In this document: positions 1-64,000 of the stretch, one piece after another
How the letters are laid out: every line of letters begins with the position of its first letter
Numbering within the stretch: the stretch's first letter is position 1
Source of the DNA: Octopus sinensis
Taxonomy: Eukaryota
DNA: 64,000 bases
Direction of reading: 5' to 3'
NCBI RefSeq assembly: GCF_006345805.1
Contig: NW_021831836.1
Span: 1-64,000 of the forward strand
Made by a program: the position numbers and the translations under genes
Notes under the pieces: model-generated
The model's input: the letters and a program-made list of their open reading frames with translations, nothing else
The model's database searches: none
What the model was told of the DNA's origin: nothing

Positions 1-856
1 TGGCTGAGGGCATGTCTGAGAGGGCATTATGAACAGTAGTGGTCCCAGAACAGTGCCCTGCGAACACCGCTCACTATTTGTGTGTTAATGGAGGTGGCCC
101 CATTGGCTACTACCACCTGACTTCTATTCTTCTGAAAGTCACGAAGCCATTCTCCCAGTTTTCCAACTATGTTGAAATCATGCAGTTTGTGACATATCAT
201 TCCATGATCGACGTTATCAAAGGCCTTTGCAAAGTCGAGATATATCACTTCCACATTTGAGTGGTTGAGCAGCCGTTTCAGCACCCAGTCATAGTGTTGT
301 AGGAGCTGAGTTAAACAGCTTCTCCCTGGTCGGAAACCATGTTGGGTGTCGGGCAGCAAGTCATTCTCTTCAAGGAAGGTGATCAGCTTCCTTCTGACTA
401 TTCGTTCCATGACCTTGCTGATGTGTGAGGTCAGAGAGATAGGTCTATAGTTCTTGGCTTCCGCTCTGCTACCCCTTTTTGAATGGGGCATATTTTACCT
501 CCTTTAGTTTTCCTGGAAGTTTGCCAGCTGCAAGGAAGCTCTGAAAGAGGAACTGCAGTGGTCTTGCTAGGACTCTCTTACATGCTTTTAGGAGGATTGC
601 CGGGAATCCATCGGGGCCAGTAGCTGAGTCTGTTTTCATTACATCTATAGCCTTGGTTACATCGTCTTCCTTTATATCGATGTAATCTATCGTCGCCGCC
701 TCTGCTCTGATTTTATATGCAGTGGTAAAAAAGTCAGTTGGATTGGTGATTTGGAGATGCCCAAGGGGTGGAGTGAAAACACTCTTGAATGCTCATTCAG
801 TATTTCACTTACCCTCATTGGTTTTCCTGTAAGTGTGCCATCCTTTTCGTGTGCCA
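1..856 (-). mobile_element. CR1/L2-type LINE reverse transcriptase fragment, 5'-truncated, runs off the window start
   Basis: ORF 27..491 has NYRPISLTSH, QHGFRPGRSC and YLDFAKAFD RT motifs. It is homologous to the LINE at 5410-8592 and abuts a TA array at ~857. Confidence 0.85.
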
Positions 857-951
857 TAATATATATATATGTATATATATATACATATATATATATATAT
901 AAATATATAATATATATATATATATATATATGTATAATATATATGATATAT

Positions 952-983
<32 letters not shown>

Positions 984-1028
984 ATATAGATGTATATATA
1001 TATATGATATATATATATAATTATATAT

Positions 1029-1059
<31 letters not shown>

Positions 1060-1408
1060 TACATATATATATAAATTATATATACCAATTAAGACTGAAC
1101 ACGAAAGTGGACAGTCAACATGCTAGATAAGACGTCAAATCGCCATTCACCACAAAAGATTATGTTCTCAGATCAAACTCAGAGTTTGATCTGAGAACAT
1201 AATCTTTTGTGGTGAATGGCGATTTGATGTCTATATCTAGCATGTTGACTGTCCACTTTTCGTGTTCAGTCCTTAATTGGATTATATAATATTTTAATCT
1301 TCGGATTCTTTTTTAATATGCTAGACCACTGGTCTTAATTGATAAATATCAATTTCTACCCTTAATTAATTCTATATATATATTATGTATATATATAATT
1401 ACATATAT

Positions 1409-1454
<46 letters not shown>

Positions 1455-1465
1455 TATATATATAT

Positions 1466-1543
<78 letters not shown>

Positions 1544-1566
1544 GTATATATATATATTAATATATG

Positions 1567-1621
<55 letters not shown>

Positions 1622-1707
1622 GTATATATATATTTACATCTATATATATATAATATGTATATATATATATTACAATTATATATATATAATATGTATATAT
1701 ATATTAC

Positions 1708-1741
<34 letters not shown>

Positions 1742-1764
1742 TACATATATATATTATATATATG

Positions 1765-1821
<57 letters not shown>

Positions 1822-1835
1822 TACATATATATAAA
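857..1835. repeat. Two (TA)n-rich microsatellite blocks (~857-1084 and ~1373-1835) flanking a foldback
   Basis: Direct reading of imperfect TA arrays. Confidence 0.95.
1085..1280. repeat. Near-perfect ~196-bp palindrome (arms ~96 bp, 1-nt spacer at 1181)
   Basis: Centre GATCAAACTC-A-GAGTTTGATC; outer ends CCAATTAAG and CCTTAATTGG. Confidence 0.95.
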
Positions 1836-2574
1836 CTAGCAGCATAGCCCGGTATGTAAGAGCCCCTAGTAGGCAACGACTAATCCCAATCTAGTCCTTT
1901 CCCTCTAGGGAACGAAGGCGCACGTGTAGGTTGCAATGTCTTCTCTTCACTCCTAAATAACTATTAAACAGCTATCGATAATTCAACCCAACCAATTCCT
2001 ACCAGGAAGAAATTACATTTGAGACTTTAGCCGCAAGTTATTCGAATACTTTTTTTGTTTACACTTTCTTTATAACTACCACCCCAAACGTTTTACCTTA
2101 AATCTTCGATGTACCCTAAGGGTCCTCGGACGCTACCTGCAAACTCTTGGTTTATTATAAACCGCTTTTGTCGTGTGCCCCAAAGAAACCTTTTCCATTC
2201 GTTTGTTCAGTTTGGTCACTTTTGACTTTTTCGTTGTTGTCACTCACATTCCTGCCCGATTTTTTGCAGTTTTTGTACAGTTTTATACATTTTGGGATAT
2301 TTACCCCACGTGTTCCGAGAGTTACAAAGGTCGAGTTGCGTCCACTAGACAGTCTGTAGAAAATGTGTTGCATATAAAAGGCTTAGATTCTCGACCCATG
2401 TCGAATTTATTGATTTTTTTTCTGAACTGGGGGGACTTTCCAAATTTTAGCTGCGTTAGTTTTGAATTATGACATTGGGCTATGTGTGTGTCAAGTTTCA
2501 TCAGAATCGGTTGAAAGCCGTGGTCAGGGTGAGGGTAGGGTACAACCTGACAGACAACAGACAGACAAACTGCC

Positions 2575-2585
<11 letters not shown>
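1836..2585 (-). mobile_element. Non-autonomous Helitron, family A
   Basis: CTAG terminus at 1836-1839. Colinear with the copy at 52085-52874 and shares termini with the element at 32330-38440. The terminal hairpin is deleted and the 5' end merges into a TA array. Confidence 0.88.
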
Positions 2586-2619
<34 letters not shown>

Positions 2620-3618
2620 ATATACATCATCATCATCAACGTTAAACGACGATGATGATGATGATGATATATATATATATATATATAGCAGTAAGAAAAT
2701 GGATGGGGTCAAGAGTTGGTATTCATCAACTTATAGACATTATATATGTCCATTTATTTTTTTAAAATGACAATTATAGCAATATACATACATGTATAAC
2801 ATGTTATGCTTTACATGTATAATATATAAAATATTTAAAAAAAACAGTATTTATTAAAATATACAACGTAGAACATAGAAAGTAGGATAAAATCTTACTG
2901 CTGTTTCTGCCAAGAGGCCATAGTACCCCATTCTACTTTTATCCCTCCTGTGAACTGAAGTATTGGTAGATAAGATTAAGGTACTTAGGTGTGTCTCTGG
3001 GCTTCGTCAAAGAGTTTAGAAAGTTCATAAGGTTAAGTTATGAATATGAATACATACATATATGCATACTTTTACATATATTAAAATGTATATGCACACA
3101 AAGGAATCAATTATTATTATTAGGCGTATTATATTATTCTTATTAGATAAATTATAAACAGAGGTAGGAGAAAGTTATTAAAAGAAATAATGCAATTTAA
3201 AAAATCAATGTATCTTAAGATTATTGTAGTTATGTAGGAATGAAAAGGTATACACATGAGGAATATATGTATATACGCATATACACACACACACACATAT
3301 ATATGCATATATATTTTTATGTACAAACATACCCATGCAACAGTGTTTTGTTACTAAATTAATGAACCAACTCAATATATATTCTCTTAGTTATAAATAA
3401 AACGAAGGGAGGTAACTCTGGTTTAATTAGGTCTATAATTATAAAATAATACTCAAAAATTTAGATCCATTATTCAGTCAATTCATCAACTTATCAATCA
3501 TCCAATTAATTAATTAATCAATCAATCAAACAATTAATTGGTTCTGTAATGGGGTTGCATATCAATGTCTGTATCCATATACGTACATATGTATATACAA
3601 TACATATATCACACATGC

Positions 3619-3666
<48 letters not shown>

Positions 3667-3844
3667 ATATATTTTTGTAAATAGAAAGATGAATAATCTG
3701 TGTTGCAGATTAATCAAAAGTTTAACCGATACCTTGGTAGCAAAAATCACAGCAGAAGACAGCACGGTTGGGGTACAACCATATGGTGTTGCAACCATGC
3801 GTTGGTGCGGATAATTGAATTTTAATATTATTAGTGAATTGAAG

Positions 3845-4260
3845 AAATGGAGTTGAACGAAGATTGAACAGAAATCGTTTTATTGCATTCTACACGTGTT
3901 TCGAAAGCCACAATTTACCAAATTCCGATTGAATAAGGAGACCATATTGTGTCTTCCTCTTCAGGAAGAAATAGGAAATCCGTTGGCAAAAACAAAAACA
4001 GAACAGAGGCGCAGCAAAACAAATCGAAACGAGGCTCCTAAGAGAGGGATTGCTCAGTGCCTAAAACATCGAGCAAAGAATATAAGTAGCAATCGTGATT
4101 TCCACTATGAAGAAATTATCAAGCTCAGTAACAGTCTGTTAAACAACAACTACCCCAAAAGTATACTATCCACTCCAATTATGAAGAAGAGAGAGGATGA
4201 GGCCAGTAAACTGTCCACAGTCTGTCTACCCTATGTGTCAGAGCAACAAAACCATCCTGC
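3845..4260 (+). mobile_element. Penelope-like element fragment (post-RT thumb/linker region)
   Basis: ORF 3896..4489 contains IAQCLKHRAKNISSNRDFHYEEIIKLSNSLLNNNYPKSIL followed by CLPYV, typical of the PLE region C-terminal to RT. Confidence 0.6.
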
Positions 4261-4954
4261 ACCCACTTGTACAGTGTCCAACCATTTCCTACCTGTGGGC
4301 CTATGTCGAACGACTGCTATCGCATGTGGGATGAGTCAGTTTATCAACCAAGGCTATTGTGAATATTGTCACGCTTCCTCCCTTGAAACGGGAAGGAAGA
4401 GCCATTTTCATTGTACTTGTGGCTATGGGGAAAGAATGTGTATGGTGGATGTGTCCGAAAGGTCTACAGACAAACACTTGCCTCTCTGATCAATTTTTCA
4501 ACTTCTTCAAGTATCACTTGAAGAGGAAGGAGAGTAGAGAGGGAAGTTTTGTCTAGTGAATATTTCAAAAAAGATGGGTGAATGTAGCAAGGATGGCACA
4601 TGTGAATGATGGAGCCAGCTTGAACGTAATCCTATGAACCAAGAAAAGAAAGGAAAAAAAGAGAGTCACTGTAATGTGTTTTTTTCCATGACACTATTGC
4701 CCAAGATTACCATGGTCTTTTCCGTAGGCTTTTCTTTCCATGGATAAACCTAATCTGTTTTCCTCTTTTACATTGACATGTCTGTGATACACAATCCCTA
4801 TTGATTGGACTTTTTTTTCTTTTTTGCACTATCTGTTTTGATCGAAATTCGACCCACTTTTTTTTCTCTTTTTCTTCCCAAAAAGAAAAGCGCTACTTTG
4901 TATTTTGTCCCCTCTCTATTCAGCCCTGTGTGGCCAATAAAGAAACATGTATAT

Positions 4955-5369
4955 TATACTCTTTACTCTCTCTCTTTACTCTTTTACTTGTTTCAGGTAT
5001 TTGACTGTGGCCATGCTGGAGCACCACCTTTAATCGAGCAACTCGATCTCGGGACTTATTCTTTTGTAAGCCCAGTACTTAATCTATCGGTCTCTTTTGC
5101 CGAACCGCTAAGTAACAGGGACAGGAACATGCCAGCATCGGTTGTCAAGCAATGCTAGGGGGACAAACACAGACGCACAAACACACACACACTCATATAT
5201 ATATATACATATATACAACGGGCTTCTTTCAGTTTCCGTCTACCAAATCTACTCACAAGGCTTTGGTCAGCCCGAGGCTATAGTAGAAGACACTTGCCCA
5301 AGGTGCCACGCAGTGGGACTGAACTCGGAACCATGTGGTTGGTAAACAAGCTACTTACCACACAGCCAC
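4955..5369 (-). mobile_element. tRNA-head SINE (CORE-like)
   Basis: Minus strand begins GTGGCTGTGTGGTAAGTAG, has a B-box-like GGTTCCGAGTTCAGTCCC, then CCTTGGGCAAGT. Related pieces recur near 12560-12790, 40410-41060, 57140-57275 and 58555-58885. Confidence 0.8.
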
Positions 5370-5409
5370 ATATATCTTTATATATATATATATAATATAT
5401 ATATATATT

Positions 5410-8400
5410 GATACATTGATACAAAGGCTGACACCTGGACTTACAGGGCACGTACAACAAATACAGACAGCCCAGCAGACCGAATATCCAGTCAGCACAG
5501 TCCCAGCAACTACAACAGTCTTGCCAACAATAGGGCAGATGTATCCGGTACAACAAGCATAATAACAGCAAATATCCAGGGTCTTTATCCGAAAACAAAA
5601 CAGTGTAAAGTCCCTTTCTTGGAAGAATTAGCAACAGAGAAAACAACTCCAAATAATTGGAATTACTGAAAGTCATCTCAACGAAAACATCCACAACAGC
5701 GAAATCACAATCAATAGATTCAACATCTTCAGATGTGATAGACAAGGCAGATCCCATGGGGGCGTTATCATGTATATCCATGATACCTATGCATGCATAG
5801 AACTTGTCAATGAATCAAATGCCTACTGCAACCTGCTGTGCATAAAAATCATCCAACTTAATACAGTTGTAACAATAATGTACAGACCGCCAAACAGCCC
5901 AACATTATCCTTCACTGAGCCACTGACGAAGCTCCAACAAATTCTGGGAAACATGGCAAGTCCAATGCCAGACATTATCCTCCTTGGTGACTTCAACTTC
6001 CCTAACATCATCTGGCCACATGGACAACATACTAAAACGGGGACAAAAGCTGAACAAATACAGGCAGCCAAACTGTTGGAAGTCACAGAGAAATTATACC
6101 TCAAACAAATGATGACAGAAGCAACAAGAAATAATAATACGATCGACTTGGTTTTCACCAACAACGAGGACACGCTATTTGACCTTCACTCAACCCCAAC
6201 AATCCTTTCAGACCACAATATTATTGAAATGCATTTACACATTGGTAATGAGCCCAATGCCACAACTCTTAAACAAAGGACATGCCAAAGCTATGCAGGT
6301 ATGATTATCACCAGGCAAATTGGGAAACTATTAACAACCAGTTACAAATCATTGACTGGGATCTCTACCTTACTGGGCCAGATAAACACAAGAAATTCTT
6401 AAACAAGATCGAAGAAATATGTGAAAAAAATGTTCCTCTAAAGAAAACCAAGTCCACAAAAAAACCTGTACCACGGGAGCGAAAGATCCTGATGCGCAAA
6501 AGGTCAAGACTAAGAAACAAAACATCTAAGCTGACATCAAAACATGAATTACAGAAAGTCCTTGACCAAATATACAGATTAGAAGACAATCTAAAACAAC
6601 ACTATGATGAAGAACGTAACAATGCAGAAAAGAAAGCCATAGAAAACATCAAGAAAAATCCAAAATGTTTCTACAGTTTTGCAAAGAAATACTCGAAACC
6701 CAAGTCAACAATAGGACCTCTCCAGAGACAAAATGGGGATGTAGTGAATAACCCTATTGAAATGGCAGAAATGTTGGGTCAACAGTATGAAAGTGTCTTC
6801 AGTGAGCCATCTAAAACCATGAAGATCCATGACCCAGGAAAATTCTTCAAGGATATCGACCATACTAAACCTACCCTATCCGACATTGATTTCAACCCAG
6901 AAGACATAGCAAGAGCAATAGACAAGCTCTCCATGCACTCGGCTGCGGGGCCTGACGGTTTCAATGCCATGATACTTAAAAACTGCAAGGTACAATTGTC
7001 GAAACCCCTTACATGATATGGAGGGGGAATCTATGGAGAATGGCAAAATACCAAATACATATAAAGAAGCACACATAACTCCAATACATAAAGGGGATAG
7101 CAAATCAAAACCAAAGAACTACCGACCAATCTCACTGACATCACACATTATCAAGGTCTTCGAAAGAATAGTTCGTGAAAACTGGTTGAGTTCCTGGAAT
7201 CCAACAATCTGATGAATTGCAACCAGCATGGATTCAGGTTAGGTAGATCATGCCTTTCCCAACTACTGGCACACCATGACCAAATCCTAGAAAATCTAGA
7301 GAATGGATACAACACAGATGTTATCTACCTCGACTTTGCCAAGGCATTTGACAAGGTAGATCATGGCATCCTGGGTCACAACTTCGAAAGCTAGGAGTAG
7401 GAGGAAAAGTTGGTACATGGATAAACGAGTTCCTTACAAATAGAACTCAAACAGTCACTGTGAATGGAACCCATTCAACACCATCACCTGTGACCAGCAG
7501 TGTTCCTCAGGGTACAGTACTCGCCCAATCCTGTTTCTCATCCTCATCTCTGACATAGATGAAGATACAACCAGCAACGTCTCATCCTTTGCTGATGACA
7601 CCAGGGTCATGAGACAAATCAAAGACGAGGTGGATACAGAGGCCTTACAAAAGGACCTGACCACCATATATAAATGGCAGGAAACAAACAACATGTTGTT
7701 CAATGATAAGAAGTTTGAACTAATTCGCTACGGAACAGATCAAGATCTGAAAAATACAACAAACTACAGAAACCCATCAGGACAACAAATAATGGAAAAA
7801 CAGTATGTGAAAGATTTAGGCATCCACATGGGAACCAACCTAAAATTCAGAGAACACCTTGACTCAGTCTGTCTTACTGCAAGAAAGTACAGCGGGTGGA
7901 TCTTGCGCACCTTCAAATCAAGAGATACCTCAACAATGAAAACCCTCTGGAACAGTATGATACTTCCGAGGATTGACTACTGTTCTCAGTTGTGGTCACC
8001 AACAACAAAGGGCCAACTATCTAAGATAGAATCGCTCCAAAGAAATTTTACCTCATACTTCTCAGAAACGAGGGACCTGGACTATTGGCAAAGACTCAAA
8101 ACCTTGAGGATGTACTCAATAGAAAGAAGATTTGAGCGATACCGAATTATATACATTTGGAAAATGATAGAGCAGAAGGTGCCAAACTTTGGTATCAAAA
8201 CCTACCACTCACTGCGCCACGGAAGACGCTGCCAGCTGCCACCAATCAACAAAAAGGCTGGCCAGGCAGCAAAAACCCTGCGAGAATCAAGTCTGTTGGT
8301 TCGAGGAGCACAACTGTTCAACTCCATCCCGGTACATGTCAGAAATCTATCAGGATGCAGTGTGGAATCATTCAAATTGCAACTGGATAGATACTTAAGC

Positions 8401-8592
8401 ACCATTAGAGATGAACCCCATCTCCCAGGATATACACAACGAGCACAAACTGACTCAAACTCGCTCCTACACATGTCAAATTTAAGCAGAGAATACAACC
8501 TGGCAACCACACCAGACTCTGAGGGTGGAGCCTTCGACTTGGCCTGAGCATGGACTCAAACCCAAATGAAATGAAATGAAATGAAATGAAAA
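5410..8592 (+). mobile_element. CR1/L2-type LINE with frameshifted APE-RT ORF2 and (AAATG)n tail
   Basis: APE motifs ANIQGL, GITESHL, LLGDFN, IDLVFTN, SDHN. RT motifs NYRPISLTSH, YLDFAKAFDKVDH, VPQGTVL, SFADDT. Stop at 8545-8547, AAATG repeats at ~8564-8591. Several frameshifts. TA arrays on both sides. Confidence 0.93.
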
Positions 8593-8679
8593 TATAAAAA
8601 TTATAGAATATATATATTATATATAATATAGATATATATATATATATAATAATATATATATATATATATATAAAATATA

Positions 8680-9056
8680 TCTACATATATAAAACTCTGT
8701 GTGTGTATCGAGGTGTTTAACTTCCCGGCACGCCTTCCTAGCCAACAAATCGTAGAACCACCAAAAATGGGTCACTTAAGTTTAGGCGAATGAAATTGAA
8801 CTGCGCTATTTCTGTTCGAAATTCATCTCACAAGTGCAAAAATCGATAATGTGTTTGTTTAGGCCTTATCCCATGCATTGAATAGTGAACTTTACTCAGT
8901 CAGCTGTCTGACGTGAACTGTGTTCACCACGCGTGCAAGCATGCGTAAATTGCATGAAAAATAAAAAATGAAGATATAAAAACGAATCACCATAAACATT
9001 GTAGAAATTCGGCAAAGAAATGAATTTTCGGGATGTAACCTGGAGGGTTTTTCGTA

Positions 9057-9087
<31 letters not shown>

Positions 9088-9389
9088 CATCATATATATA
9101 TGTATGTATATATATACATGAGAGTATGATAGAAGAAGGCTAACTCTTCCTTCCATAGAAGAAAAAATTCAAATCGGACCATGTTAACACCAAAAATTAT
9201 TTACATCAAAAAGGTGCCTTTCTTCTATGAAAATCCCTATTTTTTTACGATGTTTTGACTGCTGTGTCGCCATTTTTCGGTCTATTTCAATTAAAGAGAA
9301 TAACACGCTACATACTGCCAAATTTTTACTTTTCAAAAATTCCAAATCTAAAGGCTCTAAACAAACGCAACGCCGGGCGATACTGCTAG
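8680..9389 (+). mobile_element. Non-autonomous Helitron, family B
   Basis: 5' A|TCTACATATATAAAA and 3' GCAACGCCGGGCGATACTGCTAG|T, i.e. inserted between A and T. The 3' ~80 bp match the terminus at 47133. Confidence 0.8.
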
Positions 9390-9482
<93 letters not shown>

Positions 9483-9504
9483 TACATATATTATTATATA
9501 TATC

Positions 9505-9748
9505 ATCATCATCATCATCATCATCGTTTAACGTCCGTTTTCCGCGCTAGCACGGGTTGGACGGTTTCGACGGGGGTCTGGGGAGCTCGGGACTGCCCCA
9601 GGCTCCAGTCTAGTCTGGCAGTGTTTCTGCAGCTGGATGCCCTTCCTAACGCCAACCACTCCGCGAGTGTAGTGGGTGTTTTTTTACGTGCCACCTGCAC
9701 AGGTGCCAGAGGGGTCTGGCATCGGCCACGTTCGGATGGTGCTTTTTA
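9505..9748 (-). mobile_element. RTE LINE 3'-end fragment with (GAT)n tail
   Basis: Reverse complement of the 3' UTR seen at 23900-24109 and 45660-45843. Similar pieces at ~11831-11992, ~40540-40815 and ~56845-57027. Confidence 0.8.
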
Positions 9749-10541
9749 TGGGGGGGGGTGCAGAAATATAGGGGAGCACCAGTGGGAGGGGTGGTTCAGA
9801 GGACAGGTACTAGGCAAGTAGAACGTAGGATATCGAGAGAGGGGTAATGCATGGTGAAATAGCGTATTGAAGAGGGGGGTTCAAAGAGTAGACACCTATA
9901 ATGGTGATGGGGGGGTGCAGAAATATAGGGGAGCACCAGTGGGAGGGGTGGTTCAGAGGACAGGTTCTAGGCAAGTAGAACGTAGGATATCGAGAGAGGG
10001 GTAATGCATGGTGAAATAGCGTATTGAAGAGGGGGGTTCAAAGAGTAGACACCTATAATGGTGGTGGGGGGGGTGCAGAAATATAGGGGAGCACCAGTGG
10101 GAGGGGTGGTTCAGAGGACAGGTTCTAGGCAAGTAGAACGTAGGATATCGAGAGAGGGGTAATGCATGGTGAATAGCGTATTGAAGAGGGGGGTTCAAAG
10201 AGTAGACACCTATAATGGTGGTGGGGGGGGTGCAGAAATATAGGGGAGCACCAGTGGGAGGGGTGGTTCAGAGGACAGGTCCTAGGCAAGTAGAACGTAG
10301 GATATCGAGAGAGGGGTAATGCATGGTGAAATAGCGTATTGAAGAGGGGGGTTCAAAGAGTAGACACCTATAATGGTGGTGGGGGGGGTGCAGAAATATA
10401 GGGGAGCACCAGTGGGAGGGGTGGTTCAGAGGACAGGTTCTAGGCAAGTAGAACGTAGGATATCGAGAGAGGGGTAATGCATGGTGAAATAGCGTATTGA
10501 AGAGGGGGGTTCAAAGAGTAGACACCTATAATGGTGGTGGG
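9749..10541. repeat. G-rich tandem array, five copies of a 157-158-bp unit
   Basis: Marker CAGAAATATAGGGG starts at 9761, 9918, 10076, 10233 and 10391. Confidence 0.95.
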
Positions 10542-10611
10542 AGAAACGACATCCGGTATAGTTGGAGCAAAATAGAGATATCCGGTATCGGTGGTGGGCA
10601 GGGCGGGCGCG

Positions 10612-11266
10612 CCGCGAAGAATCGGCAGCCAATTTCTAATCAGCCCTGTAAGGGAGATAGATCTTAAATATCTATAACGATAACTAGTGAATTATACAGA
10701 ATATGCAAAAACGAGGCGAGGCTGAAATAGTAAACAGAGTGGCGACTAGGGGGATCAGAATAATAATAATTAATAAATAATAATAATAAATAGAGATACG
10801 GATGAATTAAAGTTCAAAGATTTCTTATCTTGGGATCACTTCGTTTACGGACAGACTTGGCAAAAGGAATTCGGAATCAAGAATGAGGCAGGTTACTAGC
10901 TTAAGTATGCATAGCCATGGCGAGGGGTAGGAAGAGAGGAGTCCAGACAGACGACAATGTAAAAAGAGGGGGAGAGAAGGGAAGAGAAAAACCCCGCGAA
11001 GAATCGGCAGCCAATTTCTAATCAGCCCTGTAAGGGAGATAGATCTTAAATATCTATAACGATAACTAGTGAATTATACAGAATATGCAAAAACGAGGCG
11101 AGGCTGAAATAGTAAACAGAGTGGCGACTAGGGGGATCAGAATAATAATAATTAATAAATAATAATAATAAATAGAGATACGGATGAATTAAAGTTCAAA
11201 GATTTCTTATCTTGGGATCACTTCGTTTACGGACAGACTTGGCAAAAGGAATTCGGAATCAAGAAT
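10612..11266. repeat. Two apparently identical 273-bp direct repeats (10612-10884, 10994-11266) with a 109-bp spacer
   Basis: Both begin CCGCGAAGAATCGGCAGCC and end GGAATTCGGAATCAAGAAT. Confidence 0.93.
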
Positions 11267-11272
11267 ATATAT

Positions 11273-11307
<35 letters not shown>

Positions 11308-11830
11308 TATAAATGTTATATGTATATATATATATAATATAAATGTTATATGTATATATATATATATATAAATGTTATATGTAGATATATATATATATAT
11401 AAATGTTATATGTAGATATATATATATATATAAATGTTATATGTAGATATATATATATATATAAATGTTATATGTAGATATATATATATATAAATGTTAT
11501 ATGTAGATATATATATATATTATAAATGTTATATGTAGATATATATATATATAAATGTTATATGTAGATATAGATATATATATATATATAATGTTATATG
11601 TAGATATATATATATAATGTTATATGTAGATATATATATATAAATGTTATATGTAGATATATATATATATAAATGTTATATGTAGATATATATATATATA
11701 ATATATATATATATAATTATATATAATATATTATATATATATATAAATGTTATATGTAGATATATATATATATATATATATATAATTATATATAATATAT
11801 TATATATATATAATATATTTTATATATATA
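11267..11830. repeat. Minisatellite of ~28-30-bp units (TATAAATGTTATATGTAGA plus (TA)n)
   Basis: Direct reading; roughly 15 units with variable TA length. Confidence 0.9.
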
Positions 11831-13337
11831 TCATCATCATCATCATTTAACGTGGTTGGCGTTAGGAAAGGCATCCAGCTGTAGAAACTGTGCCAGATCA
11901 GATTGGAGCCTGGTGCAGCCATCTGGCTCGCCAGTCCTCAGTCAAACTGTCCAACCCAGCATGAAAAATGGATGTTAAACAATGATGATGATATATTATT
12001 TATATATTATCATATATATATATGTATATATATCTATGTGTGTGTGTGTGTGTGTGTGGTGTTTAAAAGATTATCTTGAAAAGCACTGTTGTTTTTTTTT
12101 TTTTTCTTGAATTAATCAATGAGGAGAAACCTATGGCTGGCTGCATATTAGAAAGTGAAAACCAGAAAAGAAAAGAATTATTTTTTCTTAATTTGTAATT
12201 GCCAGTTTTTAAAACAGAGAAATCAGAAAAGTAAAAACAACAGAACAAAGAAAAGATAGATAGTGAGGGTGGAATTATTCTGCATTTTCTCTTGAAATAC
12301 TGTATGTGAGAGAGAAAGAAAGAATCATGCTAACATGAAAAGTTGTAATGATCTAATTGTGTGTTAATTTTGCATTTATATTGTTCTAGCTTAAAAGCTG
12401 CACTCCATGTAAACTTTTAGGCTAGCTAAGTGGGCCTGCAGCTCAAAACGGAGAGCAATAATAATGAAGCATTTATTGTTACCCTACCAATATGGTATTT
12501 CTTCAAATTCAGATTAAGTTCACAAATTTTTGGAATTCTTTTAAAATTTGAATAGAAAATACATATATGTATGTATTGTGGCTTTGTGTCTGTGTTTGTT
12601 CCCCACCACAGCTTAATAACCGGTGTTGCTGTGTTTAAGTTCACATAAGTTAGTAGTTTGGTAAAAGACGCCAATAAAAACATACCAGGCATAAAAAGAG
12701 GAAGAACTGGTGTTGATTTATTTGATTAAAATTCTTCAAGGTGGTGCCCCAGCCTGGCTGCAGTCTGATGACTGCAAAAAAATAAAAGAACCACTAAATT
12801 CTTTTGTAAAACTTAAAGCTAAGTTGTACTATGGCAGTGAAACCTCCCACAGTCACTTTACTTGCTAGAAATAGCAACCCAATTGCTTTTAAATCAGATC
12901 CCAATGCTGGATGTTCAAGAACCAAATGAAGGGCAAATTGTCAATCCAGCCATCATCCTGATTCCAAAAAGGTATATGTCTTTGTTGAGCAAATGTAGAC
13001 CAAGATACAGGGGTCCCAGATGGACAGACAGAATTTCACTTTTATTAATATGGATAGATGATTTGTTGTAAAAATTCTAATTGAATAATGCAATTAAAGT
13101 TATAGACATGTTTGTGTGGAGGTACAATTGTGCACATATTTTTTTCTTTTTCAGTTTTTAATATTATTTTATGTTATGTACATATTTTTGGAAATATATA
13201 TGAATGCATGAATTTAAATTTATTTTTGGTAATATTGGAAAATATGTTTTTTGCTCTTTCTCTTGTCAGAAATCTTGTGGTAGCTGTTTTTACATTACAA
13301 ATTGTGTATTATGAGTATTGTTTTATATTACTTTCAG

Positions 13338-13384
13338 GACATGTTAAAGTTGTCCGTGCCATCTATAATTACAGTGCACAAAGA
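13338..13384 (+). CDS. OSTF1: Osteoclast-stimulating factor 1, first visible coding exon (start of SH3): (G)HVKVVRAIYNYSAQR
   Basis: TTTCAG acceptor and GTAAGT donor, phase 1 in and phase 0 out. Resembles vertebrate OSTF1 GQVKVFRALYTF and joins in frame to 41489. Confidence 0.85.
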
Positions 13385-13739
13385 GTAAGTATTAAATTTG
13401 TATGTTTATATGTGCATGAATGTGCACATATAAGTAGGCTGTGCAGATGCTCATGTATTTGTAATCATGTGCCTGTTTGTGCATGCTCGTGAATTAGCCT
13501 TGTATGCATGCATGTATTTATCTGTGGGCATGTTTGTACATGTTCATGCATGTGTGTGTGTGTGTGTGTGTGTGGTGTATAGAAACCAAAACTTTGTGAG
13601 TAGACACCAAAATGTTGTGAGTCTACTTTGGTAGGCACAAACTGAAAGAAGCCCATCATGTGCACATATAGTATAAGAATAGGATAAAAGAAAAATTCAA
13701 AGAGCTTTACCTCTGTTAGAAAATCAAAGGTCTTTCTCT

Positions 13740-14227
13740 TCTAATAAAAGGAAGATTGTAGGATGTTTGTGTATTAACTGCAGTACTACATGGTAAGGAG
13801 ATGTGAACCCTGAATGCAGAGGACATGAGAAGACTAGAGAGGAATGAAGTTTTGTATGTTCTGTTGTATGTGCAATGTTAGTGTACATGTACAATAGAGT
13901 GTTAGTGTATTGAGAGAAAAGTTAGTCATAAGAGGAATTAGATATGGTGTGTAATGGAGAATACTGGGTTGGTTCAGTCATGTGATGAATATGGACTATG
14001 ATAGTTGCATAAAGAAGTACTGATCACTTAAAGTGAATGGAACTTGTGGAAGAGGAAACCCCAGGAAAGCACCAGACAAAGTATTGAGGGCTGATTTCAA
14101 GATGTTGTACCCCAAGGAAGAGATGACAAAGCACCAAGATAACTGCCACCTTGCTGTACTTGAGAAACCCCTATCACTACAACAGAATTGATATTCTAAA
14201 ACCACCTTCTCAAATGTTTGTACATGT
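13740..14227 (+). mobile_element. Old RTE LINE C-terminal remnant
   Basis: Degenerate WFSHVMNMDYDSCIKK and GTCGRGNPRK, homologous to 22320-22420. Confidence 0.6.
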
Positions 14228-14232
14228 GAAAC

Positions 14233-17059
14233 TGTTATAATCCTTAAAATGTTGGATTGTTATAATGCCCACTTCAGTATACAGTATACTTAGTGAAGAC
14301 ATGACTATCTCTGACTACCTACTATGTACTCCAGTATTTTGTGTACTTCTCTTTACTTATAGTGACTATGTTATTCTATTCATCATGTGGGAGGGGTGTA
14401 CCATTATTACTAATTCCTTTCAACATCTCCCCTTTTAAGTTTTTCTTAGAAAGTGTCATTTTAATAATTTAATAACTTCCCTTTTTTGAGTTTATTTCCG
14501 TACAATTTAATATTTTTGCGCTTGGTATCTATTTTTCAGGAACTCTGTATGTTTCCTTTTCCTCTCACTTGTACGCCAAGGTTCAATCACCTGCAGTAGC
14601 GTTGGTACTTGGAATGTATCATACAACCATTTCATCAGTTCCTCCAACTTCTTTGGTTCGCTTTCCACAAATCTCTTTTATAGTAGGTTCCTGTATCTCT
14701 TTTGTGTGCCTTTTCTACTTTTAACCAATGCATTTGGTAATTACGCCATCTTCCCAACTCTGCTTTCCATTCTTGTATGCCCTCATATACACCTTTTCAC
14801 CAACTTTAAAGAACCTTCTTATGTCTTCTCTAACACTTTCTTTTCTTACCAGGTAGCAATTTATGAAAGACATTTTACTTTCCTTGAAAACATAAGCTCT
14901 GCTGGTGAGCTACCTGCTAGTATATTCAGGTTTGGTGTCACACAATACATTATCAAAAATTGTTGTAGAGCTACCTCATCCCTGACTTCCTTATTTGATT
15001 TTCTAAGGGCTCTTTTGAAGATATCAACAAAGCGTTCTGACTGCCCATTAGATCTGGGATGGTATGATGCTGTAGTTATATATTCTACCATGAACATTTC
15101 ACAAAATTTTAAAAATTCACTAGACACAAATTGTTTTCCATTATCAGACACTATCTTGTCTGGGATGCCAAATCTTGCAAACAATTTGTGTAAAAAATTT
15201 CAGGCCATTTCAAAAAACTATCAATTACCACTAAGTAGTAAGAACCATTTAAAGGACCAGCAACATCAATGTGTATTCTCGACCATAGGACATCTACTTT
15301 TGAACAATGTTTACTTTTTATCTTGAGCAATATTTCATTTCATTTTGGTTTACATACAGGTATGCCACTCTGTTTTACTGCAATTTTTTGTTTTAGTCCC
15401 TCAGCCGCATTCAAACCTTTGACTGACCCAACTATATTTCCACACAGAACACTTATGGGTGTATCCTACAATTTGAATAGTTCCATTCAATCTGTGCCAA
15501 ATAGATTAAGTGAACTTTTAACACATATGTCTTAGCTTTTTTCGTTTGACCTTGAAATGTTACATTGCATATAAATTCACTGAAAAAATATAATCTTTGT
15601 CCCATAACACCATGTGCTACCTTTATCAACTTAATTCATTTCAGCTTACCGACATATTTCCACGTTTTTTTGTTTATAATGGTGATATCACCACCAGTGT
15701 CCAACTGCATTTTAACACTCGTATTTCTGATGACATACTATTTATTCTTTTTCCTTTGCTCTGATGTTTTGTCATCTTCATTCTACAGTTTCTTCAGTGC
15801 ATCTTTATATGTCCTATATTTCCACAATGAAAGCACTCCACTTTTTTAAATGAACTTTTTTTCCTTAGGTAAAACATGGGTTTACTTCCTGACTTTTGTC
15901 ATGTTTTTTAAAAAACACTTTATCTCTATTTTATTTCACACTTGTTTTACTTGGAAACAATCTTTACATTCAATTTCTTCTGTGTCATGTCTTTATTTGA
16001 CTATCCTTTCACATTCTTCTAACACTTGTTGTAGGGATACATCCTGGTTTTGTTCCAGCTTTGCGAGAATTCTAACTTCTGCATCCTCTTCAGCAGTAAG
16101 TCCCTGTGTAAAAATCAGGCATTTGAACACATGTGGCCTTAATTCGCTCAGTTTAAACTTTTTGTATTCCCTGTTAACTCTACCAGCATATGTGATGTAG
16201 TCCTCATTGTTGTTTTTCTCTATATTCAGATACTTCCAATGTGTGTTGAACAATGAGTTTTTGTCACTAAAAATTTTACATGATATATCTATTGTGTCAT
16301 TAAAGTCTATGTTCAAAGGTTTTCTTGGGAGTACATAATTACTGTATTGTCATGTTCTTTTGCCATTGGTTTTCTCAAGATTAAGTGTGTTTTCATCTCG
16401 TTCTCTCAATCTTTACATTCTTTATCGAAGATTTGCTCATAAGTTCTGTAGTATGCTTCGAAGGTAATTCCTTCAATGTTATGGAGTTCACAACATAGTC
16501 TGTTGAGAACACTTTTTCTGACTTGCCTGATGACTTTAGTAATTGCAGCATTTGTGGCTGTAATTTTATTTATTGTTGTTGCTTATATTGTTGCTCTTGC
16601 AGTTGTATCTGCTGCTGTTATTATTCTTTCAGATGTTGGTGGTGGTGGTGTCCTTGCAGTCGTAGCTGCTGCTGTTGTTGTTGTTCTTTCAATTGCTGTT
16701 GTTGCTGTTTATGCAACTTGAGCAAACCAGCCAATTATTTTTCATGAAATTCACACAACAAAAGCTTTTGTGAGTTTATTAACTCCTCTTCGAGTTTCTA
16801 TTAACTCCACATGAATTGGTTTATCCTTATTGCCACTGTTATAACCCTCGTTGTCACTGTTGTAATCCTTTTAATGTTAGATTATTATAACACCCACTTC
16901 AGTATAAAGTATACTTAGTAAAACCAGTGAAGACACAACTATCTCTGATCACCTACTATGTACTCTAGTACTTCACATACTTCTCTTTACTTGTAGTGAC
17001 TAGGTTATTCCAATCGTCACATGGGAGGGGTGTACTATTATTACTGATAACCTACAACA
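14233..17059 (-). mobile_element. Internally deleted Gypsy-type LTR retrotransposon (gag-protease-integrase; RT/RNase H not seen)
   Basis: TG...CA direct repeats at 14233-14425 and 16858-17059. GAAAC TSD at 14228-14232 and 17060-17064. PPT AAAAGGGGAGA abuts the 3' LTR. PBS-like GTGACAACGAGG. Protease QLDTGGDITII near 15690. Confidence 0.9.
14861..15184 (-). pseudogene. rve integrase core of the LTR element
   Basis: FARFGIPDKIVSDNGKQF and YHPRSNGQSERFV, preceded after a break by WSRIHIDVAGP. Confidence 0.9.
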
Positions 17060-17089
17060 GAAACTTTTCCCCACCTCTCTTCTCACTGC

Positions 17090-17700
17090 CCCATCAAGCT
17101 TCCTCTACATCCCATTCCTTAATGCTCATCATCTCTTTATCTTTGATATTATCCAACTACCATAATCACCTGGGAGCAGAATAGTTATATACTACTCCCC
17201 CCACCATCTTTAGAACCACTTCCATTCATCATCTTCCTCTAGCTATGGTCTCTCCTCTCTTCTATACTCCATCCTGATACATCTGTCATCCCCTATCACT
17301 TCTGATGCCCTCACATATCTAACATACTTGCCTATGCCTCCCAGCTACTCTTATATCTCTCACCTTGAATTACCACAGTCACTTCTATCCCATCTAACCA
17401 TCTTCTCTCAGATTCTTATGAAAATGTCCCACCCAGTCCAATCCTCTGTACCACTTACCTATATTCATTCTCCACTCACTGTACCTTGAGAATATATTCT
17501 GGTACATATCCACCACCATCTCTTCCACTCTCTCCATTCTTATCTTTCTATCTGAGTCTCCTTCTTACTCTTCTCCAACTGGAATAGCCTTGTATTTCTT
17601 CTACAGCAAGACACCTATGTCTATTCCTCTATTATTCTTTTAATCTCTCATCAGTTGGCACAAAGACACCTCTTTCAATACTACTCCCCACTTTCTTGGG
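17090..17700 (-). mobile_element. Highly decayed RTE endonuclease remnant
   Basis: Purine-rich minus strand with degenerate similarity to the xDxCCIQEVRW and GVGILL region at 19440-19580. Confidence 0.4.
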
Positions 17701-17733
17701 ATTTTGTCGTGTGTGTGTGTGTGTGTGTGTATA

Positions 17734-18530
17734 CAGGGTGTGATGAATAAATTGTCTAAATTATGCAAAAATGAAAATAACACCGACATCTCATTTTAAC
17801 ATATATATTTACCAAAATTACAGAAGAATATGAAATACTAAAGAGCAAATTTATTCAATAAAATCACCATTGGCTTCAACCATAGCCTCCAGATGACTTC
17901 AGAATCTCCTGCAACTCTTCTGGACAGTCTCCTTGTTTAAGTTGGTGAATGTTGTCATAATCTTTGCCTTCAGTTCACCTTTGGTGTTAGGAGTTTTGAT
18001 GGTCTCTCACTCAACTGTGCCCCACACATAATAATGAAGAGGGCTGCAATCTAGAAAGTTAGGTGGCCAGATGTTAGGGGTGATGTGGTCGCAGAAATTG
18101 TCTGACAGCCATGACTGGGTTCTCCTGCTTGTGTGGCATGGTGCGTAGTCCTGTTGCCTGACATAGGGCATTTCAGCAGCCACCCTCTTGATCCAGGGCA
18201 GCATATCGTCCTTCAGGCACTTGATGTAGGACTATATGTTGAGTCTGAGGCTGTGTGGGAAGATGAATGGAGGCATAACTTCGCCATCACTAGTGATCAC
18301 TCCAGACACCATGATGCTAACTGGATGTTTGATTTTGATCACTCTTGGTACATGTTTTGGGGACATGGCAAGCCAACGACTGTTCTGTGTGTTCACCATC
18401 TGACCCTGGCTGAAATTTTTCTTGCCTGAGAAAAACCAAAGCATGTTCAGTTGGAGTGGATGCTTGAGTTTGTTCAAAAGCTTCATAGCATGGTCTTTCC
18501 TCTTGTCCTTGATGGCTTGGGATAAAAATA
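17734..18530 (-). mobile_element. Tc1/mariner (maT/DD37D-like) transposase remnant with one TIR
   Basis: WFFSGKKNF, QQDYAPCHTS and WPPNFLDCSPLHYYVWG; TA followed by CAGGGTG terminus at 17732-17740. Confidence 0.82.
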
Positions 18531-19161
18531 CTGACTATGTTTCACTTGACAGTGTGCATAGACTAGGTTGTTGAAGTTACTATAGGCATGCAGACAGTTG
18601 CTATAAATTATTGACTCTTGCTTGATGTAACGGGTAATGAGTGCAGTCAGAGTCCTTACTCGGTGTTTGGACCATTTTTTTCTCTCTGTTTGATTTATTT
18701 TATTTTGTTTCTGTTATTTCTTTTCCTTTTACTATTCTTCTCCAAACCCTCATCTAGAATTTTTCAGAAAACTTAGTTAATCTGCTGTTTTTCCCTAAAT
18801 CATTTTCTCTTATATTACAATTAGCTGAATTTCCATAAAATTATGCTAATATTCTATTCTGTTAGTTCAGTAATAGTTTTTGGAACACTTTTATCAAGAT
18901 TAAGTGAATGAAAAACTAACACTAACTTTAAAGTAATATAGTACAATAAATGACTTTTGGAACAGTATTGGTTACTGCCATTGAACATGCTTTGACAGGT
19001 CATTCTTGGTGCCGAATATCTTGCTGTATTTAGTTAATAGATAAATAGTTACCAGGGTAGCAAAAATCACACAAGTAAAAAGGGCGTAACACCTTGTTTT
19101 TAAAGGTAGAAACATGGGCTTTATGTGAAATATTATGTATAATATATATATGTAAATAAGG

Positions 19162-19397
19162 AAATGGAGTTAAACGCAGGTGTTATTTAAATTCTTTTAC
19201 TTCTGACACGTTTTGAGGATATCATTGGTATTATTCCAAAGGAATAAAATGGTGTAAAACAATATAATCTTCTCTCCAGGGAAATGAAGATTACATTGTT
19301 TTACACCATTTTATTCTTTTGGAATGATACCAATGATTTCTTTGAAACATATGTCGGAAGTAAAGAATTTGAATAACACCTGCGTTTAACTCCATTT
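19162..19397. repeat. Imperfect ~236-bp foldback (arms ~100 bp)
   Basis: AAATGGAGTTAAACGCAGGTGTTATT at the left end and AATAACACCTGCGTTTAACTCCATTT at the right end. Confidence 0.92.
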
Positions 19398-19426
19398 ATA
19401 TATATATTGGAGACATGTCGATAGAT

Positions 19427-22400
19427 TCTTGAACAGAAACGTGTCAATATGTGCTGCATCCAAGAAGTAAGGTGGAGAGGAGGTTCTGCTAGGTTCCTCA
19501 CAGGCAAAGAACACAGGTGCAAGATTTTCTGGGTGGAGAACACTGACGGGGTCGGGGGTGTGGATATACTTCTCGCTGAAAAATGGGTAGATAAGGTAAT
19601 TGAGGTAGTCAGAGTATGTGACAGAATACTTAAGATTAGATTAGTGCTTCACCTTGGGTTAACAACCATTATATAGGCCTATGCCCCTCAGCCGGGGCTA
19701 CCCGATGGACAAAAAGACTGATTCTATGACACCCTACTGCAGACTACCTCGTTGACGAATGACAGGGACCTTCTCTTTGTGGCTGGTGACTTCAATGGAC
19801 ATGTTGGACAACATACAGGGGGCTTCCAGGGTGTACATGGAGGCTACGGTTATGGTTCCCACAGTGAGGAGGGAACCAAGCTGCTGGAGTTCTGCGATGC
19901 AAATGATCTTATGGTTTGCAATACTAACTTCAGGAAACCTACCAGTCACCTAGTCACCTACCAATCGGGCCGACATACTAGCCAGATTGACTACATCCTT
20001 GCCAGAAAAACAGAAAGATGGCTGCTTATAAATGCCAAAATCTTCCCAGGTGAAGAATGTACCCCACAACATTGGTAGTTAGTGACTTTAGGATCAGGAC
20101 TAAGTGGATGCCCAGAAGACGACCAACATGGAGAAGAAGGGTCTGGAAGCTTAAAGATCCTGCGAATGGAAAGAGAGTTAGAGACATATTACTCAAAGCC
20201 TTTGATGAAATAGAAGGGGATATAGCTTCACATGGTGCAGAAGACACCTGGAGGTTCCTATGGAACAACCTGCTGAGAGCCACTGACCAGATCTGTGGAT
20301 GGTGCAAAGTCCCCTCTCGACCCAAAATAACGTGGTGGTGGAGCAATGTTGTAGACAGGGCTATTAGAAAAAAGAAACAGGCTTGGAAGGACTGGAAGAA
20401 TGGTGGAAGTAGGGAATTGTATCAGACTGCCAGAAGAAAAGCTAGGAGACAGGTTTATTTAGCCAGAGGGGAAGCAGATGAGAAAAAAATTTGCCAATGT
20501 TCTGCGCCATGAAGATCAAAGACTTGAGGTATTTTGTGTTGCAAGACAGTGTGTGAGAGAGAATCGTGATGTTGTAGGAGAGAAATGTGTTTGCATGGAT
20601 GATGGCTCTATTGCGCTAAATGGGGATGCAAAGAGAGAGGTTTGGAGACGCCATTATGAAAGGTTGCTGAATAAAGAAAATGTATGGCAGAAAGAGAGTC
20701 TGCCGTATGTCGACCCAACAGAGGGACCAACTATCCAAGTTGACAGTACCTTGGTAGATAAAGCAATTAAAAGTACAATGGTAAAGGTGATGCTTTAGAT
20801 ACAAATAATTACAAGGTATCAAGCTGTTGGATCAGGTAATGAAGATCACAGAGAGGGTCATAGCCCAACTAATTAGGGAGAGAGTCAGTATAGATGAGAT
20901 GCAGCTTGGTTTCATGCCAAGGAAAAGCACCACTGATGCTATATTTCTGGTAAGACAGGAATTACTGCAGTGATGCTCAAAATATCTGGCAGTGTCGGCT
21001 ATAGCCTGGTCACCCGTATAGCTAACCAGGTGATACACGAAGGAGTCATACCCAATGACTGGTGTAGCAGCATAATTGTCAACTGCTACAATGGTAAAGG
21101 TGATGCTTTAGATACAAATAATTACAAGGTATCAAGCTGTTGGATCAGGTAATGAAGATCACAAAGAGGGTCATAGCCCAACTAATTAGGGAGAGAGTCA
21201 GTATAGATGAGATGCAGCTTGGTTTCATGCCAACGAAAAGCACCACTGATGCTATATTTCTGGTAAGACAGCTGCAGGAGAAATACCTACCCAAAGATAA
21301 TCCCCTGTACCTGGCTTTCGTTGACATGGAGAAAACCTTTGACAGGGTCCCCCGATCCCTTATCTGGTGATCAATGAGGAAACTAGGGATAGATGAATGG
21401 TTAGTGAGAACCGTGCAAGCCATGTACAGGGACGCTGTCAGTAAGGTGAGGGTTGGCAACGAGTACAGTGAAGAATTCAGGGTAGAGGTAGGGGTCCACC
21501 AAGGTTCAGTCCTCAGTCCCCTCCTATTTATCATAGTCCTCCAGGCAATAATGGAGGAATTCAAGACAGGTTGCCCCTGGGAGCTCCTCTATGCTGATGA
21601 CCTTGCTCTAATTGCTGAGTCACTCTAGAGGAGAAGTTTCAAGTATGGAAACAAGGATTAGAATTGAAGGGCCTTAGAGTCAACCTAACTAAAACCAAAG
21701 TCCTAATAAGTAGGAAGGCAGGCAAACCACAAACACCCTCAGGTAGATGGCCCTGCTTGATCTGTAGAAAAGGCGTAGGTAGAAACTCTATAAGATGTAC
21801 CCAGTGTAAACAATGGTCACATAAGATGTGCAGCAATATCAAAAGAAGACTAACTGGGACGATAGTTTTTGTATGTGGCAGATGCTCGGGAACAATAAAT
21901 AACACTGAAAATGTGCAGAGAACAACTACCACATTCCAGGGAGAAAAAGTAGAAGTAGTTAATAGCTTCCGTTACCTAGGTGACCAAGTCAGTCGCGGGG
22001 GAGGGTGTACTGAAAGTGTAGCGGCTAGAATAAGAATAGCATGGGCTAAGTTCAGAGAGCTCTTACCTCTGCTGGTGACAAAGGGCCTCTCGCTCAGAGT
22101 AAAAAGTAGACTGTATAACGCATGTGTACAAACAACCATGCTACATGGCAGTGAAACATGAGCCGTGACTGCTGAGGACATGCAGAAGCTCGCAAGGAAT
22201 GAAGCCAGTATGCTCTAATGGATGTGTAATGTCAGTATGCATACTCGACAGAGTGAAAGTACTTTGAAAGAAAAGTTGGACCTAAGAAGCATCAGATGTG
22301 GTGTGCAAGAGAGACAACTGCGCTGATATGGTCATGTGGTGAGAATGGATGTGGATAGCTGTGTGAAAAAGTGCCACACCCTAGCAGTTGAGGGAACCTG

Positions 22401-22870
22401 TGGAAGAGGTAGACCTGGGACGAGGTGGTGAAGCATGACCTTCGAACATCAGGCCTCACCGAGGCAATGACTAGTGACTGGGACCTCTGGAAATATGCTG
22501 TGCTTGTGAAGACTTGGCAAGCGCAAGTGAGACCATAACCTCGTGGCCTATGCCAGGAGTGTAACCAGTCCACTTATGCGTGTCTTTCCTTCATTGGACA
22601 CTAAACTCTGCTTGCGAAGACTTGTTGAGGCAAGTGAATTGAAATCAAAATCAAATTCAATGACTGGCACCCGTGCCAGTCGAGCACTAAGAGTACCATA
22701 CAAGTGAGATCGTTGCCAGAGCAACAAGCTGGCCTCCGTGCCAATGGCACGTTAAAAAACACAATTCGAGTGTGATCATTACCTGCGTCACCTTACTAGC
22801 ACCTGTGCTGGCGGCATGTGAAAAACATTCAAAGTGAGGTCATTGCCTTTGCAGGTGGCACATAAAAATC
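19427..22870 (+). mobile_element. RTE LINE, 5'-truncated and disrupted APE-RT, with a PHD-like finger
   Basis: CCIQEVRW, AYAPQ, GDFNGHVG, SQIDYIL, AFVDMEKTFDRVP, GVHQGSVLSPLLF, LLYADDL. Multiple stops and frameshifts, and an internal ~185-bp duplication. Confidence 0.93.
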
Positions 22871-22879
22871 TTTATGTCA

Positions 22880-24109
22880 TATGACTCAAAGGGCCTTAGA
22901 GTCAATCTAGCAAAAGCCAAAGTCTTAGTAAGTAGGAAGGCAGACAAGTTACAAATCCCTTCAGGTGGATGGCCCTGCTCAATTTGTAGAAAAGGCATAG
23001 GTAGAAACTCTGTAAGATGTACTCAGTGTAAGATATGGACACATAAGAGATGCAGCAATATCAAAGAAGGTTAACTCAGAAGATAGTTTTTGTATGTGGC
23101 AGATGCACAGGGGCAATAAACACTGAAGATGTACAGAAAACAGATTCCATCACAAGCCAGGGGAAAAAACAAGTAATTCATAGTTTCCATTACCTTGGTG
23201 ACCAAGTCAGTAGTGGGGGTGGATACTCTGAGAGCGTAGCTGCTAAAATAAGAATAGTCTGTACAAAGTTTTGAGAGCTCCTACCTCTGCTGGTAACAAA
23301 GGGCCTCTCAGAGTGAAAGGTAGTCTGTATGATGCATGTGTGCAAACAATCATACTACACAGCAGTGAAACATGGGCTGTGACTGCTGAGGACATGTGTA
23401 GGCTTAAAAGAAATGAAGCTAATATGCTCTGCTGGATGTATAATGTCAGTGTGCATACACAACAGAATGTAAGTGCCCTGAGAGAAAAGTTGGATATAAG
23501 AAGCATCAGATGTGGTATGCAAGAGAGACAACTGCACTGGTATTGTCATGAAGAAGAGTCACACTCTAACAGTGGAGGAAAATTGTGGAAGAGGTAAACC
23601 CAGGAAGACAAGGGATGAGGTGGTGAAGCAAATGTTGGGCCTCACAGAGGCTATGGCAAGCGGCCAAGATCTTTGGAAATATGCTATGCTTGAGAAGACC
23701 CAGTAATCCAAGTGAGATTGTAACCATAGCTGATGCCAGTGTCACATATCTGGCCCATTTAAAAGTACCCTTCAAATTTCGGGCAATATGCTTTGCATAA
23801 GAAGACCTGTTGAGTCAAGTGAAATCGTAGTTGTGGCTGATGCCAATGCTGCCTGACTGGCACCTATGCCAGTGGCATATAAAAAGCACTATTCCAGTGT
23901 GGTCAATGCCAGTGATGCCTCACTGGCTCCCATGCCAGTCGCATGTAAAAAGCACCTACTATACTCTCAGAGTGGTTGGCATTAGGAAGTGCATCAAGCT
24001 GTAGAGACCTAGTCAGATTGAAGCCTGGTGCAACCTCCTGGCTTGCTAGTCCTCTGTCAAACCATCCAACCCATGCCAGCATGGAAAGCAGATGTTAAAC
24101 GATGATGAT
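22880..24109 (+). mobile_element. Second, older 5'-truncated RTE copy with (GAT)n tail
   Basis: KGLRVNLAKAKVL and CSICRKGIGRNSVRCTQC, homologous to 21664-22161; ends GTTAAACGATGATGAT. Confidence 0.88.
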
Positions 24110-24228
24110 AATATACATATACATACACATATACATACATATATGCATATACCTATACATATGTACATCTACACATATACATATACATACACATATACAT
24201 AGACCTATACATATGTACATACATACAT

Positions 24229-24826
24229 AAGATGAATGTTTACAATTATGAACTAGTCACAATTATTACTAAGAGGGTTTCAAAACTCTTACATGTTTAG
24301 AAATAGCAGTCAAAACTGCTATAAAGCCATCGACTCATATTATTTCTCTTCATAATATTGTTAATATATTCTCTGTATATTACATTACTTTTTAATTATT
24401 TAATTTCCCTAACTCATATCCAGTGATTTTGCAGTGGCTTGAATTTACCAGTCTTTTCTCATAAATGCTGTGCATGGCATTTGAATTCAAAACTTGAATG
24501 TGTAAATAGAGGTTGACACATTTCTCTTGCCAGTTGGGACACATGTTAGCCCCAAGGTAAGGTCTTGTATTGATTTCTATCTATAGGAATATTCCCCTGA
24601 CAAGATGAATGGGTCCCTTAATAGGTCCTTAATGTTGAAATTGCAATCAAGAATTTACCAATTATTTTTAAGTTGTGGATTCTATTTGTCAAGTTGCCTG
24701 CTGACAGCTTTTATAGGCGATAAAAATGGCTTCATAGTGGTTTTCCTGCAATATCTAAACATGTAAAGGTTTTGAAACCCTCTTAGTTATAACTGTGACT
24801 TGTTCATAATTATAAACATTCTTCTT
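24229..24826. mobile_element. ~600-bp MITE-like element with ~100-bp diverged terminal inverted repeats
   Basis: CTAAGAGGGTTTCAAAAC..TTACATGTTTAGA versus TCTAAACATGTAAAGGTTTTGAAACCCTCTTAG. TSD not clear. Confidence 0.65.
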
Positions 24827-24929
24827 CTATGTATTTTATGATAACATGTTTGACCATTGATATATTCATAAATAATTATTAATTGTTTATAATATATCCT
24901 CCATAATGTATTATTACATTACTTTTTTA

Positions 24930-24968
<39 letters not shown>

Positions 24969-24989
24969 TTTTATTTATTATATAGAAGG

Positions 24990-25040
24990 AGCTTCTACAG
25001 GACTAGAACTGTTTCATTCAAGAGAAATCTTCAGGAAGCT
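24990..25040 (-). ncRNA. Type I hammerhead ribozyme (PLE terminus, left arm)
   Basis: Exact reverse complement of 39916-39966. Confidence 0.85.
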
Positions 25041-26118
25041 AGTTAACAAGAATTGTATTGGCATTTATACATTTAGGCAGGTTTAACGGGGTGTTGGTGG
25101 GGGACTTTTTTGGGGGTCGGCATAGCGCAAAATATCATACTTGGGGGAGTGGTCAAGGAGTCAGTGTTAAATTAGATAGAAGAATAAATAAAAAAATAAA
25201 AAAATAAAATAAAAAAATAAAAAAATAAAAAAACCTATATATAAGAAGAACCTATATATAAAAAAAGGGGGAATAGAGTTTTAGGTAAATAAGGAGATTC
25301 TCACTTATACCTATGCACACATGTATACATACATACACACACATACAAACATATATACATATACATACACACATACATACACACACATATATATACATAT
25401 ATATACACTTACCCATACACATACATATACATATCTACACATACACATATATGTATACATACACACACTCACATGCATACACGTATACACACATGTGTAT
25501 ATATACACACACGACCTCACATACATATACGCACAGAAAAATATATATACACATACACACACATACTCACATACACGCATACACACACTTATCCACACAC
25601 ACACATGCACACACAGCACACTAGTCCCTATATACACATATATACACATACACACACATATACACACACATACATACATATACATACATGTATATATATA
25701 TACATATGTGTACCTATGCAAACCTACACATACACACATATATATACACATACAAATACAGACCCATTCCCTAATTTTAATTTTATTATCTTCGTTTATT
25801 ACTTTTGTTATCTTTGGCCACTTGGTCACAAACATCTTGGCTATGACAGCCAGTCCATTTATCTGTCTACTGGAAAACAAGCACACATTCACTCACGCAC
25901 ACTCTTTAGCACGTACTCTCACTCATTCGTACACTCATACACATACACGCACGCACGCACGCGTTATATTCATACATACATCCATCTACATACATTCACG
26001 TATATACACATACGTATGCGTACCTACAGATTTATGTCTACACTCTTAGAAGGCTAGTCTATATATATACACCAATAAATATAAATACACACACATACAT
26101 ATACACCTACATACAGAT

Positions 26119-26193
<75 letters not shown>

Positions 26194-26550
26194 TACACAT
26201 ACACACATATACACACACATACGCATACACACACATATACATATATATACACTACACGCACATACACATGTACATGCGTACCCATACACACACACACACA
26301 CGCGCGCATCCATATATACACATAAGTACACACATGCGTAAAAGTATACATATATCTATGCTTACACATACACACACACACACACGCGCCTCCTTATATT
26401 CATACTTACATGCATACTCAAAAAATAAGTAAATAGTAAAATATATATACGCGCAGTTATTCGTACATGCGTACTCAAAATAAATAATAAATATTAAGTA
26501 TATGTACGTGCAGTTACCTATTATATAGACGGATACATACATATAAACTT

Positions 26551-26597
<47 letters not shown>

Positions 26598-27353
26598 CAT
26601 ACATATATACACATACACATACACATACATATATACATACACATATATATACACACACACACATACACATACATATATACATATATATACATACTTACAC
26701 ACATGTACATATAAATACACACATAGATAACTCTACGTACCTACATATGCATAAACACACGAGCGTACGCGCATATTTACATATACACATACACATACAC
26801 ACGCATATATATACATACATACATACACATACACACATGTATACACACACACACATATATATATATATATTTATATATACATATACATACATATACACAT
26901 ATATATATATATATACATATATATACACATATACATATATATATACACATATATACACATACACACATATACACATATATATACACACACACACACACAT
27001 ACATACACACATACATACACATATACATACATATACACACACGTATACACATATACATATACATATACACATACACACACATATATATAAATGTGTGCAA
27101 ACATACATACATTCTCATACAAGCAGACAGACACACTTACATTTACATATATACACACACTTACACACATATATACATACACATATACATACATACATAC
27201 ATACATACATACGTATATGCATACATACACACACACACATATATATATATATATACATACATACATACATATACACATACCCATACATATATATACACAC
27301 ATATACATATACACATGCACATACTTATATCTCTACATACTCGCATATACATA

Positions 27354-27387
<34 letters not shown>

Positions 27388-27685
27388 ATATATATATATA
27401 ATATATAATATAATATATTACATATACACACACATACATATACCTATATACATGTATATATACACACATACACATATATACACATCTACAATTTGTATCT
27501 ACACTCACATACCTGCACATACACATAACTCTACATACCTACATATACATCGACATACTCGCGTACACTCATATATATACACATATATACATATACACAC
27601 ACACATACATATACATATACATATACATACATATACATAAACATACACATACATAATACACATATACACACACATACATATATGC

Positions 27686-27724
<39 letters not shown>

Positions 27725-27763
27725 TATACACACACATACATATATGCATATATATATATATAT

Positions 27764-27801
<38 letters not shown>

Positions 27802-28289
27802 TATATATATATACATATATATATACATACATACATACATACACATATACATACATGTACATATACACATACACCCACATATATATACACACACATACAT
27901 ATATCAACAATTGAGGGTAAAGTTAATTAGTTATTAATCAATTTCACCAAGTATTCAGTATGTAAAAGGACCATTATTTTTATGAGTAAACAATGTCTGA
28001 GGGAAAATATTCTCTAAGTAGTGGAAGAGGCTAAAAAACTTTTTTGGCTGCTATCTCTAGAAAGTTCAGTATGCGGCAAAGCAATCCACTTCACTAAGCC
28101 CTAATTATATAATATTTTATACATACATACACATACATACACACATACATATACACATACATATGCATACACACATGATACACATATACAAGCGTGCACA
28201 TACAATATGTGAGAGGTCTTAGGAGAAAAGGTAATCGGGGGTGCTAGGGGAACGGTGGGTTTGGGGGGGTTTTTGTGGGTGGGGTGTCA

Positions 28290-28790
28290 TCAATCTGGTT
28301 GCCGGGTAGGTCTATAGTTCTTGTAGTTCGCATACTTCTTATGCATACAATTTGGGGAGTGTTCTGAGATTTTGTTAAGGAGAGGGCCTTTGGCGAACAA
28401 GATCTCTAGGCTCTCCGATATGCAGAGGTCACAGCAGGTATGGCCTCCTGTGTACGAGCGCGCCTTCTGTAGTAGTTTCCACTTGGTCTTGAAGGGGATG
28501 GAGTTCCTTTTAAGGTAACAGATGTGGGCGGCGAGGGTAGTTTGGTTGGATTTATCCTGTCGCCGGAACGAGTGTGTGTGTGCGTACCAACGGGTCTTAA
28601 AGCTGTTTGACGTCATTCCTATGTAGGATTTTCTTTTATCGTCAGGGCCTGATCTTACCTCGCATGTATATACTAGGTCCCTCTGTAGGCAGTTGTTGTT
28701 GAGGGGGCAGGTGGTTTTATCAGGGCAGTTGCAATTGCTATTGGACGTTGGATGGGCCTCGGAAAAAGTAGATATGTTAAGTTTTTTCAC
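28290..28790 (-). pseudogene. PLE GIY-YIG endonuclease domain, left copy, in line with RT
   Basis: CNCPDKTTCPLNNNC, LVYTCEV, SYIGMTSNSFKTRWYAH, CCDLCISE, LLNKISE. Confidence 0.9.
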
Positions 28791-30266
28791 ATTGTTGTTG
28801 GCTAGGTTCCTGGCTAGATTGGGCGTTGTAGAGTAGGAGAGTCTATAGTGTTCTTATTTAGGATAGTGTAGTACTTATGTTGGGTGGGGAAGTTTTTCTG
28901 TAGGAGAGTGAAGAAGATTTTTGCTACAGTGTAGCGACCTCATGTTTGAAGGGGGGGTTGTACCAGCTAATGTGTCTTCGTCTATTTTTCCTGGGTTGGC
29001 GTGGGGCTATACTAGTATAGGTAATCTTATCTTTGAAGCCACTGCGGGCCAGGGCCTCGTTGTAATAGGGGGCTGCGCGGCCTTAAAGATATCTTCCGTG
29101 GCGGACAGGCTAGAAATTCTAATTGAGACACTTTTTACTAGGTTATCTAATATATTTTTGGGGTGGTTGGAATTAATATCTTATATTTAAGGGATTCATT
29201 CGTTTGTGGTACGGGTAATAAAGTGAGGTTTTTAAGTCGAGGGTGACATCAAGGAAGTTAGCTTTAGTTAAGTTGGATTCTAAGGTAGTCCTAAGGCCTA
29301 AGTTTTTAAAGAAGGTGTAAAGATTCTTCCGGAACCCATCCGTGGTCCTGGGGTTTATTTTGTGGAGGGCGAAAAGGCCGTCATCGCGGTAAAGACCACC
29401 GGAGAGGCCTGTGAATAGGGTTTTCAGCCTATGGAGGATGAAAAGGCCCACTAGGTCACTTATTTCAGCAGAGTCGTTAGCACCCATGCTGACGTCGAAG
29501 GGGGTCACAGATTTTTTGTTGATCCAGTGGGATCCGTCATAGAGAAGAAAAGTCTTACGTGCGTGGAGGATCACATCTTGCTCGGCCCTCGTGATGTGGA
29601 AGACCTCCTGGCGAAGTTAATCGCGTCGATCAGCAAGCTCTCCGATATGGAGGCGTAGTAATCCTCGATATCCAGTTGTAGGAATCGGGTGTTGCTTTTA
29701 TCAGGTAAATCCCGGAACCAGGTTATTGCCTCGGAGGTCCTATTCCAGAGTGGAAGGGGTGAAGCTTCACGCATTTTTGGTAAAATCCTGTTCAGGATCT
29801 TCTTGCTGACGGATCCGATGTCAGACTTGGTTGGGTTAATCAAACGGACCGACGGTTTATTTTCGAAATGGTCTTTGTGGTCTTTCAGGGTGAAGTGTGG
29901 GGACTTCACCCTCAGGGGTTCAGTTCGGTCATCGATTTTAAGGGAGGTGGCAATCTCTTTCCCGGCTAAATTGGTTTCAGTTAGCGCTGCGTCGTCTACT
30001 TTCTTGTACTTAGCTGTGATGGCGTTATCGGCTAGTCTGTTGTAGGTATCCGGAGTCACCGCGTAAATATTTTTTGTCTTGTCTGAAGGGACATGGAGGT
30101 TCTGGGAGCTTTTCATTTTCGAAAGCTTCTCATTCAGTTCCGTTTGGAAAGGTAGGTTGACTCTCCTGAATTTGATGTTTTTTATCATGAGGAAGAGGTC
30201 TTCTTCAAACGGTTCAAGTAGGCTGTTGGTAGGAGGGGCCTTATTTGATTTGAAGCCGTACTTATC
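28791..30266 (-). pseudogene. PLE reverse transcriptase and linker, 5'-truncated and frameshifted
   Basis: FTLKDHK, VRLINPTKS, LDIEDYYASI, MGANDSAEISDLVG, LYRDDGL, FLDVTLDL, then SNHP and WYNPP-type linker motifs. Confidence 0.9.
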
Positions 30267-30714
30267 CAATTGCAACTGCCCTGATAAAACCACCTGCCCC
30301 CTCAACAACAACTGCCTACAGAGGGACCTAGTATATACATGCGAGGTAAGATCAGGCCCTGACGATAAAAGAAAATCCCACATAGGAATGACGTCAAACA
30401 GCTTTAAGACCCGTTGGTACGCACACACACACTCGTTCCGGCGACAGGATAAATCCAACCAAACTACCCTCGCCGCCCACATCTGGTACCTTAAAAGGAA
30501 CTCCATCCCCTTCAAGACCAAGTGGAAACTACTACAGAAGGCGCGCTCGTACACAGGAGGCCATACCTGCTGTGACCTCTGCATATCGGAGAACCTAGAG
30601 ATCTTGTTCGCCAAAGGCCCTCTCCTTAACAAAATCTCAGAACACTCCCCAAATTGTATGCATAAGAAGTATGCGAACTACAAGAACTATAGACCTACCC
30701 GGCAACCAGATTGA
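30267..30714 (+). pseudogene. Inverted second copy of the GIY-YIG domain
   Basis: Near-identical to 28290-28737. It reads SHIG instead of SYIG, IWY instead of ICY, and ENL instead of ESL. Confidence 0.92.
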
Positions 30715-31210
30715 TGACACCCCACCCACAAAAACCCCCCCAAACCCACCGTTCCCCTAGCACCCCCGATTACCTTTTCTCCTAAGACCTCTCACATATT
30801 GTATGTGCACGCTTGTATATGTGTATCATGTGTGTATGCATATGTATGTGTATCTGTATGTGTGTATGTATGTGTATGTATGTATAAAATATTATATAAT
30901 TAGGGCTTAGTGAAATGGATTGCTTTGCCGAATACTGAACTTTCTAGAAATAGCAGCCAAAAAAGTTTTTTAGCCTCTTCCACTACTTAGAGAATATTTT
31001 CCCTCAGACATTGTTTACTCATAAAAATAATGGTCCTTTTACATACTGAATACTTGGTGAAATTGATTAATAACTAATTAACTTTACCCTCAATTGTTGA
31101 TATATGTATGTGTGTGTATATATATGTGGGTGTATGTGTATATGTACATGTATGTATATGTGTATGTATGTATGTATGTATGTATATATATATGTATATA
31201 TATATATGTA

Positions 31211-31251
<41 letters not shown>

Positions 31252-31494
31252 GCATATATGTATGTGTGTGTATATGTGTATTATGTATGTGTATGTATAT
31301 GTATATGTATGTGTGTGTGTATATGTATATATGTGTATATATATGAGTGTACGCGAGTATGTCGATGTATATGTAGGTATGTAGAGTTATGTGTATGTGC
31401 AGGTATGTGAGTGTAGATACAATTGTAGATGTGTATATATGTGTATGTGTGTATATATACATGTATATGGGTATATGTATGTGTGTGTATATGT

Positions 31495-31546
<52 letters not shown>

Positions 31547-32329
31547 AATATATATATATTATATGTATATGCGAGTATGTAGAGATATAAGTATGTGCAT
31601 GTGTATATGTATGTGTGTGTATATATATGTATGGGTATGTGTATATGTATGTATGTATGTATATATATATATATATGTGTATGTGTGTGTGTGTATGTAT
31701 GCATATACGTATGTATGTATGTATGTATGTATATGTGTATGTATATATGTGTGTAAGTGTGTGTATATATGTAAATGTAAGTGTGTCTGTCTGCTTGTAT
31801 GAGAATGTATGTATGTTTGCACACATTTATATATATGTGTGTATGTGTATATGTATATGTATATGTGTATACGTGTGTGTATATGTATGTATATGTGTAT
31901 GTATGTGTGTATGTATGTGTGTGTGTGTGTGTGTATATATATGTGTATATGTGTGTATGTGTATATATGTGTATATATATATGTATATGTGTATATATAT
32001 GTATATATATATATATATGTGTATTATATGTATTATATGTATATAAATATATATATATATATGTGGTGTGTGTATACATGTGTGTATGTGTATGTATGTA
32101 TGTATATATATGCGTGTGTATGTGTATGTGTATATGTAAATATGCGCGTACGCTCGTGTGTTTATGCATATGTAGGTACGTAGAGTTATCTATGTGTGTA
32201 TTTATATGTACATGTGTGTAAGTATGTATATATATGTATATATGTATGGTGTATGTGTGTGTGTGTATATATATGTGTATGTATATATGTATGTGTATGT
32301 GTATATATGTATGTATATGTATATATATA

Positions 32330-35300
32330 CTAGCAGCATAGCCCGGCGTTGCCCGGGTATGTAAGAGCCCCTAGTAGGCAACGACTAATCCCAATGTAGT
32401 CCTTTCCCTCCAGGGAACGAAGGTGCATGTGGACGTTGCAATGTCTTGTCTTCACTGAATACTTCTGTATATACGATGTTCCTAGCTGTCCGTTTGGGCG
32501 AAAACATGAAAACATCATTGCGCCTCCCAACGCGTGAACAGCCCACGTAGAGTTGAACGTGGGCGAAGCACTGTTCGCCCAAATGTAACCCAGCGACTTG
32601 TAGCGTTTGGCCTTGGGGTTTATTGATGGACATTGCGAAGCAGAGTTTAACAGGAAACTGAGAACGCCTGAAGTGGATGGTAGGTCAGCGCCCGACGGTT
32701 GAAGGTGCATCCGTGGAATGAAGACGTCCTCTCCCTTCCCACAACCGGTAAGTATGTGGGCCGTTATTAAATGTGGTGCCAAATGTTTCACAACCAAACG
32801 TGTGCCGTTGCACTGTTTAGGTGGAACCAAATTCCTGATGAGCATAATGGGCGCACCGACTTTTAACTTCAGGATGTGTGGTGGCAGGCCTGGCGGTTCA
32901 AGTGAATTCAGGAATTCAACAGGATAATCGGCAAGCTGGGCGGGGTCTGCTGTCCTATCTATAGATTGTAGACGTGGACATCACCAGGAATAGCTTCAAG
33001 TAGCTGGATATTGATGGAGTTGACGGTTGTATTTTTGGGTGCGAGAATAGCTCTGCCTGCCAGCCATTTTAGGTCGCGTAAATTGTTTTGTAGGTCGTGA
33101 AGACAGCGTCCCGGAGGCTAGCAGGGGTGTCGACAATGGTGCAAAGTGAGTCCAATTGAACGTAGCCATCCGCATCAGACAGCATCCTATTTTCACCGAG
33201 CAATAAGAGGTCCCTGGAGAATGCAGCGGATCCGCTGTCACCAATTAACTGCGCGCGCATGTTAGTTTGGAGGTGCAAGGGCCGCACATGTGCCCAAAGA
33301 GCTGACGACTTAAGGCACGCGCGCACGGCATCGCCACGGGTTCCTTTTGGAATAACAGGTAGAGTCTGCCTGAAGTCTCCTGAAAGAAGTAAAGTTAATC
33401 CTCCCATGGGGGCCGTAGAGTCTTGCAGGGACCTGTCCAGTGCCTCAAGGGCGCCTTTGTGTGCCATAGTGCACTCGTCCCATACGATGAGTTTGCATCT
33501 GCGCAGAATGTCGGCCTGTTCTGAGTTCTTGGCGATGTTGCAGATAGGTGACTCGGACTTTGCCAGATCGAGCGGGAGTCTGAAGGCAGAGTGGGCGGTT
33601 CTGCCACCCGGAAGCAACGTGGCCGCGATACCAGAGGAAGCTACAGCCAGGGCAATGTCCGTGTTGCGTCTGACCTCTGCCAGAATTAGTTTAGTGACGA
33701 AGGTTTTGCCAGTGCCGCCGGGTGCATCAAGGAAGAAAATCCCCCCACGTTGCTGTCTGACAGAGTCTACGATGGTGTTGTAGGCTATGCGTGGTCTGGA
33801 AGCAGCCGTGGTTCATTATCTTGGACGTACTGGTGCAGTTCCTCAATGCAGGGAAGTTTCGCGTAACAATTCAGCAGACATAACATTGGCGTGTTCACGT
33901 GTGGGTGGTGGAAGCCGTACTCTGTTAAAGCAGACCCACCCATATCGATGACAGCGTCTTCGAGTTGAATGAGCGCAAAATTTGTAAATGAAGTTGGTGA
34001 ACGTGATCTCGGCGGAAGGGCAGTGTTTGCTGAGCCGTACGTAAGAAGTCGTGCGACATGTCATCCCTGTATTTCATCCAGAGACTTAGTGGATCACTAA
34101 GCTGACATTTTTGAAGAAGGATTGCGAAAAGATGTCGTAGGGCCGAATGCGTTTGCAGTAAAGCACCCTGTGCCATCGTGGCGTCCCACTGGGAGTCATC
34201 CTCTAGAAGGCCAAGTCTCATACATGCTTCCCTGAAGGTGTCGCACAGAACCCCATTGACGGTACGTATATTGGCGAAACCTGTTGGACCAGTGACCTCA
34301 TGTAGAAGGAGACGGAGGTAGAAGCATTCTTGCTGGTTTGGCGGGATGTTGTAAACTCGACCCGGCAGGAGTCAAACTTGACGCCTGGGAAGCTTTCGAC
34401 GTTTTTGCCGGATTTCCGTCGAACCAGGTGTTTTTAGACCACACGAAGTACGATGGGACCTGTGGGTACAAAAGCGTTCGAGCGAAGTCATCACGTTGGC
34501 ATAATTTGGAAGAAACCAGTCAACGTTGTGTCTTTAGGGCTGGTGGCTATCTGCACAGCACTTTGCTCTGTGAAGTAAATCTGCTGTCCATTTTCCAAGT
34601 GTACAGCAAGCTGCACCACAGCCGGGTGTCTCCGATGGAGCGGGAAGCCGTAAATGCGCCAAAACGCTTCGTTGCTGCTGAGGTACCGGCCAGCCAAGTA
34701 GTTGGACACTTCGTCGCGACTGGTGGTCCTCTGGATGCTGAACATGGCAGCATCGCTGCCTTTGTTGATATATTTGCAGACATATTGTATTGACCTGATG
34801 GAGCTGCAGAACTCAACGTTGACGTGGGCTTTGAATATCTTCGACAGGAGAGGACAGTAGGGGACAATGTAGCTGTTGTCCACTTGATGTCGCCCAACCG
34901 TAATCGTGCGGCCTCCATTGGCTGGACTCCTTCGTTTGTACAGCGGATACCCATCGCCGCCTGTTTGGGTCTCCAAAGTGAACCGTTTAGGGAATCCCTT
35001 TGAGCAGGCTAATCCGTTTTTGTAGCATGGTGTGTTGGCGTAATTTGGTCCACAGGGCCCGTGTACCATGGTAGTGCGGACAATTTCGTAGAGTCCGGGG
35101 TCCTCATCGGGGTCAGGAATCTCGGCGGAAATGAATTTGTCAATGTCATTAGTCTCGATTTTATGAGTGAGCCAAATTAAGATGTGAGCATGTGGCAAGC
35201 CCCTCTTTTGCCACTCGACCGAAAACATGTGGCACCTGACATGCCCGAAAATCTGACTCTTAACTATCAAATCCTTCATTTTGCCCAAATTCAGACGGAA

Positions 35301-38300
35301 AACCCTAGCAACGATGTCGTGTCGATGGGTGTGAGATTGACCCGGGAGGAGTTCGCGAGTGATTTCGTCGCAGCTGGGATTGCACGTGTAGGTGATAAAG
35401 AGGTCCGGCCGGCCGTAAATGCGCACGTAGGTCAAGGCGTCTTGGGTCCTTTCACGCATATATCGCGGTCCTCCCGTGAAGGTGGAGGGTAGAATGCATG
35501 GCTTGCCGATGTTGCGAGGGTCATTTTCTTGTTGCAAACCGTCACGGAGATGAATGTAGGAGTCGGAGCGAAGTTTGGTCTGATTAAGTTTAATGTATAG
35601 CAGCCTTTCCGATTCCATTTTTGCGGCCATATCGACGGCGAACTGGTTGAATAGCTGACGACAACGAGGCAATAAGTTGAACTCACCCTCCCTGACCATG
35701 AACCGGTATGAGTAGAACGCCCTGCAGGAAACCGTCTTTGATGCCGCAGTAGTTTGATTGGAGGGCTGCCGTAAAGGAATTCCGAAGTGGTAGCCGTTCT
35801 CCCCATAAGGGAAAAGCAATGGATAGTGAAGCGCGTCATAAGATCTGTGAGTCTCGCTGATCCTGTGTAGGTTGTTACCACGGGAGGAGATGATTATGTC
35901 ACGGCTGTTGTGTTGCTCTCCGTGTATAACTGCGGCAATTTCGTTGCACGCAGGTGCGTTGAAACGGCGTTCGTGCTCCCCGTGGGGTCGTTTATCAGCA
36001 TCAATGACAACGGTGAAGTTTGGAGATGGAGCACTGTCCAAGGCATATCTGAAGCTGCAGACGTAGCTGTTGATATCATGAAGCATGGTTTGGAGACGGA
36101 GAAGAATGTCTTGCGGGGAACATAGCTTGTACCCGGTATTATTCCAAGGCGTGCATCAACCTGGTGGTTGTAGTCGGCAATGAAGTATATTTGGAGGAAA
36201 GAAGACTGCTGAATCTCGTCTGGCAGAAGTGACCCAATAAGATGGTAGACCTGTCCCTGCACTTTGAAAGTAGGCATCCAGCCTTCTCTGGGAGGATTTT
36301 GGCCCAAAAGAGGTCATTTGGAATGAGCAGTTGTACTTTCGAATTATTTCAAGGAATTATGACGAATCGGGGGTTAAACCCGCCGCGAGATCCTTCAGTG
36401 GTTGAGGTGGTTCCCGTAGGGGTGGCAGGTCCACTTTGCCACCAGAGCAGCACAAACCAGGTGGCTCTCCGGGCCATTTCTTGGCTTTGCAAAACTGGCA
36501 TACAATTGTCATTGACCCTATCTTGATGTCGTCACGCAAGGAAAGTTAATTGTGGCGTCGTAGTTGAATGCTAGTGACAACCAGAAAGCGGGGGCAGGGG
36601 TACGTACACCACGAATGATATCCCGACGTTTGTTGATACTCTCAAGTCGAGTGCACCGTGCCTCAGCAGATTCAGATGCACGTGCGACAGCGGTAGCAGT
36701 GGCATCCCTTGAAAGCCTTTCAGCTCTCGCCTCAGCACCCTCTGAAGCCCTAGCAGAAGCAGTGTTAATGGCATGTCTGGATGTCCGAATAGTCCGTTGG
36801 TGTGGAGTTTCGCAGATCGAGCCCTGGCTGTGTTTGCGGCGTTAGCAGCTTGGCGAGCTCTCCTCTGTTGAGGTGTTTCGGCAGCTTTGGCCATGGCTTT
36901 GTTTGCGGCGTCAGCATCTTGGAGTTCTCCTCTGCTGTGAGGTTTCGACAGATCGTGTCCTGGCAGTGCTAGTGGCGTTAGCCGCATTCCGAATGGCCCT
37001 TTGTTCGGGGTTCTCGCGAGCTCTGCGGATGGAAGCACAGTAAGAAGCCCGCATGTTTTGGCTGGACTGTTGCTCTTTCGTCAACCTCGAGCGGAGGGAA
37101 GATCTGTACGCTGCGACCCTTGCAAGTCGGTAGAACGGTCGCTAGTAGTTTCAGATGCCTGAGCAGCGGCATAACGGGAAGCTGTTTGCGAGAGGCGCAA
37201 GGCGGTTTCCTCGTGGGTCTCGCGTGCCCTTCTAGCCCTGGCAAGCCGATGCCTTGGCCGTCCGAGGGCTGAGGAGGGTCCTTCTCTTCTTGGGTGGCAT
37301 TTTGGTGGATAGCAATGTGTTTGGCAAAGGTGTAATAAAAAGGAACACGTGGGGTAAGTATTTTGGTGGATAGCAATGTGTTTGGTAAGGTGTAATAAAA
37401 AGGAGCTCGTGGGGTAAGTATCCGAAAACGTATAAAAATGTACAAAAACGGCCAAAAAGCTGGCAGCAATGTGAGTGACAACAACGAAAAAGTCAAAAGT
37501 GATCAAACTGAACAAACGAAAGGAAAAGTTTTTGATGCACACGACAAAGTGGTTTATAATAAACCAAGAGTTTGCAAGTAGCGTCCGAGGACCGTTAGGG
37601 TACGTCAAAAATTGAAGGTAAAACGTTTGGGGTGGTAGTTATAAAGAAAGTTTAAACCAAAAAGTATTCGAATAACTTGCGGCTGCAGCAGCTATTAGCA
37701 GAAGTGGCGGTGTTGGGGTAAAGTCTCGAATGTAATTTCTTCCTGGTAGGAATTGGTTGGATCGAATTATCGATAGCTAAAAAGGTCAAGTTGCGTCCCC
37801 TAGACAGTCTGGTTTGTGTTTAATACACAAATTTGTTTGCTATGTGTGCCACATATGATTAAATTAACCGATTTTTTCCAATAATGTATCCTATTGGAAT
37901 AAAAAGAGCTATATAGCTCCTTGGAGCAGACATGATGCTCGTTGTTAAAAAAAAGATTCCTGCCAATTTGTGAAAGATTTGTCGAAAATATGTCATCTTG
38001 AATTTGAACGCGATTTCCCAAAATGGCATGATTTTATCGATTGTTTCTGATGGTAAGGTATTGCATGGAAAACTAACGTCAGAATTGAGTTTCTTAGGGT
38101 AACATTAAGCTTCACCATGAGTTGGTGAAAATCGATTGCAAGTTGTGAAAACTACCATAGATAATGCGTTGCATAAAAAAGCTTAGATTCTCGAGTTGCG
38201 TCCCCTAGACAGTCTGTGGTTCATGTTTATGATTCTCGACCCCATGTCGAATTTATCAATTTTTTTCAGAACTGGGGGAACTTTTCAAAATTTTCGCTGC

Positions 38301-38440
38301 GTTAGTTTTGAATTATGACATTGGGCTATGTGTGTGTCAAGTTTCATCAGAATCGGTTGAAAGCCGTGGTCAGGGTGAGGGTACGAGAAAACAGACACAC
38401 AGAAGCACGCACAACAAACTGCCGTTTATATATAGAGAGA
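32330..38440 (-). mobile_element. Full-length-type Helitron (family A), 6.1 kb, with disrupted RepHel
   Basis: Minus strand 5' A|TCTCTCTATATATAAACGGC and 3' CCCGGGCAACGCCGGG hairpin followed by CTAG|T. Inserted in a TA array of the PLE right arm. Confidence 0.93.
32385..37038 (-). pseudogene. Helitron Rep/PIF1 helicase, split by frameshifts and stops
   Basis: N-terminal CQFCKAKKW..CCSGG and FKVQGQVYH. HUH Rep motifs PDLFITYTCNP, VEWQKRGLPHAHIL, YVCKYINKG. Helicase motifs [35 protein letters not shown]. Confidence 0.95.
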
Positions 38441-38841
38441 TATATATATATATATATTGTGTGTGTAAGTTATATGTATGTATCCGTCTATATAATAGGT
38501 AACTGCACGTACATATACTTAATATTTATTATTTATTTTTTGAGTATGCATGTACGAATACTGCGCGTATATATATTTTACTATTTACTTATTTTTTGAG
38601 TATGCATGTAAGTATGAATATAAGGAGGCGCGTGTGTGTGTGTGTATGTGTAAGCATAGATATATGTATACTTTTACGCATGTGTGTACTTATGTGTATA
38701 TATGGATGCGCGCGTGTGTGTGTGTGTGTATGGGTACGCATGTACATGTGTATGTGCGTGTAGTGTATATATATGTATATGTGTGTGTATGCGTATGTGT
38801 GTGTATATGTGTGTATGTGTATATATGTGTATATATATATG

Positions 38842-38885
<44 letters not shown>

Positions 38886-39915
38886 ATCATGTATGTATCT
38901 GTATGCGGTGTATATGTATGTGTGTGTATTTATATTTATTGGTGTATATATATAGACTAGCCATCTAAGAGTGTAGACATAAATCTGTAGGTACGCGTAC
39001 GTATGTGTATATACGTGAATGTATGTAGATGGATGTGTATGAATATAACGCGTGCGTGCGTGTATGTGTATGAGTGTACGAATGAGTGAGAGTATGTGCT
39101 AAATAGTGTGCGTGAGTGAATGAGTGCTTGTTTTCCAGTAGACAGATAAATGGACTGGCTGTCATAGCCAAGATGTTTGTGACCAAGTGGCCAAAGATAA
39201 CAAAAGTAATAAACGAAGATAATAAATTAAAATTAGGGAATGGGTCTGTATTTGTATGTGTAATATATGTGTGTATGTGTAGGTTTGCATAGGTACACAT
39301 ATGTAATATTACATGTATATATGTTATGTATGTGTGTGTATATGTGTGGTGTATGTGTATATATGTGTATATAGGGACTAGTGTGCTGTGTTGCATGTGT
39401 GTGTGATATGTGTGTGTATGCGTGTATGTGAGTATGTGTGTGTATGTGTATATATATTTTTCTGTGCGTATATGTATGTGAGGTCGTGTGTGTATACGTG
39501 TATGCATGTGAGTGTGTGTATGTATACATATATGTGTATGTGTAGATATGTATATGTATGTGTATGGGTAAGTGTATATATATGTATATATATGTGTGTG
39601 TATGTATGTGTGTATGTATATGTATATTTTTGTATGTGTGTGTATGTATGTATACATGTGTGCATAGGTAAAGTGAGAATCTCCTTATTTACCTAAAACT
39701 CTATTCCCCCTTTTTTTATATATAGGTTCTTTTTATATATAGGTTTTTTTATTTTTTTATTTTTTTATTTATTCTTCTATCTAATTTAACACTGACTCCT
39801 TGACCACTCCCCCAAGTATGATATTTTGCGCTATGCCGACCCCCAAAAAAGTCCCCCACCAACACCCCGTTAAACCTGCCTAAATGTATAAATGCCAATA
39901 CAATTCTTGTTAACT

Positions 39916-39966
39916 AGCTTCCTGAAGATTTCTCTTGAATGAAACAGTTCTAGTCCTGTAGAAGCT
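39916..39966 (+). ncRNA. Type I hammerhead ribozyme (PLE terminus, right arm), sense to OSTF1 pre-mRNA
   Basis: AGCTTC (stem I), CTGAAGA core, stem II T.T plus TTC/GAA with TCTT loop, GAAA, stem III ACAG/CTGT with loop TTCTAGTC, GTA cleavage triplet at 39958-39960, GAAGCT (stem I). Confidence 0.85.
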
Positions 39967-40052
39967 CCTTCTATATAATAAATTAATTTTACTCTGCTAT
40001 GTATTGAGTACCTTATTTACTGTGGTTAACCCCGAATCAACCCGGGACCTAC

Positions 40053-40085
<33 letters not shown>

Positions 40086-41058
40086 ATATATTATAGGTTA
40101 TCTACTATTGTTTCACTAGGTTCATTAGGAGTGACATAATCATAATACAGTTGGTTAGATTGCACAACATATTGCATAACACCCAATTCATCAGGCTGTA
40201 AAATAAACAAGTGAGCATTCGTTTGTTGATTAATGAAAAACAAAAAAAAACATTAGAATTACCAACATGTAAGAAATTTAGAGGTGGGTGTCTCCAGTCT
40301 CCCAATCTAGAGAGATGGATAGTAAAATAAGTTTGTAAAGATAAGGACAGTTAAAAGCATTAACATCCTAAAGAAATCATTAAGCCTAGTGACCTCATCT
40401 ACAAAGGCTCATCTACCACATGGTTCTGGGTTCAGTCCTCTTTTGTGATGACTTGGGGAAGTGTCTTCTAGATAGCTTTGGGCCAACCAGAGCCTTGTGA
40501 GTGGATTTGGTAGACAGAAACTGAAAGAAGCTGTCATATCATCATCATCATCATTGTCGTTTAATGCCTGCTTTCCATGCTGACATGGGTTGGACAGTGT
40601 GACTGAGGGCTGGCAAGCCAGATGGCTGCACCAGGCTCCAATCTGATCTGGCAAAGTTTCTACAGCTGGATGCCCTGCCTAACACCAACCACTCTGAGAG
40701 TGTAGTGCGTGCTTTTACAAGCCACCAGCACGAGGGTCAGTCAGGTGGTACTGGTATCAGCCACGCTCAAAAGGTGCTTTTTACGTGCCACCTGCACTGG
40801 AGCCAGTCTGGCGGCAACATACATATATATTTATAATGTATGTGTGTGTGTCTTTGTTTCTGTGTTTCTCTCCCAACACCTCCTCTGCTCAACAACTGGT
40901 GTTGGTGTGTTTACGTTACTTGTAACTTAGCGGTTCAACAAAAGAGATTTATGAAATAAGTTCCAGGCTTAAAAAAAGAAGTACAGGAGTTGATTCACTT
41001 GACTAAAAATTCAAGGCGGTGCCCTAGCATGGCTGCAGTCTAATAATTGAAGCAAGTA

Positions 41059-41094
<36 letters not shown>

Positions 41095-41171
41095 ATGTGT
41101 ATATATATATATATATATATATGCATATCTGTATGTGTATATATATATATATATATGTGTGTGTGTATGTG

Positions 41172-41202
<31 letters not shown>

Positions 41203-41488
41203 ATATATGTGTGTGTATGTCAAAACTCCCACTGATGGATAGGTATCTTCTGATGTCATCAAGTCCTCATGGTCAAGGTTACATTCATCAAAGGTGAATG
41301 GAGAAGTATCTTCTTTTAAATGTAATAATTTTTGTGTGTGTGTATGTAAACACATTTTTTGCATATTCCTTCTACTATAACTTACATGGAATACTACCAC
41401 TGCTGCTGCTGCTGCTACTACTACTACTACTACTACTATATATATATATATATATAACACCTTAGATAATTTTGTTGTGTTATTTCAG

Positions 41489-41603
41489 GATGATGAATTA
41501 ACTTTTGAAGAAGGAGACATAATTTATATTACTGATCAAAAAGATTCCAATTGGTGGAAAGGAAAGTGTGGGTCAAAAGTTGGCTTAATACCAAGCAATT
41601 ATG
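41489..41603 (+). CDS. OSTF1: OSTF1 exon, SH3 core: [38 protein letters not shown]
   Basis: TTTCAG/GTAAG boundaries, 115 nt (phase 0 to 1), canonical SH3 WW and GLIPSNY motifs. Confidence 0.95.
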
Positions 41604-41869
41604 GTAAGATAAAATTTTATCTTATAATATTAAGTAATTGATAAAATTCTTAAACATGATGCCCATTATAAGTGGATGATGATATGTAAAAGTAAATTTT
41701 GGGATTCCATAATCAAGATTCAAATATTTTCTGTTGGGCACAAACTGGTAGTGATGATTATTAGTATTCTTGAGTTTACATGTATTCCTTTGGTATGGTT
41801 TTTTTTTCCATAATTTTATTGCATTATCTCTCAGTTTCCCCTTTACTTTGTTATTTCTTCATTTGAATA

Positions 41870-43067
41870 GCACAAAAATGCCCCCTAATATGAAGATCAA
41901 ATACCTAAGTTTCACAGGTATATCATTAATGTGAGAAATGAAGTTAATTTTGAAATTTCACAGATAGCTAACATGGACAAAGTCTCTCTGACATTTGATG
42001 TGCCATCAAACAAGGGTGCTAAAACTGTGACTGTTAAAATATGTTGCCATGAAAAGACACTATACAGTTGTATTAAGCATGCTGTGTTGATGACACAAAA
42101 TTGCCACCTTTTCTAATTTTTAAAAGAAAGACATTGTCTAAAGAAAGTATACCCAATGGTATTTTCATATCCACCCAAAAGGTTGGATGGATGAGGAAGG
42201 AATGAAATTGTGGCCTGATAAAGTGTAGTCCAGGCATCCTGGTGGGTTATTAAAGAAACCTGCCTTATTACTGTGGGCCTAGTTTGGGCTCATAGAAATG
42301 AGCTTGTTAAGAGGAAACTCAGGGAACTGAAGACCTGGTTAGCTGTAATTCCAGGAGGCCTATCCAACCAGTTACAGCCTTTAGATGTTTCAATCAATAA
42401 ACCATTTAAAAGATTCATGCAGAAGGAGTGGAGTAAGTGGATGGAGTCTTCAGATTTTGAAGTGACACCAATAGGAAGGTGTGTGAATGGGTAAAAAGTT
42501 CCTGGAATGCTGTAAAAGAAAAGATAGTTGTGCAATCATTTAAAAAATGTGGCATTAGTAATCTCCTTGATGGTACTGAGGATGATTTATTGTTCAAAGA
42601 AGATATTGATGACCCAGATCTTATTGCAGAGAATTCCAGTGATGAAGAGAGTACTGTTAATATGGATGGCAACAACGACAATGAGTAACTGTAACTATCT
42701 AAAGGAATTCATCACATATATTGTACTTTGCTGATTGGTTTGTAACAGATTTTATTTGCTTTTAGCTTGCATGTACCAGGATTCATTGATACCAATGTAT
42801 ATTTCTTTTTTGCTATGGTAAATTTAATTTAGATTCCTTTAAAGGTGAGAGTAAAGCTACATGCGATTTCATACTTTATTCCAGTATACTGTCACAATAT
42901 TGTATTTCATGCACAGGATCATACAATTTTCATTACAAAACCACTTTAAAATATTTTATAATAAATCTATGATGAAACGTAGTAAAATTGTTTTTTCTGC
43001 AAAATATCCTTGTAAAATAGGGATGCGTCTTATGTGAGGGTGCATCCAATGCGCTGGCAAATATGAT
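41870..43067 (+). mobile_element. pogo/Tigger-type transposon remnant
   Basis: IANMDKVSLTFDVP, IPGGLSNQLQPLDVSINKPFK and VQSFKKCGIS. The right end resembles a pogo subterminal repeat/TIR. Boundaries approximate. Confidence 0.8.
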
Positions 43068-43486
43068 AATATATTATTGTGATTGGAAGTGAAATAACTT
43101 GGCAAAATAAAACTAAAAATGCAAATCGTCCTTTCTTTCTTAAATAGCTTCTCTTAATCTTTTTCATTCTGTGGAACTTCCAAGGACCCCACTAGTAGTA
43201 ATTAATTCAGTTAAAGCAGTGTTCATAGCCACTGGAATGACTACTTTATGCATAGTACTCCTAGGCCTTTTTTCATCATTATAAGATCCAATTTGATGCA
43301 CTGCTACTTGATACCTAGTACCATTAATGAAATCCAGTGGTGGGCTGAGTTAACAAAGAAGACTTTACACAATTACTTAGCATGCGAGAAATAGAAGCAA
43401 AATATCTCCATCCTTTCATTTCCTCTAATCTTTTATAAGAAAAGGACTATTAGATACTTCAGTCCTACATTGACATAAAATAACAT

Positions 43487-45843
43487 GCACCTGTGTCAGT
43501 GGCACATAAAAACACCTTCCGAAGACCCGGCAAGACTAGTCAGGCCATAACCTGTGGCCCCTACCTGGGACATAGTCAGTCCACCTGTGCATACCTTCCT
43601 TCTCGTGACACTTGTGAAGACCTGTTGAGGCAAGTGAAAATCAAAATCAAAATCAGAATCAAAACAAATCAAAATAGATGAACATCAATGGAATTTGTAT
43701 CTTTGTGGTACCAGTGCCGGTGGCACACAAGAAAACCATCCGAACGTGGCCGTAGCCAGTACCGCATCGACTGGCCATCGTGCTGTGGGCACATAACAAA
43801 CACCATCCGATTGTGGCCGTACGCCAGCCTCATCTGGCACCTGTGTCGGTGACACATAAAAACACCATCCGAAGACCCGGCAAGACTAGTCAGGCCATAA
43901 CCCTGTGGCCCCTACCTGGGACGTAGTCAGTCCACCTGTGCATACTTCCTTCTTGTGACACTTGTGAAGACCTGTTGAGGCAAGTGAAAATCAAATCAAA
44001 TCAAATCAAATCAAAACAAATCAAAATAGATGAACATCAATGGAATTTGTATCTTTGTGGTACCAGTGCCGGTGGCACACAAGAAAACCATCCGAACGTG
44101 GCCGTAGCCAGTACTGCATCGACTGGCCTCCGTGCTGTGGGCACGTAACAAACACCATCCGATCATGGCCGTTCGCCAGCCTCATCTGGCACCTGTGTCG
44201 GTGGCACATAAAAACACCATCCGAAGACCCGGCAAGACTAGTCAGGCCATAACCCGTGGCCCCTACCTGAGACGTAGTCAGTCCACCTGTGCATACCTTC
44301 CTTCTTGTGACACTTGTGAAGACCTGTTGAGGCAAGTGAAAATCAAATCAAATCAAAATAGATGAACATCAATGGAATTTGTATCTTTGTGGTACCAGTG
44401 CCGGTGGCACACAAGAAAACCATCTGAACGTGGCCGTAGCCAGTACCGCATCGACTGGCCATCGTGCTGTGGGCACATAACAAACACCATCCGATTGTGG
44501 CCGTACGCCAGCCTCATCTGGCACCTGTGTCGGTGACACATAAAAACACCATCCGAAGACCCGGCAAGACTAGTCAGGCCATAACCCTGTGGCCCCTACC
44601 TGGGACGTAGTCAGTCCACCTGTGCATACCTTCCTTCTTGTGACACTTGTGAAGACCTGTTGAGGCAAGTGAAAATCAAATCAAATCAAAATAGATGAAC
44701 ATCAATGGAATTTGTATCTTTGTGGTACCAGTGCCGGTGGCACACAAGAAAACCATCCGAACGTGGCCGTAGCCAGTACCGCATCGACTGGCCTCCGTGC
44801 TGTGGGCACGTAACAAACACCATCCGATCATGGCCGTTCGCCAGCCTCATCTGGCACCTGTGTCAGCGGCACATAAAAACACCATCCGAAGACCTGGCAA
44901 GACTAGTCAGGCCATAACCCGTGGCCCCTACCTGGGATGTAGTCAGTCCACCTGTGCATACCTTCCTTCTTGTGACACTTGTGAAGACCTGTTGAGGCAA
45001 GTGAAAATCAAATCAAATCAAAATAGATGAACATCAATGGAATTTGTGTCTTTGTGGTACCAGTGCCGGTGGCACACAAGAACACCATCCAAACGTGGCC
45101 GTAGCCAGTACCGCATCGACTGGCCTCCGTGCTGTGGGCACGTAACAAACACCATCCGATCGTGGCCGTTCGCCACCCTCATCTGGCACCTGTGTCGGCG
45201 GCACATAAAAACACCATCCGAAGACCTGGCAAGACTAGTCAGGCCATAACCCGTGGCCCCTACCTGGGATGTAGTCAGTCCACCTGTGCATACCTTCCTT
45301 CTTGTGACACTTGTGAAGACCTGTTGAGGCAAGTGAAAATCAAATTAAATCAAAATAGATGAACATCAATGGAATTTGTATCTTTGTGGTACCAGTGCCG
45401 GTGGCACACAAGAAAACCATCCAAACGTGGCCGTAGCCAGTACCGCATCGACTGGCCTCCGTGCTGTGGGCATGTAACAAACACCATCCGATCGTGGCCG
45501 TTCGCCAGCCTCATCTGGCACCTGTGTCGGTGGCACATAAAAACACCATCCGAGCGTGGCCGTCTGCCAGCCTCGTCTGGCACCTGTGTCGGTAGCACAT
45601 AAAAAACACCATCCGAGCGTGGCCGTTCGCCAGCCTCGTCTGGCACCTGTGTCGGTGGCACATAAAATCACCCACTACACTCTCGGAGTGGTTGGCGTTA
45701 GAAAGGGCATCCAGCTGTAGAAACACTGCCAGATCTGACTGGCCTGGTGCAGCCTTCGGGCTCCCCAGACCCCAGTTGGACCGTCCAACCCATGCTAGCA
45801 TGGAAAGCGGACGTTAAATGATGATGATGATGATGATGATGAT
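43487..45843 (+). repeat. Tandem array of ~332-bp RTE 3'-UTR units (~6.5 copies) ending in a normal RTE tail
   Basis: Marker ATAGATGAACATC starts at 43674, 44026, 44358, 44691, 45023 and 45355. The unit is homologous to 22505-22680. (GAT)n tail at ~45819-45843. Confidence 0.92.
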
Positions 45844-47132
45844 AGCTGAAATACTTTTATAGGTTATAGGCTAAACAACACCACTATCCAATAGCAAACC
45901 ACTTACTAGCATTCTAGCTTAGCATTTTATTTTCTACAACCTAAAAGCTCTATTGATTTTCCATTGTTGAATATCCTAACTATACTGGACACTCTCAGTT
46001 TTGAATAAATATTGATTAATTTCCCATTTTATTCTTACTCTTTAAATATTAAACAACTGTTTATGATAGTTTACTGAGTTCTTTTTCTCATATTTTTCTA
46101 ATGCTGTATATTCTTTCCATGCATTCAAACTGCTCTATTGCTAATTGATTTATAATTCAATTCCATTGATGTCTGTCAAAAATTTGCACTTCAGTACATT
46201 ACCCAAATTTGAATGATAAAAATTGTTATATGAAGATAAATTGTGTAGTTCAATATTTGTGAATATTTGTAATTCCGCCAAAATCTGATTTTCTGCATAT
46301 ATTTTGTGTGCAAATACTATAAGTAAATAAAAAATTAGTTTTTCTATTTAAAAGAATAAATCACAGTTAAATTGATATTATGAAAACAGCACTGAGATTT
46401 TATGTGTTAGAAATAGATGCATTAACCCTTTTGGTGACTATGTTTTCATAAAACAACATCTTTATTTATCGACATATTAAAGTGATTTTTGGAACACAAT
46501 TTAACAAAACATTCTTAAAAAGATCTATTTCATAATTTTTGTTTCAAAGCAAATCTAATTACAGGTAAATACATATAAATTCGATTAAATATAAAATTAT
46601 TGAAATTCTGTTAAAACATCAGCATAGAAAATGAGTTATTAGCTAATATTCAATTGAGTGTACTATAAAGGCTGTGCTCTAGCATGGCCACAGACAAATG
46701 ACTGAAACAAGTAAAAGAGTAAAATTTTAATTTAGAAGAATTGTGCGCATTATTGGATTATCAGTTGAACTTAAATATATATATAAGACAGGTGTAGCAA
46801 TAAAGGTAAAAATAGAATGAAATACTGGGAATTTATCTTTGAAGAAAACTAGGAAATGAAATACACTTACCATTAACTAATTGAAATAAACTTGCATACA
46901 TAAATACTTAGAAACATATACATAATGACTCTCAATACAAATTGATCAACATTTGTCACTTGCCTTACAGGTAAGTTAAAATTCCCAGTAAATTAAAGTT
47001 AAAGGTAAATAAAAACTAAAACAAGGTAAAATTGGAAAATTTTTTTATAAAATCAAATTTTATATATATATAAACAATAAATTAAATAGAGAGATACAAA
47101 TGACAATCCAGTAATTTATTTATATTATAATA

Positions 47133-48200
47133 CTAGCAGTATCACGTGGCGTTGCTCGGGTTTGTTTCGTCCCTTTAGAATTGGAATTTTTGAAAAGTAA
47201 AAATTTTGCATTATGGTGGTGGAGCATTGTTTGAAGCTCTTCAATGATATTGTGACTTAAAGGAGGGTTTTTGCTGCATCTATGAGAAAGTTCTTGCTCA
47301 TGTCCTCCCATGAAGAAAACCTGCATAAACCATCACTCCTCTCCTGGTTGTGGGAGAATGCTCCCAATTTTGTGGTAACACTGGCCCTGAATTTGGAAAG
47401 AAAAAAGGTTTTCTTCGGGCCTTGTAACAGTGGTTCGAGAAGTGCTGGCGACCTCAGTGTTGTCAGTGTTTGTTCTTGTTATTCGGCCATCACTCACACC
47501 AAAAGACGTCATCGACAAACATGAGTTGTATCTCCATAAACTCTTTTGAAAAACTTTCCATGGTCAGAGTCACTTGTGAGGTCTTGGAGTATTTTGGGAG
47601 GAGCAGCCAGGGCCTCAGGATGAACTTTGCCCCAGAACAGCACTCCACTTTTTCGCCCTGCAGTATTTGCAAACTTGATCCATCTCTCCAATAGAAACGT
47701 GAGCTCGACTTGTGTAGTCATAAGTAGGATCGTAGTTGAAACCCACCATCAACCAAAAATTTTGTTCTGGACGATGTCGTTGTCTTCGACGTTGCTGGTC
47801 CTGCAAACGAATCTCCCTAGCCTCCTCATTCTCCGTCATACGGGTGAATCGATCTCTTTCACGCTGAGCAAAAAGACGTGATTCTCTGGTAGCAGGAGTC
47901 TCGCTCCTTCATGATCGCCTGGTGGATTGGGAGAAAGGGTGACACTCATATGCCTCATTACTCTCTTCGATGCATGAAAGGGTTGCACTATCACTTGGTT
48001 CAGCAACCGGAAATTCCACTGATTGCGGAGTTTCCTCAGAAGGAAGACCCTGTAGAGACGGATATCATCGTTCAAAATAGTATAGCTAATGATTATTTGG
48101 TAAAGCCAATATAATAGTAGTAAATTGTATTTTTGGATAGTCAAGTCTGGTATACTTCTTAAATAAAAAAACCCCAGAAAAATCGAGTCATAATTCAAAC
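47133..48200 (-). mobile_element. Internally deleted Helitron (family B) retaining Rep N-terminal remnants; 5' end not located
   Basis: CTAG terminus at 47133-47136. Peptides VCKYCRAKKW, MTSFG and FQIQGQCYHKIGSILP are joined directly to the 3' terminal sequence shared with 9310-9389. Confidence 0.8.
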
Positions 48201-49394
48201 AAATTGTGCAATTAATTTTTTTGATAAAGAATAAAGTGTGTGACTTATAAGTAATAATTATTTTTAGTTCGACAGGAATGCATTCACTGCCATGACTTTA
48301 ATGTTATGTATTAAAAAGAATAATTGAATGAAAATAAAGCAATGGCAAAATTAATGTGTTCAATACCAAGATAAGCTGCAAATATTATGGATATTTGGTA
48401 GGCAGTCCAACAAACAGTTATTTTACTGAACAAATTGTCCAAGAAAACGTAAATATTGACACAAACTCGATTTTTCATGAATGTTTAACAGATTTGAATA
48501 ATTAGGTTCTAATGTAAACATTGCAGCCACTGTTTTTATGGTATTAATCAAAGTGGCAATAATAGATTAGATGCTAGAAATAGTAATGAATTGTATGTAT
48601 AAAAATGTCTGGGTAATATTGTAAGTCAATGGAGACATCACATTTGCACATTTTAGGTTACTTGTAAAAGGGCCGTTTCATTTAAAATATTATGATTATG
48701 AAAATATGCTGAATAGAAGAGTTTAAATGAAAAAAAAAAACGAACCACAACTTGAGAGAAGTAGCCTAATTGGGAAAGAGTAAACAAAAAGACTACATCA
48801 GGGAAGGTATATAAAGTTTAATTTATAGCAACATTGAATGAAAATGAATAGATCAGAAATTCCTTAGATTCATATAGACAGCCAGGTTTCAAGTTTTAAA
48901 TAACGGAACGGAAAAAGAGTAAGTTCAGCAATATTTCAACGAAAAAATGTAATATTTAGGCAAAAAGCGTACCTGTGCATGGGCTTCCCTTCCTTGCAAT
49001 TTACGGGTTCTATTTTGCTTATCAGAAAGATTTGAGCGTTTTCGGTTTGGCATATTGGCATATTGTAAAAGCTTATTGTACAAACAACTTAAATTTTTGA
49101 AATCACATCCACTTAGAAATAGTATTAAATGATTAGTCACTGGATCACATGTGATTGTTTACATAAGATCGTCACTTTCCGTAAAAATTTTTATTTTTTT
49201 ATATATGTGGGTTGGGAGGAAGGGTATCATAAAAGCCAGACAGATAGAGTGCGAAGTTCTTTTGAAGCTGGCGTTCCGTTTGTGTGTGTGTTTGTGTGTG
49301 TCTCGCACACCCCATCAAACACACACTCTCTCACACACACACACACACTCTCTCTCTCTCTCTCTCACACACATACACACACACGCACGCACAT

Positions 49395-49760
49395 AAAATC
49401 TTCCGATTGAGGCCAACAATGTGAGGAACCTAGTGGAACTTCCTCTTCACCTTACTTCTTGGAGGCACCACAAATCTACATGTTTCCATTCAAGCATCTC
49501 AACAATCTCACCAGACCTACCTTTCAGCATGACCATGTTGAGTGTGCCAACCCCGAGGGTGTGGGAGGTGTGGGCCCGTGAGACCCTGGGATGGGGGACA
49601 GCAGCATCATATACCTGAAAAGAAAGCTCGCATTTGGCAGAATTCATCAACAAACAATAGCCTTCAACTTGCATACACTACACCATCTGTTTTATGCACT
49701 TTATGATCACTACCTTACATAGGAGATAAACCCTAAGTTGGGGTGGGGATGGCATTAAGC
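49395..49760 (-). mobile_element. RTE 5' (endonuclease N-terminus) fragment
   Basis: VGTLNMVMLKGRSGEIVEMLEWKHVDLWCLQEVR. Confidence 0.75.
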
Positions 49761-49979
49761 CTTTAGAAGTGTTCATGGGAGACAACCAATGGATGATAGA
49801 GGATAGCTACTTCCGCTACAGGTGGTGAGGGTGTGGTGAATAAACTGTCATCTAAATTGTGCCCCAACTGACCCTACTATACTGTGTAGTCGACAAAATC
49901 GAAACAAACAATGCACACACATAAAATTAAAAATATAAAATGGCGACAATTTACTCATCTCACCCTGTATATAAATCTG

Positions 49980-51014
49980 TTGGGTCATCCCATAAATAAT
50001 GCGGTTTTTTCAATTGCATGAACTAAAAAGAGGGGATGAGATAAACTACCTGCAACAACTTGCTATAAAAGCTGGTAATAAATTTACTTAATCCTTATTG
50101 TTAGTGCAACTTTTGAAGAGTGGAGTTCGATTTTAATTTATTTTTTTAAAAGCTATTACAGAAGTGACATAGGAGCATGTTCGGCATATTTTACTTTATG
50201 AGTTCTGTTGAGCAACTAGCAGAGAAGCTTGAATTTGGTAATTCAACCATTCATTGACACCTGCATGTCATCGGAAAAGTTGGCAAATTGGGTCAATGGG
50301 TTCCTCACAGACTTTCCGAATACTATCACACGCAGAGAGTGAATTTGTCTTTGCTGTCACATCTCACAAATGAACCTTTTTTAGACCAAATAGTGACTGG
50401 TGATGAGAAATGGATTCTCTATAAAAATGTCAAATGCTAAAGACAAGTGGGTAGGGAAAGGAGAAACACTGGCACCCCAGGCTAAAGAAGGTCTTTACCC
50501 ATGTAAAGTGTTGTTATTTGTTTGGTGGGATATAAAAGGTTTTAGTCCACTTTGAACTTTTACACCCAAACCAAATGATAACAAAAGAGATCTACTGTGA
50601 GCAATTTGAGCAACTTAAGTCAGCGCTAGAAGAAAAACAACCAACTTTGGTTTCATGACAAAAAGTGTTCTTCTATCAGGATAATGCTTAGCCACATACA
50701 ATGAGGATGGCGTTCCAAAGGCTGGAACAGTTCAAATAGGAAACAATGCCCCATCCACCATATTCACCAGACATTGCCCCATCTGATTATCCACAGTCTT
50801 CAAAGTCATTTGGATGTAAAAAAATATGAATCCTGTAGATGAGGTCAGAACAGTACCGGAGGAGTATTTTTCCTGATGGACAAGTCTACTTGATAGATGG
50901 AAGAGTACTGTAGAAAATGAAGGAGAGTATATTTTGGATTAAAAAAGAACTTTATCTTAATTTTGAAAAATAAAAGAAGTATAAAACAACTGCATTATTT
51001 ATGGGATGACACAA
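49980..51014 (+). mobile_element. Decayed mariner (DD34D-type) element with both TIRs
   Basis: TTGGGTCATCCCATAAATAATGC and GCATTATTTATGGGATGACACAA, TA at the right end. IVTGDEKW and HPPYSPDIAPSDY remnants. Confidence 0.88.
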
Positions 51015-51697
51015 TATATATATATTGTATTTCAGGATGTGCTTCTTTTTTTTTGGTCAAATAAAAACACGCACTATATACTCATTCATCACTCATCAAT
51101 TACTGTTTTTATTCTAACTCATGTCCATGGAAATCTTTCATCACACATCTGTAATTTCTTCAGTGACATTTTCTGTTGTTGTGTGTGTTCTTGCTCTACT
51201 TAGTCTATTCTGTTCTTCTATGGTGTATATCCCCATATGCACATGTGTTTGTGTCTGTATGTGTGTGTGTACATGTGTATGTATGTATGTGTACATGTGT
51301 ATGTGTACGTGTGTGTGACATTCTTTGTAGCACTATGGCCCTCCCCTCAACCCTGTTGCTGCTGCCCTTAAACCTGACTTTTGGTACTGTTGCTGTATCT
51401 CCCTGTGTTTGAGTGTTCGCCCTTGCTGCTGCCATCATAGTAGTTGTTGTTGTTGCCACTGTTGCTGTTGCTGTTGTTGGTCATGTTGATGTTATTGTAG
51501 CTATTTGTGAAGTTACTGTGTGTGTGTATCCTTTGCCCTTTATATCGTCTTTCTTTCTTTTTTTATTTACTTGTCTCATATATAGTGCGTGTCTTTATTT
51601 GGGAAAAAAAACAAAAAAACAATCATCCTGAAATACAATAATATATGTTTCAACACAGAGTTTCACACCAGGAATCTTGCAACACAAATTCATAAGC

Positions 51698-51728
<31 letters not shown>

Positions 51729-52084
51729 ATTCACATAATATCTGTAGCATGGAAACTTGTAAAGCATTCCACTCTACATAATGCAGCCTTGTAGAATGCA
51801 CATTGGAAAGTTGTTTCAACTGCTTGTCTATTGGGAGGTTTCCTTTTTGATGAAGATGTTCATGGCACTGCCTTTTGCAACCCCCTCATTTATGAAGATA
51901 GCTGAATTCAGAGGGCTATCCCTCTGGCAGGCTTAAGTTTTTCTCCCAATAGTTACTTTTTGGGATGGAAAAAAACCAATCCTCAACTGTGTTGCTACAT
52001 CTACTCAGAATTGCAAATGGTCACATCACTTTTGAGCCTTTCCTGATTTTGGATATTGCATAAATGCATTAACAATACTCATCA

Positions 52085-52874
52085 TCTCTATATATAAACG
52101 GCAGTTTGTTTGTCTGTGTGTCTATCAGGTTGTACCCTCACCCTGACCACGGCTTTCAACCGTGATGAAACTTGACACACACATAGCCCAATGTCATAAT
52201 TCAAAACTAACGCAGTGAAAATTTTGAAAAGTCCCCCCAGTTCTGAAAAAAATCGATAAATTCGACATGGGTCGAGAATCTAAGCCTTTTATATGCAACA
52301 CATTTTCTACAGACTGTCTAGGGGACGCAACTCGACCTTTTTAACTCTCGGAACACATGGGGTAAGTATCCCAAAATGTATAAAAATGTACAAAAACGGC
52401 AAAAAAGCAGGCAGCAATGTGAGTGACAACAACGAAAAAGTCAAAAGTGACCAAACTGAACAAACAAATGGAAAAGGTTTTTTTGGTGCACACGACAAAA
52501 GCGGTTTATAATAAACCAAGAGTTTGCAAGTAGCGTCCGAGGACCCTTAGGGTATGTCAAAAATTTAAAGTAAAACGTTTGGGGTGGTAGTTATAAAGAA
52601 AGTGTAAACAAAAAAAGTATTCGAATAACTTGCGGCTGCAGCAGCTATTAGCAGAAGTGCTATTGGAGCTAAAGTCTCAAATGTAATTTCTTCCTGGTAG
52701 AAATTGGTTGGGTTGAATTATCGATAGCTGTTTGATAGTTATTTGGGAGTGAAGAGAAGACATTGCAACCTACACATGCGCCTTCGTTCCCTAGAGGGAA
52801 AGGACTAGATTGGGATTAGTCGTTGCCTACTAGGGGCTCTTACATACCCGGGCAACGCCGGGCTATGCTGCTAG
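52085..52874 (+). mobile_element. Intact non-autonomous Helitron, family A (790 bp)
   Basis: A|TCTCTATATATAAACGGC at the 5' end and CCCGGGCAACGCCGGGCTATGCTGCTAG|T at the 3' end. Confidence 0.93.
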
Positions 52875-53080
52875 TATTTACTATATACCAAACCAGAACT
52901 TGCCACCATTTATTATCTGGTCTCCCAATAAGGTAAAAGCTGATCATTTAAGTCAAACAATCTCCACCACCCATGTATATTTACTATATACCAAACCAGA
53001 AATTGCCACCATTTATTATCTGGTCTCCCAATAAGGTAAAAGCTGATCATTTAAGTCAAACAATCTCCACCACCCATGTA
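52875..53080. repeat. 103-bp tandem duplication abutting the Helitron 3' end
   Basis: TATTTACTATATACCAAACCAG starts at 52875 and 52978; about one mismatch between copies. Confidence 0.92.
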
Positions 53081-53199
53081 CTTGTTATAATCAAGGTTCA
53101 CAAATGGGGTGCCATTTTCATTCACATGTAGTAACACACAGGTAGATATAAATTGATTTGCTAACAAATTTCTTTTCTGCCATTGGATTATTTCACCTT

Positions 53200-54435
53200 T
53201 TTTTTTTTAATTTTGCTTATCTTATTTCCAACAACATCTCTTTCCTACTTGCAAGTTCTGTAGCACATTTTGTCACAACTTCTAAATTCACTGCTCTGGT
53301 TATGGTATGGGAATGATAAATTCCAAGCCAAATCATTCCCTAGGCCATGCTGGCTTACAATATTGTCCCCATATAAAATTGAATCCCTAACAGTACCCAG
53401 TATTGACTTCACAAATCTTCCAAACTTTGGTCCCCCATTTTGTGGGTTTTCCAGGCATGTACTGTCAGAAGCATACTTGACCTTTATATCCCATCAAACC
53501 CTCATTGATGGATATGTTTGTGCAATATTTTATATACATGTTGAATGCAGTCAATGAGAAGTCTTATTTTAAATAAGGGATCAAAATTTGGATCTCCACA
53601 TACTAATGTACTGCTAGTGCCTCTTACATGTAGTTACTGTGATAATTTTATAAATCTTGTCCATGTCATAATACTGGAAATGTACTGATCTTTAAAAGGT
53701 CTGTTGCTGCTCTAGTAGTTCATTATTCTGGGTAACTTTTTTGCAAAAAATGCTCAGCAAATGAGAGACCACAAATTATCTTTTTTATCTCTTTTTTTAT
53801 ATTCTCCATAATGGTTTGTTTCTGCAACAATTATTTCAAACAAAGAGACAAAAGTAATAAAAAATATAGTCAATGGTTTTTTTTCTTGAGAAAGACTGTG
53901 ACTAGGTCTAGTCTCTTCAGAAAAACCAGTAAGGAAAACAGTTCTTAAACTTTTACTCCATTCAGGTACAAATCCATTTTCTTTGTTGCTGTCTTGAGTT
54001 AGCCTTAGAATCACTGGTTTCACTTTTGGAAATAGAAATGTTTGACTTACGATCACACACCATGTGGTTTTTATGTTCACTGTTCATTTTGCTTGATTTT
54101 TCCATGTCTTCAGTCAAAAATCCTTCAAATTCTTATTCACTACTTGACAACTTGAAACTGGTGTCCATTTTTCATAAGCAATAAAAATTTTCAAAAAATC
54201 GATGTAGAAAACATGTGGGGAAAAAATCTCCAAAAATTGATAGATATGCCAAATTATGTTGGATATTGTATGTTTATGTTGTAAAACCATGTGTTTTCAT
54301 GAATGTACTAACAAGATTTGCCCTAAAATTCTCATTTAAATAACTTGGTTATTTCAGCTGTTTTCAGGCAAATCAGTAACATAAGCCAAAAAAATTCTTG
54401 GACAACCGTGGCTGGGTTGGTAACAAAAGGGTTAA
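53200..54435 (-). mobile_element. piggyBac remnant with TTAA-flanked terminus
   Basis: Minus-strand peptides DPLFKIRLLID, SINEGLMGYKG, QYMPGKPTKWG and VWKICEVNTGY (piggyBac DDE motifs). TTAA-CCCTTTTGTTACC end, with TTAA at 54432-54435. Confidence 0.75.
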
Positions 54436-54817
54436 GGACGTTTCCTCTTTTAATGATAATAAACTCTGGTACAATAAGAATATCCTTGTTTCCAGAGAAA
54501 GTAAGTTTCCTAAATTTCTTTACTCATTCAGTTTTCATTCAAATTCTAGTGATATTATTAACTCTGTTCTGAGCCCTTGTTAGGCTATTGAAGTCCAGGA
54601 ACTTGTAAAGTGTATCACCAAGGAAGACCATTATCTTTTCATGTTGCTGGTGGTACCAGCATATGCAGTTCATATGAAATTTTAAGTTTTACTTTTCTGC
54701 TGTCTAGCTTTCCCGTTCTTATTCAAATTTCAGATTTCTCTTGCAGCCAAATTGTGTTAAAGAATTTGTGAATTAACTTCAAAGAAATATCTTTAAAATA
54801 ATTTTTAATTTTGCCAG

Positions 54818-54909
54818 TTGAAGAAAATACACAGGCTCTTGATTTTCCATTACATGAAGCTGCTCGACGAGGAAATTTGAACTTTCTCACAGAATGCATA
54901 GCAAATGGT
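54818..54909 (+). CDS. OSTF1: OSTF1 exon, first ankyrin repeat: (V)EENTQALDFPLHEAARRGNLNFLTECIANG
   Basis: GCCAG/GTAAGT boundaries, phase 1 to 0; resembles OSTF1 PLHEAAKRGNL. Confidence 0.93.
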
Positions 54910-56793
54910 GTAAGTTGGATATTATATAATGTTTAAAATGTTTCAGATGAATGGTAATTTAATATCTTGCATATCACTATTCAAATTATGTTTTTACAAT
55001 ACATCAGTACATGAAATTTATTTTTTGTTTTTTGGCAACTATGAAAATCTTGTCGCAATGTTTGATTGTTTGTCAACTCTGAAAGTGGAAATGATATTTA
55101 TCTTACAATTACAAACCAGGTGGCAAGGAGATGTAATATGATTTTGCCAAGTGATAATTTTACTTGCATTTGTGTAGGTGTGATCTGTGAGATATTGGTT
55201 GAAGAATTGAATCCTCTAACAAAAATTATGTGTTAAAAGCATGGTAGCTCTGGTTTGCATAGTAATTCACTAATTTATAGACAATTTAGGAACACTTTAG
55301 TTTCATCAAAATAATGATGTCTACATTTATTTTTAACCTATTTTTGTACACTGAATGTGAAAGGTTTCGCTGCATAATTCTAATGTAGAGGAATTTTTTA
55401 ACAATAAATGTACAAATCTTTATTTTGATCATTGCTGTTGTTTGTGCTTATATTAAAATAGTTTTATCAATATTCCTTTGCTAAAATGCAAAGTGGCTGT
55501 TTAGCTATGGTGTTAGTTCAAAGGTTGTAAGCTTGAATTTATGAAGGTTTTGTGTTTTATGTGGGCACTAAGTAGTTCACTTGGAAATAGATATCATCTG
55601 GGAATATGATGAGATAGATCAGCATTGAATACAAAACAAGATGTTCCCATACCCATCTCCATGTTTATAGCAACTGTAGAAGTGATTAAGAGAAGCAGAA
55701 GCTAGTAGAGTGATAAAATGTGAGAGAAGGTATAAAAAAAAGTATTGAGACAAAAAAATATGAAATTGAGACAATAAAAAAGAATAGCAGAAAATACACA
55801 CACACACACATACCCCTATTGCATATATAAAGGAAGTATAAGAAAATGAGTGTGAAGATGTATGTGGTAATTAAGATTATAAGCCTAAAACTGCATGTTT
55901 AATGCATCCAACTCTGAATATACTAGTTTAATGGTAATAAGGGATAACACTGAATACAAGCACATTAATATAGAGGACTATTCATTCCTCTGTTTAATGA
56001 ATACTAGCCCCTATAATTTTTGCCATTAATGCAATGACTGAAAGTTTTAAATGGTAAAAGGCGAAAGATTTATCCGCTCAGGGTGAGGAGAAATGAGAGT
56101 TTTAAATGGCGTCTATTGTCATAAACTAACTGCATGTTTCCTGATGTCAAGTTCCTTTCCTCATACATCAGGAAGAAAAGTTTATGAGAAGAAATAATTT
56201 TCTGTACTTTTCCAATCGTTGTCATGTTGCAATCATCTTAAACACAAATTATGTTACCTAGTTAGTAGAAACTATATATTGCTTGCCTCTGTCAGGAAAT
56301 CTGAGCATTTTATAGAATCCCTTTCATAGGCGCTCTTATGGTTGACTATTCCTGTTCACATAGAACATCTGAATCTTGGTTTTTGTCAGTTGCCTACGTG
56401 CATAATGTTTTTTATAACGATAAAGTTTAGAGTTCCCTTTGATGCCTTTCCTACATATTTAGCTGGATCCATTTCCTATGTAACTCAAATATATTTTGCT
56501 ACTTGTAATCACTCTGCACTTATGTTTTACCATTTTTACTGTGGTGTTTTTGGACTTAAAAATAGTCATCCAGTTTTTGACATTTTCTATCGCATAACAT
56601 TTTCCAAGTGCATGAAGTGTAACGTTAATTAATCCATGCTTATAAACAACTCATTAACCATAGGCTGCAAAAATAAGGAGCAGTTATTGATCAATAGCTA
56701 TTTCTGTATGTTGTCTATTGAGAAAATGTGGCAGGGGTGTTCTGGAGATTTGCAATTCTAAGATGGAGATATGTGTGTGTGTGCACAAGTATA

Positions 56794-56832
<39 letters not shown>

Positions 56833-57026
56833 TATATATCATCATTATCTTCATCATCATCGTTTAGCATCTGCTTTCCATGCTGGCATGGGTTGGACGG
56901 TTCAACTGGGGTCTGGGAAGCCAGAAGGGTACACCAGGCCCAGTTTGATCTGGCAGTGTTTCTATGGCTGGATGCCCTTCCTAACGCCAACCACTCCATG
57001 AGTGTAGTGGGTGCATTTTACGTGCC

Positions 57027-57081
<55 letters not shown>

Positions 57082-57320
57082 TCATCATTTGGAGAAAAGT
57101 TTTTTCTCAAAGAGTTAAGATTGAGAAAAGAACCTTTTTAGAAATGCTGGTGCGTTTATGCCCCTGTAACTTAGCAGTTTGGCAAAAGAATAAGTCCTGT
57201 CATCAATTTGCTCGACTAAAGGTAGTGCTCCAGCATAGCTGCAGTCAAATGACTGAAACAAGTAAAAGAATAAAAGCATATATACATATATTTGGAGCGT
57301 TTTGGAAATTCTTTGATATA

Positions 57321-57461
57321 TAAGGTTGTCCCAAAAGTTCATAGAAAGTCTTGGAAAATAATAGTCTGTATTTTGAGGAATAATTTTTGTTGTTTTTGTT
57401 AGTACTTGGCGAGTAAAAATTCAATTTTTGCAAGTGTTTACGAACTTTTGGGACAACCTAA
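57321..57461. mobile_element. 141-bp mariner-type MITE
   Basis: TA|TAAGGTTGTCCCAAAAGTTC and GAACTTTTGGGACAACCTAA|TA. Confidence 0.8.
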
Positions 57462-57593
57462 TAGTTATAATATTTGGAGAGAAGACTTTTTCTCAAAGAG
57501 TTAAGATTGAGAAAAGAACCTTTTTAGAAAGTCAAAAGACACTAACTTTTGGGAAGAGATTTCACAAAATGTGTGTGGCTTTTGCTTTTATAG

Positions 57594-57633
57594 ATGTGCA
57601 AGCGCTTTCAGTTCTTAACATTTTCAAGCACAT
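57594..57633 (-). ncRNA. Minimal type I hammerhead ribozyme, U3-A8 core variant
   Basis: Minus strand ATGTGC-TTGAAAA-TGTTAAGAACT-GAAA-GCGC-TT-GCACAT: 6-bp stem I, short stem II, palindromic AGCGCT stem III. Lies just after the GIY-YIG ORF stop. Confidence 0.7.
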
Positions 57634-58554
57634 GTTATTACATATAGTCGAAGTTGTTTTCAGTAAAATTGTTGTTGACTATTTCCAGTTTAGTTTCTGA
57701 CTCCGAAATATACTTTTGCCTTCCGGAGAAGGTCGTTCTCTTCATTTGTTTAAGAAGAGGGAAAATTGTAAATTTTCCTTGTGCACAGGTGTCCAAATAA
57801 TTGCTGCATGGTATGCATCTAAGTGCGGGATGTTTTATTTGATGGCTGTGCACCTGGTTGGTTAGTTTCGTTTTTGTTTCCCCAATATAATGTTCGTTGC
57901 ATTGTGAGCATGTGATACAATATACCAGGTTTTTGCTTTTACAGTTCATATTTGTATTCACCTTTAATTTTTTCCATTCTTAAATTTTTTGGCCGGTCCC
58001 TATTCTATTAAATCACATGTCCCACATCAGGGGCCTTCACATTTGGTAACTTGCATCATTTCTTCCTCTGATGCAAATTTTGCTTTGGTTAGAAGTTTCT
58101 TAAGATTTGGTGGGTGTGTTCCTTTTTGTATGGGAAGGATGGCAAAATCTGAAGTTTAAATATTGGCGTGTGTCTGTGTTTTTGTGATAGAGGTTAGTTG
58201 TTATAATCTCATTCTTTTTAATTATTAAGATGTCAAGGAAGGGGAGTTCCCTTTTATTCATTTTCATAGTGAATTGGATTGATCCATGGACGCTATTTAT
58301 TATTCCACTTCATGTTCTCTACCTCTTCCCCTTAAAATTTACTTCTCTTTGTATAATATTCTTCTCATGGCTTTTTATTTTCTCTCTCCCCACTCCTTCT
58401 ACATCTACAATAACTCTGTCCCTTATTAATCAGCTCACTCTGTCTTTATCTAATTTCTTGATGTGAAGATTTGTCAGGAATTGCATTTGCCATTCAGCCT
58501 TAGGTATTCATGTATCAGGGTTCATATCTGTCGATAATATTTGCATAGAGGCAC

Positions 58555-58885
58555 AGGCATGGCTATGCGGCAAGATGTTTGCTTCCCAACCACATGGTTC
58601 CAGGCTGACCAAAACCATGTGACTGAAAGAAGCCTGTTGTATATATGTATGTGTATATTTCTATGCATGTGTGTCATTGTGTTTGTCCCCACCTCCACTG
58701 TTTGATGACCAGTGTTGGTTTGTTTACATTCCTGTTACTTAGTGGTTCAGCATAAGAGACCGACAGAATAAGTATCAGGCTTGAAAAAAAAATTTATGAA
58801 GTCAGTTTATTCATCTAAAAGAACCTTCAAGGTGGTGCCTCAGCATGGTTGCAGCCCAATGACTTGAACAAGTAAAATATAAAAG
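58555..58885 (+). mobile_element. tRNA-head SINE, diverged
   Basis: GGCATGGCTATGCGGCAAG head with CCACATGGTTCC, and 3' GCAGCCCAATGACTTGAACAAGTAAAA; homologous to 4955-5369. Confidence 0.7.
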
Positions 58886-59341
58886 TTAAAAGAAAGATTA
58901 AATGCTTTTTAGTCATTTTAACTCATTTTGTTCACCTGTTTGCATAGGTATTACAATATCAAACATTCACTGAATATTTGATAGATATATGTTATATAAA
59001 TGCATTCCTTACACCTATAATTGTTTGTCCATCTTTCATGATTGATATCTGCTTGAACTTTGTCTTTCTTCTAGCCTACTCATCTGCTTCTAGAGTAATC
59101 TGTCCAAATTAAGAAGTTGGAATTTAAGAATTGGTGCCTGTCTATTCTACACTTTCACAAGCATATTTATGCCCCTGTGTGTATGTGTGTGTACTCACAC
59201 ATTAACTTCTTTAAATTTAAAAACATTGCATAAAATAAATATTTATACAACTCTATTTTTTCCATGTGTATGTTATATATAAATATGTATATCTTCTAAA
59301 AACTGTTACATTGATTCTGTATTTATATTTCAACAATAAAG

Positions 59342-59461
59342 GTTTCTGTAAATTCCTTGGATAAAGCTGGATGTACTCCACTTCATTGGGCTGCTCATGG
59401 TGGACATTCTCATTGCATGGAGTCACTTCTTAATGTCAGCAACATAGAAATTAACGTTCAG
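59342..59461 (+). CDS. OSTF1: OSTF1 exon, ankyrin repeat: VSVNSLDKAGCTPLHWAAHGGHSHCMESLLNVSNIEINVQ
   Basis: AG/GT boundaries, 120 nt, phase 0 to 0; resembles OSTF1 VGVNGLDKAG..WACHGGH. Confidence 0.93.
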
Positions 59462-60559
59462 GTTTGTTGATTAAAAGATTATTTTTGCTCTAAAGAATTC
59501 TTTCTAGTTTCCTATTATTTATATAGAAATATCTTTCAATAAAGATGTATCTGTTATCCATAACATAGGTTTCTGTGTTTCTGTCAGTAAACTTCATAGT
59601 GGGACATCTAGTCATGTCAGGAAGATGCTGTTGATGATGATGATGTTGATGATTTTAAGGGTCTTAGCATGCTCATTGCTCACTTACCTTCAGTAGCAGA
59701 TCATTTGTGAAATTCCCCTAACTCTCACTGCCTCACATAAGATCTTGTATGCTCATTATATTACCGGTATAAAACTCGCACATGGTCTTCAAAGCTTCGT
59801 GGAAGCCTACAAGAACTATAAGCTAAGCAAATTTATTTATTTAATTTACTATATTTTCTTTTTTTCTTCAGCCTTTGCTCCCCTTAAACATGTGACTGTT
59901 TAATTGTTAAATTTGGTTAAATTTTCTCTCTCTTCCTTTCTTTCCTTATGTAGTTGAATGGATATAATCTCTCCATTTTCTATCGATAGGTGAATAACTT
60001 CCTATCAAATTTTAGTTCTCTCTTTTCCTCTCTGATATTATGGATAATAGATATATCTCTATTGAAAGACAAATAATTTCCAACTTCGGTCAGTAAACTT
60101 TATAGTAATGTAATCTCAACTGAATCCCTTTTTCATTCCCTTTTTCACTCCCACTACCACCACCACCACCACCACCACCACCACTGCAAAGGTGACTTGA
60201 GTCCATGTGCACATACTGATTGCTTATGCATGCTTGTTTTCCCAATCATGAGCATATACATAAACTATGGATATATATCTGTGCACTTATTTGTAATGTA
60301 TGTGTATGTAAATTTACATTTATTTGCATGTAAGTGTATTCCCACAAAGGTTTTCTGGGACTGAGGGAAACTGGAACTGCAATCATAACATTACTTTTCA
60401 CACTAGGCACAAGGACCAGCTGCCTCCTGGCATGTGACCCCAAAAATCTTTTTCTGTTCAGAAGCTGAAAACATCCCCCCAACCTTCTTCCTAGGTCTAC
60501 AAACTCAGATCTGCCACAGTCAACATTGGCACAATGAAAGGGAGGTCTGGAGAAATTTG

Positions 60560-61870
60560 AAATGCTTGAGCAGTGACATGAAGATGTATACTGTGTGCAA
60601 GAGATACAATGGAGGGAAATCTCAGCTTGACAGCTTACAGACAGATATAAATACAAGTTTTTTCTGGGTAGGCAGCAGTGATGGTCTAGGTAGCATGAAT
60701 ATTTTACTCGCAGAGAAATAGGTACACAAGGTGATTGAGGTAGTCAGAGTATGTCAGGATTATTAAGCTAAGAATAGCCTTTTCATTGTAACAGTGTCAG
60801 TTATCTCTGTTTGTGCTCTGCACACTGGACTTGTAGGTACTCAGAAGGACCACTTCTACAAGTCCTTTCTGAGGAGTACCTCGATGGTGAAACATAACAG
60901 TGTTCTCATTGTGGCAGGAGACTTCAGTGGACATGTTGGAAGACACCCCGATAGATTTCAGGGTGTAAATGGACGCTATGGCTTTGGATCTAGAAATGAG
61001 TAAACAAGTCTGCTGGAGTTTTGTAATGCTCATAGCTTATTAGTCTACAACACAAAATTCAGGAAAGCTGCCAACCATTTGATCACTTATCAATCTGGTG
61101 GTCACACTATCCAGATTGACTACATCCTCACCAGACACAGAGACAGGTGTATACTTGCAAATGCAAAATCTTTCCCAATTGAAGAATGTACAACTCAACA
61201 TAAGCTAGCGGTTTATAACTTCAGGTTTAGGGCCAGAAGAATTCAGACACAAGCCAATATAGAAAAAGAGGTTGCGGAAGCTCAAGGATCTTGAGTAGAG
61301 ATTTAGAGATGTTCTTAATGAAGCCTTTGATTTGATGGAAGAAGTGATTGAGACATATAATGTAGTGGGCAACAGGAAATTCCTACAAGACAATCTACTG
61401 AGGGTGACAGACCAAATCTGTTGTTAGAGCAAAGCCTCTGCCAGACCAAGGGTGACATGGTGGTGGAACAGTGATGTTGACAGGGCCATAACAGAGAAGG
61501 TCTGGAAAGGATGGAAAAGTAGGGGTGTCATATCTGAATCATATCTGAAAACTAAAAAGGAAGCTAGATATCAGGTTTATCTAACTAGTGCAGAAAACAG
61601 AAAGGAAGAGGTTTGCCAGTGTCCTACAGCACGAGGATTAGAGACTTGGGGTGTTCTGGATTGTTAGATAGTGTCAGAGAGAAACAAGGTGTTGTGGAAG
61701 AGAAATGTGTATGGCTGGATAATTGTATTCTTGCACTTAGAGATTCAGACAAGAAAGTGCTGTGGAGTTACTATGCAAGGCTATTGAATGTGGAGAATGA
61801 ATGAGATAAAGGGATTCTTCCTCATAAACCCAACAGATGTTGAAGTAGTTTGTTGATGGAGAGATAGGGT
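60560..61870 (+). mobile_element. Decayed RTE LINE endonuclease/linker fragment
   Basis: GDFSGHVG, IQIDYIL and TWWWNSDVDRAI; homologous to 19450-20750. Confidence 0.82.
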
Positions 61871-63232
61871 GGGAATAGCCTGAAGAGTTGAAATGGTGAG
61901 TCACATGATTGGATATTGAGTAGGTGTTCCAGCATGACATTCTTGTTCACTAACCAACTGGGGTAGCAAGGTTTTTGTATGGAGACATGGTTGCTACGAA
62001 TGTAAAACTCAGTAACCTGTAAATGGCAAAGTCAGCCTTGGCATAAAGCAGTAGTTCTCAACGTTTTAATCATAGTTTAACTCTGAAGGGGATGTAAAAA
62101 ATTTAGCAACATGTTTGTTATACCAGTAAGCCATGGATATAAGGGTTATAACACAATGCTTACTGCAAACAAAAACAGAGGAATAATTTGAATAATTTTT
62201 TTTTTGTTCAAAATAACTTTTAATTTAAATATAAAATAAAAAGGTACTAGGATTATTGATTTTCCAGAATGGGTCACAATGCTAAAGGTTGGGAACTGTT
62301 GGCATAAAAAGATATCTTTATTTGACATACCATTTTTGTTCCTTTCTTTATATAATCACAATTTCTCTCTCTCTCTCTCTCACAGACACACACACACCAC
62401 ACACACACTGGCTTCTGTATACTTTCCATCTACCAAATTTCATTCACATGGTTTTGGTAGACCTGAAATTATGTTTAAAAGAAACATGTCCAAAATGCTA
62501 AACTAGAGTCAAATTTGAAATGATGTGTTTGAGAAGTTAACTTTTTAACCACATAGCTGTACCTGTGGGTAAATTTTATTATTTGAGTGATCTAATTCAT
62601 GCACATAACAAAGATAGAAAAAATTGCAAGAGTTTGTGTTTTGTCGATTAAAGTTCAATGGCAAATGAAAAAGTATGAGGTATGATTTGACCACTTGTTT
62701 CAGTAATGTATCCAACCTAGATGAAAAACTTCATACTTTGATTTACTTCTGCTTAGTATATGGATTTAATTTTACATTACATTGAAAATCATTCTAAAAC
62801 TGTATTATATATCGGGTATCAAATTTAATTGTTCACATCCTATCAGTGTCCAGCATAAGTAAACTTAGCTTTTCTACATATGAAAATAAAATAAATTTTA
62901 ATATTTTAATAAATCAAGCTAAATGACACTTAACAGGGTGAAATTATATTTTCAATGTTTGGTTATCATGTTCTTTTTCTGAATTATAACATTAGAATAA
63001 CTTTACAACAAGAATAAATGAATATTTTTTTAGATGGAATTAACTTCTTTGCTTTATTGTATCATACGTAATTATTTTATGTACTGTTTATTAAATCGAA
63101 ATTTCTATGTGTTTACAAACTACTGCAGATATTTTGTATTTCATATCATCACCACTATTTTTCCTTTCCATTTTATCCTTTATTTTGGCTTGTTACAGAT
63201 TAATCTTAAACAAATCTTTTTATCATAACCAG

Positions 63233-63311
63233 AATAAACTTGGTGATACACCACTTCACTCAGCTGCATGGAAAAGGCATATTACAGCTGTGAAAATGTT
63301 ATTGGACAAAG
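63233..63311 (+). CDS. OSTF1: OSTF1 exon, ankyrin repeat: NKLGDTPLHSAAWKRHITAVKMLLDK(G)
   Basis: CCAG/GTTTG boundaries, 79 nt, phase 0 to 1; resembles OSTF1 NKLGDTALHAAAWKG. Confidence 0.93.
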
Positions 63312-63399
63312 GTTTGTTGATGTCTTTTTTAATAATATTTTTGCAGAACATTATAAATAAATGGTAGGAACTCCATATGGTGTACCCAGTGCAAGCTAT

Positions 63400-63850
63400 G
63401 GTCACATAAGAGGTGCATTGGTATTACAGAAAGGTTAACAGAAAGTAGTCTTTGTGTTTGGAAGATGTGCAGTAAATATTGAAGGATGCACAGATACTAT
63501 ACTTCTTCAAATGTATGGTGGTGGTGGGGGGGGAGTCCTTAGAAGTATGGATAACTTCTGTTGCCTAGGCAACCAAGTTAGTAGTGGAGGAGGAAGTTCT
63601 GAAAGTATGGTTGCTAGAATAAGAATTGGCTGAGCAAAGTTCAGAGAGCTACTGCCTTTGTTAGTTACAAATGTCCTCTCCCTCAGAGTAAAAGGCAGAT
63701 TGTATGATGCCTGTGTACATATGTTGCAAGGCAATGAGACATTGGTTATGACTTCAGAGGACATGCTAAGGCTTGAAAGAGGTGAAGCCAACATTTTCCA
63801 CTGGATGGGTAATTTCAATGTGCATACATGACAGAGCATTATGTGTGTAA
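63400..63850 (+). mobile_element. Decayed RTE C-terminal fragment
   Basis: LGNQVSSGGGSSESMVARIRIG and AKFRELLPLL; homologous to 21970-22230. Confidence 0.78.
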
Positions 63851-64000
63851 GAGATAAGGAGGGCACTGAATTGAGCCATGCATCACTATTTGGCTGCAAG
63901 GTGGGATGGTGGAAAGCAAGTAATGTCACTAACTGCTTCAGGGTGAACTTTCATTTGATGTCATCCCAGCTGTGTTGGACATCTATATTCTGGGGCATGG

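What the first reader, a model, noticed from the sequence alone, without database searches (positions are those of the whole stretch)
39916..39966. Intact hammerhead ribozyme in the sense strand of an OSTF1 intron, 1.5 kb before the SH3 exon
Seen: full core (CUGAAGA, GAAA, GUA), 6-bp stem I, 4-bp stem III with a CUAG palindrome in its loop, and a short stem II with U.U at the base. The mirror copy at 24990-25040 is identical although the rest of the arms has diverged. Established: PLE termini carry minimal type I hammerheads that often cleave weakly as monomers and better as dimers. Inference: the host pre-mRNA may be cut after 39960, or the ribozyme may be masked by pairing with the antisense copy in the same intron.
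Basis: partly seen in the sequence, partly recalled or inferred. Interest (0 to 1): 0.75.

Follow-up and report, generated by a model that had tools for sequence, protein, structure and literature searches.

The report
Retrotransposon hammerhead ribozyme inside OSTF1 intron
The 51-base motif is a real hammerhead ribozyme, the standard 3'-end ribozyme of a dead Penelope-like retrotransposon (Hydra clade) lying as an inverted pair in an intron of an octopod OSTF1 gene; it is an ordinary member of a known kind and probably does little to the host transcript.

Summary
Bases 39916-39966 (+) carry a complete type I hammerhead core with 6-, 3- and 4-bp helices, and 25040-24990 (-) is an identical copy. 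A descriptor scan finds only these two sites in the window and none in shuffles. They are the outer 3' ends of two head-to-head, 5'-truncated copies of a Hydra-clade Penelope-like element (PLE) inserted in a (TA)n tract of the 28-kb OSTF1 intron 13385-41488. Eighty-two related PLE loci carry 61 hammerheads on the ORF strand. A covariance model built from 18 of them, without the window, hits only the two window sites (29.1 bits, E about 1e-6). The U.U at the base of helix II is a family trait (20 of 46 distinct relatives), not decay. Helix III is the family's dimer-type palindrome enlarged by a 6-nt tandem duplication. The copies' identity is uninformative, because the arms differ by only 16 substitutions in 1.6 kb. 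Host pre-mRNA cleavage is untested. It looks minor: helix II is very weak, there are no tertiary contacts and no sense partner for a dimer, and a perfect antisense copy lies upstream (duplex -92.7 versus -8.5 kcal/mol). This is a new member of a known kind.

The parts
39916..39966 (+). Type I hammerhead ribozyme motif on the sense strand of the OSTF1 pre-mRNA. The predicted cut is after 39960.
   Evidence: Direct reading; own descriptor scan; covariance model R1 from related PLE hammerheads, 29.1 bits, E 1.4e-6.
24990..25040 (-). Identical hammerhead copy at the 3' end of the longer PLE copy. It is antisense in the OSTF1 pre-mRNA.
24973..30266 (-). Longer PLE copy. It is 5'-truncated and holds a degenerate RT with several frame changes, a linker, a GIY-YIG endonuclease, about 3.2 kb of microsatellite-rich 3' region and then the hammerhead.
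   Evidence: ORF pieces; 2897 homologues of the RT core; same domain order in full-length homologues; Hydra-clade signatures compared with PMC8557442.
28293..28853 (-). CxCX5C linker plus GIY-YIG endonuclease open frame of the longer copy (CNCPDKTTC, YIGMT, CCDLC..E..N..CMH).
30267..32329 (+). Inner part of the shorter inverted PLE copy (endonuclease ORF 30079-30714 and the 3' region). It pairs with 28737-26582 at 92%.
   Evidence: Self-BLAST; ORF list.
32330..38426 (-). Helitron-like insertion that interrupts the right arm only.
   Evidence: Arm map; Pfam Helitron_like_N E 1.6e-52 and PIF1 E 7e-37.
38427..39986 (+). Outer part of the shorter inverted PLE copy. It ends with the hammerhead and pairs with 26591-24973 at 94.6%, with 16 substitutions.
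39987..40047 (+). PLE 'tail', present at the right end only. It contains ACUC-N11-GAGU-ACC (39991-40012), the local version of a GCUC..GAGCACU hairpin conserved after the hammerhead in relatives.
   Evidence: the tail concept comes from PMC8557442 and PMC11167929.
24939..24964 (.). (TA)n target microsatellite on the left flank.
   Evidence: (TA)n preference of the Hydra clade.
40053..40090 (.). (TA)n target microsatellite on the right flank.
13338..13384 (+). OSTF1 exon encoding (G)HVKVVRAIYNYSAQR, the start of the SH3 domain. The donor GTAAGT follows.
   Evidence: aligned to Argonauta OSTF1-like P0001.
41489..41603 (+). OSTF1 exon encoding [38 protein letters not shown], the rest of the SH3 domain.

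Best explanation
The motif is the 3'-terminal hammerhead ribozyme of a Penelope-like retrotransposon of the Hydra clade. The element inserted into a (TA)n microsatellite in the 28-kb OSTF1 intron of an octopod cephalopod. It inserted as the head-to-head, doubly 5'-truncated inverted structure that PLE integration often produces. Both copies are dead: the RT has frameshifts and stops, and a Helitron fragment later landed in the right arm. The right-hand copy happens to point the same way as OSTF1, so its hammerhead is transcribed in sense as part of the intron.

In the life of the element, this family of hammerheads is built to act as a dimer. Helix III is a self-complementary segment whose fourth pair can form only between two molecules. 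The element's own template RNA must have escaped 3' cleavage, since inserted copies keep both sides of the cut.

In this locus the ribozyme is most likely a passive passenger. Its catalytic core is intact and a 6-nt duplication lets helix III fold within one molecule. However, helix II is almost without stability, there is no loop-loop tertiary contact, and there is no second sense copy for dimer formation. A perfectly complementary antisense copy has already been transcribed 15 kb upstream in the same intron. I therefore expect little or no cleavage of the OSTF1 pre-mRNA. Any slow cleavage inside the intron should be tolerated by co-transcriptional splicing.

Shown here: the motif, its family membership, the element's anatomy, and the host gene and strand. 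Inferred: the dimer mechanism, the low activity, the masking and the lack of effect on the host.
For: Motif and chance.

Element anatomy: the inverted arms and unique centre are. RT and GIY-YIG pieces lie on the same strand as each hammerhead. The RT core has 2897 homologues. Full-length homologues of about 710-720 aa share RWK/RWR, DKT, SNHP, CNCx5C and YIG.

Hydra-clade diagnostics in PMC8557442 section 11 are met: DKT, CxCX5C, CxxC and CxH around E/N, a (TA)n target, and hammerheads present. The same paper describes adjacent inverted 5'-truncated copies and one-sided tails as common PLE structures.

Family evidence: 61 hammerheads lie on the ORF strand in 52 of 82 related loci, against 1 on the other strand and 0 in 40 shuffles. 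They sit a median 154 nt before the ATG and 153 nt after the stop. Model R1, built without the window, hits only the two window sites. U.U at 10.1/11.1 occurs in 20 of 46 distinct relatives.

Dimer design: the fourth helix III pair is complementary in 45 of 46 relatives, although my descriptor did not require it.

Weakness and masking: P(hammerhead fold) is 0.02 for the isolated 51-mer, and helices I and III fall below 2% in a +-100 nt context. The duplex with the antisense copy is -92.7 kcal/mol against -8.5 for the local fold. The helix II hairpin is -0.1 kcal/mol against a family median of -3.95, and a competing hairpin that sequesters core bases is -1.3.

Literature: PLE hammerheads cleave poorly in vitro (PMC4209133). 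The Poseidon hammerhead needs protein, is dispensable for insertion, and no RNA ends were seen at its site (PMC11167929). Splicing survives cleavage of an intron by a hammerhead (Dye et al. 2006, as cited in PMC2995048).
Against: No experiment or RNA data bear on activity at this locus. Nearest-neighbour folding ignores the tertiary structure of the three-way junction. By that measure the window motif actually folds better as a monomer than most relatives (0.02 against a median of 0.001). The 6-nt duplication gives a stable intramolecular helix III, the feature that makes fungal and protist PLE hammerheads active as monomers (PMC4209133). Local folding during transcription is faster than long-range pairing, so masking is not guaranteed. 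The hammerhead lies 3.3 kb from the stop codon instead of about 150 nt. The intervening microsatellite-rich DNA is unexplained. Whether the inverted structure arose at integration or later is not resolved.
Confidence: 0.78

Rival explanations
1. The ribozyme is active in the host transcript. The enlarged helix III lets it fold as a monomer during transcription, it cuts a meaningful fraction of OSTF1 pre-mRNA after 39960 before the exon 1.5 kb downstream is made, and OSTF1 output falls, in the manner proposed for the intronic CPEB3 ribozyme.
For: The core is intact. Helix III is a 4-bp hairpin, unlike the 3-bp dimer-type helix of relatives, and the monomer fold probability is higher than in most relatives. 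Precedent: inhibiting the CPEB3 intronic ribozyme raises the host protein, and timing relative to the next exon matters (PMC10919898). Fast ribozymes abort splicing (Bentley and co-workers, as cited in PMC2995048). Retrozymes are reported to be depleted from introns, which suggests a cost (bioRxiv 10.64898/2026.07.22.740005).
Against: Helix II is nearly unstable and competes with a hairpin that sequesters A6-A9. In context, helices I and III are under 2%. G10.1-C11.1 and tertiary contacts are absent. A perfect antisense partner lies upstream. PLE hammerheads tested so far are slow or protein-dependent. Only about 1.5 kb separates the cut site from the 3' splice site; at the Pol II elongation rates I recall (a few kb per minute; not from a tool or paper read here) that leaves well under a minute. 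Slow intronic cleavage is tolerated.
Confidence: 0.1
2. The consequential feature of the locus is not the ribozyme but the 3.7-kb inverted repeat. In the pre-mRNA the two arms form a long double-stranded hairpin that buries the hammerhead. That hairpin could attract dsRNA-binding and editing enzymes or shorten the effective intron. This reading is compatible with the best explanation.
For: The arms are 92-95% identical over about 3.7 kb, with only 16 substitutions in the outer 1.6 kb. The 51-bp duplex alone is -92.7 kcal/mol. The inner arms are transcribed first and would bring the outer arms together across the Helitron bulge (geometry). Extensive A-to-I editing in cephalopods is established knowledge, which I recall rather than checked here.
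Against: No RNA data. Nascent RNA is coated by proteins and spliced during transcription, so long-range pairing over 1.5-15 kb may not form. Much of the arms is low-complexity TG/TA repeat.
Confidence: 0.35
3. The motif is a chance match to the hammerhead consensus in AT-rich repeat DNA, or the two ends are terminal inverted repeats of a DNA transposon or foldback element rather than retrotransposon termini.
For: No Rfam hammerhead family matches, even at E<=10. The minimum-free-energy fold is no better than shuffles (z = 0.17). The arms are inverted and microsatellite-rich.
Against: Shuffles give no strict descriptor hits. A model from independent PLE hammerheads hits only these two sites. 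Rfam also misses the hammerheads of six related loci searched, clear ones included, so its silence is uninformative. The arms carry RT and endonuclease coding sequence in the orientation matching each hammerhead. The right-end tail carries the family's conserved post-hammerhead hairpin.
Confidence: 0.02

Closest known systems
Minimal type I hammerheads of Penelope-like elements (Cervera and de la Pena 2014, PMC4209133)
   Same: Type I topology with an open helix I of 4-6 bp. The motif lies in the terminal repeat region of a PLE on the ORF strand. Helix III / loop 3 is palindromic, which implies dimers. Low monomer activity is expected, and dispersed single copies from truncated elements are common.
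   Different: That paper stresses a conserved G10.1-C11.1 and an extra nucleotide between 9 and 10.1. Here 10.1/11.1 is U.U. Helix II is 3 bp rather than the long helix II of the schistosome families. Helix III is a 4-bp hairpin with an 8-nt loop rather than absent or 1-2 bp.
Hydra clade of C-terminal EN+ PLEs (Craig, Yushenova, Rodriguez and Arkhipova 2021, PMC8557442)
   Same: DKT in place of DKG, a CxCX5C linker, CxxC and CxH around the conserved E and N, insertion into (TA)n, presence in molluscs, hammerheads present, inverted 5'-truncated partner copy, and a one-sided tail.
   Different: The described elements are short (<3 kb). This copy has about 3.1 kb of extra microsatellite-rich sequence between the stop codon and the hammerhead, and it is degenerate. 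The RWK motif cannot be seen because the copy is 5'-truncated. The paper's hammerhead sequences (supplementary file S2) were not available for direct comparison.
Poseidon PAc element of Anolis carolinensis (PMC11167929)
   Same: A PLE whose hammerhead is dispensable for insertion in vitro, where unprocessed RNA is the main template and internal initiation of reverse transcription explains the genomic tail. The window copies keep both sides of the cut, and one end carries a tail.
   Different: It belongs to a different clade. The PAc hammerhead overlaps the ORF start and lacks helix III. It is a vertebrate element.
[quoted passage not shown]
   Same: A self-cleaving motif on the sense strand of an intron upstream of a coding exon. 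Timing of cleavage relative to synthesis of the next exon is the relevant variable.
   Different: Those are conserved across species as single-copy host sequences with measured activity. This one is a recent transposon terminus with a paired antisense copy and a weak helix II. Cross-species conservation at this site was not examined here, and Rfam finds no HH9/HH10 match.
Non-LTR retrozymes of animals (PMC7229834; bioRxiv 10.64898/2026.07.22.740005)
   Same: Type I, dimer-type hammerheads related to PLE terminal repeats.
   Different: Retrozymes are short tandem non-coding repeats that yield circular RNAs. Here there is one sense copy, no tandem array, and adjacent PLE coding sequence.

Membership tests
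Hammerhead ribozyme, type I | Conserved core: C3 U4 G5 A6 N7 G8 A9, G12 A13 A14, A15.1-U16.1, H17 | tested here: met
   CUGAAGA ... GAA A ... U A at the right places; descriptor scan.
Hammerhead ribozyme, type I | Three helices around the core, with the open ends in helix I | tested here: met
   Helix I 6 bp, helix II 3 bp, helix III 4 bp. The covariance model alignment shows no non-canonical pair.
Hammerhead ribozyme, type I | G10.1-C11.1 pair closing helix II | tested here: not met
   The window has U.U. The same U.U occurs in 20 of 46 distinct hammerheads of related PLEs, so it is a lineage trait. Its effect on catalysis is unknown.
Hammerhead ribozyme, type I | Tertiary contact between helix I and loop II, needed for fast cleavage at physiological Mg2+ | tested here: inconclusive
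   Helix I is an uninterrupted 6-bp open stem with no loop or bulge, so no candidate contact is visible. Sequence alone cannot exclude one.
Hammerhead ribozyme, type I | Match to a curated Rfam hammerhead model | tested here: not met
   No hammerhead family at gathering score or at E<=10. The six related loci searched, whose hammerheads include canonical G10.1-C11.1 ones, also give no hammerhead match at E<=1, so the test is uninformative for this kind.
Hammerhead ribozyme, type I | Mg2+-dependent self-cleavage after H17 | not testable with these tools
   Needs in vitro transcription or RNA-end mapping.
PLE-associated hammerhead (Hydra-clade type) | Lies on the ORF strand, downstream of the GIY-YIG endonuclease ORF of a PLE | tested here: met
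   Both copies follow an endonuclease ORF on their own strand. Relatives: 61 on the ORF strand against 1 on the other.
PLE-associated hammerhead (Hydra-clade type) | Sequence and structure match to hammerheads of related elements | tested here: met
   Model R1, from 18 relatives and excluding the window, scores 29.1 bits with E 1.4e-6 at both sites. The next hit has E 0.35.
PLE-associated hammerhead (Hydra-clade type) | Short self-complementary helix III segment (8-10 nt) that can pair fully only in a dimer | tested here: inconclusive
   Relatives: the fourth pair is complementary in 45 of 46, and 37 of 46 segments are fully self-complementary. The window has ACAG/CUGU and a central CUAG, so 12 of 16 positions are self-complementary and the homodimer is -27.0 against 2 x -8.5 kcal/mol. 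The segment is enlarged by a 6-nt duplication and can also fold alone.
PLE-associated hammerhead (Hydra-clade type) | Position about 110-300 nt after the stop codon | tested here: not met
   Relatives have a median of 153 nt. The window has about 3.3 kb (28290 to 24996), filled with microsatellite-like sequence.
Hydra clade of Penelope-like elements | [quoted passage not shown] | tested here: met
   Ordered pieces on the minus strand from 30266 to 28293. Homologues have the same order. Pfam gives only sub-threshold RVT_1 and GIY-YIG hits in homologues and none in the window pieces.
Hydra clade of Penelope-like elements | DKG motif changed to DKT; CxCX5C linker; CxxC and CxH around the conserved E and N | tested here: met
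   SDKTKNIY, CNCPDKTTC and CCDLC..E..N..CMH, set against PMC8557442 section 11. The same motifs occur in homologues.
Hydra clade of Penelope-like elements | N-terminal RWK motif | not testable with these tools
   The window copy is 5'-truncated and starts near residue 95 of the homologues. Homologues carry RWK or RWR.
Hydra clade of Penelope-like elements | Insertion into (TA)n | tested here: met
   (TA)n at 24939-24964 and at 40053-40090 flank the element.
Host-conserved intronic ribozyme (HH9/HH10, CPEB3-like) | Single-copy host sequence conserved across species, or a match to the Rfam HH9/HH10 models | tested here: not met
   There is no Rfam match and the motif is part of a transposon insertion with a twin copy. 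Orthologous introns were not compared.

The most novel reading that the evidence does not exclude
A 6-nt tandem duplication in helix III has turned a dimer-dependent transposon hammerhead into a monomer-capable one. Sitting in sense 1.5 kb upstream of the OSTF1 SH3 exon, it would cleave the nascent pre-mRNA at a rate set by whether the upstream antisense arm pairs with it. Formation of dsRNA by the inverted PLE pair, and its editing, would then act as a switch on OSTF1 output. A lesser novelty that is more likely to hold is the subclass of natural hammerheads with U10.1.U11.1 in place of G10.1-C11.1. It is conserved across many Hydra-clade PLEs and may not have been described or assayed.
Probability: 0.06. 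Interest if true: 0.65.

Novelty: new member of a known kind. Interest (0 to 1): 0.3.

Why it matters
For the host gene it probably does not matter. The locus shows how a PLE insertion places a self-cleaving motif and a multi-kilobase inverted repeat inside an intron that splits a protein domain. Work around the finding gives three things that can be tested. First, many Hydra-clade PLE hammerheads replace the textbook G10.1-C11.1 pair by U.U while keeping covarying neighbours, which asks whether that pair is really needed in vivo. Second, complementarity at a helix III position that can pair only between two molecules is sequence evidence for dimer function. Third, inserted copies always retain both sides of the cut plus a conserved hairpin downstream. 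This fits the view that uncleaved RNA is the template for integration.

Tried and rejected
Rfam at gathering score on the whole window, and at E<=10 on 401-nt and 86-nt slices, gave no hammerhead family. I rejected this as negative evidence once six related loci searched, clear hammerheads included, also failed.

Single-sequence MFE folding had a z-score of 0.17. That is not informative for a three-way junction whose active fold is a minor conformer in all relatives too.

A word-indexed protein search with the endonuclease piece found nothing. Pfam found nothing in the window's RT and EN pieces. The exhaustive HMMER search with the RT core solved this.

MAFFT alignment of all 46 hammerheads (A2) left the 3' half out of register because helix III lengths differ. 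I did not use it and built the model from the 18 class-B sequences with a 9-nt helix III instead (A3).

The covariation counts on A3 are circular for pairing, because my descriptor demanded pairs. I rely instead on shuffles of the loci, on the model search of the window, and on the fourth helix III pair, which the descriptor did not demand.

Supplementary hammerhead sequences of the Hydra-clade paper are not held. A search for octopus hammerhead literature gave nothing relevant. PMC7229834 said nothing about position 10.1 variants. Lunse, Weinberg and Breaker 2017 is cited by papers in the library but was not itself found there.

I considered a DNA-transposon or foldback reading of the inverted arms. 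I rejected it because of the coding content and the tail homology.

Full report
OBSERVATION. Bases 39916-39966 on the + strand read AGCUUC CUGAAGA U-UUC-UCUU-GAA-U GAA ACAG-UUCUAGUC-CUGU A GAAGCU. Every conserved hammerhead core position is present: C3 U4 G5 A6 N7 G8 A9, G12 A13 A14, A15.1-U16.1 and H17=A. Helix I has 6 bp. Helix II has 3 bp above a U.U. Helix III has 4 bp with an 8-nt loop that holds CUAG. The topology is type I, and the cut is predicted after A39960. The reverse complement of 24990-25040 is identical. A descriptor scan of both strands of the window returns only these two sites. In 200 Markov shuffles the relaxed descriptor gives 0.095 hits per shuffle and the strict one gives none. 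The motif is real and is not a chance match.

HOST GENE. Exons collinear with OSTF1 lie on the + strand at 13338-13384, 41489-41603, 54817-54912, 59339-59461 and 63224-63313. The PDB search then gave the highest-scoring single matched stretch to the OSTF1 SH3 domain. The database search with the joined exon peptides gave 310 OSTF1 proteins, the best being 85% identical 'osteoclast-stimulating factor 1-like' of Argonauta hians. The window is therefore from an octopod cephalopod. The intron is 13385-41488 (28.1 kb) and splits the SH3 domain. The cut site lies 1528 nt before the exon at 41489.

WHAT THE MOTIF BELONGS TO. Self-BLAST shows a large inverted structure. Segment 24973-26591 pairs with 39983-38427 at 94.6%, and 26582-28737 pairs with 32329-30267 at 92.2%. 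The centre 28738-30266 is unique, and a 6.1-kb block (32330-38426) is present only in the right arm. That block encodes Helitron_like_N (E 1.6e-52) and PIF1 (E 7e-37) on the minus strand.

The minus strand from 30266 down to 28293 reads, through several frame changes and stops, as a reverse transcriptase followed by a cysteine linker and a GIY-YIG endonuclease. The plus strand from 30267 repeats only the endonuclease end. The locus is therefore two 5'-truncated copies joined head to head, each ending outward in a hammerhead on its own coding strand.

Pfam does not recognise the window pieces. An exhaustive HMMER search with the 147-aa RT core found 2897 homologues. The full-length ones (about 710-720 aa) have the same order of motifs: RWK/RWR, DKT, GLYRDDGL, NFLDVTLDL, SNHP, WFNPPF, CNCx5C and YIG. 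These are the diagnostics that Craig et al. give for the Hydra clade of Penelope-like elements: DKG changed to DKT, a CxCX5C linker, CxxC and CxH around the conserved E and N, insertion into (TA)n, presence in molluscs, and hammerheads present (PMC8557442 section 11). The window copy has SDKTKNIY, CNCPDKTTC and CCDLC..E..N..CMH, with (TA)n on both flanks. The same paper describes an adjacent inverted 5'-truncated copy and a one-sided 'tail' as common PLE structures.

RELATED ELEMENTS. An alignment of ten full-length homologues retrieved 80 loci from metagenome contigs, and two more came from exact-protein look-ups. In these 82 loci (294 kb) my scanner finds 61 hammerheads on the ORF strand in 52 loci, one on the other strand, and none in 40 shuffles. 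In intact elements the cut site sits a median 154 nt before the ATG and 153 nt after the stop. Cut-to-cut units are 2.36-2.85 kb.

The 46 distinct sequences fall into two main classes plus a few intermediates (G.U or A-U at 10.1/11.1). One class has the canonical G10.1-C11.1 (CUGAnGA-G-UG..CA-C-GAAAC). The other has U.U at that position (CUGAnGA-U-[stem]-U-GAAAC), in 20 of 46. The window motif belongs to the second class, so the U.U is a lineage trait rather than decay.

A covariance model built from 18 such relatives, without the window (A3 and R1), hits the window only at 39918-39964 (+) and 25038-24992 (-). Each hit scores 29.1 bits with E about 1.4e-6, covers the full model and has no non-canonical pair. 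The next hit has E 0.35. Rfam finds no hammerhead in the window. It also finds none in six related loci, whose hammerheads include canonical G10.1-C11.1 ones, so its silence says nothing.

HOW THE FAMILY'S RIBOZYME IS BUILT. In relatives the helix III segment is 8-10 nt, for example ACAGAUCUGU or ACACGGUGU. Only three pairs can form within one molecule. The fourth position was not required by my descriptor and cannot pair in a hairpin, yet it is complementary in 45 of 46 sequences with several pair types. Thirty-seven of 46 segments are fully self-complementary. Across all inner positions, 56 of 65 are complementary, against 27.6 +- 3.4 when partners are shuffled. This is sequence evidence for the dimer mechanism proposed for metazoan type I and PLE hammerheads (PMC4209133). 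Accordingly, the monomer hammerhead fold has a median predicted probability of 0.001 in relatives.

The window's helix III is AC[AGUUCU][AGUCCU]GU. That is the consensus ACAGUUCUGU (seen in L050 and L071) with a 6-nt tandem duplication. The result is a 4-bp hairpin and a fold probability of 0.02, in the upper range among relatives (only four of the 46 score higher). Against this, its helix II hairpin is worth only -0.1 kcal/mol, where the family median is -3.95 and only 3 of 46 are as weak. An alternative AAGA/UCUU hairpin that sequesters core bases is worth -1.3.

THE 3' END AND THE TAIL. After the cut both copies read GAAGCUCCUUCUAUAUAAUAAAU. The left copy then runs into A8 and (TA)n. The right copy continues for 61 nt (39987-40047) before (TA)n.

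In relatives, 39 of 47 distinct downstream regions carry GCUC(Y)-N8-26-GAGC-ACU starting 36-56 nt after the cut, against 8 of 246 control windows. Copies that end in (TA)n stop just before this element, at a short TATATA stretch. The window tail has ACUC-N11-GAGU-ACC at 39991-40012, with a compensatory G-C to A-U change.

The tail is therefore PLE sequence. All inserted copies retain both sides of the hammerhead cut. This fits the report that unprocessed RNA is the main template and that reverse transcription starts internally (PMC11167929).

THE MIRROR COPY. The divergence is almost all microsatellite indels. The outer arm has 16 substitutions in about 1.56 kb and none in the terminal 213 nt. 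With about 1% substitution divergence, an unchanged 51-mer is the expected outcome.

WHAT IT PROBABLY DOES HERE. This part is inferred. The motif is transcribed in sense as part of the intron. Five arguments speak against meaningful cleavage.
- Helix II is weak and has a competing hairpin.
- In a +-100 nt context, helices I and III are predicted below 2%, partly because a UAGAAG-CUC-CUUCUA hairpin lies just 3' of the cut.
- There is no visible helix I / loop II contact.
- The model finds no second sense copy in the window, so no dimer can form within the transcript.
- A perfect antisense copy is transcribed 15 kb earlier. The 51-bp duplex is -92.7 kcal/mol, against -8.5 for the local fold and -27.0 for a homodimer. 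The inner arms would pair first and bring the outer arms together.

PLE hammerheads tested so far are slow or need the element's protein, and no RNA ends were found at the Poseidon site. Splicing also survives cleavage of an intron by a hammerhead, whereas a fast ribozyme aborts it.

Two points favour activity. The enlarged helix III is the feature that makes fungal and protist PLE hammerheads work as monomers. Local folding is also faster than long-range pairing. I put meaningful cleavage of the host transcript at about 0.1.

COMPARISON AND NOVELTY. The finding is a new member of a known kind: a PLE hammerhead (known since 2014) of the Hydra clade (2021), in a common PLE insertion structure, in an intron. 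Three by-products may interest specialists. They are the U.U class, the dimer-only covariation, and the conserved hairpin after the cut. I could not check whether these have been described, because the relevant supplementary data and the Lunse, Weinberg and Breaker 2017 paper are not in the library.

UNRESOLVED. I cannot explain why about 3.1 kb of microsatellite-rich sequence separates the stop codon from the hammerhead, where relatives have about 150 nt. I also cannot tell whether the inverted structure arose at integration or later.

Noticed in passing
window 39991-40012; related loci L003-L079, 36-56 nt after each hammerhead cut: A conserved GCUC(Y)-N8-26-GAGC-ACU hairpin follows the hammerhead in 39 of 47 distinct related PLE sequences, against 8 of 246 control windows. 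The window's right-end tail has ACUC..GAGU-ACC with a compensatory change. Copies that end in (TA)n stop just before this element. It may be an RT recognition or priming element. I do not know whether it has been described.
   Followed up: partly
related loci, e.g. L002 7464-7517, L003 4246-4287, L024 37-79 and 2434-2476; window 39916-39966: Twenty of 46 distinct hammerheads of Hydra-clade-like PLEs have U.U at 10.1/11.1 instead of the textbook G-C, with covarying pairs next to it. G.U and A-U also occur at this position.
   Followed up: partly
related loci L002-L079, helix III segments: The fourth helix III position, which can pair only in a dimer, is complementary in 45 of 46 sequences. Thirty-seven of 46 segments are fully self-complementary.
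   Followed up: yes
window 25041-28289 and 30715-32329 plus 38427-39915: About 3.1 kb of TG/TA/TACA microsatellite-like sequence lies between the endonuclease stop codon and the hammerhead in both arms. Intact relatives have about 150 nt there. The origin is unexplained.
   Followed up: partly
window 32330-38426: A Helitron-like fragment (Helitron_like_N and PIF1 helicase ORFs on the minus strand, degenerate) is inserted in the right arm only, so it is younger than the inverted PLE pair.
   Followed up: partly
L024, L044, L045, L047, L049, L051, L042: Metagenome contigs of 2.5-2.9 kb (L042 is 5.1 kb) carry the same hammerhead at both ends of one intact ORF, with cut-to-cut units of about 2.4 kb. 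They could be tandem genomic copies, or assemblies of longer-than-unit or circular transcripts.
   Followed up: no
window 43487-44972: A tandem array of about four units of 333-352 bp (86-98% identical). Each unit ends in CTTGTGAAGACCTGTTGAGGCAAGTGAAAATCAAA, and a related 53-mer lies at 22611-22663.
   Followed up: no
window 21667-23550: A direct duplication with a period of about 1.2 kb (81-85% identical blocks).
   Followed up: no
window 41889-42202: Open frames just after the SH3 exon look to me like a DDE transposase fragment (from memory). Pfam gave no supporting match, only a weak Ig_TgrO1 hit below threshold.
   Followed up: no
whole window and loci L009, L024, L039, L044, L047, L051: The Rfam 15 hammerhead models detect none of these PLE hammerheads, even those with a canonical core and G10.1-C11.1. 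Rfam-based annotation therefore misses this class.
   Followed up: yes
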